Below are positions 1-50,767 of a stretch of DNA of 50,767 bases, piece by piece. How positions within the stretch are numbered: the stretch's first letter is position 1; the number at the start of each line of letters is the position of its first letter. The translations under genes and the position numbers were made by a program. Source of the stretch: Candidatus Micrarchaeota archaeon. GTDB lineage: Archaea; Micrarchaeota; Micrarchaeia; Micrarchaeales; CABMGC01. The notes under the pieces were generated by a model. It saw only the letters and a list, made by a program, of their open reading frames with translations. It was not told where the DNA came from and did not search any database. The stretch is from contig DAHVUT010000026.1 in NCBI GenBank assembly GCA_027328425.1, positions 1 through 50,767 of the forward strand, given 5' to 3'.

Positions 1-243
1 AAGAGCGCCCCGGCCCTGGTGCCCAGGACGTGGTACGGGATGCCTGCATACTCGAAGGACGGCAGCGTGCTGTGCTGGTACCAGGGTGCGTACAAGTTCA
101 AGACAAGATACGGGTTTGTAGGCTTCAGCGACAAAGCAAAACTCGATGAAGGAAACATGTGGCCCATCTCCTTTGCGCTGAAGAAACTGACGGGCGCCGA
201 AGAGGCGAAGATTGCGGCGCTTGTCAGGAAAGCATTGAACTGA
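1..243 (+). CDS. DUF1801/YdhG-like domain protein, C-terminal part (5' end outside window)
   Basis: Frame 1 is open from base 1 to TGA 241-243. The WYGMPAY...YGFVGF...ALKKL pattern resembles YdhG/DUF1801 proteins. Assignment is from memory only. Confidence 0.4.
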
Positions 244-319
244 GGCCCGCTTCCCCGCCCAGCGCAAACGCCCCGAAAATGCAAGTGTTGCATTTTAAAA
301 CATAGCGCCCAATAGGAAT

Positions 320-880
320 ATGCAACGGGGAAAACGGCAGCTGGAGATGGATTCTGCCTTTGACGAGCACAGGAACATCAGCCTCAAGCTTGCCGATTAC
401 GACGAGATCTTCTCGGTCTTCGACCCTAGGCCACATTCGGAGAGGGCGCTGTCCGTGGACTTTCTCGACGAGGCCAAGCGCGCAAGCATAGACAAACCCA
501 CCGGCCGGATAGAGGTGAGGCTTCTTGTGCCGAAGAGGCTCAGGGACCTGGAGGAAGAGCGGACGATAAAAAGGAGACTGAGGAACCACTTCGAGAAGCA
601 TTCCGGTGTGCTCAAGAAGAAGCGCCGGGCCACGATGCGCAGTGGATCGGCTTTCTTCATATCAGGTGTGCTGATAATGCTGCTCACCGCGTTCATACTC
701 TATGTGTATAAAGGCAACGACATAGCGGCAAACTTTCTGTTGATACTCTTCGAGCCGGCGGGCTGGTTCCTGTTCTGGGAGGGCCTGGACATGCTGCTCT
801 TCGAGGCAAAGAAGACGGACCCCGAGCTGGAGTTCAACAAGAAGCTTGCCAACGCGCACATAAACTTCCAGTCGTACTGA
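320..880 (+). CDS. hypothetical membrane protein (charged N-domain plus two C-terminal TM helices)
   Basis: 186-aa ORF with two hydrophobic segments (FFISGVLIMLLTAFILYVY and FLLILFEPAGWFLFWEGL). A TTTTAAAA box lies about 25 nt upstream. No recognisable family motif. Confidence 0.55.
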   Translation: MQRGKRQLEMDSAFDEHRNISLKLADYDEIFSVFDPRPHSERALSVDFLDEAKRASIDKPTGRIEVRLLVPKRLRDLEEERTIKRRLRNHFEKHSGVLKKKRRATMRSGSAFFISGVLIMLLTAFILYVYKGNDIAANFLLILFEPAGWFLFWEGLDMLLFEAKKTDPELEFNKKLANAHINFQSY

Positions 881-895
881 AACGCAGACATGCTG

Positions 896-1294
896 CTAGA
901 TGCTGAGCAGCTGCCTGAGCTCCTTTATCTCCTTCTTCCTTATTTCGTTCCTCCCAGGGTAGGCGAAATGCAACAGCCTGCTGCTGTACCTGGGCAGCAC
1001 GTGTATGTGGAAGTGGTGCACGCTGCTCACGCCTCCTATGTTGACCCCTATGTCCATCCCGAAGCATTTCAGCTTCCTCATCTCCAGCCGCCCGAACTTC
1101 CTCGCGACCCTGAACATGTGCGAGATGGTGGCGTCGGGGGCCGAGAGCATGTCCTTGTAATGCCTCTTCGAGACAACTAGCAAATGCCCCCTCTCCACAG
1201 GGAGCTTGTTTATCAGGACGCCGCACACCCTGTCTGCGTAGATCATCCTAGAAACTTCTCCCTGCGGCATCGTGCAGAATACGCACTTTCGCAT
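896..1294 (-). CDS. HIT family hydrolase
   Basis: ORF 896-1357 trimmed to Met22 (MRKCVFC...). Histidine triad HHFHIHVLPR is present. The first 21 codons of the ORF show no HIT similarity. Confidence 0.8.
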   Translation of the reverse strand: MRKCVFCTMPQGEVSRMIYADRVCGVLINKLPVERGHLLVVSKRHYKDMLSAPDATISHMFRVARKFGRLEMRKLKCFGMDIGVNIGGVSSVHHFHIHVLPRYSSRLLHFAYPGRNEIRKKEIKELRQLLSI

Positions 1295-1362
1295 AGCCGA
1301 CCCGTTTGGACTAGGCACACGCTGCTTATTAACACATAAGGACGGCCACAGCAACATACTGC

Positions 1363-1450
1363 GGCTTTGTTTAATAAGTCAAAATCTGTTTAAAAAGTCA
1401 TATTTTTGATAACCGAAAGTGTTTAAAAATCAGGATTTTTAAACAAAGCC
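1363..1450. repeat. intergenic repeat block R1: three GTTTAA[TA]AAGTC-like units bounded by inverted GGCTTTGTTTAA / TTAAACAAAGCC
   Basis: GTTTAATAAGTC at 1369-1380, GTTTAAAAAGTC at 1388-1399, GTTTAAAAATC at 1421-1431. A 12-bp inverted repeat sits at both edges. A related block occurs at 2195-2250. Confidence 0.6.
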
Positions 1451-2038
1451 CCTTGGCCTTAAGGGCTTAATTATCTGGTCAGGCGACACCATTCCCTGCG
1501 ATAGTTCCTTAGCCTTGAGGGTAGCCAATATATTCTCGACTATCTCCCTTGCCGCATCCATATTGTGTTCCGTCTTCTTAAGCATCGGTACAGGCTGCAT
1601 CACCTGCATTGGCAGGGGCACCGGTGGCATCAAGACTGCGGGAATCATTTCTATGTCAATATCGAAATATACCTTCCGATCAAAATCAAGACCATACTGC
1701 TTTTCTATATAATCAATGCTCCTGATACCCATGTACTTCAGCAGTTCGTCCTCCTCTTCAACAAGCCTCTCGAATTCTTTGATAAGGCTTGCGTAAACTC
1801 TGCTGCGCCTTTCGGCCTTTTCCTTGTTTCCCTTCGTGCTTTCGTTTTCAGCCTTCAGCGGCACGGACAAACCGCGCCTGTAGACCTTCTCGATGGGATC
1901 CTTCATGCTGCCAATGGCATGCACCACACGGTCACTGCAGCGCCTTCCCATAACCTTGTCCATCTCTTTCTCAAGCCCAAGTATGTTCATTACGTCAGAT
2001 GCCTTGCTCTTATCTGCTTCCTTCGTCGAGATTGCCAT
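1439..2038 (-). CDS. hypothetical protein (charged, helical)
   Basis: ORF 1439-2098 trimmed to Met21. An AAGTATTTATAC box (2055-2070, minus strand) lies about 25 nt upstream of this ATG, consistent with a leaderless start. No known motif. Confidence 0.5.
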   Translation of the reverse strand: MAISTKEADKSKASDVMNILGLEKEMDKVMGRRCSDRVVHAIGSMKDPIEKVYRRGLSVPLKAENESTKGNKEKAERRSRVYASLIKEFERLVEEEDELLKYMGIRSIDYIEKQYGLDFDRKVYFDIDIEMIPAVLMPPVPLPMQVMQPVPMLKKTEHNMDAAREIVENILATLKAKELSQGMVSPDQIIKPLRPRGFV

Positions 2039-2194
2039 GATCCATAGGCTCATCGGTAGTATAAATACTTTATTGCGTAATTTGCCAATCGCCAGCACTT
2101 TAAAAAACTATCTGCCATCGGGGCTTTGTCTGACACGTTTAATTGTAACACTCATTAACAGTTGTTGGTTTAAAGCTGAGATATTCAGAAAGTA

Positions 2195-2250
2195 AAATGT
2201 TTAATAAGTCGGTAGACTGTTTAAGAAGTGTCACTATTTAAACAAAGTCG
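2195..2250. repeat. intergenic repeat block R2 (paralogous to R1)
   Basis: GTTTAATAAGTC at 2199-2210, GTTTAAGAAGTG at 2219-2230, TATTTAAACAAAG at 2235-2247. Order and spacing match block R1. Confidence 0.6.
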
Positions 2251-2308
2251 CATCCCGTTTGGCGCGGAAAAATTAATATGCGCAGACGCGTACTTCGGGG
2301 TTGGCCGG

Positions 2309-2773
2309 CTACTTCCCGCCACCACCCAGGATCTCCTTCTGAACCCTCCTAAGCGAGGCGTCGCTCGCCCTAGGGCCTAGCAGCGTGGTGATATAGCCCT
2401 TGTACCTGGACATGTACACCCTTTCGTGCTCATACGTTATCGTCTCCTTCCCACTTACACCAGCCGTAGGATAGAGCTTGGCATGAAGATGGGCCACACC
2501 GGTGCCCTCAAACACCAGGTTGACCCTCTGCACATCCAGTCGTCTTCTGATAATGTTCGACACCTTCTTCGCGGCCACAATGAAATTCATGAGTTCCTTG
2601 TCACCAAGCTCTGAGAATATGCTGCCGGCGTGCCTTTTCGGTATCAGCACTGCCTGCCCCCTTGTATTGGGAAATATGTCAAGGAAAGCAAGGTAGTCCC
2701 TGCCCTCGTATATCTTGTACGCCTGGATTTCGCCCCTGGCGATGCCGCAGAAGATGCAGCCTTTCCGTTGCAT
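2309..2773 (-). CDS. HIT family protein (second paralog, degenerate triad)
   Basis: N-terminal CIFCGIARGE and LAFLDIFPNTRGQAVLIPKRH are typical HIT blocks. The triad region reads VAHLHAKLYP, with the third His replaced by Lys. Confidence 0.8.
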   Translation of the reverse strand: MQRKGCIFCGIARGEIQAYKIYEGRDYLAFLDIFPNTRGQAVLIPKRHAGSIFSELGDKELMNFIVAAKKVSNIIRRRLDVQRVNLVFEGTGVAHLHAKLYPTAGVSGKETITYEHERVYMSRYKGYITTLLGPRASDASLRRVQKEILGGGGK

Positions 2774-2784
2774 AACGCGTACTT

Positions 2785-2862
2785 GCGCACATGCGCTTTT
2801 AATGGTTGCGCATGCGGCCGTGCAGCCGTTTCAGGAGTGCGGGGCTGCATAAGGTATATAAA
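2785..2862. promoter_or_regulatory. divergent control region: two GCGCA/TGCGC palindromes plus a TATA box for the regulator-suf operon
   Basis: GCGCACATGCGC at 2785-2796 and GCGCATGCGG at 2808-2817. TATATAAA at 2855-2862, with a second TTTATAA at 2884-2890, precede ATG 2905. Confidence 0.45.
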
Positions 2863-2904
2863 GGTTCCATGGGCATAGCCTAATTTATAACAGGGTTATA
2901 GCGT

Positions 2905-3276
2905 ATGTCCAGCAAGTACGAAGTTACGGCGGAAGGATATGTGCCTGCGGCGCGCTCCATAATAGCGCATACGCTGATAGAGAAGTACCACAAAAGCGAG
3001 GTTGAGGTTGCCAAACACATGGGCGTTGCGCAAGCGGCCGTAAGCAAGTACATGACGGGCAAGTACTCTGAGAGGCTGAAGCGCAAGATGGAGGAGCTCA
3101 ACGCAAAGATAGGCGAGAACAGGCAGCTGTTCGATTTCTACATAAAGAACGTCGCCAGCGGCGATGACGAGCACGCGAACGCGTGCGTCTGCGCGCTCTG
3201 CGGCATGGCCAACGGTTTCTCGTGCTCGTTCTCCAGAGCGCTGGCTGCAAAAGCGGCGCAGGCAGGCGCCAAATAA
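2905..3276 (+). CDS. HTH transcriptional regulator with C-terminal Cys cluster (candidate suf regulator)
   Basis: Helix-turn-helix segment EVAKHMGVAQAAVSKYMTGK. C-terminal ACVCALCGMANGFSC (C-x-C-x2-C-x7-C). The stop codon lies 8 nt before the sufB ATG. Confidence 0.65.
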   Translation: MSSKYEVTAEGYVPAARSIIAHTLIEKYHKSEVEVAKHMGVAQAAVSKYMTGKYSERLKRKMEELNAKIGENRQLFDFYIKNVASGDDEHANACVCALCGMANGFSCSFSRALAAKAAQAGAK

Positions 3277-3283
3277 TGATTGC

Positions 3284-4690
3284 ATGACGGGTTCGGAGAG
3301 CCTCATGACAGAGGCAGACTATAAGGAACGTTACGGATTCGTTACCGATGCGGAGTACGTTGAGTTCGACAAGGGCCTTTCCGAGGAAACGGTGAGGAAG
3401 ATATCGAAGCTGAAGGGTGAGCCCGAGTGGGTGCTGGAGAAGAGGCTGCTCGGCTACAGTGTATTTGAGAGCAAGCCAACGCCGAAGTGGGGCGCCGACC
3501 TGGGCGACATAGACTACAACGACATATACTACTACAACAACCCAAAAACAAAGGAGGGCACGAAGTGGGAGGATGTGCCGGAAGAGATAAAACAAACATT
3601 TGATAAGCTGGGGGTACCCGAAGCGGAGAGGAAGTTCTTTGCCGGGGCCGAGGCTCAGTTCGATTCAGGCGTTGTCTACTCACACATCAACGAGGAGCTG
3701 GAGAAGCTTGGCGTGATATTCACTGACACGGACACGGCCGTGAAGAAGCACCCTGAGCTCGTGAAGAAGTACTTCGGCACGGTCATACCGCCTACGGATA
3801 ACAAGTTCGCAGCGCTCAACTCGGCCGTATGGAGCGGCGGCAGCTTCATCTATGTGCCAAAGGGGGTCAAGGTTCCGATGCCGCTCAACGCATACTTCAG
3901 GATAAATGCAGAGCGTTCGGGTCAGTTCGAAAGGACACTTATCATCGCAGACGAGGGGGCGGAGGTGGTCTATTTGGAGGGTTGCACGGCCGCGATGTAC
4001 TCCGCCAACTCTCTGCATGCCGCTGTTGTGGAGATAGTAGTGCACAAGAATGCAAAGGTGCAGTACGTCACTATACAGAACTGGGCAAAGAACATCTACA
4101 ATCTTGTTACGCAGCGCGCATACGTCTATGAGAATGCGCACATGTCTTGGATCGATGCAAACATAGGCAGCAAGACAAACATGAAGTACCCCTCCATATA
4201 CCTGAGGGGGAGGAACTCGCAGGGCGAGATACTCTCGATAGCGCTGGCTTCCGACGGGCAGGTGCAGGATTCCGGGGGCAAGGTCTACCATATCGCACCG
4301 AACACCGCCTCGAAGATAGTATCGAAGAGCATATCCAAGGGAAGCGGGCTGACTACATTCAGAGGCCTGGTGCACATAGGCAAGGAAGCTGAGAACGCCA
4401 AGGTGAACACAACATGCAACGCGCTGCTGCTCGATGGCGACGCTAAAACAAACACTTACCCGTATGCAGACATACAGCGCAACGACGCGCTGCTGAGCCA
4501 CGAGGCTAAGGTAGGCAAGATAAGCGAGGACGACGTGTTTTACCTCATGTCCAGGGGCATACCGGAGGGCGACGCCATAGCGATGATAATATTGGGCTTC
4601 CTCAACGACCTGACCAAGGTGCTGCCGATGGAGTATTCGCTGGAGTTGAAGAGACTGATAAAACTCGACATGGCAGGTTCGGTGGGCTGA
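3284..4690 (+). CDS. sufB: Fe-S cluster assembly protein SufB
   Basis: Strong SufB blocks (FERTLIIADEGAEVVYLEGCTA, HEAKVGKISEDDVFYLMSRGI). ORF 3164 was trimmed because its first 40 codons overlap the regulator gene in another frame. Confidence 0.9.
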   Translation: MTGSESLMTEADYKERYGFVTDAEYVEFDKGLSEETVRKISKLKGEPEWVLEKRLLGYSVFESKPTPKWGADLGDIDYNDIYYYNNPKTKEGTKWEDVPEEIKQTFDKLGVPEAERKFFAGAEAQFDSGVVYSHINEELEKLGVIFTDTDTAVKKHPELVKKYFGTVIPPTDNKFAALNSAVWSGGSFIYVPKGVKVPMPLNAYFRINAERSGQFERTLIIADEGAEVVYLEGCTAAMYSANSLHAAVVEIVVHKNAKVQYVTIQNWAKNIYNLVTQRAYVYENAHMSWIDANIGSKTNMKYPSIYLRGRNSQGEILSIALASDGQVQDSGGKVYHIAPNTASKIVSKSISKGSGLTTFRGLVHIGKEAENAKVNTTCNALLLDGDAKTNTYPYADIQRNDALLSHEAKVGKISEDDVFYLMSRGIPEGDAIAMIILGFLNDLTKVLPMEYSLELKRLIKLDMAGSVG

Positions 4691-4700
4691 GGGCGATCGC

Positions 4701-5924
4701 TTGAACGATAACGAGATGCTAGTGGAGCGGGCTGTTGCAGGATTCGCAAGACTGCCTTTCGACAAGGGCGAGCTCTACAAGAGGTACAGCACCGAAATTA
4801 AATTCTCCGGCGCAGCCAACCGCGAGACAGACAGCGTGGAGGAGATCATGAAAAGCATCATGAGCTCGGCAGGAATGAAATTCGACCTCCACAGCACAGA
4901 CGGGGGGATAAGCACGGGCAGCAGCATCGTAAGCACATCGGAGATTGCGGCTGCGGGCGCAACGCCGGCAGGGGGCGCTTCATTCGAGGATAGCCTCTAC
5001 GGCTACATGAGGAGCGTCGGCTACAGCATAGTAGAGATCGACGTGCCTGAAGGCGCGGCTGCGAAGCTGAACTTCCTCCTGCTCAACGAGAACACAAAAG
5101 CGCAGCCTGTAATAGTGGCAAACGTAGGGAAAAACGCAAGCCTGGGGCTCTTCGAGTGGATAGGCTCCACCGATGGTGCGACGGCCACGCGGACAGCTAT
5201 CAATGTAATCAACTCGGGCCCCGGCTCCAGCGCCGAGATAAGCACACTCCACAACGAGTCGGATTTGTGCGACGTTGGCGTGCTCAACAGCATAACGGCC
5301 CATGAGAACGCATCCGTCCGGCTCAACTGCGTCTACAACGGCGGCAAGAGCACAAAGTCGAGCACGATGGCGAACGCCGAGGGGCGGGAAAGCAGGATAG
5401 CGGTGAACGAGATAGTTCTAGGCAACGGTTCGCAGTCCTTCGACCTCGGCACATATACGCTCAACGCAGGAACAAGGACCGACACTACACTGATGAGCGG
5501 CGCGGTGCTCAAAGACAAAGCGCTCTGCACACTCAAAGGATACGCTAAAGTGGCGAGCGGAGCGGACGGCTCCCACACATACGTGGAGGAAAAAGGATTG
5601 GTCATGGACAGCGGAGCACGGATGAGGCCGCTGCCCGACATGAGCATAGACTGCAAAAACGTGGCGTTCGCGTCGCACAGTGCGTCCGCGGCCCCTATAG
5701 ACGCGGAGAAGCTCTTCTACCTGATGAGCAGGGGCATCGAAGAGGCGCGGGCGAAGCGATCGTTCGTGGCAAGCTTCCTGTCCAAGTACCTCGCAAGCAT
5801 AGCCAACGACACTGTCAAAGAGATAGCTATATCTGCGCTCCTTGACAAGCTTGATAATGGCAGGCACGCAGTCGTGCCGCAGATAAGCCCGCAGAACCTG
5901 TGGATAGTGCCAGGTGCGAAGTGA
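4701..5924 (+). CDS. sufD: Fe-S cluster assembly protein SufD
   Basis: SufB/SufD family C-terminal block SHSASAAPIDAEKLFYLMSRGIEE. Lacks the SufB-specific N-terminal region. Start is TTG 4701 or ATG 4716. Confidence 0.8.
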   Translation: MNDNEMLVERAVAGFARLPFDKGELYKRYSTEIKFSGAANRETDSVEEIMKSIMSSAGMKFDLHSTDGGISTGSSIVSTSEIAAAGATPAGGASFEDSLYGYMRSVGYSIVEIDVPEGAAAKLNFLLLNENTKAQPVIVANVGKNASLGLFEWIGSTDGATATRTAINVINSGPGSSAEISTLHNESDLCDVGVLNSITAHENASVRLNCVYNGGKSTKSSTMANAEGRESRIAVNEIVLGNGSQSFDLGTYTLNAGTRTDTTLMSGAVLKDKALCTLKGYAKVASGADGSHTYVEEKGLVMDSGARMRPLPDMSIDCKNVAFASHSASAAPIDAEKLFYLMSRGIEEARAKRSFVASFLSKYLASIANDTVKEIAISALLDKLDNGRHAVVPQISPQNLWIVPGAK

Positions 5925-5928
5925 TGCT

Positions 5929-6651
5929 ATGAAAATTGAGATAAAGGACCTGCATGTGGAAGTCGAAGGCAACGAGGTGGTAAAGGGGATAAGCATCGCC
6001 ATAGAGGAGGGCGAGTTCCACGTGCTGATGGGACCGAACGGTTCGGGGAAGACTACGCTGTCGAGGACGATACTCGGGCATCCCGGGGCCAAGGTCACGG
6101 GGGGCGACATACTGGCCGACGGGAAGAGCATACTGAAGCTCGGCGCTGACAAACGGGCGAAGCTCGGCCTCTTCCTCACTTTCCAGAACCCGGTCGAGAT
6201 AGAGGGACTCGGCCTGATGAACTTCCTCAATACGGCCAACGCTTCACTGAAGGAAAAGGGCTCGTTCAGGGAGTTCATGACTGACGTGAAGGACACAGCG
6301 AGAGAGCTTGACCTGAAAGACGACCTCATGGGGAGGTCCCTCAACTATGGATTCTCGGGTGGGGAGAAGAAGAAGGTGGAGGTGCTGCAGCTCAGGCTCC
6401 TCAAGCCCAGGATAGCTATACTCGACGAACCCGACTCTGGGCTGGACGTAGATGCGGTGAGGATAGTTGCAGAAAACATAAACAAATTCAGGCAGGAGAC
6501 TGGCGCTGGCATCTTGCTGATAACGCACTACAGCAGGATATTGAACTACATGAAGCCCGAGTACGTACACGTCATGGTCAACGGGAAGATAGTCGAGGAA
6601 GGCGGCAAGGACCTTGTGGAGAAGATAGAGAAGGAGGGCTACAAGTACTAG
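5929..6651 (+). CDS. sufC: Fe-S cluster assembly ATPase SufC
   Basis: Walker A GPNGSGKTT, ABC signature FSGGEKKK, Walker B ILDEPDSGLD. ATG 5929 was preferred over GTG 5914, which overlaps the sufD stop. Confidence 0.9.
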   Translation: MKIEIKDLHVEVEGNEVVKGISIAIEEGEFHVLMGPNGSGKTTLSRTILGHPGAKVTGGDILADGKSILKLGADKRAKLGLFLTFQNPVEIEGLGLMNFLNTANASLKEKGSFREFMTDVKDTARELDLKDDLMGRSLNYGFSGGEKKKVEVLQLRLLKPRIAILDEPDSGLDVDAVRIVAENINKFRQETGAGILLITHYSRILNYMKPEYVHVMVNGKIVEEGGKDLVEKIEKEGYKY

Positions 6652-6660
6652 GCGAAAGGC

Positions 6661-7902
6661 ATGGAGTTTGACGTGGAGAAGGTAAGGAAGGATTTCCCAA
6701 TACTCGCTACGCAGATGAACGGTAAGCGTCTCATTTATCTCGACAGCGCCGCAACCTCGCAGAAGCCCAGGCAGGTTATAAACGCGGTGGCGAGGCACTA
6801 CAGGAAGCGCAACGCCAACATACACCGCGGGATATACAAGCTGTCCGAAGAAGCGACTGAGGAGTACACCAAATCAAAGGATGCGGTGGCCAGGTTCATA
6901 CACGCGAAGGGCTACAGGAACATAGTCTATTTCAGGAGCACCACCGAGGCCATAAATGCGGTGGCTAGGGCGTGGGGCGACGCCAATGTGGGCAGCGGGG
7001 ACCACGTGCTCATAACCGAGATGGAGCACCACAGCAACATCGTGCCCTGGCAGATGCTGGCAAAAAGGAAGGGGGCCCACCTCGACTATGTCAAGCTGAA
7101 GGACAGGAGCGAGCTTGACATGGAGGATTACAAGAGCAAGCTGGCGCTCAAGCCGAAGATGGTGGCTGTAACTCACGTGTCAAACGTCCTGGGAACTATA
7201 AACGGCGTGAATGAGATAACAAGGATGGCGCACGAAACAGGAGCAAGCGTGCTCATTGACGGCGCCCAGTCGGTGCCTCACATGCCCGTGGGCGTTTCGG
7301 GCATGGATGCTGACTTCGTTGCGTTCTCTGGTCATAAGATGCTGGGGCCCAGCGGCATAGGGGTGCTGTACGGGAAGGAGGATGTTTTAGAAACGATGGA
7401 GCCCTTCCACGGTGGCGGCGACATGATAAGGAGCGTCGACTTCCAGGAATCCACGTGGAATGAGCTGCCGTGGAAATTCGAGGCGGGCACGCAGAACATG
7501 GAGGGCGCTGCCGGCCTCGCCGCTGCCGTCAAGTACCTGAAGAAGCTCGGAATGGAGAACGTGAGGGCGCACGAGAAAGCGCTGACGCTCTACGCGCTTG
7601 ATAAGCTGAAAGATGCCGGTGTTACAGTGTACGGCCCCGGCAATGAGGAGATAGACAGGCGGGGTAGCGTGATTTCATTCTCGATGAAGGGTGCGCACGC
7701 ACACGACATAGCGCAGGTTCTTGATAGCGAAGGTATCGCTGTGAGGTCAGGGCACCACTGCGCGATGCCGCTTGTAACTAAAGTGCTGAACGAGCCTGCT
7801 GTACCGAGGATGAGTTTCTACATATATAACACGCAGGTGGAAATCGATGCGGCCGTTGCCGCGCTTGGAAAGGTCAGGGAGGTACTGAAGAGAGGCGCGT
7901 GA
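6661..7902 (+). CDS. sufS: cysteine desulfurase SufS (class II aminotransferase V)
   Basis: PLP-lysine motif SGHKMLGPSGIGVLYG and catalytic Cys loop RSGHHCAMP. Confidence 0.9.
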   Translation: MEFDVEKVRKDFPILATQMNGKRLIYLDSAATSQKPRQVINAVARHYRKRNANIHRGIYKLSEEATEEYTKSKDAVARFIHAKGYRNIVYFRSTTEAINAVARAWGDANVGSGDHVLITEMEHHSNIVPWQMLAKRKGAHLDYVKLKDRSELDMEDYKSKLALKPKMVAVTHVSNVLGTINGVNEITRMAHETGASVLIDGAQSVPHMPVGVSGMDADFVAFSGHKMLGPSGIGVLYGKEDVLETMEPFHGGGDMIRSVDFQESTWNELPWKFEAGTQNMEGAAGLAAAVKYLKKLGMENVRAHEKALTLYALDKLKDAGVTVYGPGNEEIDRRGSVISFSMKGAHAHDIAQVLDSEGIAVRSGHHCAMPLVTKVLNEPAVPRMSFYIYNTQVEIDAAVAALGKVREVLKRGA

Positions 7903-7945
7903 TTGGTTTCTTGAAGTGCTTGGATCCAAAACCAAGGTTACAGCC

Positions 7946-8794
7946 TCACAGCAGCCTAGTAAGGATCACAGCAAAGAAGACAAATGCAAGATACGGAGAG
8001 GAAAACTTGAAGAGTGGCCAGGCAACGGACTGGTTTGCGGCAACCCTGTAGCTAAGATAGAGTATCAGCAGAAGAGGTATTAGGATCATGGCGAGGTAAT
8101 ATGCGCCCAGAAAAAGTGCCAAAGAGAGCGAAACAAGCGACATAAGGATGTTGAAAAACACTATCGCCATCGTGCCTTTTCGCGGTGTCTCGACGGCGCT
8201 AAACATGGGCACGCCCGCCCTCCTGTATTCTTTCCTGAATCTCAATGCAAGCGACCATATGTGGCCCGGTATCCAGAGAAGCACGAGCATGCCTAGGATA
8301 ATCCCGGGAATCGTGATTGTGCCGGCAGCGGCTGCCACTCCGGCCCAGACGCAAAAGCTGCCTGCAAATCCGCCTATCAGGACTGCAAACCTGCTCCTTC
8401 TCTTGAACACTGCGGTGTACACCAGCACATAGAAGACAACACCAAGCGCAATCATGAGCGATGTGAGCCAGTTTGCCAGGCCTCCCGCCACGATGCCTAA
8501 CGACACGAGAGTCACGCCCCACGCGGTGCCGGTAAGCGGGCTTACAGCACCACTTACGCTCGCCCTGCTCGCTGTCCTTCTCATTTTCCCATCTATGTCT
8601 ACCTCAAGCATCTTGTTCAGGAGCTCGGCGCCCATGCTGCTCGCGAGGACAGCCACCAAAACCGAAACAAGGGGAAGCAGAACGAACCCGTTCCAGCTGC
8701 TGCGCGCTATTCCAAATCCCGCCAAAGCAGAGAGAACAAGGAGCGCGACTATCCTTGGCTGCGCAAGGCTGAGATAATCATACAATCTTGCCAT
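7946..8794 (-). CDS. ctaB: protoheme IX farnesyltransferase (heme O synthase), UbiA family
   Basis: Polytopic UbiA-type prenyltransferase. N-terminal YLSLAQPRIVALLVLSALAG and the length and TM pattern are typical of CtaB/CyoE. Confidence 0.8.
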   Translation of the reverse strand: MARLYDYLSLAQPRIVALLVLSALAGFGIARSSWNGFVLLPLVSVLVAVLASSMGAELLNKMLEVDIDGKMRRTASRASVSGAVSPLTGTAWGVTLVSLGIVAGGLANWLTSLMIALGVVFYVLVYTAVFKRRSRFAVLIGGFAGSFCVWAGVAAAAGTITIPGIILGMLVLLWIPGHIWSLALRFRKEYRRAGVPMFSAVETPRKGTMAIVFFNILMSLVSLSLALFLGAYYLAMILIPLLLILYLSYRVAANQSVAWPLFKFSSPYLAFVFFAVILTRLL

Positions 8795-8869
8795 CTAGAA
8801 TGACCTTATGGGTTGTCTAATGGAAAGGAACCTGTATAAACTTTCACAATACTAGGAAACCGCCGCTCT

Positions 8870-10318
8870 TTGAGCGAACCTGTGATCAACACGATATTGA
8901 CTGGGCGCAAGCTTATAGCGTTCGCCATAGTATGGGACGTAATCTTCACTGCAGCAGTGCCTTTCATGAACCTCGGATACAGCGTAAACTCTGCAAATCT
9001 CAACTATGCGTCAATGGGCTACAGGGCGGTAATGTACCTTCACGGGCTTCTTGTCGCGTACGTTGCCACGCTTGCACTCATAGTCTGTGAACTCTTCACA
9101 ATAAACGGACGAAGCATGCAGGGGCATGCAAGGGCGGTGATAAGATACAGCGCCCTCTTCGGGGTGCTGCTGGGAGGAATAGGCGGCATAGTGAACTTTG
9201 GCTACATAAACGCTTCCGGAATCGGCATAATCAACGACATGCCCACGTGGATTCAGATAGCATCGTTTTTGGCGCTTGACGAGATGGCGGTTGCGCTTCT
9301 CGCTTTTTTGGTCACAGCTCCGAAGTCTGCTGGTGTAGGATACAAGAATGCCGGCCTGCCCTACTATCTTCTCACGCTGAGCGTTGCCTCCGCGCTGATA
9401 GGCGCAATCATGGGACATCTCGGCGGCTGGATAATAGCTTTCGGCAATCTGCCCGCGCCTTTCAGCGGCTATGCCTCATGGCTGGGGCTGGATACGACCA
9501 CCTTTGCCGCAAATCTTGTCGGAAGCCATTCGCACGAGATGGCTGTGGCGCTAATGGCCGGCATAGTCGCGCTTACAGCGCAGCGCTTCGGCTATTCCAG
9601 GCTTGGAAAGAAAGGCAGGTCTCTGGCACGCTTGGGGCTTGCTGTAGCAATAACCGGCGTGATACTGATGACAGGCGTATACGTGGCTGCGGGCGCTTAC
9701 AACTATTCCATACCCACACTCTTTGTCTCGGGGCCCAACGGCGCCAACGGCATAGCTTTTGACGATCTGCTTACTGGACTGGTCGGCATGGGGGCGCTGC
9801 TGCTGGCCATAGCGCTCATTGGGCCATGGTACAGAAAGGTTTATGGAAGCAATCCGGCAAAAGCAGCGGTGCTCACCACATGGATCATAGCGATACTTAC
9901 CGTACCGGTGCTGGGCTACTGGATAGAGATGAACGAGTCGTTCTATGGCGCGGGTGGGAGCATAGCAGGGGCTGCTGGTGCGGCAACTGACGCAACATAC
10001 ATGATTTTCCACCAGCAGCTTGCATTCTTCGTCATGCCGGCTCTTGCAGCTGCTATCCTAGCGATGGATTACTACCTGAAGTCTGAAAGGAAGAAAAAGA
10101 TACTGAGCCTGGCTGCTATAGGTGGAAGCTGGCTGTCGTTCGCTGGAGGCATTTCATACGTCTTCGTAAGCCCCGCTGGCGCCAACATTTTCCTTGTTTT
10201 GGAATATGCCGGCGCGGCGGTTATAGCGCTGAGTGCGCTCGTAGTGGCGCTCTACCTTTTTGGGGCGCTGGAAGACAGGGATGCTCTCGGCGGGCAGCAA
10301 CCGCCTACTGCCACCTAA
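8870..10318 (+). CDS. polytopic membrane protein of unknown function (about 12 TM, six His)
   Basis: 482-aa ORF with a TTG start in the track; the first ATG is codon 33 at 8966. About 12 hydrophobic segments. His at residues 58, 86, 183, 220, 222 (GSHSHEM) and 381. Confidence 0.6.
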   Translation: MSEPVINTILTGRKLIAFAIVWDVIFTAAVPFMNLGYSVNSANLNYASMGYRAVMYLHGLLVAYVATLALIVCELFTINGRSMQGHARAVIRYSALFGVLLGGIGGIVNFGYINASGIGIINDMPTWIQIASFLALDEMAVALLAFLVTAPKSAGVGYKNAGLPYYLLTLSVASALIGAIMGHLGGWIIAFGNLPAPFSGYASWLGLDTTTFAANLVGSHSHEMAVALMAGIVALTAQRFGYSRLGKKGRSLARLGLAVAITGVILMTGVYVAAGAYNYSIPTLFVSGPNGANGIAFDDLLTGLVGMGALLLAIALIGPWYRKVYGSNPAKAAVLTTWIIAILTVPVLGYWIEMNESFYGAGGSIAGAAGAATDATYMIFHQQLAFFVMPALAAAILAMDYYLKSERKKKILSLAAIGGSWLSFAGGISYVFVSPAGANIFLVLEYAGAAVIALSALVVALYLFGALEDRDALGGQQPPTAT

Positions 10319-10361
10319 GAAATAAAACGTATAAATCATTTGGTTGTATCTCGCTTAGCTG

Positions 10362-11012
10362 ATGCGCATGGATGTCCTTTCTGTAGAGATTGCGACAATC
10401 GTGTTCCTAGCGCTTAGTTCAATACTCTCCCTGTACCTGACCAAGAATTATCTTGCGGAGAGGAAAAGGAATTACCTTTACTGGAGCATCGGGTTGTGGC
10501 TCTTCGCGCTCAGCGATCTTTTTGAAGCGGCCTTCGCTTTCGGGGCATACAGCCAGCCGGCCGGGCAGGCATACCTCTTCCTTACCGCGTTTCTAACCAT
10601 ACCGATAGCCACGGGATCCCTCACGCTTCTCAATTCCAGGCGTGGGATGATGGCTTACATTGCATATTCCGCAGCCACCTCATTGTTGCTCATCTACTAT
10701 ACGTTCACCACTGCTGTCGGCAACATAGTAGTTGACTCTGTGGTCAGCGGCAGCATACCTGTGAGCATAATACTCTGGTCTTCTGCAATAACCTTCCCCG
10801 CTCTGGCCATAATAGTGGCTGTTGCCGCGTGGTCTTACTTCAGGACAAGGAGGAAGAAGCTGTTGTGGATAATACTTGGCATGCTGACATTCGCGTCCGG
10901 GGGCGTGCTCTACGTCGCCTCATTCCCGGCCTCAATATACTACACTGAGTTCGCGGGTCTGGTAATGCTGTGGCTTGGGTTCTTTGATTTTGGCACACTG
11001 AGGCGGAGCTGA
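10362..11012 (+). CDS. hypothetical membrane protein (6-7 TM)
   Basis: 216-aa ORF that is almost entirely hydrophobic. Same strand and close spacing to the flanking membrane-protein genes. Confidence 0.55.
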   Translation: MRMDVLSVEIATIVFLALSSILSLYLTKNYLAERKRNYLYWSIGLWLFALSDLFEAAFAFGAYSQPAGQAYLFLTAFLTIPIATGSLTLLNSRRGMMAYIAYSAATSLLLIYYTFTTAVGNIVVDSVVSGSIPVSIILWSSAITFPALAIIVAVAAWSYFRTRRKKLLWIILGMLTFASGGVLYVASFPASIYYTEFAGLVMLWLGFFDFGTLRRS

Positions 11013-11068
11013 GAATTCAATGGCCAAACTTTAAGAGTGTTGGGAAGTTATCATAGTACGGTGTTGCG

Positions 11069-11614
11069 ATGCGCCTGCCAGGGGTTGGAATCCACGTGGA
11101 TAATTGGTTCGTCAGGAACGCAGGATTCTTCACAAGGTCGGTAGAGGTGCTGTTTGGCTTGATATGGCTTGCGGACGCGAGCCTGAAGTTTCAACCCGGA
11201 TTCGCAAACTCGTTCAGCGACCTGATAGCGGGGAGCGCAGCCGGACAACCGGCATGGCTGCAGGGCTGGTTCAGCTTTTGGGTCAGTGTCACCTTGCCAA
11301 ACCCAACGCTTTTCGCCTACTTTGTCAGCCTTTGCGAACTTGCACTTGCGCTTGCCCTGATTCTCGGATTTATGAGGAAAACCACCTATGCCGGCGGCAT
11401 GCTCTTCAGCATGATAATCTGGTCCGTGCCCGAAGGCTTCGGTGGGCCCTACGGGCCCGGCTCTACCGACATCGGCACTGGCGTGATATATGCGATTGTA
11501 TTCCTGCTGCTTCTCGGACTGAACGCGATGGACAGGAACAACGATTACACGCTTGACAAGATTATAGAAAAACACGTGAAGTGGTGGAGCACTCTGGCGG
11601 AACTTAAAAGGTAA
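11069..11614 (+). CDS. DoxX/DoxD-like membrane protein
   Basis: Four hydrophobic segments with an SVPEGFGGPYGPG loop that resembles the DoxD/DoxX family. Assignment from memory. Confidence 0.5.
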   Translation: MRLPGVGIHVDNWFVRNAGFFTRSVEVLFGLIWLADASLKFQPGFANSFSDLIAGSAAGQPAWLQGWFSFWVSVTLPNPTLFAYFVSLCELALALALILGFMRKTTYAGGMLFSMIIWSVPEGFGGPYGPGSTDIGTGVIYAIVFLLLLGLNAMDRNNDYTLDKIIEKHVKWWSTLAELKR

Positions 11615-11686
11615 AGCTTCCTATTTTGCTTCTTGAGCCGCCCGAATTAGATATATAAGTCTTAGATTGGTAGGTTATCTGATTCG

Positions 11687-13468
11687 ATGCTTTTTGAGGA
11701 GGTCGCCAATTATTACGACAAGCTCGAGAGCACATCGTCCAGGCTCACGATGATAGACGTACTTACAGAGATGCTCTTGAAGGCGAAGAAGGGCGAGGTC
11801 AGGGACATAATATACATGACGCTCGGCACGCCGGCCCCCGCTTTCAAGGGCATAGATCTCGGCATGGCTGAAAAGCTGGCCGAGGAGGCAATCGCCACGG
11901 CCACGGGCGAAAGCAGGGAGAGCGTGGACAGGAGCTTCAAGAAGACAGGCGACCTCGGAACAAGCGCGGAGCAGATGGTGAGCACGGGCAGGCTCAGGCG
12001 CATGGGCAGCGGCAAGTTCGATGTCGGAGACGTCATGGGCACGATGCTCAAAATCGCGGGCACTTCGGGCCCGGGCAGCAAGGACGCAAAGATAAAACTG
12101 CTCGCGAACCTCATAGCTGCAAGCAGGCCCGTGGAGGCAAGGTACATAGTGCGCTTTGCGCTCGGAGAGCTTAGGCTCGGGGCCGGAGACGCTACAATAC
12201 TCGAGGCGCTGTCGCAGGCGGCGACCGGCGACAGGGAGTTCAAAGACAAGCTGGAGGAAGCGTACAACATCTGCAGCGACCTCGGCCTCGTGGGCGAGAC
12301 GCTGATGCGCGAGGGGAAAAAGGGCATAGAGGAGTTCAAGGTCACTCTCTTCGAGCCGATAAGGCCCGCGCTGGCAGAGAGACTGCCTACGGCCGAGGAG
12401 ATACTCGCAAGGATGAACGGCAGGTGCGCCGTCGAGAGCAAGTACGACGGGCTGCGGACGCAGGTGCACATGGACAGGGCTAAGAAACGCGTTGAGATAT
12501 TCTCAAGGAGGCTGGAACGTGTCACCGACATGTTCCCGGAGCTCACGCAGGCTGCACTGAAGGAGGTGCACGCGGATAGCGCCATACTCGACGGCGAAGC
12601 GATCGCGTACGACGAAGCTACGAACCAGTTCCACCCGTTCCAGGAGACGATGCAGCGCAAGAGGAAGCACGGCATAGAGGAGAAGAGCGAGGAACTGCCT
12701 CTGCACCTCTTTGCGTTCGACCTGCTGTACCTCAACGGCGAGAGCTACCTGAACAGGCGTTATGCAGAGCGGCGCGATGAGCTCGAACGCGTAGTCAAGG
12801 GCGACGGAACCATAAGGTTCTCAGACCGCATCATTGCAGAAAAGCCAGCAGCGCTCGACAAATACTTCGACGAGGCTGTGGAGGACGGCCTGGAAGGGAT
12901 AGTCGCCAAGGACCTCGGGGCGCCGTATATCGCAGGCGCCAGGAAGTTCAGCTGGATAAAGATGAAGAGGAGCTACAAGGGCGAGCTCGAGGATACGGTA
13001 GACCTCGTGGCAGTGGGCTACTACAGGGGCAAGGGCATAAGGACTGAGTTCGGCTTCGGCGGCATACTCGCCGCAGTCTACGATGACAAGAGGGACATGT
13101 TCGAGACAATTACCAGGATAGGCACAGGCTTCACCGAGGGGATGATGCGCACATTCAAGAGCACGCTCGAGAAGACAAGGGTGGCAAAGAAGCCTGCGCG
13201 CGTCGATGCGCTGGTAGAGCCCGACTTCTGGATAGAGCCCAGGTACGTGGTTACGGTCAAGGCTGACGAGATAACGAAGTCGCCGATGCACACCGCAGGG
13301 AGGCACAGGGAGGGCGAGGGCGAGGTGGGCTACGCCCTGCGGTTCCCGAGGATTGTCGGCGGAGGGATAAGGGAGGACAAGAGCCCCGAGGACGCCACTA
13401 CTGCGAATGAGATAGAGGAGATGTTCAAGCAGCAGAGGAAGACAAAGATAAGCGAAGCTGCACCGTAA
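11687..13468 (+). CDS. lig: ATP-dependent DNA ligase
   Basis: Adenylation motif I ESKYDGLR, plus EGIVAK and the SWIKMKR motifs. An ATATATAAG TATA box lies about 30 nt upstream, suggesting a leaderless transcript. Confidence 0.9.
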   Translation: MLFEEVANYYDKLESTSSRLTMIDVLTEMLLKAKKGEVRDIIYMTLGTPAPAFKGIDLGMAEKLAEEAIATATGESRESVDRSFKKTGDLGTSAEQMVSTGRLRRMGSGKFDVGDVMGTMLKIAGTSGPGSKDAKIKLLANLIAASRPVEARYIVRFALGELRLGAGDATILEALSQAATGDREFKDKLEEAYNICSDLGLVGETLMREGKKGIEEFKVTLFEPIRPALAERLPTAEEILARMNGRCAVESKYDGLRTQVHMDRAKKRVEIFSRRLERVTDMFPELTQAALKEVHADSAILDGEAIAYDEATNQFHPFQETMQRKRKHGIEEKSEELPLHLFAFDLLYLNGESYLNRRYAERRDELERVVKGDGTIRFSDRIIAEKPAALDKYFDEAVEDGLEGIVAKDLGAPYIAGARKFSWIKMKRSYKGELEDTVDLVAVGYYRGKGIRTEFGFGGILAAVYDDKRDMFETITRIGTGFTEGMMRTFKSTLEKTRVAKKPARVDALVEPDFWIEPRYVVTVKADEITKSPMHTAGRHREGEGEVGYALRFPRIVGGGIREDKSPEDATTANEIEEMFKQQRKTKISEAAP

Positions 13469-13542
13469 ACAAGGCGAAGCCCGCTTAGACGATAGGCGTA
13501 TCATATCAAAAATGGCTTAAAGCCAGGGAGCCGAGCAACTGC

Positions 13543-14283
13543 ATGGGCGATACTGCAATAGCACGGAGCACTGCATCTGCGCATCACGTCGGGTTTGCGC
13601 ACAAAGACGTGGGCGCGCCTCAGAAGACAGCGAAGCAGTTTGATCGCACGGTGCTGTTTGTGGATATGGACGGCACTACGTTGAATTCACTAGGGCCTAT
13701 AGCAAACAAGCATCTTGATTACGTATTCGACATACTGCACATGCCAGAAACTCTAAGAGAACACCGTTATGTGCGCGCTATTTTCGCAAATGTGCTGCTC
13801 CCGCTCTATGAGATGCAGAAGAAGGACAAGGATGGCGTGAACGGCGGTGTGCTCAACGGAGTCAAGCCGCACGACAACATGCTAAAAATAATGCGTAGAT
13901 TCGAGAAGGAAGTCACTATAATAGGGTTCACTGGAAACGAAAACGCCAATCCGAGCAATGGAAATCTAGAGAAGATGCTGAAGAAGCTCCATGAGAAAGG
14001 GATGGATAACGGGATTGTCTATTGCCCTTCTGATGAAAAGTCGAGCTACATACGGAAGTACATGGAGGAAAACGAGACAGCAAGAGTGATCTGGATAGAG
14101 GATAGCACAGTGGCCTTGAAGGACGCAATCCGCGATGGCCTCAGGGGGAACTTCCTGCTTGCGGGGGACTGGTTTAACTTTATTCCTGCAAAGATTGCAG
14201 AGAAGATGCGCATTGTCGGGGTCGGGTACATAAAGGACTACGAGTCTATGGAGAAAGCGATTGGCAAAGCAATAAGGACTTAA
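13543..14283 (+). CDS. HAD-superfamily hydrolase-like protein
   Basis: HAD motif I FVDMDGTT and motif IV-like WIEDS. GC looks lower than the neighbouring genes by eye. Confidence 0.5.
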   Translation: MGDTAIARSTASAHHVGFAHKDVGAPQKTAKQFDRTVLFVDMDGTTLNSLGPIANKHLDYVFDILHMPETLREHRYVRAIFANVLLPLYEMQKKDKDGVNGGVLNGVKPHDNMLKIMRRFEKEVTIIGFTGNENANPSNGNLEKMLKKLHEKGMDNGIVYCPSDEKSSYIRKYMEENETARVIWIEDSTVALKDAIRDGLRGNFLLAGDWFNFIPAKIAEKMRIVGVGYIKDYESMEKAIGKAIRT

Positions 14284-14323
14284 CTTTGATTAGCGAGAAA
14301 CCCCACACCCTTTACGGGTGGGA
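14281..14323 (+). repeat. solo copy of the TnpB-element left-end hairpin motif
   Basis: TAACTTTGATTAGCGAGAAACCCCACACCCTTTACGGGTGGGA matches 22987-23029 at about 36 of 43 positions (about 84 percent). It contains the imperfect hairpin CCCAC(A)CCC-TTTAC-GGGTGGG. Confidence 0.6.
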
Positions 14324-14541
14324 GCATGCCACAGCAAGCTGCACCATTTTCATTTACTTTTAGGCGATTTCGCATACGCCAGTACACGCTATTTGCCCTA
14401 ACTAAAGCTAAATTTCTTTTACATTGGTATAATATATACACATTGTGTATCTAATACTATACCAGGTACCATGCTGTTCCCGTAATTTGCGGAATGCAGA
14501 AACTATTTAAACTTAATCGCAATAGCATAATTGGCGATCAG

Positions 14542-15579
14542 ATGACGGACTTTACCACAGAGATACTGGGTACCGGAGGGCAGAACGCTGTTTCTGAAAT
14601 AAAGATAGTGACTATCGGAGTTGGCGGGGGCGGAAACAACACCGTCAACCGTTTGCTGAAGGTTGGAGTTAAGGGCACCGAGCTCGTAGCTATCAACACG
14701 GATGCGAACCACTTCAAGATAATAGACGATAGGATAAAGAAGATGCTCATAGGCAAGACCATAACGAAGGGCCTTGGCGCGGGAGGCGACCCCACCATAG
14801 GCATGAAGGCCGCAGAGGTGGACAGGCAGGCGCTTGAGGAGATGCTGAACGGGGCGCACCTCGTGTTCCTCTGTGCTGGAATGGGAGGCGGCACAGGCAC
14901 TGGAGCCGCGCCTGTCATAGCGCAGATCGCAAAGGAGGCCGGGGCCATAGTGGTGGCCATGGTCACATACCCGTTCGACCTGGAGCGCGTAAGGAAGGTG
15001 AAGGCCGAGGAGGGCATCCAGCAGCTGCGCAAGCACTGCGACAGCGTGGTGATAATAGACAACAACAGGCTGGTGAAGCTTGTGCCAAACCTGCCGATGA
15101 ACGAAGCGTTCGCAGTTGCGGATGATGTGCTCGCCAAGGCGATAGGGGGCCTGGTGTGGACTATAACGCAGCCGAGCCTGATCAACATCGACTTCGCGGA
15201 TGTGAAGGCGATAATGGGAAGCGGAGACATAGGCTTCATATCAGTAGGCACGGGCAAGGGCACCGACAAGGTGACAAGCGCGAGCGAGGCCGTCATAAAG
15301 AACAAGCTGCTGGACGTGAGCTTTGAGAACGCGAAGGGCGCTCTCATACACATCTCTGGCGCATCGGACCTCACGCTTGGAGACGCGATAAAGGCTGGAG
15401 ACATAATAACGGAGCAGATGGATCCGAAGGCCACCGTCAAGTGGGGCGCCAGGATAGTGCCCGGCTTCGAGGGCCAGCTCGAGATAGTCGCGATAGTCAC
15501 AGGCGTCAAGGGCGAGAGCATACTGGGAAGGTTCGCGGAGAAGAAGGAAACAAGCTACTCGGGCCTGGACGCCATATGA
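14542..15579 (+). CDS. ftsZ: cell division GTPase FtsZ (paralog 1)
   Basis: GGGGNNTVNRL, GLGAGGDP and the tubulin signature GMGGGTGTGAAPV. The start is moved to ATG 14542 because the upstream 16 codons lie in repeat-like AT-rich sequence. Confidence 0.9.
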   Translation: MTDFTTEILGTGGQNAVSEIKIVTIGVGGGGNNTVNRLLKVGVKGTELVAINTDANHFKIIDDRIKKMLIGKTITKGLGAGGDPTIGMKAAEVDRQALEEMLNGAHLVFLCAGMGGGTGTGAAPVIAQIAKEAGAIVVAMVTYPFDLERVRKVKAEEGIQQLRKHCDSVVIIDNNRLVKLVPNLPMNEAFAVADDVLAKAIGGLVWTITQPSLINIDFADVKAIMGSGDIGFISVGTGKGTDKVTSASEAVIKNKLLDVSFENAKGALIHISGASDLTLGDAIKAGDIITEQMDPKATVKWGARIVPGFEGQLEIVAIVTGVKGESILGRFAEKKETSYSGLDAI

Positions 15580-15586
15580 TACTAGG

Positions 15587-16612
15587 GTGTTATGGGTGGC
15601 AGACGAGTTTGACTACGACGCATTCACGCCGAAAGTTGCTGTAGCAGGAGTCGGAGGAGCCGGGAGCAACCTTGTGAACAGGCTCTTCAGCAACAACATC
15701 AAGAGCGCCACGACCATAGCTGTGAACACCGACCTTGCGCACCTCAACATGATAAAGGCGCACAAGAAGGTGCTCATAGGCAGGGAGCTCACAAGCGGCC
15801 TCGGGGCCGGAGGCTTCCCCGAAGTGGCTGCCAAGTGCGCAGACATGAGCAAGGGGGACCTGGAGAAAGTGCTCGAGGGCTACAACCTTGTGTTCGTAGC
15901 CGCTGGAATGGGAGGCGGCACAGGCACCGGAGCCGCGCCAGTGGTCGCAAGGACGGCCAGGGAACTCGGCGCCACGGTCATAGCCACGGTGACGTACCCG
16001 TTCGCGCTCGAGAGGAGCAGGAAGCAAAAGGCGGAGTGGGGCATAGAGCAGCTGAGCAAGGAAGCGGATGCTGTCATAGTGGTGGAGAACGAAAAGCTGC
16101 TTGAGTACGTGCCAAACCTGCCGATGGAGAAGGCATTCGAGCTTTCGGACAACATAACAGGCAATGCGGTCAAGGGCATAGCGGACACCATAATGCTGCC
16201 GAGCCTGATCAACCTGGACTTCGCCGACCTGAGGACCGTTGTCAAGGAGACAGGCACAGCGGTGATAAGCATAGGCACGGGCATGGGAACGGATAGGGTG
16301 GCGCAGGCGGTGAGGAGCACGCGCACGCACCCGCTGCTCACAGTGGACTATGAGGGCGCAAAGGGCGCGCTCATACACGTGTCCGGAGGCAGCGACCTAA
16401 CCATAGAAGAAGCCACAAGGATCGGAGAGGGCGTTACAGAGGAGCTCGCTGCTGACGCGAACGTCATATTCGGAGCCAGGCTGATACCCGAGCTCCGCGA
16501 CCAGATAAGGGTCATGTCCATAGTCACTGGCGTCAAGGCGAAATTCGGAGTGAGGAGGAAGGTAGAGGAGACGGAGCGCCTGAGGATGGAGGCACTGGAG
16601 CAGATACTGTAG
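15587..16612 (+). CDS. ftsZ: cell division GTPase FtsZ (paralog 2)
   Basis: GGAGSNLVNRL, GLGAGGFP, GMGGGTGTGAAPV. GTG start lies 7 nt after the paralog 1 stop. Confidence 0.9.
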   Translation: MLWVADEFDYDAFTPKVAVAGVGGAGSNLVNRLFSNNIKSATTIAVNTDLAHLNMIKAHKKVLIGRELTSGLGAGGFPEVAAKCADMSKGDLEKVLEGYNLVFVAAGMGGGTGTGAAPVVARTARELGATVIATVTYPFALERSRKQKAEWGIEQLSKEADAVIVVENEKLLEYVPNLPMEKAFELSDNITGNAVKGIADTIMLPSLINLDFADLRTVVKETGTAVISIGTGMGTDRVAQAVRSTRTHPLLTVDYEGAKGALIHVSGGSDLTIEEATRIGEGVTEELAADANVIFGARLIPELRDQIRVMSIVTGVKAKFGVRRKVEETERLRMEALEQIL

Positions 16613-16667
16613 CCCCTGCCTTTTATTAACTTTCGTTGCCCAGTACCCTAGCTTTTACAGTGATTTT

Positions 16668-17078
16668 TTGGCAGACGAGACAGGCTACAATCTGAAATCC
16701 GCAAGGGAGATAGGCAAGGGGAGCTTCGTAATAATAGACGGGATACCGTGCAGGGTGGTTAACGTGGAGACGTCAGCTCCTGGAAAGCACGGTGCGAGCA
16801 AGGCGAGGATAACGGCCATAGGCGTATTCGACGGCTCCAAGAAGACGCTGCTGCTGAGCGGACACTCCGAAGTGCCCGTGCCCGAGATACTGAAAAAGAG
16901 GGCGCAGGTGGTCTCGATAACTGAGAGCACGGCACAGCTCATGGACCTGGATACGTACGACATATTCGAGGTGCCCATACCCGAGGAACTCAGGGGGCAG
17001 ATAAAGGCAGGAGGGGAGGTAGAGACTATAGAGGCCATGGGCAAGCGGGCCATAATGAAGGTAGTGGGAGGTTCTTGA
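16668..17078 (+). CDS. translation initiation factor 5A (aIF5A)
   Basis: Hypusination loop SAPGKHGASKARI. TTG start with no upstream in-frame ATG. TTTTATTAA box at about 16621-16637. Confidence 0.85.
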   Translation: MADETGYNLKSAREIGKGSFVIIDGIPCRVVNVETSAPGKHGASKARITAIGVFDGSKKTLLLSGHSEVPVPEILKKRAQVVSITESTAQLMDLDTYDIFEVPIPEELRGQIKAGGEVETIEAMGKRAIMKVVGGS

Positions 17079-17079
17079 G

Positions 17080-17463
17080 ATGGCAATAAAGGACATCAAG
17101 GTGGCTAATGAAGTGCAGAACAAGCAGCTGGGCAGGCGGGAGCTCGTGCTCGAAGTGACCAATGATGGCAGCACGCCCTCGCGCGACGAGCTCAGGGACG
17201 CGATTGCGGACAGGTTCAACATGAAAAGGGAGAACATACTCGTGATAAGCGTGATGCAGGGCTACGGAGAGATGCGCAGCAGCGTGCTGGTTCACGAGTA
17301 CGGCGATGCGAGCGCGAGGAAGCTGGCGCAGGAGCACATAATCGCCAGACACGAGAAGAAGCAGAAGGAGGCCGGAGAGGCCAAGGAGCCGGCGAAGGCG
17401 GACACGCCAAAGGCTGCAGAGAAAACGGAGGAGAAGAAGGGCGAGGCGGAGACGAGCGGGTGA
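17080..17463 (+). CDS. rps24e: 30S ribosomal protein S24e with K/E/A-rich C-terminal tail
   Basis: The LGRRELVLEVTNDGSTPSRDELRDAIA block is typical of S24e. About 35 extra low-complexity residues at the C-terminus. Confidence 0.85.
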   Translation: MAIKDIKVANEVQNKQLGRRELVLEVTNDGSTPSRDELRDAIADRFNMKRENILVISVMQGYGEMRSSVLVHEYGDASARKLAQEHIIARHEKKQKEAGEAKEPAKADTPKAAEKTEEKKGEAETSG

Positions 17464-17467
17464 TTGA

Positions 17468-17617
17468 ATGGCAGAGGCTGTCAAGAAGAAAAAGGAAGTG
17501 AACGCTTACAGGGCGCCCGCAAGGACGTGCAAGAAGTGCGGGGCGCGAATGGCAGAGCACAGCGACAGGTTTGCCTGCGGCAGGTGCGGCTACACCGAGT
17601 TCAAGGAACAAAGGTAG
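17468..17617 (+). CDS. rps27ae: 30S ribosomal protein S27ae (zinc ribbon)
   Basis: Hand translation gives [49 protein letters not shown], with CxxC...CxxC. The S24e-S27ae order is conserved in archaea. Too short (49 aa) for the ORF track. Confidence 0.8.
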
Positions 17618-17623
17618 TGGTTA

Positions 17624-18349
17624 GTGGCCGGAACCGCAAGCGTGCAATCAAAGGCAAAAAAGGCGGCATACTTCGCACTGATACTGTTTTCCATCATGTT
17701 TCTGTTCAGCGTGGCGGCTGAGGGCATTTACTACATGTACCTGCTGGCCACGGGAGCGGGCGCTCAGGCGGCGTACCAGCTGCTCCAATCCAACACCACG
17801 ATGCTGGAATACGTACTCACTGCAGCCACATCATTCTCATTCTCCGCTGCGGCGCTGCTTTACCTGCGTTTCGTAGACAAGAGCAGGAAGCCAGTGCACG
17901 CCAGACTCGGTTTATCGGCAGGCAGGCTCACGCTCGGGAACGTAGGGCTCGGCATCCTGCTCTTCGCGATCGTGCTCGCTTTCGAGGCGCTCGTCTCGGT
18001 GATAGGCGGGGAGGCCGGCATCAGCATACAGACGAACGTGAACCTGCTGCTCGCCGGGGCTCCAACCTGGTTCCTCATTTTCACGGTCTTTATCGCACCC
18101 ATAAACGAGGAGGTGCTCTTCAGGGGCCTCATGGTGCCCAGGATAGGCATAGTCGCGAGCGCGATACTGTTCGCACTGCCGCACATGACGTACGACTCAA
18201 CGTTCGCCATAGAGGTGATAGCCGCCCTGCTTTTTGGCGTGCTGGCAGGCTACGTCTACAAGAGGACTGGTTCGCTCTACGCCAGCATAACGGCCCACAT
18301 GCTCGTCAACGCCCTGCCCGTGCTCACGCTCCTCCTGCTGAGTGCATAG
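17624..18349 (+). CDS. CPBP family intramembrane glutamic endopeptidase (CAAX protease-like)
   Basis: Motif 1 PINEEVLFRG and motif 2 FALPH, followed by a later H (TAHMLVN). Multi-TM protein. Confidence 0.75.
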   Translation: MAGTASVQSKAKKAAYFALILFSIMFLFSVAAEGIYYMYLLATGAGAQAAYQLLQSNTTMLEYVLTAATSFSFSAAALLYLRFVDKSRKPVHARLGLSAGRLTLGNVGLGILLFAIVLAFEALVSVIGGEAGISIQTNVNLLLAGAPTWFLIFTVFIAPINEEVLFRGLMVPRIGIVASAILFALPHMTYDSTFAIEVIAALLFGVLAGYVYKRTGSLYASITAHMLVNALPVLTLLLLSA

Positions 18350-18350
18350 C

Positions 18351-19052
18351 ATGCCGGTACGCTACAAGCTCGTACTCGTGGAACCAAAATACCAGATCAA
18401 CCTGGGCTACATGGCGCGGGTAGCCATGAACTTCGGCGTCAGGCGCCTCTGCGTAGTAAGACCCAGGGCGAGGCTCACGGGCAAGGATGCAATAAAATAT
18501 TCTAAGCACGCGCACTCGCTCCTCGAGAGCGCGAAGGAGTACAAGAGCGTGGGCGACGCGCTGCGCGGCTGCGGGCTTGTGATAGGCACCACCGGCATAA
18601 CAGGCAAGACCAAGGCAGGTTTCAGGCGGATAAGCTTCGCCGAGGATATAGCAAGGAAGCTCGGCGCGATGAAGAGCAGCACGATTGTGGCGCTACTCAT
18701 AGGGAGGGACGACACGGGGCTCACGCCGCAGGAGATAGAGAGGTGCGACGCGATGGCGTACATACCCACAAGCAGCGAATACCCTGTGCTCAACATATCG
18801 CACGCGCTGGCGATACTGCTCTACCTGCTCGAGCGCGAGCACATAGAGAGCGCCGGAGTGGCCGGGATGGAAAAGGAAGAGGCGAAGGAGAGCGAAATGA
18901 GGACGCTGCTGCGCGAATTCGGCAGGCTAACGGAAGGCAAAAGACTGCGCAACAGGCGCAACGTGGCTAGGGTATTCGAAAGAATTGTGAGGAACGCGCA
19001 GCCAAGCAGGAGCGAACTGCACGCTCTCATCACAGCAATAAAGCAGCAATAG
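18351..19052 (+). CDS. SpoU/TrmH-class RNA 2'-O-methyltransferase (TrmJ-like)
   Basis: KLVLVEPKYQINLGYMARVAMNFG and the knot-region LNISHALAILLY. ATG 18351 preferred over GTG 18342. Confidence 0.75.
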   Translation: MPVRYKLVLVEPKYQINLGYMARVAMNFGVRRLCVVRPRARLTGKDAIKYSKHAHSLLESAKEYKSVGDALRGCGLVIGTTGITGKTKAGFRRISFAEDIARKLGAMKSSTIVALLIGRDDTGLTPQEIERCDAMAYIPTSSEYPVLNISHALAILLYLLEREHIESAGVAGMEKEEAKESEMRTLLREFGRLTEGKRLRNRRNVARVFERIVRNAQPSRSELHALITAIKQQ

Positions 19053-19439
19053 CTACTGCTTCGCCATCCCCGGCTTCTTCCTCTTTATTATCTTCACTTT
19101 CGCCGGCGTTATGAGCACACGCGTGTCATCTATCTGCGCTATGTCGCCGTTTATCTTCGCGGCGTAATCCTTAAGCGCCGTAAGCACGTTGTTCCTTGTG
19201 TTGGGCCTCTTCGCGAGCTCCTCTATGCTAAGCAGCAGTATGTTCTTCTTGCCGAGCTCATCCTCTATGAACTTCACCTCGTCCTCGCTCGATATCGTCA
19301 CGGGCTTCACGTACATGTCCGCTGGCTCGTGCATCATGTCAACGTCGTCCATCTCGGCGCTGTTCATGTACTCTTCTATGTCCATCTCCTTTGAGGAGGT
19401 AACACCAAATGCTTGCCCTAGTTTGTCAAAAACTCCCAT
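19053..19439 (-). CDS. sepF: cell division protein SepF (DUF552)
   Basis: N-terminal amphipathic MGVFDKLGQAFG. Core VKPVTISSEDEVKFIEDELGKKNILLLSIEEL...GDIAQIDDTRVLITP. Confidence 0.75.
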   Translation of the reverse strand: MGVFDKLGQAFGVTSSKEMDIEEYMNSAEMDDVDMMHEPADMYVKPVTISSEDEVKFIEDELGKKNILLLSIEELAKRPNTRNNVLTALKDYAAKINGDIAQIDDTRVLITPAKVKIIKRKKPGMAKQ

Positions 19440-19721
19440 GTTCTACACCGGTCGCAACCATATATGTTATGTATCATCTTTTTAATCTTTTCTTTGCGGC
19501 GACAATAGTGGCGGGCATGCAAACGAATGATTTTTAGACGCAGGCATCATACGCTGTGAAGAACACCGAGGCAAGCCTTGGGGCATCGAGTGGCTGACTT
19601 TCGTGAGGTTCCCCTCGAAATTTGCAGCCCCGCCGCAAGCGGTCGGGGCATTCCCGGCGGCAACGGGCCGCATACTCGATGTCGACTGCGGCTGGGGCGC
19701 TGAATGGCTAGGATTGCGCCG

Positions 19722-21839
19722 TTACACCTGGACCTGGTCCATTATCCTCTTGGCCGTCTCCTTGCCGAAGAGCCTCTCCACTCTCTCCGCAGAGCCAGGA
19801 AGCCTGAGGTCGGACACGCATCTTATTCCGTTGTCGTACATGAGCCTGGCCCTCACCCTTCCCACCTGCTCAAGCCTTACCAGGTCGAGCAGCTCCTTGC
19901 GTATTCCGTACTTGGCGCGCACCCTTATCTCGAGCAGCTTCGTCATGCCCAGGTGAGACAGCTTGGCCAGCTCCGAGGCGGCATAGAGGAGCCAATCTGC
20001 ATTCGTCTGCTTTGCGAATAGGGTTCCGGGGGTGGTGCCGTAGTTCTTGACTATGTCGCGCTCCTGTTTCTCGTCTATCCAGTCGCGCAGCATAAGGGCG
20101 GTGCTCAGAGGCTTGACAGGGTCATAGTAGCCGTAAGAGCCATCGAAGTTCGCCCCAGTGCCCTCCAGCATGGGCTCGTAGTTGAAGAAGAGCTCGTTGG
20201 CCTCTTCGGTAATGCGCACGTATGGCCGCATCTCGGCGGTGTTGCAGATTGCGAACAGGTATGCGACCTCGTCCTTCGCCCTGGGAAGCGCGTCCAGCAG
20301 CCACCTGGCGGAGAGCGGGTCTATGTAGAGCTCGCTTATCCTGTGTCCTATCCTTGTGGGCGCGTATACGCTGCCATGCCTGGTTATGAAGCCCCAGGAC
20401 TCGAGCTGCTTCAGCACGTCGGCCAGCAGCTCCTCCAGCTCCCTCGTGCTAGCGAACTGGAAGCCGTAAAGTGTTTCGTTGAGGAACGAGAGCATGCCTT
20501 CGCGCGTCTTGAGCATCTGGGTCGCGACGAAGCCAAGCACGTGCATGCGAAGCACGGGCAGCACGCCCAACTTGGAGCGTATCGGCTCAAGATCTGAGTT
20601 CATGTAGCGCTCGTAGAGGTCCATTATCTCCGCCTTGCTCCTAGCTATGAGCAGCGCGCGGCCCTCCGTGTCGTACTTCGGCCTGCCGGCGCGCCCGAAG
20701 AGCTGCGTAACCTCGTTTACGCTGAGTTTCTCTGCGCCCGCACCGTCGCTGTACCTGCTCGTGTCCCTCACGAGCACGGTATGCGCAGGAAGGTTCACGC
20801 CCAAAGCCAAAGTCGGTGTGGAGCATATGACCTTTATCAGGTTGCGCCTGAAAGCATCCTCTACGAGCTTGCGCTGCACGTTCACAAGTCCGCTGTGGTG
20901 GAAGGCCGCGCCCTTAGCCACTATCTTCGCAAGCCTCTCGCACTGCACGGTGGGCCTTCCGAGCGCATGGAGTATATCATCGCTTAGCTTGGACAGCTGC
21001 GCCTTCTCGTTGGCCGTGAGCGATTGCTCAATTATGCGCGCAGCCTTCTCCGCGCTGGCCTCCGCGTTGCGCCTCGTGCTCAGGAATACGAGCATCTGCT
21101 TCTTCCTGGCCAGCGTGTCCTGCACAACCCTGGATTCGGGCAGCACGCTGGATCCGGCGAGCTCCTCCTCGCTGCCGAGATAGTATGCCTTGCCGTTGAA
21201 GACCACTCCCTTGTCCAGCTTCACGGGCCTGTACTCGCTCTCCACAAGCTCGGCGTGAAGCCAGGCGGCAAGCTCGTTGGCGTTGCCTATTGTAGCGCTG
21301 AGCGCAAGGAGCTGCGCATGTTCGCAGAGCCTGCGCAGCTTCGTGATGAGCACCTCCAGCGTAGGCCCCCTGCCCGCGTCATCGAGCATATGCACCTCAT
21401 CGAAGACGACGCACCCCACGTTGTCCAGCCAGTCAAGGCCGTGCCTTATCAGGCTGTCAAACTTCTCGGTAGACACGAATATTATATCGTATTCCGAGAG
21501 CCATTTGTCGAGCGAATCAAGGTCGCCTATGGACATTGCAATCCTGATGAAAGGATACGCTGTCTTGAACTCCTCGAACTTCTCGCTTACGAGGGCGCGC
21601 ATGGGGGCCACGTACACCGCCTTCTTGCCGTAGCCAAGCACCCAGCGCAGCATCGCCAGTTCGGCTATGAAAGTCTTGCCGCTTGCGGTAGGCGACGCCA
21701 CCACCATGCTGGTTCCCGACAGCAGACCGCGCTTTATTGCAAGCTCCTGCGGCGGGGTGAGATCTTTTATGCCGCGCTGCGCTATGGACTCGAACATTTC
21801 GTTGGGAACGCGACCCTTGAGCTCGCTTGCCTGCATCAT
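19722..21839 (-). CDS. hel308: Ski2-like DNA helicase Hel308
   Basis: Walker A ASPTASGKT, DEVH box (VVFDEVHMLDD), SAT, helicase C motifs (HHSGL, FGRAGRP), and a C-terminal HhH-like domain. Confidence 0.85.
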   Translation of the reverse strand: MMQASELKGRVPNEMFESIAQRGIKDLTPPQELAIKRGLLSGTSMVVASPTASGKTFIAELAMLRWVLGYGKKAVYVAPMRALVSEKFEEFKTAYPFIRIAMSIGDLDSLDKWLSEYDIIFVSTEKFDSLIRHGLDWLDNVGCVVFDEVHMLDDAGRGPTLEVLITKLRRLCEHAQLLALSATIGNANELAAWLHAELVESEYRPVKLDKGVVFNGKAYYLGSEEELAGSSVLPESRVVQDTLARKKQMLVFLSTRRNAEASAEKAARIIEQSLTANEKAQLSKLSDDILHALGRPTVQCERLAKIVAKGAAFHHSGLVNVQRKLVEDAFRRNLIKVICSTPTLALGVNLPAHTVLVRDTSRYSDGAGAEKLSVNEVTQLFGRAGRPKYDTEGRALLIARSKAEIMDLYERYMNSDLEPIRSKLGVLPVLRMHVLGFVATQMLKTREGMLSFLNETLYGFQFASTRELEELLADVLKQLESWGFITRHGSVYAPTRIGHRISELYIDPLSARWLLDALPRAKDEVAYLFAICNTAEMRPYVRITEEANELFFNYEPMLEGTGANFDGSYGYYDPVKPLSTALMLRDWIDEKQERDIVKNYGTTPGTLFAKQTNADWLLYAASELAKLSHLGMTKLLEIRVRAKYGIRKELLDLVRLEQVGRVRARLMYDNGIRCVSDLRLPGSAERVERLFGKETAKRIMDQVQV

Positions 21840-21858
21840 GCAATGCTATCTGCTTTTT

Positions 21859-22911
21859 CTATAATAACCTTTTGTATTCAGCGAACGTCCTGCGCACCAT
21901 GCGCTGCCACGTGAAGCCCCTTGCATACCCTATCGCCCGCTTCGATGCAGGCCTGGGGTCTGATGAGAGTGCAATCGCTTTCTCGACAATCTCCTCCTCC
22001 GTGCCCTTGAATGCATACCTGCTTGTTTCCTCGGGTATCGTTGCATCCTTCAGCACAAGCGTGTTTGTGCCGCTGGCCATCGCATTGAGTATTGGGAGCC
22101 CCTGTCCCTCGTAAGTCGAGAGGTGCAGATAGGCTGCTGCGCGGCTCATGTACTCCGCAACCGTGTTGTCGTCTGCCCTGTAATGCAGCAACACGTTCCT
22201 ATCCGAGACGTGCTTTAAGCCCTGCATAACGGAAGCCAACACCGGCTGCGCGTCAGGGCTGGAGGTGAATATGTGGAGCCTGGACTTCCTCTCCGCGGCT
22301 ACCTTGTCGAAGACGCGGAGCAGGCCCTCCAGGTTCTTGTGCCTCAGGTGTATCGTGCCGAGGTACACGAAATCGCTGCGTTCGCCCCGCCATACGCGCG
22401 TGCGCAGGTACGCCTCGTCCACGCCAAGGGGTATTATCACGTTCCTCTTCGAAGCATCATACACGCAGTACTGCTTCATGCTGCTTTTCAGCTCCTTCAG
22501 CGTCTGGGAACTGTTGCATATGTTCGTGTCTGTGTCAGCATAGTTCCCTGTGGCTATCCTTTTCACCATGCCGGCAGCTATGTTGAAGCTCTCCGTGAAC
22601 CTTGGCTTATAGCGCTGCTGGCTCCCGCTCCTGTACTTGGAGAGCAGCCTGAGATCGTGCCACATCGTGAGCATCCTGGCCTTGCCCTTCCTCACGCGGA
22701 GCACGTCAGGATACATGAGGTGCACTATGTCCGATCCGGTTATTATGGCGGGGTAGAAAGGACGCACAATTTTAGGCAGCTTGTAAGTGGCTATGAGCCT
22801 CGTAATGGCCTTGCCCCTCACCCCCTTGTAGATCTCTGCAGAATACCTGCTTATGCCGTCGTTTGCGGAGAAGTCGAAGTCGCGGCCTACGAGCGTAACC
22901 CTCATATACAT
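21859..22911 (-). CDS. glycosyltransferase, GT-B fold (GT4-like)
   Basis: C-terminal donor-binding block YLHLSTYEGQGLPILNAMASGTNTLV, typical of the GT4 / glycos_transf_1 family. Confidence 0.75.
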   Translation of the reverse strand: MYMRVTLVGRDFDFSANDGISRYSAEIYKGVRGKAITRLIATYKLPKIVRPFYPAIITGSDIVHLMYPDVLRVRKGKARMLTMWHDLRLLSKYRSGSQQRYKPRFTESFNIAAGMVKRIATGNYADTDTNICNSSQTLKELKSSMKQYCVYDASKRNVIIPLGVDEAYLRTRVWRGERSDFVYLGTIHLRHKNLEGLLRVFDKVAAERKSRLHIFTSSPDAQPVLASVMQGLKHVSDRNVLLHYRADDNTVAEYMSRAAAYLHLSTYEGQGLPILNAMASGTNTLVLKDATIPEETSRYAFKGTEEEIVEKAIALSSDPRPASKRAIGYARGFTWQRMVRRTFAEYKRLL

Positions 22912-23210
22912 GCCTTACTGGTTATCTGGGCAATGCAACCTTTTTATTGTTGGTGCGTGGCGCTTTGCGGCAGAGAGAACCAATTTTAACTTTAATTAGC
23001 GGGAAATCCCATACCATTTATGGGTGGGATAAAAGTAGCGTCCTGACATTTGATAGTTCCACTATTCGAGGAGAGCGAATCTTTTTCTCGACGATACGAT
23101 AAATATGGAATTTTATCACGCCTTTACAGAGAGAAATGTCAGGATCCTAATGAAAGCGAGGGCAGAAGTATTATATATCCTATGGTGTATATATTGCGTA
23201 GAGGTTGTGT

Positions 23211-23333
23211 ATGAAACAGAGAACAAACATACAAATTGAACACAAAACATTAGAGAAGCTACAAAAATTGCGGATAACAAAGAGAGAAACCTACGACGAG
23301 ATTATCAATAGACTGATGGCTTTGGTGAAATAG
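23211..23333 (+). CDS. ribbon-helix-helix (CopG/Arc-like) small protein, translationally coupled to tnpB
   Basis: Hand translation gives MKQRTNIQIEHKTLEKLQKLRITKRETYDEIINRLMALVK*, a beta-strand followed by two helices. The stop overlaps the tnpB GTG (TAGTG). TATA box TTATATAT at 23171-23178. Confidence 0.55.
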   Translation: MKQRTNIQIEHKTLEKLQKLRITKRETYDEIINRLMALVK

Positions 23334-24469
23334 TGGACAGAACATACAAGTTCAGGCTGTATCCGACAAAGGTACAACAGAAGAACCTTGACATGCATAG
23401 GTATATCTCAAAGACACTGTGGAACTGCCTCCTTGAGTTTGCGATAAAGAAGTATGAAGAAACGGGGAAATTTCCCACAAGGTCTCAGTTGCAGTTGGAG
23501 GTAAAGAGCGTGGGCATGCACTCACAATCCTCACAGGAAATCTCTCACAGATTGAACGATGCACTTTTCAGATGCTTCAAACTTAGGAAACAGGGAAAGA
23601 AGGCGGGCTTTCCTAGATTCAGGAACATAGACAGGGCAAAGTCAATCCATTATCCGCAGTCTGGTTTCTCGATAACAGGGAAGAAACTGCGAGTAACGCC
23701 TTTCGGAGAAATCAACACTATAATCCACAGGTCAATCGAAGGCAAAGTAAAGACGCTGTCCCTGAAAAGGGAGTCATCTGGAAAATGGTTTGCGGTATTC
23801 ACGGCGGAACAGGAAGAAAAGTCATTCATATCCAACGGCAAGGAGCAGATTGGAATTGATTTGGGCCTGAAGACTTTTGCCGCTCTCTCCAATGGGAAGA
23901 AGACGGAGAACCCAAGGCATCTTGCAAGGTGGGAGAGGCTGCTTGCGAGGAGGCAGAAACAGTTGTCGGGCAAGAAGAAAGGGAGCAGGAACAGGTTCGA
24001 GGCGAAGAGGAAGGTCGCTACCATTTACGAGAAAGCCCAAAACACAAGGACGGACTTTCTGCACAAAATATCTACGCGGTTAGTGAATGCATACTCTTTG
24101 ATAGGTTTGGAGAGGTTGCGGGCACAGCAAATGGCGGAACGTGCGTATGGCAAACAGATAAACGATGCGGGCTGGAGCAGGTTTGCGAACATGCTGACAT
24201 ACAAAGCTGGGAACGCTGGTTGTCAGATAGTGTTCGTGGACGCAAAGGGAACGACAAAGACCTGCCATGTCTGCGGCAACAGGCAGGACATGCCCCTCTA
24301 TGAGAGGACATACGTCTGCGGCAACTGCGGTTCTGTTACCGACAGGGACATAAATGCGAGCATAAACATATTGCACAGAGCATTACCGATGGGCAATCGG
24401 GAAGTTACGCTTGGGGAGACGCCTACAGGGTTGTCGAAGAACCAAGAAGCTCACATCCTTCAGGGGTGA
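23333..24469 (+). CDS. tnpB: RNA-guided endonuclease TnpB (IS605 OrfB family)
   Basis: N-terminal YKFRLYPT. RuvC-I IGIDLGLK, RuvC-II IGLERL, zinc finger CHVCG...CGNCG, RuvC-III TDRDINASINIL. All catalytic residues are present. Confidence 0.9.
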   Translation: MDRTYKFRLYPTKVQQKNLDMHRYISKTLWNCLLEFAIKKYEETGKFPTRSQLQLEVKSVGMHSQSSQEISHRLNDALFRCFKLRKQGKKAGFPRFRNIDRAKSIHYPQSGFSITGKKLRVTPFGEINTIIHRSIEGKVKTLSLKRESSGKWFAVFTAEQEEKSFISNGKEQIGIDLGLKTFAALSNGKKTENPRHLARWERLLARRQKQLSGKKKGSRNRFEAKRKVATIYEKAQNTRTDFLHKISTRLVNAYSLIGLERLRAQQMAERAYGKQINDAGWSRFANMLTYKAGNAGCQIVFVDAKGTTKTCHVCGNRQDMPLYERTYVCGNCGSVTDRDINASINILHRALPMGNREVTLGETPTGLSKNQEAHILQG

Positions 24470-24504
24470 GGGTATGTCACACCTTTTATGCAAACTATTA
24501 GTGC

Positions 24505-24576
24505 GCCCTGGTAACTCAGTGGTAGAGTGCGAGTTTTGTAAACTCGAAGCCGAGGGTTCGACCCCCTCCCAGGGCT
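24505..24576 (+). tRNA. tRNA-Thr (anticodon UGU)
   Basis: Manual cloverleaf: acceptor GCCCTGG/CCAGGGC, D arm ACTC-AGTGGTA-GAGT, anticodon arm CGAGT-TTTGTAA-ACTCG, T arm GAGGG-TTCGACC-CCCTC, discriminator T. No encoded CCA and no intron. Confidence 0.9.
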
Positions 24577-24622
24577 AGGAGAAAATCGAGTGGAGATTAT
24601 TGCCCGATTAGATAAGTATGCA

Positions 24623-24970
24623 TCAGGAGATATTGTGTAGCAGCTCTTCTATCTCCTTGCCGAAGCCGGCCGTCTCTTTTATCCATAACGGAACGTCGTG
24701 CTCTGATTTTACAAACTTGAGAAGCTCTCCACGTATTTTGGTTGTCTTCGCCTTTAATCCTTTGTTTTTTGTCGTAAGCCCGGCCTGCTCGAGGCTGTCA
24801 CAGGCGTTGAGCACGTGCGCCCCTGCACTGACAAACGCATCCTCGTCCAAGTATGCCCCGCCAAAAGGCTTTTTCTTCATCGCTTTTTGGGCGGTCATGA
24901 TGGCAACCAATATCTCCTGGATAGCGTCGTTCAGCCAACGGCCCGCCATCCGCTCGTAGAAGTCTGGCAT
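24623..24970 (-). CDS. hypothetical protein
   Basis: 115-aa ORF in a low-GC patch with a TATA-like GATTATATAG upstream. No recognisable motif. Confidence 0.45.
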   Translation of the reverse strand: MPDFYERMAGRWLNDAIQEILVAIMTAQKAMKKKPFGGAYLDEDAFVSAGAHVLNACDSLEQAGLTTKNKGLKAKTTKIRGELLKFVKSEHDVPLWIKETAGFGKEIEELLHNIS

Positions 24971-25161
24971 TGTGTGCGCACCTCTATGCGATTATATAGA
25001 AATACGGCACTTTATAGCGTTATGCATTGCCCCAACGATGCAGTTCAAGAGCCAAAGAGATGGAAAAGCCAGCCTAACTGGCCTTCGGACTGGAGGCGGC
25101 ATTAAGCTCGATCATGCATAGCGTTTTTAAATCCTCATAGATACAGAGTTAAGGGATTGGA

Positions 25162-25551
25162 ATGCGTCTTCAAGAACGTCTAATCATCCTGGGCATCCTG
25201 ATTGCAGCCATGCTCGCTTTTATCGCCCTGAATGCATGGGGGATTGCGTTCATACTCCTGCTTGTGTTCCTGGGGCTATCTGGAATAATAGTCATATGGT
25301 GGATCTTCCTGCTTCTGCTCGTGGTATTCGGAATTGCTTTTCTATTCATTGCACCGGCCATACCGGGAGGCGTGAATTATTGGCCTCTGATTCCGATTCT
25401 GGCAGCGATTGCGACAGCCTTCGAGGCATACCGTCTTGGCAAAATCCCGACCGGCATCACCCTTACCAAGAAGGAAAGCGAGAAGCAGGAGCGCGCCAGA
25501 AAATACGCAGAGGACGTGCTCAAGGAGGCGAAGAAGGAAAAAGACAGGTAA
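25162..25551 (+). CDS. hypothetical membrane protein (3-4 TM, charged C-tail)
   Basis: Strongly hydrophobic N-terminal 95 aa and a KE-rich C-terminus. A TTTTTAAAT box lies upstream. Confidence 0.5.
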   Translation: MRLQERLIILGILIAAMLAFIALNAWGIAFILLLVFLGLSGIIVIWWIFLLLLVVFGIAFLFIAPAIPGGVNYWPLIPILAAIATAFEAYRLGKIPTGITLTKKESEKQERARKYAEDVLKEAKKEKDR

Positions 25552-25593
25552 ACAGGGGCGTGGAAGCAAGGGCGAGGGCAGGAAATCCGCATT

Positions 25594-25815
25594 TCAGCCA
25601 TACATCTTCTTCTTCAACCAGAAGCCGTATATGACATAGCCCGCAATGAAGATGACGAAGATGATGATGAAAGTCCGCGAGCTTATGGCTTTCGCTGAGA
25701 CAGCCCAAAGGTCGAACGCAAGCACAAGAAACCATATGAAATAAAAGTAAGTTAGGAATATCTTCTTTATGTCTGCCATGGCATCTTCCGCTTCAACACT
25801 AGTATATTCGCCCAT
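25594..25815 (-). CDS. hypothetical small membrane protein (2 TM)
   Basis: 73-aa ORF with two hydrophobic helices, convergent with the previous gene. Confidence 0.4.
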   Translation of the reverse strand: MGEYTSVEAEDAMADIKKIFLTYFYFIWFLVLAFDLWAVSAKAISSRTFIIIFVIFIAGYVIYGFWLKKKMYG

Positions 25816-25856
25816 ATATTATTAAAACTTAGTTCAGATGTTTACTGGTGCGGTTC

Positions 25857-26144
25857 ATGGTCAAGATTAACAGCGAAAAGGAGGCCGAACAACTCGCCCT
25901 GGAATGGGCTGCTGAAGCAGTCGAGAAGTTGAATGACGAAAAACACATGAACTGCAAGGACCCGAAGGTTTCGTCAAAAGCAGTGTATGATGAGGATCTC
26001 CGCATATATGATGTGGTGGTGGAACTCTGGTGCAGGTCAATCATATTCAACCAGAAATTGATGTACAGGCTGAGCATAGGCACGAATGGAAAGATACAAG
26101 ATGTAAAGCAAATAGACGAAGGAGTTGACATGCCTCCGCAGTAG
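25857..26144 (+). CDS. hypothetical small protein
   Basis: ATG 25857 within ORF 25848-26144. Weak resemblance to PepSY-like beta-rich domains (SIGTNGKIQDV). Not assignable. Confidence 0.4.
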   Translation: MVKINSEKEAEQLALEWAAEAVEKLNDEKHMNCKDPKVSSKAVYDEDLRIYDVVVELWCRSIIFNQKLMYRLSIGTNGKIQDVKQIDEGVDMPPQ

Positions 26145-26218
26145 AGGCTTGGTGCATCTGTTTTCAGCATTAGCAAGAACTTTAAACCTTGGCAGCGCAA
26201 TAGCTTCAGTCCTTGGCA

Positions 26219-26926
26219 ATGGTGGATGGAATGGGCGGACTAGAAAACGTGAAGATGTGGCTTGAGCCGAAAGAAAAGCTGCTGTTCTACTGTGACAGCG
26301 CGGTTGAGGGGCACGTGAACAAATTTGGAGAAAATCCATTTCCAAACCCGCGAGTAGTGGGGGGTATGGTTACCGGAAACACAGCGATAACAGACTTCCG
26401 CATATTCGGAACATCGGGCGGTATGCTAGGCGGTCCGAGAATGATGTTCGAGTGGATAACCGATCCGGATTATGCCACCTTAAGGGTGAAGGGGGCAATA
26501 CAGTACGAGGGAAGGGCCCTGGCCAAGGGAAAGACGCCGCAGGACATGGGAAGAATCAAAGATCCGTTTTCAGGAAAGGAAACAAAGAGCGCGATTATTC
26601 ACGTGGCCAGCGATGCCGAACTTGTGACAAGGAAGTCCCTCATTTCGACTGACTACACAATAGGCGTAAATGTGGCGATGATGAGGTCTGGTTTGGCTGA
26701 AATGCGGGAAAAGCATCCGCTGCTATCAAAGCTGGTGGCGAGCGACAAGCGCTTCTACGAACTGCATGAGATCAGGTTCAAGAAACCGGTAATGAAGGAG
26801 ACCGGGTCGAGCGAGGAGGCTGTCGATGGTGCTTACAACGTAGTGCTCGCCGTGCTCCAGAAGCAGCTAAGGTCAATGACGACCGATAAGCTGGACAAAC
26901 TCTACTCGCTTGCGGGATCGGAGTAG
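26219..26926 (+). CDS. hypothetical protein
   Basis: ORF 26213-26926 with first ATG at 26219. Soluble protein. The GNTAITDFRIFG segment hints at a PH/GRAM-like N-domain, which is speculative. Confidence 0.5.
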   Translation: MVDGMGGLENVKMWLEPKEKLLFYCDSAVEGHVNKFGENPFPNPRVVGGMVTGNTAITDFRIFGTSGGMLGGPRMMFEWITDPDYATLRVKGAIQYEGRALAKGKTPQDMGRIKDPFSGKETKSAIIHVASDAELVTRKSLISTDYTIGVNVAMMRSGLAEMREKHPLLSKLVASDKRFYELHEIRFKKPVMKETGSSEEAVDGAYNVVLAVLQKQLRSMTTDKLDKLYSLAGSE

Positions 26927-27067
26927 AAGGGCAGAAGGCTAACCGAAAAGCAAAGCAACCGGGGTCAGAAGAGTTTCGTGTCTGGAGACGCCACGGTGTA
27001 TCGCCCGATACCGTGTGTACTGCAAATTCTTTTCGGGCCGTTCCTCCTGAAGCTGTTCACCTAGCGG

Positions 27068-27832
27068 TCATGACGAGGGAAGCTTGCCCTCCTCGATCAT
27101 TCTCTTCAGCTGGTCAAGATCCTTCTGCGTATTCATCGTGACCCAGCTGTTCTGGGGTATTACTATAGCGTATATCTTTCTTTCCTCGGCCAGCCTTGGC
27201 AATATCGCATACTCGAAACCAACGTTGCCCGGTTTCTTGAGATCTATGAGCTTGATGAAATACTCGTAGGCAGCGGGCTCAAATATTCTCATTCCTGTTG
27301 AGGTGAGCAAAGGCACCAATGGCTTTTCCTCAAATTTGATTACGAGCCCCTTTTCATCAGTTGTGTCAACGCCAAACGGATACTGGTGCGCTTTCTCAAC
27401 AATGTCGCTTGCGACAACACCTAAGGAGTTAACTGCGCGCACATGCTCCTCAAGCACCTTCGAAGGGATGTTTGGGTCAAGAAATATATCATCGGGCTGC
27501 ACATATATCGACCTCCTCGACCTGTCTATCTTCCCCTCTTCGAGCGCCTGCTTGAACGCCTTACCGTTGCCTATGCCTTTCTCATAGTCGTACACTATAT
27601 TACTGTTTATTCCGTTCCAGCCATTTTGCTCTATGTGCTTCGTAACCTCCTTGTCACCATGCGCAAGCACGAAAGTGAAGTCGTTAATGCCATTCTTCCT
27701 ATAGAATTCCACAAGCCGGTCAATCAAAGTAGTCTCTCCTAACTTGACCAGCGCTTTGGGCATGTTCATCCCAAGGCGTTTGGCCTCGCCTCCTGCCATG
27801 ACGACTACTTGCGTATCTTTGTTGCTGCCCAT
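27068..27832 (-). CDS. sugar-1-phosphate nucleotidyltransferase
   Basis: ORF trimmed to Met29 (MGSNKDTQVVVMAGGEAKRLG). The glycine-rich NTP-transferase signature AGGxxxRL is present. Confidence 0.75.
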   Translation of the reverse strand: MGSNKDTQVVVMAGGEAKRLGMNMPKALVKLGETTLIDRLVEFYRKNGINDFTFVLAHGDKEVTKHIEQNGWNGINSNIVYDYEKGIGNGKAFKQALEEGKIDRSRRSIYVQPDDIFLDPNIPSKVLEEHVRAVNSLGVVASDIVEKAHQYPFGVDTTDEKGLVIKFEEKPLVPLLTSTGMRIFEPAAYEYFIKLIDLKKPGNVGFEYAILPRLAEERKIYAIVIPQNSWVTMNTQKDLDQLKRMIEEGKLPSS

Positions 27833-27960
27833 GAAGTGTTTGATTCCCAGTGCCCTTAAAAGGATTGCGTTACGCTTAGAAAAGGGCGCACCAACCGGTT
27901 CCACTCGGATAAACATTTAAAGAAGGAAATGATAAATATTATTTACAAAAGTTAAATTCG

Positions 27961-28788
27961 ATGAAGGACTACAATGAGACAGCACTTGATTCAGCAGGCG
28001 CCATCTCTAGACATTCTTGGCTTCAAAGCAAAAAAGTAGTAGTTGCAGATTTGGACGGCACACTTGCCCCAAGCAAGAGCCGCATAAGCAACGATGTCGC
28101 TGCAGCAATAAATGAATTCCTAAAAAGCAAAAAGCTAGTTGTGATATCCGGCGGACGTTACGCCCAGTTCGGACGCCAGCTTCTTGAAGGAATTTCTAAG
28201 GATCCGGAGCTTCTGAAAAATCTGTATCTTTTCCCTACCAACGCCGCTTGCATGTATATTTTCACGGATGGGTCATGGGAGATGGTGTATAAGGAGAGGC
28301 TGAAGGCTGATGAAAAATCAAATATATTCGATGCCTTCGATAAGGCGCTTGGGCTCTCTGGCTATGAAAGACCAAAAATGAGCTACGGGGAGATTATAGA
28401 AGACAGGGAAACGCAGATAACTTTTTCTGCGCTTGGAAACGATGCGCCTTTAGAGGAAAAGAGACTGTGGGACCCGGACCAGAAGAAGCGCCTGCTTATA
28501 AGAGATAATCTGCTGAAGCTAGCACCGGAGTTTGAGATAAGAATAGGCGGCACAACCTCAATAGACGTTACGAGGAAGGGCATAGACAAGGCATACGGGA
28601 TAGAGAAGATAAGCGAAATGCTCAACACGAGCGTGAAAGAAATGCTTTTCATAGGTGATGCACTCTTTGAGGGTGGCAACGATTACGCTGTGCGCAAAAC
28701 AGACATAGACTGTCTGCAAGTAAGCAACCCTGGGGAGACAGCTGAAATTCTTAGGGCTGCAACAACGCACAAGGAAAGAGCAAGATAG
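27961..28788 (+). CDS. HAD-IIB phosphatase/phosphomannomutase-like protein
   Basis: Motif I VVADLDGTLAP, cap-domain length typical of HAD-IIB, and motif IV FIGDALFEGGNDY. Divergent from the nucleotidyltransferase gene. Confidence 0.65.
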   Translation: MKDYNETALDSAGAISRHSWLQSKKVVVADLDGTLAPSKSRISNDVAAAINEFLKSKKLVVISGGRYAQFGRQLLEGISKDPELLKNLYLFPTNAACMYIFTDGSWEMVYKERLKADEKSNIFDAFDKALGLSGYERPKMSYGEIIEDRETQITFSALGNDAPLEEKRLWDPDQKKRLLIRDNLLKLAPEFEIRIGGTTSIDVTRKGIDKAYGIEKISEMLNTSVKEMLFIGDALFEGGNDYAVRKTDIDCLQVSNPGETAEILRAATTHKERAR

Positions 28789-28827
28789 ATTGCAGAAAGA
28801 ATGGGATTGAGCACAAGCAAATAATTA

Positions 28828-29895
28828 TTAGACGCCAGAGGGCGTGTAAACGCTCTTGCTGGAGTTGACGAAGACGGTGTACGTAGAACCCACGAAACCG
28901 CTCCCGCCGCTCCCGGTGCGGTTGAGCCATACAAGCACGATGTACTCGCCCGCACCATACTTTTGCATCAGGCTTTTCATGCCAAAGGCTATGCCGAGCC
29001 TGTTGCTGCTGGTCGAATACTGATCTGCAACTATCGTGTCTATGCCAGGGTAGTAGTAGCTGGGATTGCCCACGACACCGGCCACTATGTTGCCATAGCC
29101 GTACGATGACGTGTTGTCCAGCTGGGCTCTTGTCATGTTCCGCACCGGGCTGTCATATATTATCTGCACCGATGAGAATGTGTAGGGCTGCGCAATTGTG
29201 CCGTATAGCAGCATCTCGTCGCTGCTTTGGTTTATGCCGTACTTGCTCCATGCGATGTAATTGTCGATGAAGTCCTCGGTGAAATACACGCTGCTCGCGT
29301 TGTAGGCTATGCCTATGCTCACTTGGTTGTGGTACGGGTCGAGTATGTTGTCCCTGTGCCCGTTGTTGCAGCACTGGCTGTCGTTGTACATCATGCTGTA
29401 CTCCATCTCCTGCAGCGCCTGCGTGACGTTTATGTCGCCGCTGCAGCCGAAGATTCCGCACTGCGCGCTATACCTATAGGCTATGTTTTCGCTGACCGCT
29501 CCCCTGCCGCCGAGGAGCGTGTAGCGCATGTATGGTTTCATGCCGAAAACGTCCCAGTGGCTGAAGTAGTCTCCGACGAGCATGCTCGCGGAATGCTGCT
29601 GCGCGGAAGGCTCGGTGGACAGCGTGACGTTGCCCAGCCCGTACGCGTTCCTGTCTTTGTTTATCAGGTTGAGTGCATAAGCGAGGAGCTGCGCGTTTGC
29701 CTGGGTTACGTTCGCCGTGCCCGTGCTGTTAGCCACGCTCTCGTTGCCTATCTGCGACGCGTTCGCATTCGTGTAGTTGGAGACTATGCCTGCTATCGGG
29801 CCTATTCTGTCGATGTAGCCGAAGAAGAGGAAGGCGAGCACCAACATTATGGCTATAAGAGTTAGCACGTTAGCTACCGCCCCAGTGGTGCTCAT
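28828..29895 (-). CDS. membrane-anchored extracellular CAP/SCP/PR-1 domain protein
   Basis: N-terminal TM anchor. CAP-like block NKDRNAYGL...HSASMLVGDYFSHWD...ENIAY...NNGHRDNIL. Many N-x-S/T sequons. Confidence 0.65.
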   Translation of the reverse strand: MSTTGAVANVLTLIAIMLVLAFLFFGYIDRIGPIAGIVSNYTNANASQIGNESVANSTGTANVTQANAQLLAYALNLINKDRNAYGLGNVTLSTEPSAQQHSASMLVGDYFSHWDVFGMKPYMRYTLLGGRGAVSENIAYRYSAQCGIFGCSGDINVTQALQEMEYSMMYNDSQCCNNGHRDNILDPYHNQVSIGIAYNASSVYFTEDFIDNYIAWSKYGINQSSDEMLLYGTIAQPYTFSSVQIIYDSPVRNMTRAQLDNTSSYGYGNIVAGVVGNPSYYYPGIDTIVADQYSTSSNRLGIAFGMKSLMQKYGAGEYIVLVWLNRTGSGGSGFVGSTYTVFVNSSKSVYTPSGV

Positions 29896-29958
29896 GCTGC
29901 TGATTTGGCAGCTCAGCTTAAAGTAACATTGCTCTGGCTACGGTTCTGCTGCCCTGAA

Positions 29959-30194
29959 GCGGCGTGCCGTAGCCTCCCTTCTGTTTTAGGTGGCATTCGA
30001 CTAAGCGGCTTTATGCCTTGCACGCTCCTCGTGCGCACACCGGCCGTTCCATGCATACGTGCACGCTCGTAGTGTCATCGCTTGTGTACATGTATGCTCG
30101 CGTTTCTGTTCCGGATCGGGCCTTGAGCCCAACACGCACTCTGCGTGGGGAGAGCTTCCTCAGTCACGTGGACCGTGAGCCACCCGCACACCGC
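29959..30194 (-). ncRNA. rnpB: candidate RNase P RNA (reduced, about 236 nt)
   Basis: Minus-strand features: 5' GCGGUGUGC pairs with 3' GCACGCCGC (P1). CR-I-like GAGGAAGCUCUCCC. CR-V-like ACAGAAGGGAGGCUA. A P4 helix AGC(U)CUCCC/GGGAGGCU with a bulged U. An internal AACAGAAA. A TTATATA box about 28 nt upstream. Confidence 0.5.
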
Positions 30195-30235
30195 TTCATA
30201 TAATATCCTTTGCGCCCGTATATAAGGCTAGCGGT

Positions 30236-30514
30236 ATGGTGGCGATAACTGGCGCTGAGCTCTCCGGAATCTGGCTGATGGTGGCCATAGCGATAGTTAT
30301 ACTGATAGTGTGGAAGCTGGGCAAGCTAATGTTCAAGCTCATCTTCGGACTGATAAGCAACATAATAATGGGCTTCATCACGCTGCTGGCCGTGAATTAT
30401 TTCTTCGGCCTCTCCATACCCTACAGCCTGCCCGTCATAGTGTCTACCGTATTCTTCGGACTGGGAGGCATAGGTACCATAATAATACTCAAGCTCTTCG
30501 GGATCGCAGTGTGA
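30236..30514 (+). CDS. small 3-TM membrane protein, BofA-like
   Basis: 92-aa hydrophobic ORF. NIIMGFITLLAVNYFFGLSIP...FFGLGGIGTIIIL resembles the BofA family pattern. Assignment from memory. Confidence 0.45.
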   Translation: MVAITGAELSGIWLMVAIAIVILIVWKLGKLMFKLIFGLISNIIMGFITLLAVNYFFGLSIPYSLPVIVSTVFFGLGGIGTIIILKLFGIAV

Positions 30515-30518
30515 GCCA

Positions 30519-30713
30519 CTACTTTGCCAGGTCCACGTCGGATTTCTGCACCGTCTTCCTGCCAGCGTGCTTCGCCAGCCTAACCGCCTTCTTTGCGAGC
30601 GCATAGGCCATGCTGTTCATAAGCTCTGCCAGTTCCCTGGAGGCGCTGTCGCTAACTCTCACTGCACCCGCGCCCTTCAGTATCCTCTTGGCAGCCTGCT
30701 CCGAGATCGCCAT
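30519..30713 (-). CDS. archaeal histone (HMf family)
   Basis: ORF trimmed to Met28: MAISEQAAKRILKGAGAVRVSDSASRELAELMNSMAYALAKKAVRLAKHAGRKTVQKSDVDLAK. Contains the conserved KHAGRKT motif. Confidence 0.85.
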   Translation of the reverse strand: MAISEQAAKRILKGAGAVRVSDSASRELAELMNSMAYALAKKAVRLAKHAGRKTVQKSDVDLAK

Positions 30714-30751
30714 GAGTAGGATTAAATAGCAAAACTTAAAACAATAACAGC

Positions 30752-31216
30752 ATGCACATAAGGGAACTGGAGTGGGGAGACTCGAGCAGCGCAATGAGGC
30801 TCATGTTGGAGCTCTACGACGAGAGCCCCGTGTCCAGCACTTTCGACCACAGGCCCAGTGCGGACGAACTCGACAGCGTTCTCTCCGGGAAGCTGGACGG
30901 CATCGCAGTGGGCAGCATAGTGGACCTGGTGGCCGAGGACCGCGGGCGCATAGTGGCGGAATGCGAGCTCGTGGGCACGGGCTCGGGAAGCGGCGTTATA
31001 GGCATAATGGTAGAATCAGGAAGCAGACGGAAAGGGCTGGGCAGGAAGCTCATCTTCAGTGCAATGCGGCTTGCGGCAGGAATCGGAGTAACCAGGGCGT
31101 ATGCAAGCGTACGCAGGGAGAACCGGCGCGCCCTTGCGTTCTTCGAGGCCTGCGGCTTCACAAAAGAAGATGGCGCTGAAATAGTAGTCATGTCAAGGAG
31201 CGTATCAGGCGCTTGA
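30752..31216 (+). CDS. GNAT family N-acetyltransferase
   Basis: Acetyl-CoA binding motif A RRKGLGRKLIFSAMRLAA and ENRRALAFFEACGF. Confidence 0.75.
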   Translation: MHIRELEWGDSSSAMRLMLELYDESPVSSTFDHRPSADELDSVLSGKLDGIAVGSIVDLVAEDRGRIVAECELVGTGSGSGVIGIMVESGSRRKGLGRKLIFSAMRLAAGIGVTRAYASVRRENRRALAFFEACGFTKEDGAEIVVMSRSVSGA

Positions 31217-31825
31217 GTTGTAGACAGCAAGCAGCGTGCCGTTCAGCTGGGACAGCAGCACGCTCACGGTATGGTTGACCCTGGGAGCGGAGTACTCAAC
31301 GAGCCACGCTTTCGTGTAGTTCACCCCGTGCGTGTCGATGCTCTGATAGAAGCGCGAGATCACGCTGACGTTGTGGAAACCGTACTGCTGCACAAACGAC
31401 ATCACGCTGGATATGCCAAGCGTGTACGACCTTGTTACAGCGGCAGGGAAAGAGGAGAGCAGGAAGCTGCTGTTCTGCTGCAGGCCGTATATCCTGCAGT
31501 CCTGCGTGTACGTGTTCTGCACCCTGTATACGAAGCCGAACTTGGGGTAGTCGAACGTGTACGAGTAATACGACGGGCACGGCGAAGTGGCGTTCACGAC
31601 CACCGACGCTGCTATGTACCAGCTGCCTGTGTAGTTCGATGGTCTCTCGTTGGTTATGTTTATCATAGCGCTAGGGTACGCGTTCTGCAGATCAGCGGTA
31701 ATGAGCGATGCTGCCTGCTTCTCGCTTACGTGGCTAAGTATCGTGCTCTGGAGGGCGTAGTACACGCCGAGCAGTATCACTATCACGACCACGGCCAATA
31801 CCACTGTCTTCGCGAGCAGATCCAT
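31205..31825 (-). CDS. membrane-anchored extracellular protein, unknown function
   Basis: N-terminal TM anchor (VVLAVVVIVILLGVYY), an S/T/Y-rich ectodomain and many N-x-S/T sequons. Confidence 0.5.
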   Translation of the reverse strand: MDLLAKTVVLAVVVIVILLGVYYALQSTILSHVSEKQAASLITADLQNAYPSAMINITNERPSNYTGSWYIAASVVVNATSPCPSYYSYTFDYPKFGFVYRVQNTYTQDCRIYGLQQNSSFLLSSFPAAVTRSYTLGISSVMSFVQQYGFHNVSVISRFYQSIDTHGVNYTKAWLVEYSAPRVNHTVSVLLSQLNGTLLAVYNSSA

Positions 31826-31867
31826 GCTCTAGACTGAAATAAGCAGATATAAAACGTTTGCTCAGCC

Positions 31868-33007
31868 TCATCCACCAACCACGCTTGCCGCCCGCAGGCT
31901 CCTTGACACCACGTTCCCTATGCCCATGAGCTTCAGCATACCCGCGAGCGCCTCCGGCTTCGTAGCTGTCTTCGGATGCTTGGCGTTGATGGAGCAAACA
32001 TCAGGGTACTGCATTATTGATGTGCCGTACGTGCCTATGCGCTTCGCAATCTCCACAATCTCCATCTTGTCGAAGCCTATGAGGGGCCTCATGGTGGGCA
32101 GCTTAGAGCCGCGCTGCTCGGCTACCAGGTTGGCAGCAGTCTGCGACGCCACCTGGCCGAGGCTGTCCCCTGTATACACGAAGTATGCCCCTTCCTTGCC
32201 GGCCACTTTCTCGGCGAGCCTGAGCAGGAACGCCTTAAACAATATCGGCTCGTACCTTCCGAACCTGGCAGCCTTGGCCTGGAATATGTGCGATGGCACG
32301 TAGTACGCCTTAGCGCGGGGAGAGTAGCTGGACAGTTGCGCGATGAGCTCCGCTATCTTGCTCGATTCTGCAGTCTTGTTGTCAATGAATGCGTGCGCGT
32401 GCACATATATGGGCTCAGCGCCGCGCTTCATCGCATACCACGCGGCCACAGGCGAGTCTATGCCCCCCGACAGCAGCACCACACATTTACCGGACGAGCC
32501 GACGGGCAGGCCGCCTGCACCCCTGTACCTGTCGAGCGAGACGAAGGCCGCATCCGCCTTCACGTTCACGCGCAGCTCCCTCTCGTAGCCCTTTGTCGTG
32601 GTCTCCACGCCCATCTCCGAGATGCTTTTCTGCAGGCGCGCCACCACCTCCTTGGAATCGAACGGCAACTGCTTGTAGGCCCTGTGCGAACTTATAAGCA
32701 CGCTCTTCGGCCTCGGCTCCGTGCCAAGCAGCGAGACCGCAGCGCGCTCTATGCCCTCCATCGTAGGCCTCGCCTCGAGTGCGGGCTCTATGGCGCTGAG
32801 CCCGAACACCTTCTGCAGCCCTGCTATTATTGCTCCGGAATCACTGGCGCTGCAGCGGAGCTGCAGCCTGTCGAAATCCCTGCGCAGCGAGAAGGCACGG
32901 CCTGCAAGCTGGGCCTTTATGTTCCTTTCCAGAAGAAGTATGTAGCCGTCCCTGTTGCCTCCCTTCAGCCAGAGCTCGCCGAACTTAAGCACTATAAGCT
33001 TCTCCAT
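31868..33007 (-). CDS. thiI: tRNA 4-thiouridine synthase ThiI (THUMP + PP-loop)
   Basis: ORF trimmed to Met22 (MEKLIVLKFGELWLKG). PP-loop motif LLSGGIDSPVAAW. Confidence 0.85.
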   Translation of the reverse strand: MEKLIVLKFGELWLKGGNRDGYILLLERNIKAQLAGRAFSLRRDFDRLQLRCSASDSGAIIAGLQKVFGLSAIEPALEARPTMEGIERAAVSLLGTEPRPKSVLISSHRAYKQLPFDSKEVVARLQKSISEMGVETTTKGYERELRVNVKADAAFVSLDRYRGAGGLPVGSSGKCVVLLSGGIDSPVAAWYAMKRGAEPIYVHAHAFIDNKTAESSKIAELIAQLSSYSPRAKAYYVPSHIFQAKAARFGRYEPILFKAFLLRLAEKVAGKEGAYFVYTGDSLGQVASQTAANLVAEQRGSKLPTMRPLIGFDKMEIVEIAKRIGTYGTSIMQYPDVCSINAKHPKTATKPEALAGMLKLMGIGNVVSRSLRAASVVGG

Positions 33008-33080
33008 GCCGCCCCCGGTCGCCGATATATCTTCCTTGACAGAAAGCGTTGCCTTCCTGCGAAGCGCCATGTGCCTATTG

Positions 33081-33254
33081 CTACCTGCCTGCTTTTGTAA
33101 CTTCCTTCTGCTCCTTGTGCTTCTGCTTGCGCTGCTGCTGCACGTCGAACTTGAAGCAGCGGTCCGAGCAGTAGTATTTTACTGCGCCCATTTTCCTGAC
33201 GTACATGACGCCCGTGCCCTTCTCTATCTCCCTTGTGCAGTAAGAGCAACGCAT
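33081..33254 (-). CDS. rpl24e: 50S ribosomal protein L24e
   Basis: Hand translation gives [57 protein letters not shown]. Follows S28e as in the conserved L7Ae-S28e-L24e operon. Missing from the ORF track (57 aa). Confidence 0.8.
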
Positions 33255-33258
33255 GCAA

Positions 33259-33534
33259 TCACCTTACCATAATGCGCTTGTCCTCCCTGCTCGTGTCGGA
33301 AACGCGTATTATGTCGCCCACCTTTATCCTTCCGCTCACGTTCCTCCTTCTCACCCTGCCCTTGTCCTTGCCATCGAGTATCTTCAGCATTACCTGGCGT
33401 ATCGAGCCGAACATGCCTGTGCGAATGGGCGCTACCTCCACCACTTCTGCCATGAAGCCGTCGAACTTCCTCCCCTGCGCCGCTTCCTGCTTGGCTTCTT
33501 GTTTAGCTTCCTGCCTTACCTGTTCTTCGGCCAA
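33259..33534 (-). CDS. rps28e: 30S ribosomal protein S28e with Q/E/A/K-rich N-terminal extension
   Basis: Core [48 protein letters not shown]. About 25 extra N-terminal residues ([10 protein letters not shown]). Confidence 0.85.
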
Positions 33535-33560
33535 TTCAACACACCGACGTCATGAAATGC

Positions 33561-34094
33561 TCAGTTTGCACCGGCCGCCGGCGCTTCCGCGCTCGCTTCT
33601 GGCGCAGCCTGCTTCTGCTCCTCCTTTGGCTGCTCCTTCGGCGCCTTCTCCTTCTTCTGCTTAGGCTTTGCCTCCTTCGGGGCCTGCTCTTGCTTTGGCG
33701 CCTCGGCCTTCACCTCCTGCTTGGCTCCACCCTGCTTGGTGGCCGCCCAGTTGGCTATCTCCTTGACCTGCGCGTGGGCGTCGCCTGGCTTCTCTATCGC
33801 TATGGCTGCGCACGGCACTCCGAGACCGGCAGCCTTGCCAAGGTCGAGCTTGGCGGGCACGAAGACGAAAGGCTTCCTCTTCTGCTCGCAGAGCGTAGGC
33901 AGGTGCATCACCACCTCCTCCGGCTCCACGTCGCCGGCTATAAGCACGAGCTCGGCTGTGCCGCGCTCTATGCTCTTTGTGACCTCGTTGACTCCCTTCT
34001 TCACAGAGCCTCCCTGCTTCGCAAGACGCACAGCGTCCAGCGACTTGTCCACTATCTCCTTTGGCGCTTCGAATTTCACATAGCTCTTTGCCAT
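33561..34094 (-). CDS. rpl7ae: 50S ribosomal protein L7Ae with about 55-aa K/E/A/Q/P-rich C-terminal extension
   Basis: Core GVNEVTKSIERGTAELVLIAGDVEPEEVVMHLPTLCEQKRKPFVFV. GAGGTG Shine-Dalgarno-like sequence 8 nt upstream. AATTTAAAC box at about 34181-34190 (minus strand). Confidence 0.85.
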   Translation of the reverse strand: MAKSYVKFEAPKEIVDKSLDAVRLAKQGGSVKKGVNEVTKSIERGTAELVLIAGDVEPEEVVMHLPTLCEQKRKPFVFVPAKLDLGKAAGLGVPCAAIAIEKPGDAHAQVKEIANWAATKQGGAKQEVKAEAPKQEQAPKEAKPKQKKEKAPKEQPKEEQKQAAPEASAEAPAAGAN

Positions 34095-34157
34095 TACCTA
34101 CACCTCGTTTCATTGGTGCTGAAAAATAAGCACCGGGCCCCGCGCTTGCGCGCAGGA

Positions 34158-34367
34158 CTAGACTACCATTGCGCAACGAGGGTTTAAATTACCTACACTT
34201 GGGGCGTGCAACACGTACCGGGCTGCGGGCCATTTCACTTCCTTGTCGGCCCACACGACGCGCCGCGAATTCTCGCCATCGGGCACGAATTTCACCGGCC
34301 TGCTGTCGTAGCTTTCATTGCCTGTTTCCTTCTTTGCGCGTTTCCTGAAGAGCAGTTCCCTGAGCAT
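34158..34367 (-). CDS. possible small protein (very uncertain)
   Basis: Met44 of ORF 34158-34496. No motif. The N-terminal part of the ORF is the complement of a G-rich repeat. Could be non-coding. Confidence 0.2.
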   Translation of the reverse strand: MLRELLFRKRAKKETGNESYDSRPVKFVPDGENSRRVVWADKEVKWPAARYVLHAPSVGNLNPRCAMVV

Positions 34368-34592
34368 GAACCTTAAAGGAGTAAGCACAACTGATTGGGT
34401 GGGGTGGGAAAGAGGCAGGGCAGGTGTATCTGTTGTGGGTGGGGTGAAAATAGTGGCGCTAAGCGCACCAGGCCATGCCCCGTTGCCCTTTCCCATGTGA
34501 TGTATTATGGTTCTTATGATTTATATACATTATTTATTTTCGTAATTTATTTGCAAAAGCTTCGGTTTTATTAATAGCTCTCTCCCGAACAT

Positions 34593-35609
34593 TCACTTCC
34601 AGATGAACCTATAGTTTGCAGCAGCATCCAGGTTCCTAAGCGGCAGCAGCCCCTTGAGTGTTTTGATTACAAACGCGTGCCTTTCAACCATATCTTCGTT
34701 TTTCAGCAGTGCGCTATGCCACTTTACTGCATTATATAGTGCTTGCTTCTTCTCCCTGTCGAACGCCATGCCAAAGGATCTGAAACTACCGGTTAAGGGT
34801 GCAATCATGGGGTAGCAGTTGAGCAAGGGCGTTTCTCCGGCCTCAGTCATGTAGCGGGTTCGCATTAATGGGAATGCATTACTTGTGGTGTCTTTGCCAA
34901 ACCTATATCTAAAGAAGTAGGCAACAATGCTTCCGTACCCTGGCTTCTGAACTGCTATTGTAAACCGCCGCACTATCTGCTGCTTGATAAACTTGAATAC
35001 CCTGTATCGCACAGTATCCTCGTTGATGCCTGTGAGCCCTGCAATCTCCCTGTATCCTATCCTTGAGTTTCTGTTGAGCTCCTTAAGGATCTGCTTGTCT
35101 TTCTTATCTGTTTTTATCTCCTCTCTTATGAAGTTCACAAAATCATCACTCAGCGGCACGTAACCTAGTTGCGGAAACACAAATTCCGAAGGTCTTATCT
35201 CAGGCGTATAATCTGACAAAGCGGCAGTGATGTCAGTCTCCCAACGTATATAGCTTATCGGCGAACCGGCAGCGGCGAACACAAGCATATCAAAATCCCC
35301 TTTGGTAAGGTACACATCCTGCGCAAATGTGTCTGTTTTGAAAAGATCGTAGAGGAAGTCCTCGCTTGGCTTCTTCTTGAACCTGAACATAAGTATGTGC
35401 CTCTCAGGGAAGCCCAACCTATCCATATCCACCTCTAGGGTGAAGCGTATATCGAGCTTCTGCACGAGCCTGTCAACGATTTTTGCAGCAGTTGCAGTGG
35501 AGCATCCTGCCGCTCTGGCTAGATGCGTAAAGCTTGCTCTGGCATCTGTGCTAAGCTCACGCAGCACAATCCTATCCTTGTTGGTGAGCAGCGGTTCGTC
35601 GTAGGCCAT
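34593..35609 (-). CDS. transcriptional regulator with two tandem Lrp/AsnC-type wHTH modules
   Basis: DRIVLRELSTDARASFTHLARAAGCSTATAAKIVDRL and DKQILKELNRNSRIGYREIAGLTGINEDTVRYRVFKF. GC looks low by eye, and both flanks are AT-rich. Confidence 0.7.
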   Translation of the reverse strand: MAYDEPLLTNKDRIVLRELSTDARASFTHLARAAGCSTATAAKIVDRLVQKLDIRFTLEVDMDRLGFPERHILMFRFKKKPSEDFLYDLFKTDTFAQDVYLTKGDFDMLVFAAAGSPISYIRWETDITAALSDYTPEIRPSEFVFPQLGYVPLSDDFVNFIREEIKTDKKDKQILKELNRNSRIGYREIAGLTGINEDTVRYRVFKFIKQQIVRRFTIAVQKPGYGSIVAYFFRYRFGKDTTSNAFPLMRTRYMTEAGETPLLNCYPMIAPLTGSFRSFGMAFDREKKQALYNAVKWHSALLKNEDMVERHAFVIKTLKGLLPLRNLDAAANYRFIWK

Positions 35610-35723
35610 GATAATGCTGCACTAGAAAGGCATAAATTAACTCATATAAAAATCCGTAATTCGCGTAAATAAATTTAGTTATTTATGCATGGTTCTTATT
35701 ACCCGCTTTCCTAATGACAGTGC

Positions 35724-36980
35724 ATGAGGACACAGCACAAGGCTGCGTTAGCGCTTGCCTTTCTGGTAATGCTCTACACATTCTATACAATACTGCTTCA
35801 GATAGGTGGCAGTACGATAGGGTTGATCCCCCAGCTCTTCTATGCCTTTTTTGTTGCAGCCATCGTATCGTTGCTCCTAAGTATGATTATGAACAGGGGG
35901 AGGGGGCTCGTATCCATACTCCGCAACCCAAAGATGCTCGCAGCCATACTCCTATTGGGCTTGGCCAATAGCGCTTTGTCCCAGCTTTCGCTGGGTTTTG
36001 GAACGCTGGGCACCAACCCCAGCATCGCATCGATAGTCTACCGCAGTTGGGTCATATTCGTAGTGCTGCTTACTCCGTTAGTCCTAAGGCAGAAAATCAG
36101 GCGGATGCAACTCATCGCCACACTAATCGGATTCGTTGGCCTTTATCTAATCGCAAGCGGGGGCACTCTGTTTGGGTTCAATTATGGCCAGTTGCCGTAT
36201 CTTGGCCTGGTGCTGTTTGCAGCAATGTGCAGCGTAGCACTAACGTTGGCGTACAGCAAGTACACATTTGATATATTTGGGGCCGTTGTACTGTTCAACC
36301 TTGCGTCTTTCGTGATGCTCGGCCTGTTGGCTGTGGCAACCCATACTAATTTGGCCATAAGTTTCCCCCCATCTGCATTGTTCACTGTATTGTTTTACGG
36401 AGCATTCAGTTTTGGCATAGCCTCTAGCCTCTACTACTACTCTGTGAAAGCGGCAGGGCCGAATGTCGTTGGCAACGTATTCCTGATAATACCGTTCCTC
36501 ACTATCCTGTTCGCCGCAATCTTCACAGGTACAGCAATCAAACCATATTACGTGGCGGCTGCCCTGTTGATCAGCGCGGGCGTACTGCTGCAAAGGCACT
36601 ACTCAGCACGGCAGGAACACATAACTAAGAACAGCATGCTGGACAGGTTCACAATATTTGACGTGACTGGAGCATTCATCGACAGCAAGAATCATGAAAT
36701 ACTGCATTACATTTCGAGCAACAGGAAAGCATTCGCAATAAGGATAGGCAAGAATGCCTTCGATACAGGACAGCACGCACACATTTTCAATGACCGCAAC
36801 TGCATCGCGTTCACTAATTATGCGCCGCACGAAGGAATAAAACGAAACGAGTTAGAGTTCATAGGCAAAGCAATGGGCATCCAGAACGGCGAATCCGTGC
36901 TCATAGGCATGGGCGACCCTGACAGCCTTGAAGACGCATTCGCAGAATTCATCTCTGCCTCTGGAGCAAACTCGGGGTAG
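35724..36980 (+). CDS. DMT (EamA-like) transporter with about 125-aa soluble C-terminal domain
   Basis: Ten hydrophobic segments in two halves, typical of EamA repeats. The C-terminal 125 aa are hydrophilic and unassigned. Confidence 0.65.
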   Translation: MRTQHKAALALAFLVMLYTFYTILLQIGGSTIGLIPQLFYAFFVAAIVSLLLSMIMNRGRGLVSILRNPKMLAAILLLGLANSALSQLSLGFGTLGTNPSIASIVYRSWVIFVVLLTPLVLRQKIRRMQLIATLIGFVGLYLIASGGTLFGFNYGQLPYLGLVLFAAMCSVALTLAYSKYTFDIFGAVVLFNLASFVMLGLLAVATHTNLAISFPPSALFTVLFYGAFSFGIASSLYYYSVKAAGPNVVGNVFLIIPFLTILFAAIFTGTAIKPYYVAAALLISAGVLLQRHYSARQEHITKNSMLDRFTIFDVTGAFIDSKNHEILHYISSNRKAFAIRIGKNAFDTGQHAHIFNDRNCIAFTNYAPHEGIKRNELEFIGKAMGIQNGESVLIGMGDPDSLEDAFAEFISASGANSG

Positions 36981-37039
36981 CGATAGCAGGCTGAGAATCA
37001 GAAATGCGGTCACAACATTGGCTGATAAAAGCGGCCGGC

Positions 37040-39232
37040 TCAGTCCATGTACTCCTGCGGCTTCGGCGGCTCCTCCTTGAGCCCCTTCCTCTTCCTTATC
37101 TCCCTGACCACTTTCTCCTGCAGATCCTTCGGCAGCTTCTCGTAGCCGGCATACTCGGAATACCATATTGCCCTGCCGGCAGTGGCGCTCCGCATCTCGT
37201 TCGAGAATCCTTTGATGACCTCGGCCACCGGCATCTTCGCCACTATGGTAGCGGCCTCGCCTTCCTGCGAGACCTCCTGCACCTGCCCCCTCCTTCCCTG
37301 CAGCAGCGTTATTATAGTCGACATGTACTCCTGCGGCACGTTGACAGTGAATATCTGCTTCGGCTCGAGCAGTTGCACGCCTGCGAGCAGCATGCCCGCC
37401 CAGATCGGACGCCTCATCGCCGGCATTATCTGCGCCGGACCCCTGTGCACCGGGTCCTCGTGTATCGTGGCGTCGTTGATCAGCACCTTAATCCCGTAGC
37501 ACTTCTCCTTGACAAGGGGCCCCTCGCGCACTGCCTCCTCGAAGCCGTCTATCAGCAGCTCCTCCACCTCGTTGAGGTACTGCACCCCGTGCGTGGCGTC
37601 TATCAGCACGCTGGCCGTGGCCACATCCCATATGCCCCTCGCCTCCTCCCTCGGCATGCCCGCCTCGACGAGCGCCTCCAGATACTGCTTGCCCTTGGGC
37701 GTGCCCTCCTTGATCGAGCCGTTCTCTATCAGCTCGAGCACCCCCTTCTCGAGCGGCATTATGGTGACCTCGAACTTGCTGTGCCTGTTCGGCGTCTTGC
37801 CCTCTATCTCCTCGGTCTTGCCCTCTATAGTCTCCTTGTAGAGCACGATCGGGTCGCTCGTTATTATCGGTATCTTGAACTCGTCGCGTATCTTCGTTTC
37901 CACTATCTCCAGGTGCAGCTCGCCGTTGCCGCTCACCAGGTGCTCGCCAGTCTCCTGGTTCAGGCTCACCACCAGCCCCGGGTCTATCTTCGAGAGCTCC
38001 CTGAGCGCCTCTATCAGCTTGAGCGTGTCCTTTGACTCCTTAGTGTCTATCGTCTTGGTCACAACAGGCTTGGCGTAGTGCGTTATCTGCTCGAAGGGCA
38101 GTATGCTGCCCTCGCTGAGCGTATCGCCTATCATAAGGTCCTTTATGCCCACTATCGCCGCTATGTTGCCCGCCGCAACCTCGTCTATCTGCACGCGGTC
38201 GTTGCTCATGTACAGGCCCACCTGCTGTATCTTCTCCTGGTCCGGCCTGCCTGATATGTAGACCATCGTGCCCTTCCTTATGGTGCCGGAGAACACCCTG
38301 CCTATCGCCACCTCGCCGCCGTGCGGGTCGTAGCTTATGCCTATGACCACCACATTGGCCTTCGAACCCGAATCCACATTGCGCATTGCCTTGCCGTCCT
38401 CGCTCTCCATGTCGCCCTTCCAGAGGTGGGGTATCCTGTAGGGCTGCGCCACCTTCGGGCTCGGGAGGTGCTCTATTATCATGGTGAGCGTCGCCTCGTC
38501 TATCGGCGCCACTTCCTGCAGCTTCGCTATGTCGTTAGCCTCGGTGAGCGCGTATATGTCCTTGAACGTGATCTTGTACTTGTCCATTATGCGCGTCGAT
38601 ATGGCCCAGCGCTCCTGAGCGCTGCCTATGCAGACGCTGCCGTCCTCCACGCTGACCTTCCACTTGCTCGAGAGCTCCTCCGGAGCGTAGTTGGCTATCA
38701 GCTTGTTGACCTCGTTTATGAGCTTGAGCAGCCTTTCGAACGTCTGCTGCGGGTCGAGCTTCAGCTCAGTCAGCAGCCTGTCGACCTTGTTTATGAAGAG
38801 CACGGGCTTCGCCCTCTCCTTCATGGCCTGCCTGACCACTGTCTCGGTCTGCGGCATTATGCCCTCGAGAGCGTCCACCACCACGATCACGCCGTCCACG
38901 GCCCGCATCGCCCTAGTAACGTGGAAACCGAAGTCGACGTGCCCCGGCGTGTCTATGAGGTTTATTATGTACTCCTTGCCCTGGTAGTCAAAGGCGAGCG
39001 ATATGTTCGCCGACTTTATAGTCATCTTCCTGTCCTTCTCTATGGCCTCGTAGTTCGTGTAGAGCACTTCGCCGGCCACCTGCTTCGATATTATGCCAGC
39101 CTTGGCGAGCAGCGAGTCGGTGAGCGTCGTCTTGCCGTGGTGGACGTGCGCCACTATGGCCACGTTCCTTATCTGGTCCACATTGCGCATTATCTTTGCT
39201 ACTTCCTCTGCTACGAGCTCCTTCCTTACCAT
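37040..39232 (-). CDS. fusA: translation elongation factor 2 (aEF-2)
   Basis: G1 AHVHHGKTT, G3 DTPGHVDF, and diphthamide loop HEDPVHRGPAQ. Confidence 0.95.
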   Translation of the reverse strand: MVRKELVAEEVAKIMRNVDQIRNVAIVAHVHHGKTTLTDSLLAKAGIISKQVAGEVLYTNYEAIEKDRKMTIKSANISLAFDYQGKEYIINLIDTPGHVDFGFHVTRAMRAVDGVIVVVDALEGIMPQTETVVRQAMKERAKPVLFINKVDRLLTELKLDPQQTFERLLKLINEVNKLIANYAPEELSSKWKVSVEDGSVCIGSAQERWAISTRIMDKYKITFKDIYALTEANDIAKLQEVAPIDEATLTMIIEHLPSPKVAQPYRIPHLWKGDMESEDGKAMRNVDSGSKANVVVIGISYDPHGGEVAIGRVFSGTIRKGTMVYISGRPDQEKIQQVGLYMSNDRVQIDEVAAGNIAAIVGIKDLMIGDTLSEGSILPFEQITHYAKPVVTKTIDTKESKDTLKLIEALRELSKIDPGLVVSLNQETGEHLVSGNGELHLEIVETKIRDEFKIPIITSDPIVLYKETIEGKTEEIEGKTPNRHSKFEVTIMPLEKGVLELIENGSIKEGTPKGKQYLEALVEAGMPREEARGIWDVATASVLIDATHGVQYLNEVEELLIDGFEEAVREGPLVKEKCYGIKVLINDATIHEDPVHRGPAQIMPAMRRPIWAGMLLAGVQLLEPKQIFTVNVPQEYMSTIITLLQGRRGQVQEVSQEGEAATIVAKMPVAEVIKGFSNEMRSATAGRAIWYSEYAGYEKLPKDLQEKVVREIRKRKGLKEEPPKPQEYMD

Positions 39233-39237
39233 AAAGA

Positions 39238-40023
39238 TTACCTTGCGCTCCTCGCTATGCGTTCAGCCTCCACGCGTCTCTTTATCGCGTAGCTGCTCGC
39301 ATCCTTGTTTGCGGCGAGCACGAGCTCGTCCGCAAGCGCCTCGGAGAGGCTCTTCCTGCTCTTGAAAGCGCTTATCAGCGCCGAGAGCGCCACGTTGCGC
39401 AACGCCACGTCAAGGCGCCTCGCTGCGCTTATGCCTGTGGCCACGTTGTAGTTGATGCCTCCGTACCTCACCCTGGTGGTGTCTTCTATAGGTGCGGCGT
39501 TCTCGAGCGCATCAACGAGCACCTGCAGCGGGTTCTTGCCAGTGCGCCTGCTTATGTTCTCGAACGCCTGCTCGACGACATGCATCAGCTTGAGCTTCTT
39601 GCCCTGGAGCGCGCCCTTGGTCCTTATGACCCTGCCGCCTATCTTGGCGCCTGTGCCTCCGCGCATCATCTTGTTTATCAGGCGTTCCACTATGTTGGTA
39701 TGGGCCGCATAGTACGTCCTGTGCCTGCGCCTGCCGAACGTGTTGGGATAGGCGCGCGGGGAGAGCGTTATGTAATTGGCCAGGCTCGGGTCGTCGACAG
39801 TCACATCCGTCGAATCGTACTTGCCGAAGAACAGCGGAGAAAGCAGGGCGGCTGAGCCTGCGGGCTTGGCAGCGCCCCTGGGGCTTCTCCTGCTTGCGCC
39901 CCTGGCCTTCGGAGCAGCTTGCTCCTGCGCGGGAGCCTCCTGCTTTGGCGCCTCCTGCATCGCCCCCTGCCTCTCAGCGTTCTCCCGAACATTGACCTTG
40001 TTATCGCTAGCTTCCTCAGCCAT
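39238..40023 (-). CDS. rps7: 30S ribosomal protein S7 with about 60-aa low-complexity N-terminal extension
   Basis: Core LINKMMRGGTGAKIGG...RRVEAERIA. The N-terminus is Q/E/A/P/K-rich (EAPKQEAPAQEQAAPKARG). Confidence 0.9.
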   Translation of the reverse strand: MAEEASDNKVNVRENAERQGAMQEAPKQEAPAQEQAAPKARGASRRSPRGAAKPAGSAALLSPLFFGKYDSTDVTVDDPSLANYITLSPRAYPNTFGRRRHRTYYAAHTNIVERLINKMMRGGTGAKIGGRVIRTKGALQGKKLKLMHVVEQAFENISRRTGKNPLQVLVDALENAAPIEDTTRVRYGGINYNVATGISAARRLDVALRNVALSALISAFKSRKSLSEALADELVLAANKDASSYAIKRRVEAERIARSAR

Positions 40024-40027
40024 ATTA

Positions 40028-40456
40028 TCATCTCTTGGGCTTCTCCATCCTGCCCTTGACTATCTGGTAGAGGTCGGCCCCGTTGAGGCCCACAACCCTG
40101 TACTTCAAGCCTGCTATGCTCCCCATCTGGCCTCTCTGCGAGCCGCCCATTCCCTGTATCATGACCTCGTCGTGCTCCTCTATGAAGTTTATAGCTCCGT
40201 CGTACGGCACGTACGCGCCTACGACCTTGCCGTTCTTCACGAGCTGAACGCGCACGCACTTTATGAGCCCCGAGTGCGGCTGCTTCTGCTGGAGCACGAA
40301 CTTCTGCAGCACGATCGCCCTCGCCATGGGCACCGTGCCCACGGGGTCGTACTTCTGCTTCAGCTTGAAGTACTTCCTCTTCCACCACTTCTTGAGCAGG
40401 CGCTCGCGCTTGCGCTTCTTTACAAGCTTCAACGCAGCGAATTCGCCCTTTGCCAT
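40028..40456 (-). CDS. rps12: 30S ribosomal protein S12
   Basis: AIVLQKFVLQQKQPHSGLIKCVRVQL...YVPYDGAINFIEEHDEVMI blocks are typical of archaeal S12. Confidence 0.95.
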   Translation of the reverse strand: MAKGEFAALKLVKKRKRERLLKKWWKRKYFKLKQKYDPVGTVPMARAIVLQKFVLQQKQPHSGLIKCVRVQLVKNGKVVGAYVPYDGAINFIEEHDEVMIQGMGGSQRGQMGSIAGLKYRVVGLNGADLYQIVKGRMEKPKR

Positions 40457-40460
40457 AGCA

Positions 40461-40766
40461 TCATTCCTTGTACTCGTTCTCGAGTATCTTCGAGTTGCCT
40501 GCCTCGATGACTGCCAGGCTGCTCACCGAGTGCGGCTTCCCGCACACAGTGCCGAGCTCCATGGAGTTGCCCTTGAACTTCATCAGCCTTATGCCAGCTA
40601 TCGCGCAGGCGTGCTCTATGTCGGCGCTGGAGCCGCTCCTGCCCACTTCGCTGATTATTACGAGCTTGGCAGTATTGCTGTTTATGGCGCGCATGCTCTC
40701 CTCCGCGCCGAGCGCCACTTTGCCTGTGCCTATAGCGAGCCTTATGTCGCTGTTCAAGTCAGCCAT
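40461..40766 (-). CDS. rpl30e: 50S ribosomal protein L30e
   Basis: IRLAIGTGKVALGAEESMRAINSNTAKLVIIS...ELGTVCGKPHSVSSLAVIEAG. Confidence 0.85.
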   Translation of the reverse strand: MADLNSDIRLAIGTGKVALGAEESMRAINSNTAKLVIISEVGRSGSSADIEHACAIAGIRLMKFKGNSMELGTVCGKPHSVSSLAVIEAGNSKILENEYKE

Positions 40767-40886
40767 CGAATCTAACCGCTAATGAAAAAGCGTTTCCCAA
40801 AGAAACCGCGCATATAATGGCTGCGCTAAAGTATATAAAGTGTGCCTGACTCCGCGCTGCGCAATGCAGCCGGCCCGTCTTTGGCA

Positions 40887-41444
40887 CTAATCGCGCTTGC
40901 GGGGCAACGCCTGCCTGTTTTGCTGTGCCTCTTCAAGCAGAAGTATTGCATGCTTGGCCCTATCAGCAGCAATCGCGGCAGGGTATTGACCTATGCCACC
41001 TGACGGTACAGGCAACCTGAGTTTTAATTTTGCTGATTTGTATAATCCTTCAAGCAGCGTTTCCTGGCCCCAACCGAGCTGCTCCTCGATCGCACCGACA
41101 TATTCAGCGACAATTTCCTCGACTGTTCTGTTGCTATCGTCTCTTTTAGTGACGTCCTTGACCAGACGGCCCGATAAGCCTTCCAGATGCATCACTAGGT
41201 TGCGTATCCGGATCTCAGGGTCGTCGCCCACACTGGGCGTCTTTGGGCCTATTCCTTCTCTGACGGCAGGCGTCTCTCTCTGTCTGCTTGATACCCTTTT
41301 GACTCTGCTATCTTTTTCACCGACATAACTATCAGGCAACTTTGATTCTGGATAGATATATGCTTTTGCTTGTGCCCCATTTGACGAAAATCGGTCGGGT
41401 GCAGTTCCCGGCCTGCGCCGCCGTAGGAAGCAATTGTGGCGCAC
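40887..41444 (-). CDS. orphan protein D (disordered basic N-region plus helical C-domain)
   Basis: GTG start overlaps the stop of the upstream gene (TAGTG). An alternative TTG start at 41339 lies downstream of an AAGCATATATCTATCC box (41350-41365, minus strand). No known motif. Confidence 0.4.
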   Translation of the reverse strand: MRHNCFLRRRRPGTAPDRFSSNGAQAKAYIYPESKLPDSYVGEKDSRVKRVSSRQRETPAVREGIGPKTPSVGDDPEIRIRNLVMHLEGLSGRLVKDVTKRDDSNRTVEEIVAEYVGAIEEQLGWGQETLLEGLYKSAKLKLRLPVPSGGIGQYPAAIAADRAKHAILLLEEAQQNRQALPRKRD

Positions 41445-42115
41445 TATGGTCGTGGAGCTGCTGCGCCTTTCAGGAAATCCATGAGCGTCATGGTGTCTGG
41501 CTTGCCAAAATTGTTCAACGCGCCCAAGAACTCTCCCATGTTATTTAGTATTTTGTCAGGCTCGGCGAGCAGCTCGCCTGCTTTCTCTCCGATCTGACCC
41601 AAGTAGGCATGGAGGTTCACAACGTTCGCTTTCACTGTGCGCTTCAAGTTGTAAGAGAGCAGCATCTGGAGCCCATTCGACAGCGCGGTCGCACCGTCCT
41701 TCTTATAGCTGTTGAGAATGTCGCACACAACCAGATCAGTGAATGCGTTCACTCTTTCGTCCATCTCCTCCCGATCGGAAGGGCTCATTACAGTGCCCAT
41801 GGTCCCCTTTACGGCGCCGTGTATCGCCGCAATAGAGAGCCCGAGCCTCGAATAGCTCTTTTGCACTACCGGGTCGTTCCTCAGCATCAGATTAAACGAA
41901 TCATACACCATGTGCACCGGCCTAGGTGCATCGCCTGTATCCAGCACAGCCTTTACGTAGCTCGCGTATGGCGCGTACTCCTCCCCCCTGCGCATTTCAG
42001 AGTCGCCCCTGACTGCCTGCTTGATTTTGGCCGTGGCTTCAGGGCTCGCCGGAGGCGCAGTATCATCCCACAGTCGATTGGCCTCACTTTCGTGCGTCTC
42101 CCTCTTCCCGATCAC
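41444..42115 (-). CDS. orphan protein C
   Basis: 223-aa ORF with a GTG start 10 nt after the upstream stop. Helical, with no TM and no known motif. Confidence 0.5.
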   Translation of the reverse strand: MIGKRETHESEANRLWDDTAPPASPEATAKIKQAVRGDSEMRRGEEYAPYASYVKAVLDTGDAPRPVHMVYDSFNLMLRNDPVVQKSYSRLGLSIAAIHGAVKGTMGTVMSPSDREEMDERVNAFTDLVVCDILNSYKKDGATALSNGLQMLLSYNLKRTVKANVVNLHAYLGQIGEKAGELLAEPDKILNNMGEFLGALNNFGKPDTMTLMDFLKGAAAPRP

Positions 42116-42125
42116 TACATCACGC

Positions 42126-42683
42126 TCACATCCTATGGTCGAGAGAGCCCAGGCACGAGTCGACAGCCTCTTTCACATCGCCAGGCGGAAGGTTTTCGCT
42201 CATGCTTTTGAGTATTTTAACCGCAGTCCTGCCATCGGCAAGTTCAGCTGACGCCAACTCCACGATCGTGCTCAGGATCAGAGGATCGGCATTGGGCGAG
42301 GAAATCGCCAATTCCTCTACCTTCCCCAGCACCATCGGTAGCGCCTTCTGCCATTCTGCATCCTGAAGCACATTTTTCATGGATGAGAAGTCCTCCATCA
42401 CGTGCGTGACGCTACTCTCTCCGAACGCCTTGCTTCCAAAATTACCGACCACCATGTCCACAACACCTCCTTTTTCTTTAGGCGCACCGGTCCTTTCCCT
42501 GAGGTCGCTCATCAGCGCCATTTGCAGTTCACGTTGCTCCTTTGGATCCATTTTCTTTTGGTCAGACGCCCGCTTCTTCTGCTGCTGGTCTATGGCCATA
42601 CTGTCAACTTCCATTTCGGCGCCTCCAAATGAGACGAGACTATTGTGGGCTGTCCACGTGTGTACCTTATCCAATCTGCTCAT
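42126..42683 (-). CDS. orphan protein B
   Basis: ATG 42683 (or GTG 42692). An AAGTATATATCC box at 42711-42727 (minus strand) lies about 30 nt upstream. Q/K-rich N-region and a helical C-domain. Confidence 0.5.
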   Translation of the reverse strand: MSRLDKVHTWTAHNSLVSFGGAEMEVDSMAIDQQQKKRASDQKKMDPKEQRELQMALMSDLRERTGAPKEKGGVVDMVVGNFGSKAFGESSVTHVMEDFSSMKNVLQDAEWQKALPMVLGKVEELAISSPNADPLILSTIVELASAELADGRTAVKILKSMSENLPPGDVKEAVDSCLGSLDHRM

Positions 42684-42780
42684 ATTTGTCACAAACAGGC
42701 TTTGCCTTGGGGGGATATATACTTTTGCTTATGCCGCATCCTGAGACGCGCACCGGCCCTTCCGGAACCAGGAACACGTG

Positions 42781-43458
42781 CTACCTAGATATGTAACCGT
42801 GACCGTTATTTTTCTGCTGCGCTGTCCCGTCTTTTGGATTGCAGTTCTGCTGCTTCGGTTCTGCTTCAGGGTCGTCATTCTGACTCCCTGCACTGCTTTT
42901 GGAGTCATCAGCTTCGCGTTTTGTTTTGTCGCGCTGGAGTTTACGCATTCTGTCTTTAAAATAGCTGAAAGTGCCGTGGCCGAACACGCTACTGGAAGGT
43001 GCTACGCCCTCTCCGCCCTCGCGTTGCCCTGTTTTGTCTTTTGGCGCATCCGTCTGCTGCTCTTCGCTGCTCGTCGAGAGCATTTTCTGCACAATTTTAT
43101 CTTTAAAGGCATCAGTGGTTTTGTAGCCAAGCAGTGTTTTGAACGCCTCGCGGACTCCCCCTTCGTCTTTTGCAACGGCACCTGCAACCTCATCTATCGC
43201 GTCGCTCAGTCTGGCTTCGTTCTTGTTGGTGACAGACACGCCCAATTCGATTATCAGATACTTCAGCCTGCCGTTGCGGGCCTTATTGTCACTGCCATAT
43301 CTATCATCCAGCCAGCGCCTGAATTCTTCGGAGCACGCCTTAACATCCCTGCCGTCCGTATCCAGCATTTCCTTCTTGAACTGATCGTAGCTCAGCTTAT
43401 TCTCATGCTTATGTTCTATCTTAGTGGCCACCCCGGCCACCATGCCCCCGTCCACCAT
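42781..43458 (-). CDS. orphan protein A (helical N-domain plus long disordered acidic/basic tail)
   Basis: ATG 43458 with an AAGTATTATATTTGCC box (43480-43493, minus strand) about 25 nt upstream. The C-terminal 90 aa or so are low complexity. Confidence 0.5.
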   Translation of the reverse strand: MVDGGMVAGVATKIEHKHENKLSYDQFKKEMLDTDGRDVKACSEEFRRWLDDRYGSDNKARNGRLKYLIIELGVSVTNKNEARLSDAIDEVAGAVAKDEGGVREAFKTLLGYKTTDAFKDKIVQKMLSTSSEEQQTDAPKDKTGQREGGEGVAPSSSVFGHGTFSYFKDRMRKLQRDKTKREADDSKSSAGSQNDDPEAEPKQQNCNPKDGTAQQKNNGHGYISR

Positions 43459-43506
43459 AACCCTGTTTTGCCGCTGGGCAAATATAATACTTTGCAGTAG
43501 GTTTGG

Positions 43507-44556
43507 CTACTTATGTGCAGAAAGCGTTGTGTTGCAGCCGGCCGGAGTTGCGAGCTGGCCGCTCAGCAGCAGCTTCACATAGCCCAGCGCGGGCACATCG
43601 GCCACGACGTAGCCCACGACGTCGCTCTGGTTGACCGGATAGTTGCCGAACTCAATGTCGAGCGCCTGGTTGTTGTCTCCTTTGGTCAGGAAATAGTATG
43701 TGCCGCTGACGTTCAGCGCCGCATACACCCTGTGCACTATGTCACCGCTGAACGCGTCGTTGCCCGTCGCCCTGTACACTATTATAGGATTGCTGTAGTT
43801 CTCCGTCAGGCTCGTGTTCAGTATGCCTATGCTGGAGGTGTACAGCGCCTTGAAGACGTAGTTCCCGTACGAGAGGTTGCCGAGCGAGTAGCTGTACCAT
43901 ATGGGCAGGCCTGCCTGGCCGCCGACCCTGCAGCCGGCTATGCCGCCAGGTCTGCCGTAATAATCGGCCGCAGAGACGCAGACAGTGTTGTACAGGCCGA
44001 CGTTGTACGGCGTGCTGTTCTCGAGCACGTACGTTATCCTGGATGCGTTGCCGTAGTATGCAAAGTACGCCAGGAACTCGTTCGACATGTTGCGCTGCAT
44101 CGCGTCGAAGGCCGATGCGCTCATGCTAACCACAGGAATATGCTTCTGGGCCACGAAAGACGAGAAGTTGCCTATGCCATGAAGCACCACGAGGTCGCCC
44201 CTGTGCATCGTCGGCAGCATGCTGCAGCTCGAGACTGCGTCCAGCGGGGCCGCCGTCTGGAGGAAAGCTGCGAGGAGCACCCACACGACTATGGCGGCAC
44301 CCACAGCTATGCCTATGTCCAGCAGCCCTCTCTTCGCACCCTCGTTTGCTATGCTTGCCTTCACCTCAAGTACAACAAGCGCTATTATGAGCAGCACGGC
44401 CGCAGCGCCCACAAGTGCGCTGCCGTAGAGCGCGTAGAGCGCTATAAGCGCGAACAGCAGTATGTAAAGGAGCCATAGGTAGAGCTCGCTCCTCCTATTA
44501 CCTTTTTTCGCAGCCCCGGGTCCTTGCCTCCTCTGCGCGTTCCTTCTAGCGTTCAC
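43507..44556 (-). CDS. signal peptidase I (S26B, Sec11-like) with large ectodomain insertion
   Basis: Catalytic Ser box SCSMLPTMHRGDLVV and the TKGDNN box. 349 aa, roughly twice my recollection of typical archaeal SPase I length. GTG start. Confidence 0.7.
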   Translation of the reverse strand: MNARRNAQRRQGPGAAKKGNRRSELYLWLLYILLFALIALYALYGSALVGAAAVLLIIALVVLEVKASIANEGAKRGLLDIGIAVGAAIVVWVLLAAFLQTAAPLDAVSSCSMLPTMHRGDLVVLHGIGNFSSFVAQKHIPVVSMSASAFDAMQRNMSNEFLAYFAYYGNASRITYVLENSTPYNVGLYNTVCVSAADYYGRPGGIAGCRVGGQAGLPIWYSYSLGNLSYGNYVFKALYTSSIGILNTSLTENYSNPIIVYRATGNDAFSGDIVHRVYAALNVSGTYYFLTKGDNNQALDIEFGNYPVNQSDVVGYVVADVPALGYVKLLLSGQLATPAGCNTTLSAHK

Positions 44557-44580
44557 GTGTTGACATCGAATGCGAAATTA

Positions 44581-47500
44581 TTATTGCTTTCCTACGCTGC
44601 CTGCGCTGGGCACGCCTGTGACCTCGATGCCGTACACCTTGGAGTCGCCGGCGCTCTTTGCCACGCCTATGGCGGCGTCCGCGCTCACTATGAGGGTGTC
44701 GTTATGGCTCACCACTATGAACTGCGCATTGCCGCTCATCTGCTTTATGAGCTGCGACAGCCTCTTAGAGTTCTCCTTGTCCAGCGCCGTGTCTATCTCG
44801 TCGAATAGGTATATCGAAGACGGTTTGCACATGTGTATCGAGAACAGCAGCATCATCGACAGCAGCGACTTCTGCCCGCCGCTCATCCCCCTCTGCCTGC
44901 CCACGAAGTTGTCGTCCTCTATGCTTATCACCATGCCCGACTCGAGCGGGTTCCCGTGGTCCTCGAGCGCGAGCGTGGCCTTGCCAGGATATATGTAGTT
45001 GTAGAGCCTGCTGAAGTTCTTGTTAACTTCGTTGAACGTAGTCATGAACGCACTCATCTTCTTCGCCTCTATCTCCTCCATCATCGCGAGCACGGCGTGC
45101 CTCTCAGACTCGAGCGTGTCGAGCTTCTCCTTCGCTTCCCTCACGCTCCTCGCCTTCTCCTCGTACGCCTCCGGCGCCTTGAGGTTCACGTTGCCCAGCG
45201 CCTCCACCTTCGCGGCCGCCTGCGACGCCTCCCTCTCCAGCTGCTCCGGGTCACCCTCGACAATTTGGCAGTCCGCGCTCGTGTAGGCCGCCAGCTCAGC
45301 CGTCAGATCGTTGAGCCTGGTAGAGCCCTGTCCCTGCTTTACAAGCAGTTCGCTCGACCTCTTCCCCAGGTCGCCGGCGAGCGCCTCAGTGGCTGCGATC
45401 CTGCTCGCTAGCGTTTCCAGCTCCCTGCTTATCGCTTCCTGCTTCTCGAGAGCCTGCTTGCTGCGCTTGCTGCTGCCTAGCATCCTCGCCTCAGTCTCCT
45501 TCTGCAGCACCAGCAGCTCCTCCCTCCTCTTAGCGTCCCTCCCCAGGCCGGCATCAGCCTCTTCCATGAGCTTGCCTTTGGCCTCCAGCTCCCTATTCCT
45601 CTGCGTGATGGAAGCTGCGAGCATGTCGCTCTCCTTCTGCAGCTCGGCCACCTTCACGCTTGCTTCGCGCATCTCGGCGTTAGCGCGCTCCAGCTTCTCG
45701 CGTTCCGCCTTGCCGATGCCCTTGCCCGCCAGTTCGGCGCTCTCCCGCATGCTCTCCTCATAGGCATCGGTGCGCTCCTTCCTGCACTCCTCCAGCTCCT
45801 GGGATGCGGCGGTTATGGCGGCCTGCGCGGCTGCCAGCTCCTCCGCTGCCCTTGCGCTCTCGCTCACTGCCGAAGCCTGCTCCGCCTTCAGCGCCTCCAG
45901 TTTTGCGGAGACGCCCCTGCACACGGAATTGTGCTCGTTCACTAGAGCCGAGTATGAAGCAGAATGCATCTCAGCCTCGGCCGCACGGCTCCTAAGCGCG
46001 AACAGGCTGCTGTCCATCTCCTTAGCGCGCGAGAAGAGCCTGCCCTTCTTCTCCTCCAGTTCCCTTATCCTCCTCTCGACAGAGCCCAACGACGACGGCC
46101 TGCTCCTGCTGCCGCCCGAGAGTATGCCCGAGCGTTCTATCAGCTCGCCCTGCGGCGTCACCCACCTGTGCGCGCCTATGCCCGCGCGCTTGGCCGCGTC
46201 TATGCTCTCCACCAGGTATGTGTTGTTGAATACGTAAGAGAAGACGCTGTCGAATTTGTCATCGTAGTCAAGCAGGTCAGAGACGAGCTGAAGGCCCTTG
46301 ACCCCGTTCTCCTGCTCGGCGCGGAGCTCGCGCAACGGTATGAAAGTGGCCCTGCCCAGGTTGTTCGCCCTCAGGTATGAGATCATGCCCTTGGCCGAGT
46401 CGACGGAATCCACTACAAAGTAGTTGAACCTCGAGCCGGCTGCCGCCTCGATGGCCTCAGCGTACTTGTCATCGTAGCTGCAGAGTTCTGAAACAGCGCC
46501 GTAGAAACCATTGGACTTGCCGAACATATCCCTGAGCCTGCCCTGCACCACCTGCTCCCGCGGCTTCGACATGGCGCGCTGCTCCTTAAGGCTTATGAGC
46601 TCCGAGTCGATCGCGCCGAGCTCGTTGCGCAGCCTCTCCGACTCGCCCCCTGCTTCCTGCGCCTCTTTCGAGAGCTTCTGCTTGGCTGCTAGCGCATCAG
46701 CCGCCTTCGCCCCTGCGTCCTCGGCCTGCGCCTTCTCGCCTGCGAGCCTGTCGTTCAGCTCGCGCAGCTCCTTGCCGATTGCCTCCGCCTTCGCTTCGAG
46801 AAGCGTGACCTGTGTCTGCAGCCCCGCAGCAACCTCGCGCTTTGCGGCCAGTGTCTTCTCCCTGCCGACCACAATCCCGTCGAGTTCCCTGACGCGCTTG
46901 CCCATGTCCTCGCGCGCCGGAGCCGCCCTTGCGCCTGATTTCTTCGCCTCGGCTTCCAGTTCCGCCAGCCTGCCCTTGTGCTTGAGCAGGGAGCCCGTGT
47001 TTGCCTCTATCCGCTTCTGCATCGAGTCGAGTTCCGAGCGCACCGCAGCCATCTCTTCTCCCAGCTTCTTCGACGCACTCTTCCAGTTGCCTATCCTCAC
47101 GTCCAGCGCGCTCAGCTCGTTGCCTATCTCGGTGAACTTCCTGTTCGTGCTGTCGGCAGCGTTCGAGTGCTCTGTCAGGAGCTGCAGGAGTTCCTTCCTC
47201 TCGCCCTCCAGCTTCTGCGTCTTGCCCAAAAGCTCGCCCAGCTTCGCCGACAATCCTGCCTTGTCGGCCTCGATCCTCTCTATTTCCTTGGCGTAGGAGG
47301 CGCTGGCTAGCTCCGCCGCCTTCTTCCTGCCAACGAGTATGCTGTACTGCAGCGAGGCGCGCCTCTTCACGAGCTGCGCATAGCTCTCCGCAGCCGCCTT
47401 CTCCTTTGCGAGCTCGTTCAGGAACACGAGTCTCTCGTCGAGCATCGCCTGCGCCGCCGCCATCCGCGCCGCCACCTTGTCCAGCTCTGTCATCGCCTCC

Positions 47501-48003
47501 GCCTTCTTGGAGTCGAACTCCTGTATGCCTGCAGCTACGTCTATGAACTCCCTGCGCTGCTTCGCGTTGGCCTCTATTATCTTGTTGATCTCACCCTGCG
47601 CTATGGTGCTCGTCTCGTCCACGTGCACCCCGTGGCTCTTCATGACCTCGAGCACCTCCTGTCGAGTCATGCGCTTGCCGTTGAGCTTGTAGAGCGTCTT
47701 GCCATCCGCACGCACCCACTTCGCCAGCTCGATGTGCGCATCGCCGTCGAGCTCGAGCTTGACTACCGCCTTAGAGTTAGAACCGCTGCCCCTGGCGGAG
47801 GCCTCTCTTATCAGGTACTGCAGCCTGTCCACGCGGAGCCTCCTGAGCGACGTCTCGCCCAGGCAGAACAGCAGCGCGTCCACTATGTTGCTCTTTCCCG
47901 AGCCGTTCGGCCCCACCACGCAGTTGAATCCTTTGTTGAAAAGCAGGTCTACGTGCTTGAACGACTTGAACCTACCTATGCTCGCGGATCGTATATGGAG
48001 CAC
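44581..48003 (-). CDS. smc: chromosome segregation protein SMC
   Basis: Walker A GPNGSGKSN, long coiled coils, a hinge (FYGAVSEL...GRATFIPL), signature MSGGQKSL, and Walker B LFDEIDTALD. Confidence 0.9.
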   Translation of the reverse strand: MLHIRSASIGRFKSFKHVDLLFNKGFNCVVGPNGSGKSNIVDALLFCLGETSLRRLRVDRLQYLIREASARGSGSNSKAVVKLELDGDAHIELAKWVRADGKTLYKLNGKRMTRQEVLEVMKSHGVHVDETSTIAQGEINKIIEANAKQRREFIDVAAGIQEFDSKKAEAMTELDKVAARMAAAQAMLDERLVFLNELAKEKAAAESYAQLVKRRASLQYSILVGRKKAAELASASYAKEIERIEADKAGLSAKLGELLGKTQKLEGERKELLQLLTEHSNAADSTNRKFTEIGNELSALDVRIGNWKSASKKLGEEMAAVRSELDSMQKRIEANTGSLLKHKGRLAELEAEAKKSGARAAPAREDMGKRVRELDGIVVGREKTLAAKREVAAGLQTQVTLLEAKAEAIGKELRELNDRLAGEKAQAEDAGAKAADALAAKQKLSKEAQEAGGESERLRNELGAIDSELISLKEQRAMSKPREQVVQGRLRDMFGKSNGFYGAVSELCSYDDKYAEAIEAAAGSRFNYFVVDSVDSAKGMISYLRANNLGRATFIPLRELRAEQENGVKGLQLVSDLLDYDDKFDSVFSYVFNNTYLVESIDAAKRAGIGAHRWVTPQGELIERSGILSGGSRSRPSSLGSVERRIRELEEKKGRLFSRAKEMDSSLFALRSRAAEAEMHSASYSALVNEHNSVCRGVSAKLEALKAEQASAVSESARAAEELAAAQAAITAASQELEECRKERTDAYEESMRESAELAGKGIGKAEREKLERANAEMREASVKVAELQKESDMLAASITQRNRELEAKGKLMEEADAGLGRDAKRREELLVLQKETEARMLGSSKRSKQALEKQEAISRELETLASRIAATEALAGDLGKRSSELLVKQGQGSTRLNDLTAELAAYTSADCQIVEGDPEQLEREASQAAAKVEALGNVNLKAPEAYEEKARSVREAKEKLDTLESERHAVLAMMEEIEAKKMSAFMTTFNEVNKNFSRLYNYIYPGKATLALEDHGNPLESGMVISIEDDNFVGRQRGMSGGQKSLLSMMLLFSIHMCKPSSIYLFDEIDTALDKENSKRLSQLIKQMSGNAQFIVVSHNDTLIVSADAAIGVAKSAGDSKVYGIEVTGVPSAGSVGKQ

Positions 48004-48113
48004 TCACACCACTGGTCGCAATACCATTTTGCCATCACAATATTAAAGCCTTCTGCTCGCAGACGATGGAAGCATATTTATTCTTTCCAGTGTACTGTAA
48101 CCTGATGGGGCGC

Positions 48114-49076
48114 ATGAAAACTGAAGTAAAAGCACACACACACACACACAAGCAAGCTAGCAAGCTAGCACGCCATAGCGCCTACTACCGCTCCCAGTCC
48201 GCCATGGAATACCTGATGACCTACGGCTGGGCCATACTGATCATAGCCGTTGTCCTGGGCGCCCTCTTCAGTTTGGGGGTCTTCAACGGCGCGAACTTCG
48301 CCCCGAAGGCGCCGCCCGGCGCCTGCCAGGTCTTCAGGCCAAATGGGCCAGGAACAACAAGCTTTGTAAATCTTGAAGGAGTCTGCAACGGCGAGCTGCC
48401 GGAGTATGTGGCGAGTTTTGAAACCTCGCCAGCATACGTCCTAATAGCCAATGATCCCTACCTTCCCAGCGCCCCGGCCGCAAGCAGGAGCATAATTACA
48501 TGGATTGACCCCACTACCATACCGCACAGCACCAACCCTGACATATTTGGCGGCACGGTTTTTACGATGCCCCCAATAGGCTCGCGCAATCTAGACGTGT
48601 GCGGTGCTTTCAACCTTTTAATAAGTAACTGGAACGCTCTATTCCTTCACAAATGCATCAACGACATAACGAGTGCGGTACACTCGTACGAAAATACGTG
48701 GGAATTTGTCGCTGTAGTGTACAACAACGCCTCTGACACCGTAACATTTTATATAGACAGCCAGGTAAATGTGCAAACAAACAACGGGATGTACCCAGCC
48801 AGCCAAAACTTGACAGCAGGTGGCTGGGATACTAACGCTAACACAATTACCGGCTATATTTCAAACTTTCAGGTCTACAATACCTCACTCTCCCAACCTG
48901 AGATCAATGCACTTTATACCGAAGGCATCGGCGGGGCGCCCATCGACCTGCAGAACCTTGTGGGCTGGTGGCCGCTCAACGGCAATGCAAATGACTACAG
49001 CGGCAACAACAATGACGGCACTGCCTCCAATGTCATATACACAAGCTCGTGGACCTCTGGATATAGTGCGCCTTGA
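48114..49076 (+). CDS. type IV pilin-like protein (class III signal peptide) with LamG/ConA-like lectin domain, copy 1 (in frame)
   Basis: RSQSAMEYLMTYGWAILIIAVVLGALF prepilin-type N-terminus. The C-terminal LVGWWPLNGNANDYSGNNNDGT block is typical of LamG_3 domains. Alternative in-frame ATGs at 48105 and 48066. TATA box at about 48072-48083. Confidence 0.75.
   Translation: MKTEVKAHTHTHKQASKLARHSAYYRSQSAMEYLMTYGWAILIIAVVLGALFSLGVFNGANFAPKAPPGACQVFRPNGPGTTSFVNLEGVCNGELPEYVASFETSPAYVLIANDPYLPSAPAASRSIITWIDPTTIPHSTNPDIFGGTVFTMPPIGSRNLDVCGAFNLLISNWNALFLHKCINDITSAVHSYENTWEFVAVVYNNASDTVTFYIDSQVNVQTNNGMYPASQNLTAGGWDTNANTITGYISNFQVYNTSLSQPEINALYTEGIGGAPIDLQNLVGWWPLNGNANDYSGNNNDGTASNVIYTSSWTSGYSAP
48133..48150 (+). 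repeat. (CA)9 dinucleotide tract inside the pilin leader, followed by AGCA/AGCT tetranucleotide units (48151-48170)
   Basis: Counted directly: 18 nt of perfect CA, then AGCAAGCTAGCAAGCTAGCA. Confidence 0.95.
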
Positions 49077-49185
49077 CTGCAAGTTAGATACGCCAAATAT
49101 TTATTGTATATCAAAAAGTAAAGCTTTATTGAATTATATTACTTTATATAGTAAAGCTTTTAAACTTCAATATTTATGAAGTATC

Positions 49186-50478
49186 ATGGAAACCGAAACG
49201 ATAAAAAGGATAATCCAAGACCAGGAAGCAGAAAGGAACAGAATTCTCGCCCAGTCTGATATAATAGATAGGAGCGCAGGCAGGAGGATCGCAGAGCGTG
49301 CACTTGAGCACCCCAATATGTTCATAATATTGGGGATAAGAAGGAGCGGAAAATCCACACTTGTATGGCTCTTGCTTAAAGGAAAATCCTATGCCTACAT
49401 CAACTTCGATGATGAGGCCCTCTACGGAATAAAGTCTACAGACCTAAATACTATTTTAAAGGCGTTCTATGAACTCTACGGAGAAAAGATAGAGTATATA
49501 GCTTTGGATGAAATACAAAACATAGACGGATGGGAACTGTTCGTTAACAGGTTGGCCAGGAGCAAGAAAGTTATAATAACTGGTAGCAATTCTGCGCTGT
49601 TGTCCGGTGAGCTGGCAACACACCTTACGGGCAGGCACTCGGATTTCATTCTGTTCCCCTTCAGTTTCAGGGAATATCTGGAATACAGGAAGACAGATAT
49701 TACCAGAGTAAAGCAGAAACAGTTCTCCACAGAAACTGCGTCTATGATGTCAAGAATGCTCTCTGACTATGCAAAGGTCGGCGGAATGCCAGAAGGGTAC
49801 AAATTCGGAAAGGAGAGGATAAAGACCACATTCGGAGATGTAATAACCAAAGACGTAATAAGAAGACATAATATAAGAAATGCGAAAGCCATTGAGGATC
49901 TTGCAAAGTACTTGGTTTCCAATTTCGCAAAAGAGATAACATACAGCCGCATTCGCAGTGCGGTAGGAATAAACAGGGTGGCCACAGTTAGCATGTATGT
50001 AAGCTACCTTAAAGAGGCATATCTCATCTTTGAACTTTCCCGCTTTTCTTTCAAGCTGAAGATGCAGTCCATAGCCCCGAAGAAAGTATACTGTACCGAT
50101 ACAGCATTTATAAATGCAATAGCATTCACTCTCTCTGACAATGTAGGAAGGCTGATGGAAAACATTGTTGCAACAGAGCTATTCAGACGGAAAAATTACA
50201 GTGATACCGACATGGAGGTATTCTACTGGAAGGATCATTACAATCGTGAAGTTGATTTCGTAGTTAAAAAAGGGAAACGTGTCACAGAACTCCTACAAGT
50301 GACTTATGCGGGTTCTAGAGGTGAGATAAATGAAAGGGAAAAAGAAGCGCTCATGTATGGGGCAAAAAGCCTCAGGTGCAACAACCTTGTTATAATAACC
50401 TGGGACTACGAAGGCGAGATAAGAGAATCGGGCAAAAGGATAAAGTGCATTCCTCTCTGGAAGTGGCTGCTGGGATAG
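49186..50478 (+). CDS. AAA_14 / DUF4143 family ATPase
   Basis: Walker A GIRRSGKST, Walker B YIALDEIQ. The C-terminal architecture is typical of archaeal DUF4143 ATPases. GC looks very low by eye. Confidence 0.8.
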   Translation: METETIKRIIQDQEAERNRILAQSDIIDRSAGRRIAERALEHPNMFIILGIRRSGKSTLVWLLLKGKSYAYINFDDEALYGIKSTDLNTILKAFYELYGEKIEYIALDEIQNIDGWELFVNRLARSKKVIITGSNSALLSGELATHLTGRHSDFILFPFSFREYLEYRKTDITRVKQKQFSTETASMMSRMLSDYAKVGGMPEGYKFGKERIKTTFGDVITKDVIRRHNIRNAKAIEDLAKYLVSNFAKEITYSRIRSAVGINRVATVSMYVSYLKEAYLIFELSRFSFKLKMQSIAPKKVYCTDTAFINAIAFTLSDNVGRLMENIVATELFRRKNYSDTDMEVFYWKDHYNREVDFVVKKGKRVTELLQVTYAGSRGEINEREKEALMYGAKSLRCNNLVIITWDYEGEIRESGKRIKCIPLWKWLLG

Positions 50479-50547
50479 CAATGCGAGGCTATTTATGTTT
50501 TTCTTGGCAGTTTAGCAGTGTGGGCTGCATGGAAGCGGAAAAGTTAA

Positions 50548-50571
50548 CACACACACACACACACACACACA
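50548..50571 (+). repeat. (CA)12 dinucleotide tract in the leader of pilin copy 2, followed by AGCT/AGCA units
   Basis: Counted directly: 24 nt of perfect CA, then AGCTAGCAAGCTAGC, which is one AGCA unit fewer than copy 1. Confidence 0.95.
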
Positions 50572-50620
50572 AGCTAGCAAGCTAGCGCGCCATAGCGCCT
50601 ACTGCCGCTCCCAGTCTGCA

Positions 50621-50767
50621 ATGGAGTACCTGATGACCTACGGCTGGGCCATACTGATTATAGCCGTTGTCCTGGGCGCCCTCTTCAGTTTGGGAGTCTT
50701 CAACAGCGCAAACTTCGCCCCGAAGGCGCCGCCGGGCGCCTGCCAGGTCTTCAGGCCGAACGGGCCA
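50621..50767 (+). CDS. type IV pilin-like protein copy 2 (partial; out of frame with its promoter-proximal ATG 50529)
   Basis: MEYLMTYGWAILIIAVVLGALFSLGVFNSANFAPKAPPGACQVFRPNGP is about 94 percent identical in DNA to copy 1. The homologous ATG 50529 reads into TAG 50583-50585. The gene continues beyond the window. Confidence 0.55.
   Translation, partial: MEYLMTYGWAILIIAVVLGALFSLGVFNSANFAPKAPPGACQVFRPNGP

Follow-up and report, generated by a model that had tools for sequence, protein, structure and literature searches.

A probable autorepressor cassette in place of tnpA in an IS200/IS605-type TnpB element beside an archaeal tRNA-Thr gene

The unit at positions 22991–24480 of the window (the whole 50,767-nt stretch of contig DAHVUT010000026.1 that was analysed) is an IS200/IS605-type element of ~1.5 kb in a tiny DPANN-like archaeon. 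In this element tnpA has been replaced by a cassette encoding a 40-aa protein of probable ribbon-helix-helix (RHH) type, which is probably an autorepressor unit and most likely throttles the downstream TnpB. The RHH–tnpB–tRNA-Thr arrangement described in a first-pass annotation of the same DNA is confirmed, and all of its coordinates hold.

The left end (LE; 22991–23040, + strand) contains a subterminal hairpin (CCCATACCATTTATGGGTGGG, ~23008–23028) and is homologous to the LEs of sister elements in two other genomes (G007 and G011); the LE motif occurs ~13 times in the assembly, adjoining tnpB genes. It is flanked by the TAM TTAAC (22986–22990, +), which is part of the probable TATA box of the tRNA-Thr gene (AATTTTAAC), and TTAAC or TTANC is also found 5′ of the LE in copies within the same genome, in the sister elements, and in RHH-TnpB loci of other phyla. 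At the right end (RE) a terminal hairpin (24450–24470) is followed by the end sequence GTCAC (24476–24480), and all RE copies lose similarity directly after TG(T/C)CAC. As is usual for IS200/IS605 elements, the subterminal hairpins at LE and RE are imperfect, terminal inverted repeats are absent, the insertion has left no target-site duplication and lies 3′ of a short conserved motif, and a TnpB with a RuvC D-E-D triad and zinc finger is encoded. A Y1 (HUH) tnpA is absent from the element, which is therefore a non-autonomous derivative. With its ends defined, the unit is the tnpA-less TnpB element 5′ of tRNA-Thr that had been recognised initially.

An empty-site ortholog is present in another genome of the same genus (G004), in which the spacer between the glycosyltransferase and tRNA-Thr genes is uninterrupted; synteny was traced through the tRNA and the glycosyltransferase gene, and a search of the genus for the 115-aa neighbour gene downstream gave no matches. 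The rejoined flanks of the element are collinear with the G004 spacer, with no gap of more than 1 nt and no target duplication, and because that spacer is uninterrupted the insertion point is known to within 1 nt. No other tRNA in the assembly has the anticodon of tRNA-Thr(UGU) (24505–24576, +), which the insertion parts from its probable TATA box; the tRNA lies 35 nt after the tnpB stop, as originally annotated.

Directly 3′ of the LE is a structured element of ~105 nt (23041–23147, +) with an 11-bp closing inverted repeat (TCCTGACATTT / AAATGTCAGGA). The sister elements lack it, their GGGATGAAAGCGAGGGC being followed directly by the TATA box; the remaining LE-internal sequence TAATGAAAGCGAGGGCAGAAG (23148–23168, +) is homologous to the sister elements. 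The structured element is single-copy in this assembly, and a 79%-identical copy with compensatory stem changes is found in another genus, in an intergenic region without an IS. The palindromes at 23041–23144 had been put forward as a candidate RHH binding site, and were rejected as the operator because they belong to an independent element with a close relative outside the IS context; the likely operator is a set of hexamers at 23183–23210. The IS element itself is single-copy in the assembly, and its single copy together with the 105-nt insertion in its LE region counts against the autorepressor reading; its activity is putative.

The tnpB gene (23333–24469, +; GTG at 23333, TGA at 24469) is intact and encodes a 378-aa protein matching NCBIfam guided_TnpB (NF040570; 2.4e-75) and Pfam OrfB_IS605, Cas12f1-like_TNB, and HTH_OrfB. 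Alignment with ISDra2 TnpB (E 3e-45) places D176 (GIDLG), E260 (GLERL), and D339 (DRDIN) at its catalytic positions, and the CxxC…CxxC motif of a C4 zinc finger is present, in agreement with the earlier description of intact RuvC residues and a zinc finger.

The 3′ part of the presumed omega RNA scaffold together with the RE (24380–24480, +) forms three hairpins conserved with the G011 element, with two compensatory pairs. Among 17 distinct RE copies 94.9% of cells in the RE hairpin are paired, compensatory changes occur at 4/8 pairs, and the observed value was reached by 0/500 shuffles. RNA folding of 24290–24504 is no better than that of shuffles (z-score −0.05). The comparison with known omega RNA families that the first-pass annotation advised for the tnpB 3′ region yielded none, the tRNA being the sole match in an Rfam search of 22500–25200 at E ≤ 10. 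Evidence for the candidate omega RNA structure comes from the conserved terminal hairpins only.

The omega RNA scaffold would consist of the tnpB 3′ end and the RE, with the guide running from 24481 onward. The right flank (ACCTTTTATGCAAACTATTAGTGC; 24481–24504, +), formerly located between the TATA box and tRNA-Thr, is the putative guide template and has no other match with two or fewer mismatches in the assembly. The guide had been expected to derive from the 5′ flank or 5′ stem of tRNA-Thr, and the flank is the part that stands, as the putative template consists of the 24 nt that separate the tRNA from the right end (24480); the 5′ stem would be reached only if the guide were longer than 24 nt. 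TnpB with its omega RNA is predicted to cleave the rejoined empty site (TTAAC followed by ACCTTTTATGCAAACT…), an omega RNA function that is read from sequence features. The copy in the window provides a defined TAM (TTAAC), a putative guide, an empty-site ortholog, and tnpA-bearing sisters, the components with which TnpB homing in a DPANN archaeon could be tested.

No tnpA was found within the element; the 72%-complete assembly has one Y1 TnpA, encoded on a different contig; the element that carries it has hairpins of the same type, and this TnpA is a possible trans-acting transposase. The closest TnpB relatives are those of G007 (90% identity) and G011 (70%), both of the same genus, whose elements have the same LE and RE and carry, exactly at the RHH position, a Y1 tnpA with a stop that overlaps the tnpB start. 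Homology between the window and these elements resumes at the tnpB start codon. Because tnpA occupies the RHH position in the sister elements, the RHH gene is a replacement of tnpA. A TnpA belonging to this kind of element, considered in the first-pass annotation as a finding that would speak against its reading, is present in the sister elements of two same-genus genomes and absent from the present copy.

The replacing gene (23211–23333, +; ATG at 23211, TAG at 23331–23333) encodes a 40-aa short-form DUF7557 protein, a probable RHH DNA-binding protein, and is co-directional with tnpB, its stop overlapping the tnpB GTG (TAGTG, with G23333 as the common base) as first noted. Its match to Pfam DUF7557 (8.3e-10) passes the cut-off, and it has 144 short-form homologues of 37–67 aa at E ≤ 0.01; short-form loci number 66 in genomes and 237 in metagenomes. 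Mean pN is 0.12 versus a pS of 0.83 (276 pairs). The homologues and the pN and pS values indicate that this ORF encodes a real, constrained protein and is not a chance ORF, answering the earlier concern that it might be unconserved in related elements. The short-form RHH proteins are 70–97% identical across several archaeal phyla, whereas their partner TnpBs are only 30–55% identical; in the comparison with these partners RHH identity is 70–94%, which is how a cassette would behave. The partners are TnpB at 21, TnpA at one, and HNH at two of the 28 loci in the genome set; among 67 metagenome loci they are TnpB at 34, TnpA at one, and HNH, NUMOD3, DUF559, or endonuclease VII proteins at no fewer than 12.

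The short form is equivalent to a RelE/MazF-type antitoxin reduced to its N-terminal domain, the toxin-binding tail being absent. Long-form DUF7557 proteins of 77–80 aa, or 73–85 aa at the widest, are paired with RelE/MazF-like toxins of 82–111 aa, and one long-form–RelE pair is encoded on another contig (C4) of the same genome. An RHH fold (a beta-alpha-alpha dimer) is a candidate for the short form. Its AF2 monomer model is all-helical with a poor pLDDT of 68, and PDB sequence and profile searches gave nothing significant; the hints of such a fold are sub-threshold matches to VAPB_antitox (a VapB-type antitoxin; 2e-4 to 2e-2) and an hhalign probability of 41% against an approximate CopG sequence. 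A literature search on DUF7557 found no paper, and the present analysis suggests a probable function for this Pfam domain of unknown function.

Upstream of the RHH gene a TATA-like box (TATTATATAT; 23169–23178, +), read from the sequence and already remarked upon at the outset, is followed by three hexamers in 11-bp phase (23183–23210, +) that constitute the proposed RHH operator: TGGTGT (23183–88), TTGCGT (23194–99), and TTGTGT (23205–10). A Shine-Dalgarno sequence, GAGG (23201–04, +), lies within the hexamer region. All related loci have an equivalent TATA box 5′ of their hexamers, which abut the ATG, and the interval between TATA box and ATG is a classic position for repression in archaea. 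In most of 30 tabulated loci the hexamer at the ATG is repeated 11 nt upstream and both copies change together, with a mean of 5.27/6 matches compared with 3.53 in shuffles (shuffle maximum of 4.0 in 1000 shuffles). Residue 6 of the RHH protein follows base 3 of the hexamer: Asn6 accompanies TGTGT in 11/11 and 35/35 informative loci and Thr or Ser at this position accompanies TATGT in 14/14 and 32/32, with exceptions at 0/92, although as few as one or two evolutionary events may lie behind this Asn/Thr–G/A covariation. In the window the middle hexamer (TTGCGT) is degenerate, and in place of the common leaderless layout with two repeats there are three repeats and a leader; both features weigh against an autorepressor interpretation of this copy. 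The predicted protein–operator pair is tiny, with 36 conserved residues, a 6-bp site, and a natural Asn/Thr–G/A switch, which would make it a clean model for how RHH proteins achieve specificity; archaeal genetics might also gain a compact regulatory part from it.

In the favoured model the cassette, which stands in place of an ancestral Y1 tnpA, comprises the TATA box, the 11-bp-phased hexamers, and the 40-aa short-form DUF7557 gene. One promoter would serve both the RHH gene and tnpB; dimers of the small protein would repress it, and thereby their own synthesis, by occupying the hexamers that separate the TATA box from the start codon. A Shine-Dalgarno sequence, GGTGA, precedes the tnpB GTG, and this GTG and the RHH stop have one base in common, so translation of tnpB is probably coupled to that of the RHH gene. 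Autorepression and coupling together would keep the TnpB nuclease low and buffered, and mobility would require TnpA in trans. Also counted for a repressor role is the behaviour of Arc RHH proteins, which bind and repress IS605 promoters (10.64898/2026.09.24.754181) and suggest by analogy that the present protein does likewise. Of the suggestion that the RHH protein is a repressor or partner of TnpB, the repressor role is the best-supported reading, while RHH genes in IS605-family elements had already been published.

A toxin-antitoxin (TA) interpretation has been proposed for an archaeal RHH/MazE-TnpB clade (Altae-Tran et al. 2023, PMC10691335); TnpB would here be the toxin, and the RHH protein would neutralise it by protein contact, blocking the guide-target duplex. 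The homology of the domain to the N-terminus of genuine antitoxins and the TA-like order, with the small gene first and overlapping, agree with this published proposal. It is nevertheless improbable for the present element: the protein totals 40 aa with no C-terminal neutralising extension, lacking the ~40-residue part of the RelE/MazF-paired forms; the near-invariant RHH protein fronts unrelated partners (TnpBs of 30–55% identity, Y1 TnpA, HNH, DUF559, and endonuclease VII), with the operator DNA, and not the partner protein, as the constant across loci; and the TnpB triad is canonical, without the clade-defining D-to-H change in RuvC-III. The same antitoxin homology, together with the RelE pair elsewhere in the genome, might suggest a dead remnant, either an antitoxin gene cut by the IS insertion or a chance ORF. 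This is barely credible, as the ORF lies inside the element between LE and tnpB, the uninterrupted G004 ortholog has no TA gene at the site, and the short form is 70–97% identical in hundreds of loci with synonymous sites saturated; a disrupted TA locus was rejected on this conservation, on pN/pS, and on the empty-site ortholog.

Somewhat less remote, though still unlikely, is that the RHH protein acts on DNA or RNA steps (LE/RE binding, excision or integration by a trans TnpA, or omega RNA biogenesis) or activates transcription, as some RHH proteins do (Moon et al., 10.64898/2026.09.24.754181). It took the place of tnpA at the same position, and in most loci the cassette lies within ~100 nt of the LE hairpin. 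However, the same cassette also fronts homing-type endonuclease genes lacking IS ends, the LE and RE hairpins show no copies of the hexamer, and the repeats occupy the classic archaeal repression position between TATA box and ATG, all of which speak against this alternative.

Two broader proposals are offered tentatively and are, on balance, doubtful. The short DUF7557 unit may be a portable autoregulated cassette of ~150 bp, derived from an antitoxin DNA-binding domain and made up of a TATA box with phased hexamers and a 36-codon core, that is swapped among unrelated selfish nuclease genes (TnpB, TnpA, HNH, NUMOD3, DUF559, and endonuclease VII) across archaeal phyla, with a recognition code in which Asn at residue 6 would read G and Thr would read A. 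The tRNA-Thr(UGU), cut off from its probable TATA box, may depend on IS transcription: it would be transcribed by tnpB/omega RNA read-through, and RNase P cleavage at 24504/24505 would at once free the tRNA and cut the guide back to 24 nt. The split tRNA promoter would offer a testable case of a host tRNA dependent on transposon transcription.

Like the canonical IS605/IS1341 group (such as ISDra2 and ISHp608) and the PATE derivatives of Haloquadratum (PMC3119063), the element has a subterminal hairpin at each end, has inserted 3′ of a pentanucleotide with no duplication of the target, encodes a TnpB with a presumptive omega RNA at the right end, and is accompanied by end-only miniature derivatives in the same genome; it differs in that a regulator cassette fills the tnpA position. 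With the long-form DUF7557 antitoxins of RelE/ParE and MazF-like TA systems it shares ~35 homologous N-terminal residues (TTIQI…RETYDEIIN), but the short form has neither the C-terminal neutralising region nor a toxin partner, shows much stronger conservation, and is associated with selfish nuclease genes.

The RHH/MazE-TnpB clade described by Altae-Tran et al. (PNAS, PMC10691335) is likewise archaeal and has a small RHH/AbrB gene directly 5′ of tnpB on the same strand. The feature that defines the clade, a D-to-H rearrangement in RuvC-III, is missing here, where D339 is kept, and from all 13 other aligned RHH-linked TnpBs; membership was rejected on this catalytic residue. The clade was also described as non-mobile and read as a TA pair, whereas the present element has intact LE and RE and is an insertion relative to its ortholog. 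Two of the 13 other aligned RHH-linked TnpBs have an E-to-G change in RuvC-II.

The best reading is that the element is an archaeal counterpart of the bacterial Arc-IS605 repressors and lies outside the RHH/MazE-TnpB clade. The first-pass annotation took an RHH-tnpB operon to lie outside the canonical IS200/IS605 architecture, but RHH genes within IS605-family elements (Zedaveinyte et al., 10.1101/2023.11.20.567912), repression of a transposon promoter by Arc (Moon et al. 2026, 10.64898/2026.09.24.754181), and the archaeal clade (PMC10691335) are all on record. The control principle is thus already published for bacteria, and the element is a well-documented archaeal variant rather than a new system. 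As in the Arc-like RHH repressors of IS605-family transposons and IStrons (10.1101/2023.11.20.567912; 10.64898/2026.09.24.754181), a small stand-alone gene for a probable DNA-binding protein, with a putative RHH fold, lies inside the IS boundaries, between LE (22991) and tnpB; tnpA-less arc+tnpB elements also exist, and Arc relatives adjoin homing endonucleases and occur in TA systems. Own-promoter binding sites are demonstrated for Arc, whereas here binding and repression are predicted from the phased hexamers and the residue–base covariation. The present hosts differ in being archaeal (DPANN and Euryarchaeota) with TATA-box promoters, and the family is DUF7557, the only match in a Pfam scan of the small ORF at E ≤ 1, which gave no Arc. 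The small gene runs in the same direction as tnpB and overlaps its start, in contrast to the many bacterial elements in which arc+tnpA are divergent from tnpB, and the proposed operator consists of 11-bp-phased direct repeats abutting the ATG. Throttling of IS605/TnpB elements by small RHH proteins, recently shown in bacteria, would thereby also apply to archaea, where both the protein family and the type of promoter differ.

The tnpB gene of the window, read from the sequence as GTG 23333 to TGA 24469 on the forward strand, encodes a 378-residue product that matches NCBIfam guided_TnpB (2.4e-75) and three Pfam TnpB domains in profile searches. Alignment with ISDra2 TnpB (E 3e-45) puts D176, E260 and D339 at the catalytic positions; the protein also has an intact C4 zinc finger. 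A forward-strand ORF of 40 aa (ATG 23211; TAG 23331–23333) lies directly upstream, with GAGG before it at 23201–23204 and its stop sharing one base with the tnpB GTG; GGTGA is 6 nt upstream of that GTG. tRNA-Thr(UGU) follows at 24505–24576 (forward strand). The first-pass annotation had described an intact tnpB, an overlapping small ORF and a nearby tRNA-Thr, and its coordinates and genes are confirmed. The assembly that includes the window as one of its contigs (G000) totals 542 kb and is 72% complete; genomes of relatives are 0.5–1.1 Mb.

The left end (LE) motif of the element, TTAGCGGGAAAnCCCAnACCATTTATGGGTGGGAT, occurs ~13 times in the assembly beside tnpB paralogues, with TTAAC, TTATC or TTAGC directly before the copies. 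The right end (RE) consensus of 17 distinct copies is GAAGCCCAC-N-TTYA-N-GTGGGAG..TG(T/C)CAC, with divergence starting right after it. The RE hairpin is 94.9% paired with compensatory changes in 4 of 8 pairs, the observed value being reached by 0/500 shuffles, and the window copy contributes a compensated pair of its own, C:G to U:A. The shared motifs and the RE divergence point thus delimit a forward-strand element of 1490 bp (22991–24480). In the same-genus genome G004 the orthologs of the glycosyltransferase gene and of tRNA-Thr(UGU) stand on either side of an uninterrupted spacer, and the rejoined window flanks (...AGAACCAATTTTAAC|ACCTT...) align through the junction to this spacer (...AGAACCAATTTTAA-ACCTT...). 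This alignment confirms an insertion relative to G004, with its ends fixed to within 1 nt and no target duplication.

The closest relatives of the window TnpB are in two same-genus genomes, G007 (90% identity) and G011 (70%), whose elements match the window element in LE and RE type but encode a Y1 TnpA, the tnpA stop overlapping the tnpB start. Homology with these sisters covers the LE, an internal stretch (ATGAAAGCGAGGGC..GAAGTATTATATA) and the promoter region, and picks up again at the tnpB start codon; judged by this alignment, the small gene stands in place of tnpA. The earlier claim that TnpA is absent from the window element holds; its sisters carry tnpA at the position of the small gene. 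The GC3 of the small gene (0.45) is below that of every 40-codon window of tnpB (0.50–0.80) and of the adjacent host gene (0.75), which is weakly consistent with a different history. A ~105-nt insertion between the LE hairpin and the promoter (23041–23147) is absent from the sister elements. It is closed by an 11-bp inverted repeat and has a 79%-identical copy in another genus (L140, G014:C27:12284–12391), in a non-IS intergenic region 3′ of a metallo-beta-lactamase-fold gene. Within each copy the stems stay paired thanks to compensatory changes, and there is no Rfam match; the insert may be either a MITE or a small structured RNA.

In Pfam the small protein scores above the curated threshold for DUF7557 (8.3e-10), a family with long and short forms. 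In the long form (60 related genomes) DUF7557 constitutes the N-terminal ~35 residues of 73–85-aa proteins, and the following gene encodes a RelE/ParE-like (84–98 aa) or MazF/PemK-like (104–111 aa) protein; this gene order puts the long-form gene in the classic antitoxin position. One such long-form/toxin-type pair is on contig C4 of the window's assembly. For the short form, a search limited to short proteins returned 144 homologues of 37–67 aa with 74–94% identity to the window protein. Short-form loci number 66 in a genome scan and 237 in a metagenome scan, with hosts among the Nano-, Pace-, Woese-, Aenigmat- and Micrarchaeota, Methanosarcinales, Thermoplasmata and Methanohalarchaeum. Conservation stops past NRL(M/I/L) at residue 36, and the variable tail is encoded where the ORF overlaps the partner gene. 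Over 276 pairs mean pS is 0.83 (synonymous sites saturated) and mean pN 0.12, so the ORF is translated and under strong constraint; together with the short homologues, this bears out the small ORF as a real conserved gene. We infer a ribbon-helix-helix (RHH) fold from a fitting pattern of beta-strand (TNIQI), helix A and helix B (from TYDEI). Matches to the VapB-type antitoxin family are recurrent but sub-threshold for short and long forms alike, hhalign against a CopG sequence gives 41% probability, AF2 gave a poor monomer model, and searches against PDB sequences found no match.

The RHH–TnpB association recurs at other loci. Among 28 assessable high-identity loci of the genome set the partner is TnpB at 21 (three pseudogenised or fragmentary), TnpA then TnpB at one, an HNH endonuclease at two, and another or none at three. 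The metagenome set has 70 distinct loci, three with too little downstream sequence; by tblastn, the partner at the remaining 67 is TnpB (34/67), HNH (6/67), DUF559 (2/67) or TnpA (1/67), and 24/67 are unmatched by the queries. Ten unmatched loci were sampled, and the products at four are NUMOD3+HNH, NUMOD3+DUF559 or endonuclease VII proteins. Look-ups of single loci agree with these counts. Identity between loci is 61–94% for the RHH proteins (70–94% to that of the window) versus 27–64% for the partner TnpBs (30–41% to the window TnpB), and the window TnpB is nearest to tnpA-linked copies; the RHH gene and its partners therefore differ in history.

At eight loci (L057, L062, L048, L130, L163, L190, L216 and L225) the RHH cassette, with the same hexamer repeats as described below, is directly 5′ of HNH, NUMOD3-HNH, NUMOD3-DUF559, DUF559 or endonuclease VII-type genes; these partners are homing-endonuclease-like and not transposon genes, and at L130 an intein-containing gene adjoins the cassette. 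Candidatus Methanohalarchaeum thermophilum HMET1 has at least five RHH–TnpB units (L070, L071, L074, L075, L081). Two have an E to G change in RuvC-II (TIVVGDL), a type of rearrangement described by Altae-Tran et al. (PMC10691335), and two have a frameshifted tnpB with the RHH ORF still open. At L034 (G030:C30:27118–27219) the ORF of a 40-aa short RHH protein (MKITTIKIS...) runs into the start of a Y1 tnpA that lacks a downstream tnpB; no TTGTGT-type repeats precede the RHH ORF, which makes this a more distant variant of the pairing.

Most loci have a TATA box ~27–35 nt 5′ of the RHH ATG, a geometry that implies a leaderless transcript. The hexamer abutting the ATG has a second copy exactly 11 nt upstream (mean 5.27/6 matches vs 3.53 shuffled; maximum 4.0 in 1000 shuffles), and the copies co-change (TTGTGT/TTGTGT, TTATGT/TTATGT, TTATAT/TTATAT). 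Endonuclease-linked RHH copies have the same TATA/hexamer layout. Three repeats, together with a short leader that includes a Shine-Dalgarno sequence, are seen in the window (TGGTGT 23183, TTGCGT 23194 and TTGTGT 23205, forward strand) and at a few further loci, L057 among them. RHH residue 6, on the strand predicted to read DNA, co-varies with the third base of the hexamer with no exception in informative loci: Asn6 occurs with TGTGT (11/11 in the genome set, 35/35 in the metagenome set) and Thr/Ser6 with TATGT (14/14 and 32/32), three metagenome loci being ties. Because the loci are related, independent switches may number as few as one or two. This covariation is the pattern predicted by a protein–operator pair.

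As the RE ends at 24480, the predicted guide template is ACCTTTTATGCAAACTATTAGTGC (24481–24504), which has no second near match within the assembly and runs from the RE end to the tRNA, in agreement with the earlier proposal of a guide from the tRNA-Thr 5′ flank. In the tRNA genes of the assembly, TATA-like boxes lie around -34 to -24. For tRNA-Thr(UGU) this slot is now filled by RE sequence, whereas in the rejoined flanks it is occupied by AATTTTAAC, in line with G004 and with other genus members, which have CTTAAAAAT; the insertion thus split the tRNA from its probable TATA box. There is no second tRNA-Thr(UGU) in this incomplete assembly. A plausible consequence, about as likely as not, is that read-through from the element transcribes the tRNA, with RNase P setting the 5′ end of the tRNA and, with it, a guide of 24 nt. 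In G003 (L121, C18) a different TnpB element, on the opposite strand, abuts the GGTTAAAC TATA box of tRNA-Thr(UGU), and the G011 sister element (L118, C29) ends 47 nt upstream of tRNA-Leu(CAG), so the AT-rich target-adjacent motif (TAM) may steer elements of this kind into promoters. An IS hairpin is also found ~35–60 nt 5′ of tRNA-Ala(UGC) in the window's assembly (C6:1200–1340).

With 12 TnpB matches, 12 or more distinct RE hairpin ends and only one Y1 TnpA, the assembly has a heavy IS200/IS605 load for a 542-kb partial genome. The element of the sole Y1 TnpA (C20:7914) ends with the same hairpin type as the window element, so mobilisation of the latter in trans is conceivable. The TAM TTAAC occurs at 0.44 per kb on both strands, compared with ~1.5 per kb estimated from base composition, and thus looks under-represented. 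Miniature elements of ~50 nt with the LE start joined to the RE end (TTAAC|TTTGATTAGCGAGAAACCCCACACCCTTTACGGGTGGGAGCATGCCAC) are found at 14281–14332 of the window and at C10:2941–2975, and are similar to the PATEs of Haloquadratum, which are core-deletion derivatives of IS605-type elements (PMC3119063).

The small protein is most likely an autorepressor bound between the TATA box and the transcription start. It would occupy the predicted sites across this interval and limit its own synthesis, and the nuclease TnpB, its translation probably coupled, would be limited with it. A toxin–antitoxin reading has been put forward for an archaeal RHH/MazE–TnpB clade (Altae-Tran et al. 2023, PMC10691335), but fits less well here: the window RHH protein lacks a neutralising tail, short-form partners are unrelated proteins, and the clade-defining D-to-H change in RuvC-III is absent from the window TnpB and 13 other RHH-linked TnpBs.

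Such autorepression would parallel that in bacterial IS605 elements, where Arc proteins bind the promoter of the transposon and repress it (Moon et al. 2026, 10.64898/2026.09.24.754181). Arc-like proteins with TnpB, homing endonucleases and toxin–antitoxin systems were first noted by Zedaveinyte et al. (10.1101/2023.11.20.567912). The earlier interpretation was correct in outline, but the RHH–tnpB architecture is not unprecedented, the Arc proteins of bacterial IS605 elements being its precedent. What the window contributes beyond these systems is a protein family of archaea that differs from Arc and has an antitoxin link, evidence for cassette-like exchange, a residue–base covariation, a documented replacement of tnpA by the RHH gene together with an empty-site ortholog, and a split tRNA promoter.

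Follow-up and report, generated by a model that had tools for sequence, protein, structure and literature searches.

Phase variation through simple sequence repeats is a hallmark of host-adapted bacteria, and in the opa genes of Neisseria CTCTT repeats within the region coding for the signal peptide undergo slipped-strand mispairing, which results in translational phase variation. DPANN archaea spend their lives attached to the cells of a host. A 2025 review, from which the opa features compared below are in part taken, places the archaeal distribution of simple-repeat phase variation under future work (PMC11868660), and our literature searches brought up no account of it in pilins of archaea or of DPANN in particular. 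On the side of the pilins, the EppA-processed proteins of Methanococcus maripaludis are marked by +1 Gln and +5 Glu (PMC3875500), and in Micrarchaeota an expansion of LamG proteins has been linked to pilus loci, with one FlaK-like peptidase and two pilus systems reported for strain Mia14 (PMC5498576). Moreover, a CA repeat has been described as a downstream enhancer of leaderless mRNAs in E. coli (Martin-Farmer and Janssen 1999, as cited in PMC9031893).

The DNA analysed here, hereafter the window, is a 50.8 kb stretch from a Micrarchaeota (DPANN) archaeon. Close to its right end it carries two genes for LamG lectin pilins, pilin 1 and pilin 2, whose relevant features are given below (ON and OFF stand for a start codon in or out of the pilin frame):

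48072..48926 (+), pilin 1 cassette, spanning promoter, leader, N-terminus and hypervariable lectin core; replaced between otherwise identical strains
48074..48082 (+), TATA-like box of pilin 1 (ATATTTATT), a putative promoter centred ~27 nt upstream of ATG 48105
48105..49076 (+), pilin 1, the ON copy, called as an ORF; pre-protein MGRMKTEVKAHTHTHKQASKLARHSAYYRS followed, after the predicted cleavage point, by QSAMEYL...; LamG lectin pilin, 323 aa in length
48133-48150 (+), (CA)9 tract of pilin 1, within the signal-peptide leader and coding for His-Thr repeats
48151-48170 (+), five tetranucleotide units of pilin 1, AGCA-AGCT-AGCA-AGCT-AGCA (AGCAAGCT x 2.5), directly 3′ of the CA tract
48195..48209 (+), predicted prepilin-peptidase site of pilin 1, with +1 Gln at 48195-48197, then S-A-M and +5 Glu
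49186..50478 (+), gene for an AAA_14/DUF4143 ATPase (Pfam match), between pilin 1 and pilin 2
50489..50497 (+), TATA-like box of pilin 2 (CTATTTATG), a putative promoter centred ~27 nt upstream of GTG 50520
50520..50585 (+), short ORF of pilin 2 in the OFF frame, from GTG 50520 or ATG 50529, ...MEAEKLTHTHTHTHKLAS, ending at TAG 50583-50585
50548-50571 (+), (CA)12 tract of pilin 2
50572..50587 (+), pilin 2 units AGCT-AGCA-AGCT-AGCG, 3′ of the CA tract
50612..50767 (+), pilin 2 from its +1 Gln (QSAMEYLMTYGWAIL...), truncated by the end of the contig

In both genes the tract begins 19 nt past an ATG (48114 in pilin 1, 50529 in pilin 2) and lies 5′ of the +1 Gln. The 90 nt between ATG 48114 and the MEYL ATG at 48204 keep pilin 1 in frame and ON, and the 92 nt between ATG 50529 and the MEYL ATG at 50621 put pilin 2 off by +2, that is, OFF. 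The positions of these ATGs and of the tracts, the repeat counts and the distances, together with the stop at TAG 50583-50585, had been given in an earlier note on this DNA, and each of them was recovered on the sequence. Each leader has a perfect tract, of a repeat unit not divisible by three, placed between a start codon and the functional protein, and loss of one CA unit would turn pilin 2 ON. For (CA)6 with at most one mismatch, 0.07 occurrences would be expected in the window, and the two leader tracts are the only places where it was found; likewise, the only dinucleotide repeats of at least 5 units and the only mononucleotide runs of at least 8 in the whole 50.8 kb are those of these two loci. 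A chance origin of the two tracts is excluded.

The protein encoded by pilin 1 looks like an adhesin pilin, with a class III-type signal peptide, an N-terminal helix and a lectin jelly-roll, judging from sequence comparison and a structural model. Lys, Arg and His abound in its leader, which then continues with QSAMEYLMTYGWAILIIAVVLGALF, a layout of charged leader and hydrophobic N-terminal helix of ~20 aa. The motif QSAMEYL is unchanged in 57 aligned homologues, where Q31 and E35 are invariant. The globular part matches Pfam Laminin_G_3 (PF13385) with E = 1.4e-10 and 41.9 bits, above the cut-off of 27.6, and in the AlphaFold model the leader is disordered, residues 33-56 form a helix and there is a beta-sandwich; with this model Foldseek retrieves pentraxin/LamG-type folds, a Bacteroides carbohydrate-binding protein and the receptor-binding domains of BoNT (E 1e-10 to 1e-7). 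Both the profile match above threshold and the jelly-roll fold place it among the LamG, or concanavalin A-like, lectins, in agreement with the lectin-like pilins put forward in the earlier note. Homologues number 3480, and those with names are LamG proteins of Micrarchaeota; a sequence search of the PDB gave no match, and neither pilus machinery nor a prepilin peptidase gene was found among those ORFs of the window that were scanned. As in the M. maripaludis EppA pilins (DUF361, QXSXEXXXL class III), +1 Gln and +5 Glu precede a hydrophobic helix. Unlike them, the Micrarchaeota proteins have leaders of 27-30 aa (5-13 aa in M. maripaludis), with Arg/Lys-Ser/Ala/Leu in place of Gly at the leader end, and a globular LamG lectin part of ~230 aa; the class III signal and pilin models of Pfam and NCBIfam give no N-terminal match with E values allowed up to 10, short models of this kind being often lost to filters.

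The earlier note had placed the start codons at ATG 48114 and ATG 50529. The frames stand, but the likely first starts are ATG 48105 for pilin 1 and GTG 50520 for pilin 2, in the same frames, as suggested by their position relative to the TATA-like boxes. The element of pilin 1 is conserved among paralogs, the start codons of homologues likewise lie ~27 nt 3′ of TATA-like boxes, and the distance from start to tract in the leaders is 9-30 nt. A box centred ~27 nt upstream of the start implies a leaderless or near-leaderless mRNA; it is from this spacing that we infer the transcription start and, together with the conserved QSA codons, which call for a start further 5′, the start codon in use. 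In L007 and L089 the type B leader contains a TTG, which was considered as an alternative start and discarded, since it is TTA in L001 and so not conserved.

A different picture would arise if translation of all copies began at the MEYL ATG or at some other start inside the gene, with the tract in a 5′ UTR and its frame irrelevant. The MEYL ATG is indeed present in every copy, and gene callers chose it in 14 of 120 homologues; the resulting product, however, would lack the leader and residues +1 to +3 and carry its Glu at +2 instead of +5, and no Shine-Dalgarno-like motif lies upstream of MEYL. Moreover, the three QSA residues are invariant in the 57 homologues while their codons differ between copies synonymously only, and genes devoid of the repeat have an upstream in-frame start in 94 of 94 cases, which makes such internal initiation very improbable. 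As to a start of pilin 2 independent of the tract, which the earlier note had named as evidence that would speak against switching, no ATG, GTG or TTG occurs in the pilin frame from the upstream stop to the +1 Gln codon. With intact ORFs in the OFF genes and QSA codons that vary only synonymously, translation initiated upstream of the tract appears to be under selection.

Further evidence on the tracts comes from an assembly of essentially the same strain as the window (L002/L095, ENA ERZ27237313). Over 38507-48071 and 48927-50767, 11.4 kb in all, every base is identical except for one 6-nt gap, which is the pilin 2 tract itself: the window has (CA)12 where L002 has (CA)9, the sole difference in 1.84 kb. 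Here, tract length has changed between near-clonal assemblies with unchanged flanks, and pilin 2 is OFF in both. All 26 substitutions between window and L002 fall, by contrast, inside 48072-48926, the pilin 1 cassette, of which 48414-48921 is not alignable; the N-terminal 73 aa and C-terminal 55 aa of the protein are conserved or identical around a core that is ~25% identical. The state of pilin 1 differs as well, ON in the window with (CA)9 and 5 tetranucleotide units, OFF in L002 with (CA)8 and 6 units, that is, one AGCA more and one CA fewer, net +2 nt. This difference, however, sits in the recombined cassette and may stem from recombination rather than slippage. The slipped-strand ON/OFF switching proposed in the earlier note is supported by the (CA)12 versus (CA)9 difference of pilin 2, by the ON and OFF states of pilin 1 in two assemblies and by the recurrence of the design described below; against it count the location of the pilin 1 difference in a replaced cassette and the OFF frame of pilin 2 in both assemblies. 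No ON allele of the pilin 2 leader type was found, the window, L002 and L007 all being in the same OFF frame (n = 12, 9, 9).

The replaced cassette brings to mind the Neisseria pilE/pilS system, which shares with the Micrarchaeota genes a type IV pilin with conserved N- and C-terminal segments around a hypervariable region, and in which, as between window and L002, a variable region is swapped between conserved flanks in near-identical strains. One could then regard the OFF copies as a store of long-term silent lectin variants; most variation would come from gene conversion that feeds one or a few expressed loci, and the CA tract would act as homology patch or recombination joint instead of a slippage switch. 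Besides the pilin 1 replacement, this is favoured by contig L098 (ERZ27237336), which departs from the window at 48071/48072, exactly the left edge of the cassette, and goes on into unrelated sequence, and by the leader segments 5′ and 3′ of the tract, which are shuffled among paralogs in the combinations T1+A, T1+B, T2+A, T2+B, T3+A and T4+B. It also accords with the absence of tract polymorphism across samples at P0037 ((CA)7) and P0073 ((CA)6), whose OFF tracts are identical in 2 and 4 independent assemblies, respectively; some OFF states are thus stable at the consensus level, and this invariance is evidence against a universal instability of the tracts. Unlike the pilS copies, however, the Micrarchaeota paralogs are full-length, and no layout of an expressed versus silent loci is evident: promoterless, 5′-truncated cassettes were not found, all paralogs examined having a TATA-like box, start codon, leader and full ORF. 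In addition, pilin 2 shows a pure change of tract length with nothing else altered, and recombination alone leaves a perfect dinucleotide repeat of 5-23 units at the joint unexplained. We judge a silent store unlikely as the main explanation, although it is compatible with phase variation and not exclusive of it.

Beyond this strain, the earlier note had considered that related genomes without the repeats would speak against switching; the repeats proved to be present in many paralogs of several Micrarchaeota lineages, as a mix of ON and OFF alleles with intact ORFs. The 382 kb made up by the window and related loci contain 27 dinucleotide repeats of at least 5 units, 21 of which lie at most 150 nt upstream of a pilin MEYL codon, and the tracts of at least 6 units fall without exception (18/18) in this same leader zone, which represents 4.6% of the sequence, so that repeats are clearly over-represented at the pilin genes against background. 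The L002 genome alone has at least 8 paralogs with leaders from (CA)5 to (CA)23, and of 8 examined 1 is ON and 7 are OFF. The same design, with (CA)6-16 or (AG)11, occurs in other lineages (L010, L020, L035, L041, L049, L055, L091-L094, L102 and L104). Against phase variation counts that most Micrarchaeota LamG pilin genes, 94 of the ~120 examined, have no repeat.

The unique repeat-bearing leaders split into 10 ON and 16 OFF, compatible with the one-third expected from random phase, the OFF count coming partly from proteins chosen because they were called from MEYL and being biased upwards to that extent. Compared with the repeat-less leaders, always in frame, this split gives a Fisher p = 1.7e-13, or p = 1e-5 on the sets not selected by gene-call start. 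The complete OFF genes keep an intact ORF of 276-305 aa in 13 of 13 cases, and the L002 ortholog of pilin 2 is intact, with 305 aa counted from MEYL; in-frame and out-of-frame alleles hence coexist with no decay of the OFF reading frames.

These figures bear on the notion that the tract is primarily a translation or mRNA element, where CA repeats after the AUG would keep a leaderless 5′ end unstructured and boost initiation, and frame loss would be a mutational side effect in redundant paralogs, the OFF copies being decaying duplicates. As in the E. coli enhancer, the Micrarchaeota CA repeat lies directly 3′ of a 5′-terminal start codon, 9-30 nt past apparently leaderless starts, and it is CA in most lineages; downstream CA repeats strongly enhance the translation of leaderless mRNAs in that bacterium, according to PMC9031893. 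That enhancer, however, comes from engineered bacterial constructs, involves no frame switching and is known from E. coli, not from archaea. Moreover, (AG)11 and (TC)5 fill the tract position in other lineages, tracts of 12-23 units far exceed what an enhancer needs, and neither the intact OFF ORFs nor an ON fraction near random phase, instead of the near-100% of constant frame selection, would be anticipated. We consider this origin of the pattern quite unlikely.

As to the possibility that the repeat lengths are an artefact of assembly or sequencing, the data do come from metagenomes assembled from short reads (contigs with k141 names), the right end of the window falls within pilin 2, and Logan contigs stop at the shared promoter: those of SRR13205814, DRR872537 and DRR872538, whose neighbouring genes are 99.9-100% identical, end at window positions 48100 or 50510, just 5′ of the tracts. 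However, the tracts measure 10-46 nt, much below k-mer and read lengths, dinucleotide tracts are not typical sites of Illumina error, and the pattern recurs in independent ENA, NCBI and JGI assemblies, a pattern scan of JGI metagenomes giving 4 loci, 0 of them from the window's own population. With the design reproduced independently, and the same lengths obtained where the strain is the same, as at P0037 and P0073, an artefact has next to no probability and was rejected.

Of the described systems, the closest is then Neisseria opa, with which the Micrarchaeota genes share a multigene family of complete surface-adhesin genes that are scattered in the genome and have a promoter each; repeat units not divisible by three inside the coding region of a cleaved signal peptide (cleavage here predicted), so that in-frame changes would be harmless and out-of-frame changes would silence the gene; ON and OFF copies together in one genome; and recombination between paralogs that yields mosaics. 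Unlike opa, the genes belong to an archaeon, the repeated unit is a dinucleotide, (CA)5-23, with AGCA units after it in some cases, the leader is of class III (prepilin) and not a Sec signal peptide, the mRNA is apparently leaderless, and the product is a pilin-like lectin instead of a beta-barrel outer-membrane protein. We regard as probable an opa-like slipped-strand phase variation of a multigene family of LamG adhesin pilins, combined with cassette exchange. Each pilin gene would be transcribed from its own TATA-box promoter into a leaderless or nearly leaderless mRNA, whose translation would begin at an ATG or GTG 9-30 nt 5′ of the perfect (CA)n tract. The tract would form part of a long N-terminal leader, presumably cut off by prepilin peptidase before the +1 Gln of QSAMEYL, and in-frame length changes would cost nothing in a leader that is removed. 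Replication slippage would add or remove CA or adjacent AGCA units and put the start codon in or out of the pilin frame, so that every paralog could flip ON and OFF independently and reversibly, and a population would show varied combinations of lectin pilins. As a second layer, recombination among paralogs would swap whole promoter-leader-lectin cassettes. In this scheme, slippage as the cause, reversibility, rate and leader cleavage are what we infer.

In a wider sense, we lean, if with reserve, towards the idea that Micrarchaeota, possibly along with other DPANN episymbionts, vary their surface in two layers as bacterial pathogens do: at least 8 lectin-pilin genes, each with a leaderless mRNA and gated by slippage-prone (CA)n within the class III leader that is cleaved off, and an exchange of cassettes between paralogs in which the CA tract and the conserved termini serve as joints. 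If true, Archaea would have their first described contingency-locus system, as far as literature searches show, and host-attachment specificity, or the receptors of pilus-binding viruses, would vary in a stochastic, heritable and reversible manner, the presumable benefit lying in the range of host attachment or in escape from such viruses. Lectin pilins switched individually would account in concrete terms for a variable host range or the evasion of viruses, a hypothesis which is testable with existing metagenome reads and the few co-cultures available. With regard to annotation, genes of the family called from MEYL are probably OFF alleles, and not proteins with short N-termini. As a separate observation, AAA_14/DUF4143-type ATPase genes like the one between pilin 1 and pilin 2 repeatedly adjoin repeat-bearing pilin genes, with the same layout in L002, L007, L008 and L010.

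Two LamG lectin pilin genes, pilin 1 (copy 1; 48105-49076, forward strand) and its paralog pilin 2 (copy 2, with a leader from about 50520 and the contig end inside the gene), carry dinucleotide tracts in their leaders, the N-terminal parts that precede the predicted prepilin-peptidase site. Re-reading positions 47700-50767 confirmed the anatomy given in the earlier note. In copy 1, ATG 48114 is followed by (CA)9 at 48133-48150 and the units AGCA-AGCT-AGCA-AGCT-AGCA, ending at 48170, and lies 90 nt from the internal MEYL ATG at 48204, hence in frame with the pilin ORF (ON). In copy 2, ATG 50529 is followed by (CA)12 at 50548-50571 and AGCT-AGCA-AGCT-AGCG; the distance to the MEYL ATG at 50621 is 92 nt, so that the frame is lost (OFF) and the leader ORF ends at TAG 50583-50585, with no ATG, GTG or TTG in the pilin frame from the upstream stop to the Gln codon. 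Both arrays were detected by Tandem Repeats Finder. A (CA)6 pattern, expected 0.07 times per window, is present at the two pilin leaders only, and a regex scan of the 50.8 kb found no further dinucleotide repeat of at least 5 units and no homopolymer of at least 8. The two copies are alignable from a TATA-like box onwards and become nearly identical from the repeat:

48074-48082, TATA-like box of copy 1, ATATTTATT
50489-50497, TATA-like box of copy 2, CTATTTATG

Start codons sharing the frames of ATG 48114 and ATG 50529 lie about 27 nt 3′ of each box (ATG 48105, opening MGRMKTEV..., and GTG 50520). As archaeal transcription usually starts at this distance from the TATA box, the pilin mRNAs are probably leaderless or nearly so. 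A partial rival explanation would see the CA tract as an enhancer of leaderless mRNA translation, an effect described for CA repeats downstream of the AUG in E. coli (PMC9031893), and such an effect may explain the choice of CA as the repeat.

The reading with the best support has slipped-strand mispairing in the leader as the source of translational phase variation, together with cassette exchange between paralogs. Mispairing at the tract in the leader, which prepilin peptidase is predicted to cleave off, would switch translation ON or OFF independently for each member of the lectin-pilin family, and paralogs would also swap cassettes. A (CA)n tract encodes His-Thr in any frame, with no stop codon possible inside it, and in-frame changes would be neutral because they affect only the leader, which the mature protein is predicted to lack. 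Comparative evidence gives good support to phase variation as the probable mechanism.

The closest comparison comes from contig k141_162035 of the near-clonal assembly ENA ERZ27237313 (loci L002 and L095), which is syntenic with the window through SMC, pilin 1, AAA_14/DUF4143, pilin 2 and PolD. Base by base, window positions 38507-48071 and 48927-50767 (11.4 kb) show zero substitutions, and the sole difference within them is a 6-nt gap in pilin 2, (CA)12 in the window and (CA)9 in L002. The comparison of orthologous loci proposed earlier thus revealed a tract-length difference between unsubstituted flanks, with pilin 2 out of frame in both assemblies. All 26 substitutions against L002 are confined to 48072-48926, a stretch that spans the pilin 1 promoter, its leader and N-terminal part, and the margins of a 500-nt core that fails to align; the two pilin 1 proteins agree fully in their first 73 and last 55 residues and are ~25% identical in the core. 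The L002 leader of pilin 1 holds (CA)8 and six tetranucleotide units, 2 nt more than in the window, and pilin 1 is therefore OFF in L002. Two types of very recent change are thus documented, one affecting tract length alone and one replacing a cassette, and for pilin 1 the source of the difference may be recombination instead of slippage. The whole replaced cassette begins at the TATA box (window 48072-48926, L002 5867-6690). In a third sample, locus L098 (ENA ERZ27237336) departs from the window on the right-hand side of the SMC gene, exactly at the same box (48071/48072). Its new sequence (1-236) includes the 3′ end of an ORF as well as a perfect hairpin, CCTCGGGCT-AAA-GCCCGAGG; the junction may reflect an insertion or a rearrangement, or else a join made in assembly at the promoter that the pilin genes share. 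Logan contigs end at the shared promoter, before reaching the tracts.

Further paralogs with a CA tract at the same position were found in ERZ27237313 and a sister sample:

L001, (CA)9, ON
L007, (CA)9, OFF
L008 at 4001, (GC)4(CA)9, OFF
L008 at 7288, (CA)5, OFF
L088, (CA)23, OFF
L090, (CA)13, OFF
L089, (CA)13, OFF

When these loci, the two window copies and L002 are compared, the leader segments before the tract (types T1 to T5) and after it (A to C) appear shuffled, in the combinations T1+A, T1+B, T2+A, T2+B, T3+A, T4+B and T5+C. Such shuffling suggests that recombination takes place in the tract or close to it, as if the CA repeat were a recombination joint.

An unbiased scan of species-representative genomes gave 79 loci, where most pilin genes have short, repeat-less leaders and several other Micrarchaeota lineages carry repeats:

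L010, (AC)6, ON
L020, (AC)12, OFF
L035, (AC)12, ON
L041, two copies with (AC)15 each, one ON and one OFF
L049, (AC)6, ON
L055, (AG)11, OFF; its homologue L038, (AG)4, ON
L073, (TC)5, ON
L029, (CA)10 and C10, upstream of the proximal ATG

In L029 (1384-1470), (CA)10, (CG)4 and the C10 run precede a short proximal leader, MRKGCPRTSRT followed by QSA; their position is the promoter or 5′ region, not the coding leader. A further scan, by pattern in JGI metagenomes, contributed three ON loci (L091, L092 and L093) and L094, which has two OFF copies. Another Micrarchaeota lineage builds its leaders from repeated modules, KKPLGKASAKA, KETFRESFIKA and KTFR (proteins P0004, P0019, P0031, P0035, P0053, P0101, P0115 and P0118; loci L011, L022 and L027), with lengths of 16, 21, 25, 30, 34 and 40 aa, which suggests an in-frame polymorphism of leader length. 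Some leaders (P0029, P0081) show a second, degenerate cleavage motif 5′ of the real one (...LKLQSAMEKLFSKESHQKA before QSAMEYL), and that of L093 has an extra in-frame ATG (MKL) directly before QSAMEY; both look like traces of leader duplication. Contigs L044 (DATJMH010000029.1), L071 and L082 carry this archaeal pilin family in Saccharimonadales or 'bacterium' bins, probably through mis-binning or mislabelling.

Over 382 kb with 117 pilin genes, the 150 nt upstream of the pilin MEYL codons, 4.6% of the sequence, hold 21 of the 27 dinucleotide repeats of at least 5 units and all 18 of at least 6. Unique repeat-bearing leaders are ON in 10 cases and OFF in 16, and tracts of at least 8 units are ON in 6/20, both compatible with the one-third expected from random phase. 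Repeat-less genes have an in-frame start in 94/94 (Fisher p = 1.7e-13; p = 1e-5 when only those sets are used whose selection ignored the gene-call start, 8 ON and 5 OFF). Complete OFF genes keep an ORF of 276-305 aa in 13/13. Moreover, 14 of the 120 best homologues have a gene call starting from MEYL, and the eight of those checked are all repeat-bearing OFF alleles. Against universal instability, the P0037 locus keeps (CA)7 in 2 assemblies, OFF in both, and the P0073 locus (CA)6 in 4 assemblies, OFF in all, so short tracts can be stable at the consensus level; pilin 2-type leaders are also in the same OFF frame in 3/3, with (CA)n tracts of n = 12, 9 and 9.

Among known systems the opa family of Neisseria comes closest; its genes contain pentamer repeats where the signal peptide is encoded. 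Replacement of the pilin 1 cassette resembles pilE/pilS, except that all copies here are complete and have their own promoters. The earlier note considered such switching hardly documented in archaea. Our full-text literature searches found repeat-mediated phase variation reported neither for archaea nor for DPANN pilins; the sole case from the archaeal world to surface was the invertase system of virus phiCh1. A 2025 review leaves the archaeal distribution of phase variation to future work (PMC11868660).

Pilin 1 matches Pfam Laminin_G_3 (E = 1.4e-10) and has 3480 homologues, the named ones being LamG-domain proteins of Candidatus Micrarchaeota or Micrarchaeaceae. The motif Q-S-A-x-E-Y-L-M-T-Y-G-W is invariant in 57 aligned homologues; its Gln is thereby the +1 residue and its Glu the +5 residue, the signature of EppA-processed class III signal peptides in Methanococcus maripaludis (PMC3875500); curated class III signal models gave no match. 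In the AlphaFold model (mean pLDDT 79.9) the leader is disordered, residues 33-56 are helical and the globular part is a beta-sandwich, for which Foldseek found matches to pentraxins, to receptor-binding domains of botulinum toxin and to a carbohydrate-binding protein from Bacteroides. For Mia14, a cultured strain of the Micrarchaeota, an expansion of LamG-like proteins tied to type IV pilus loci is reported, with a proposed role in host interaction (PMC5498576).

Other window genes are housekeeping (SUF, DNA ligase, helicase, ThiI, SMC), with one IS200/IS605-type TnpB among them (23333-24469; OrfB_IS605 and a Cas12f1-like TNB domain). L095 contributes EF-2 and ribosomal proteins and L002 PolD right past the window end, so the pilin genes are scattered among core genes. 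AAA_14/DUF4143 ATPase genes directly adjoin repeat-bearing pilins (window 49186-50478, L002 6950-8242, L007 1688-2938, L008 4909-6288) and also lie upstream of pilin genes in L010, L090 and L041. Such a gene occurs within 2.5 kb in 9/28 repeat-bearing loci versus 3/92 repeat-less ones, and the ATPase and its pilin may have been duplicated as one module. Finally, HicA/HicB toxin-antitoxin and AbiEii genes adjoin the paralogs of L088 (1615-2026), L007 (500-1306) and L089 (1854-2660), which therefore sit in variable, island-like neighbourhoods.
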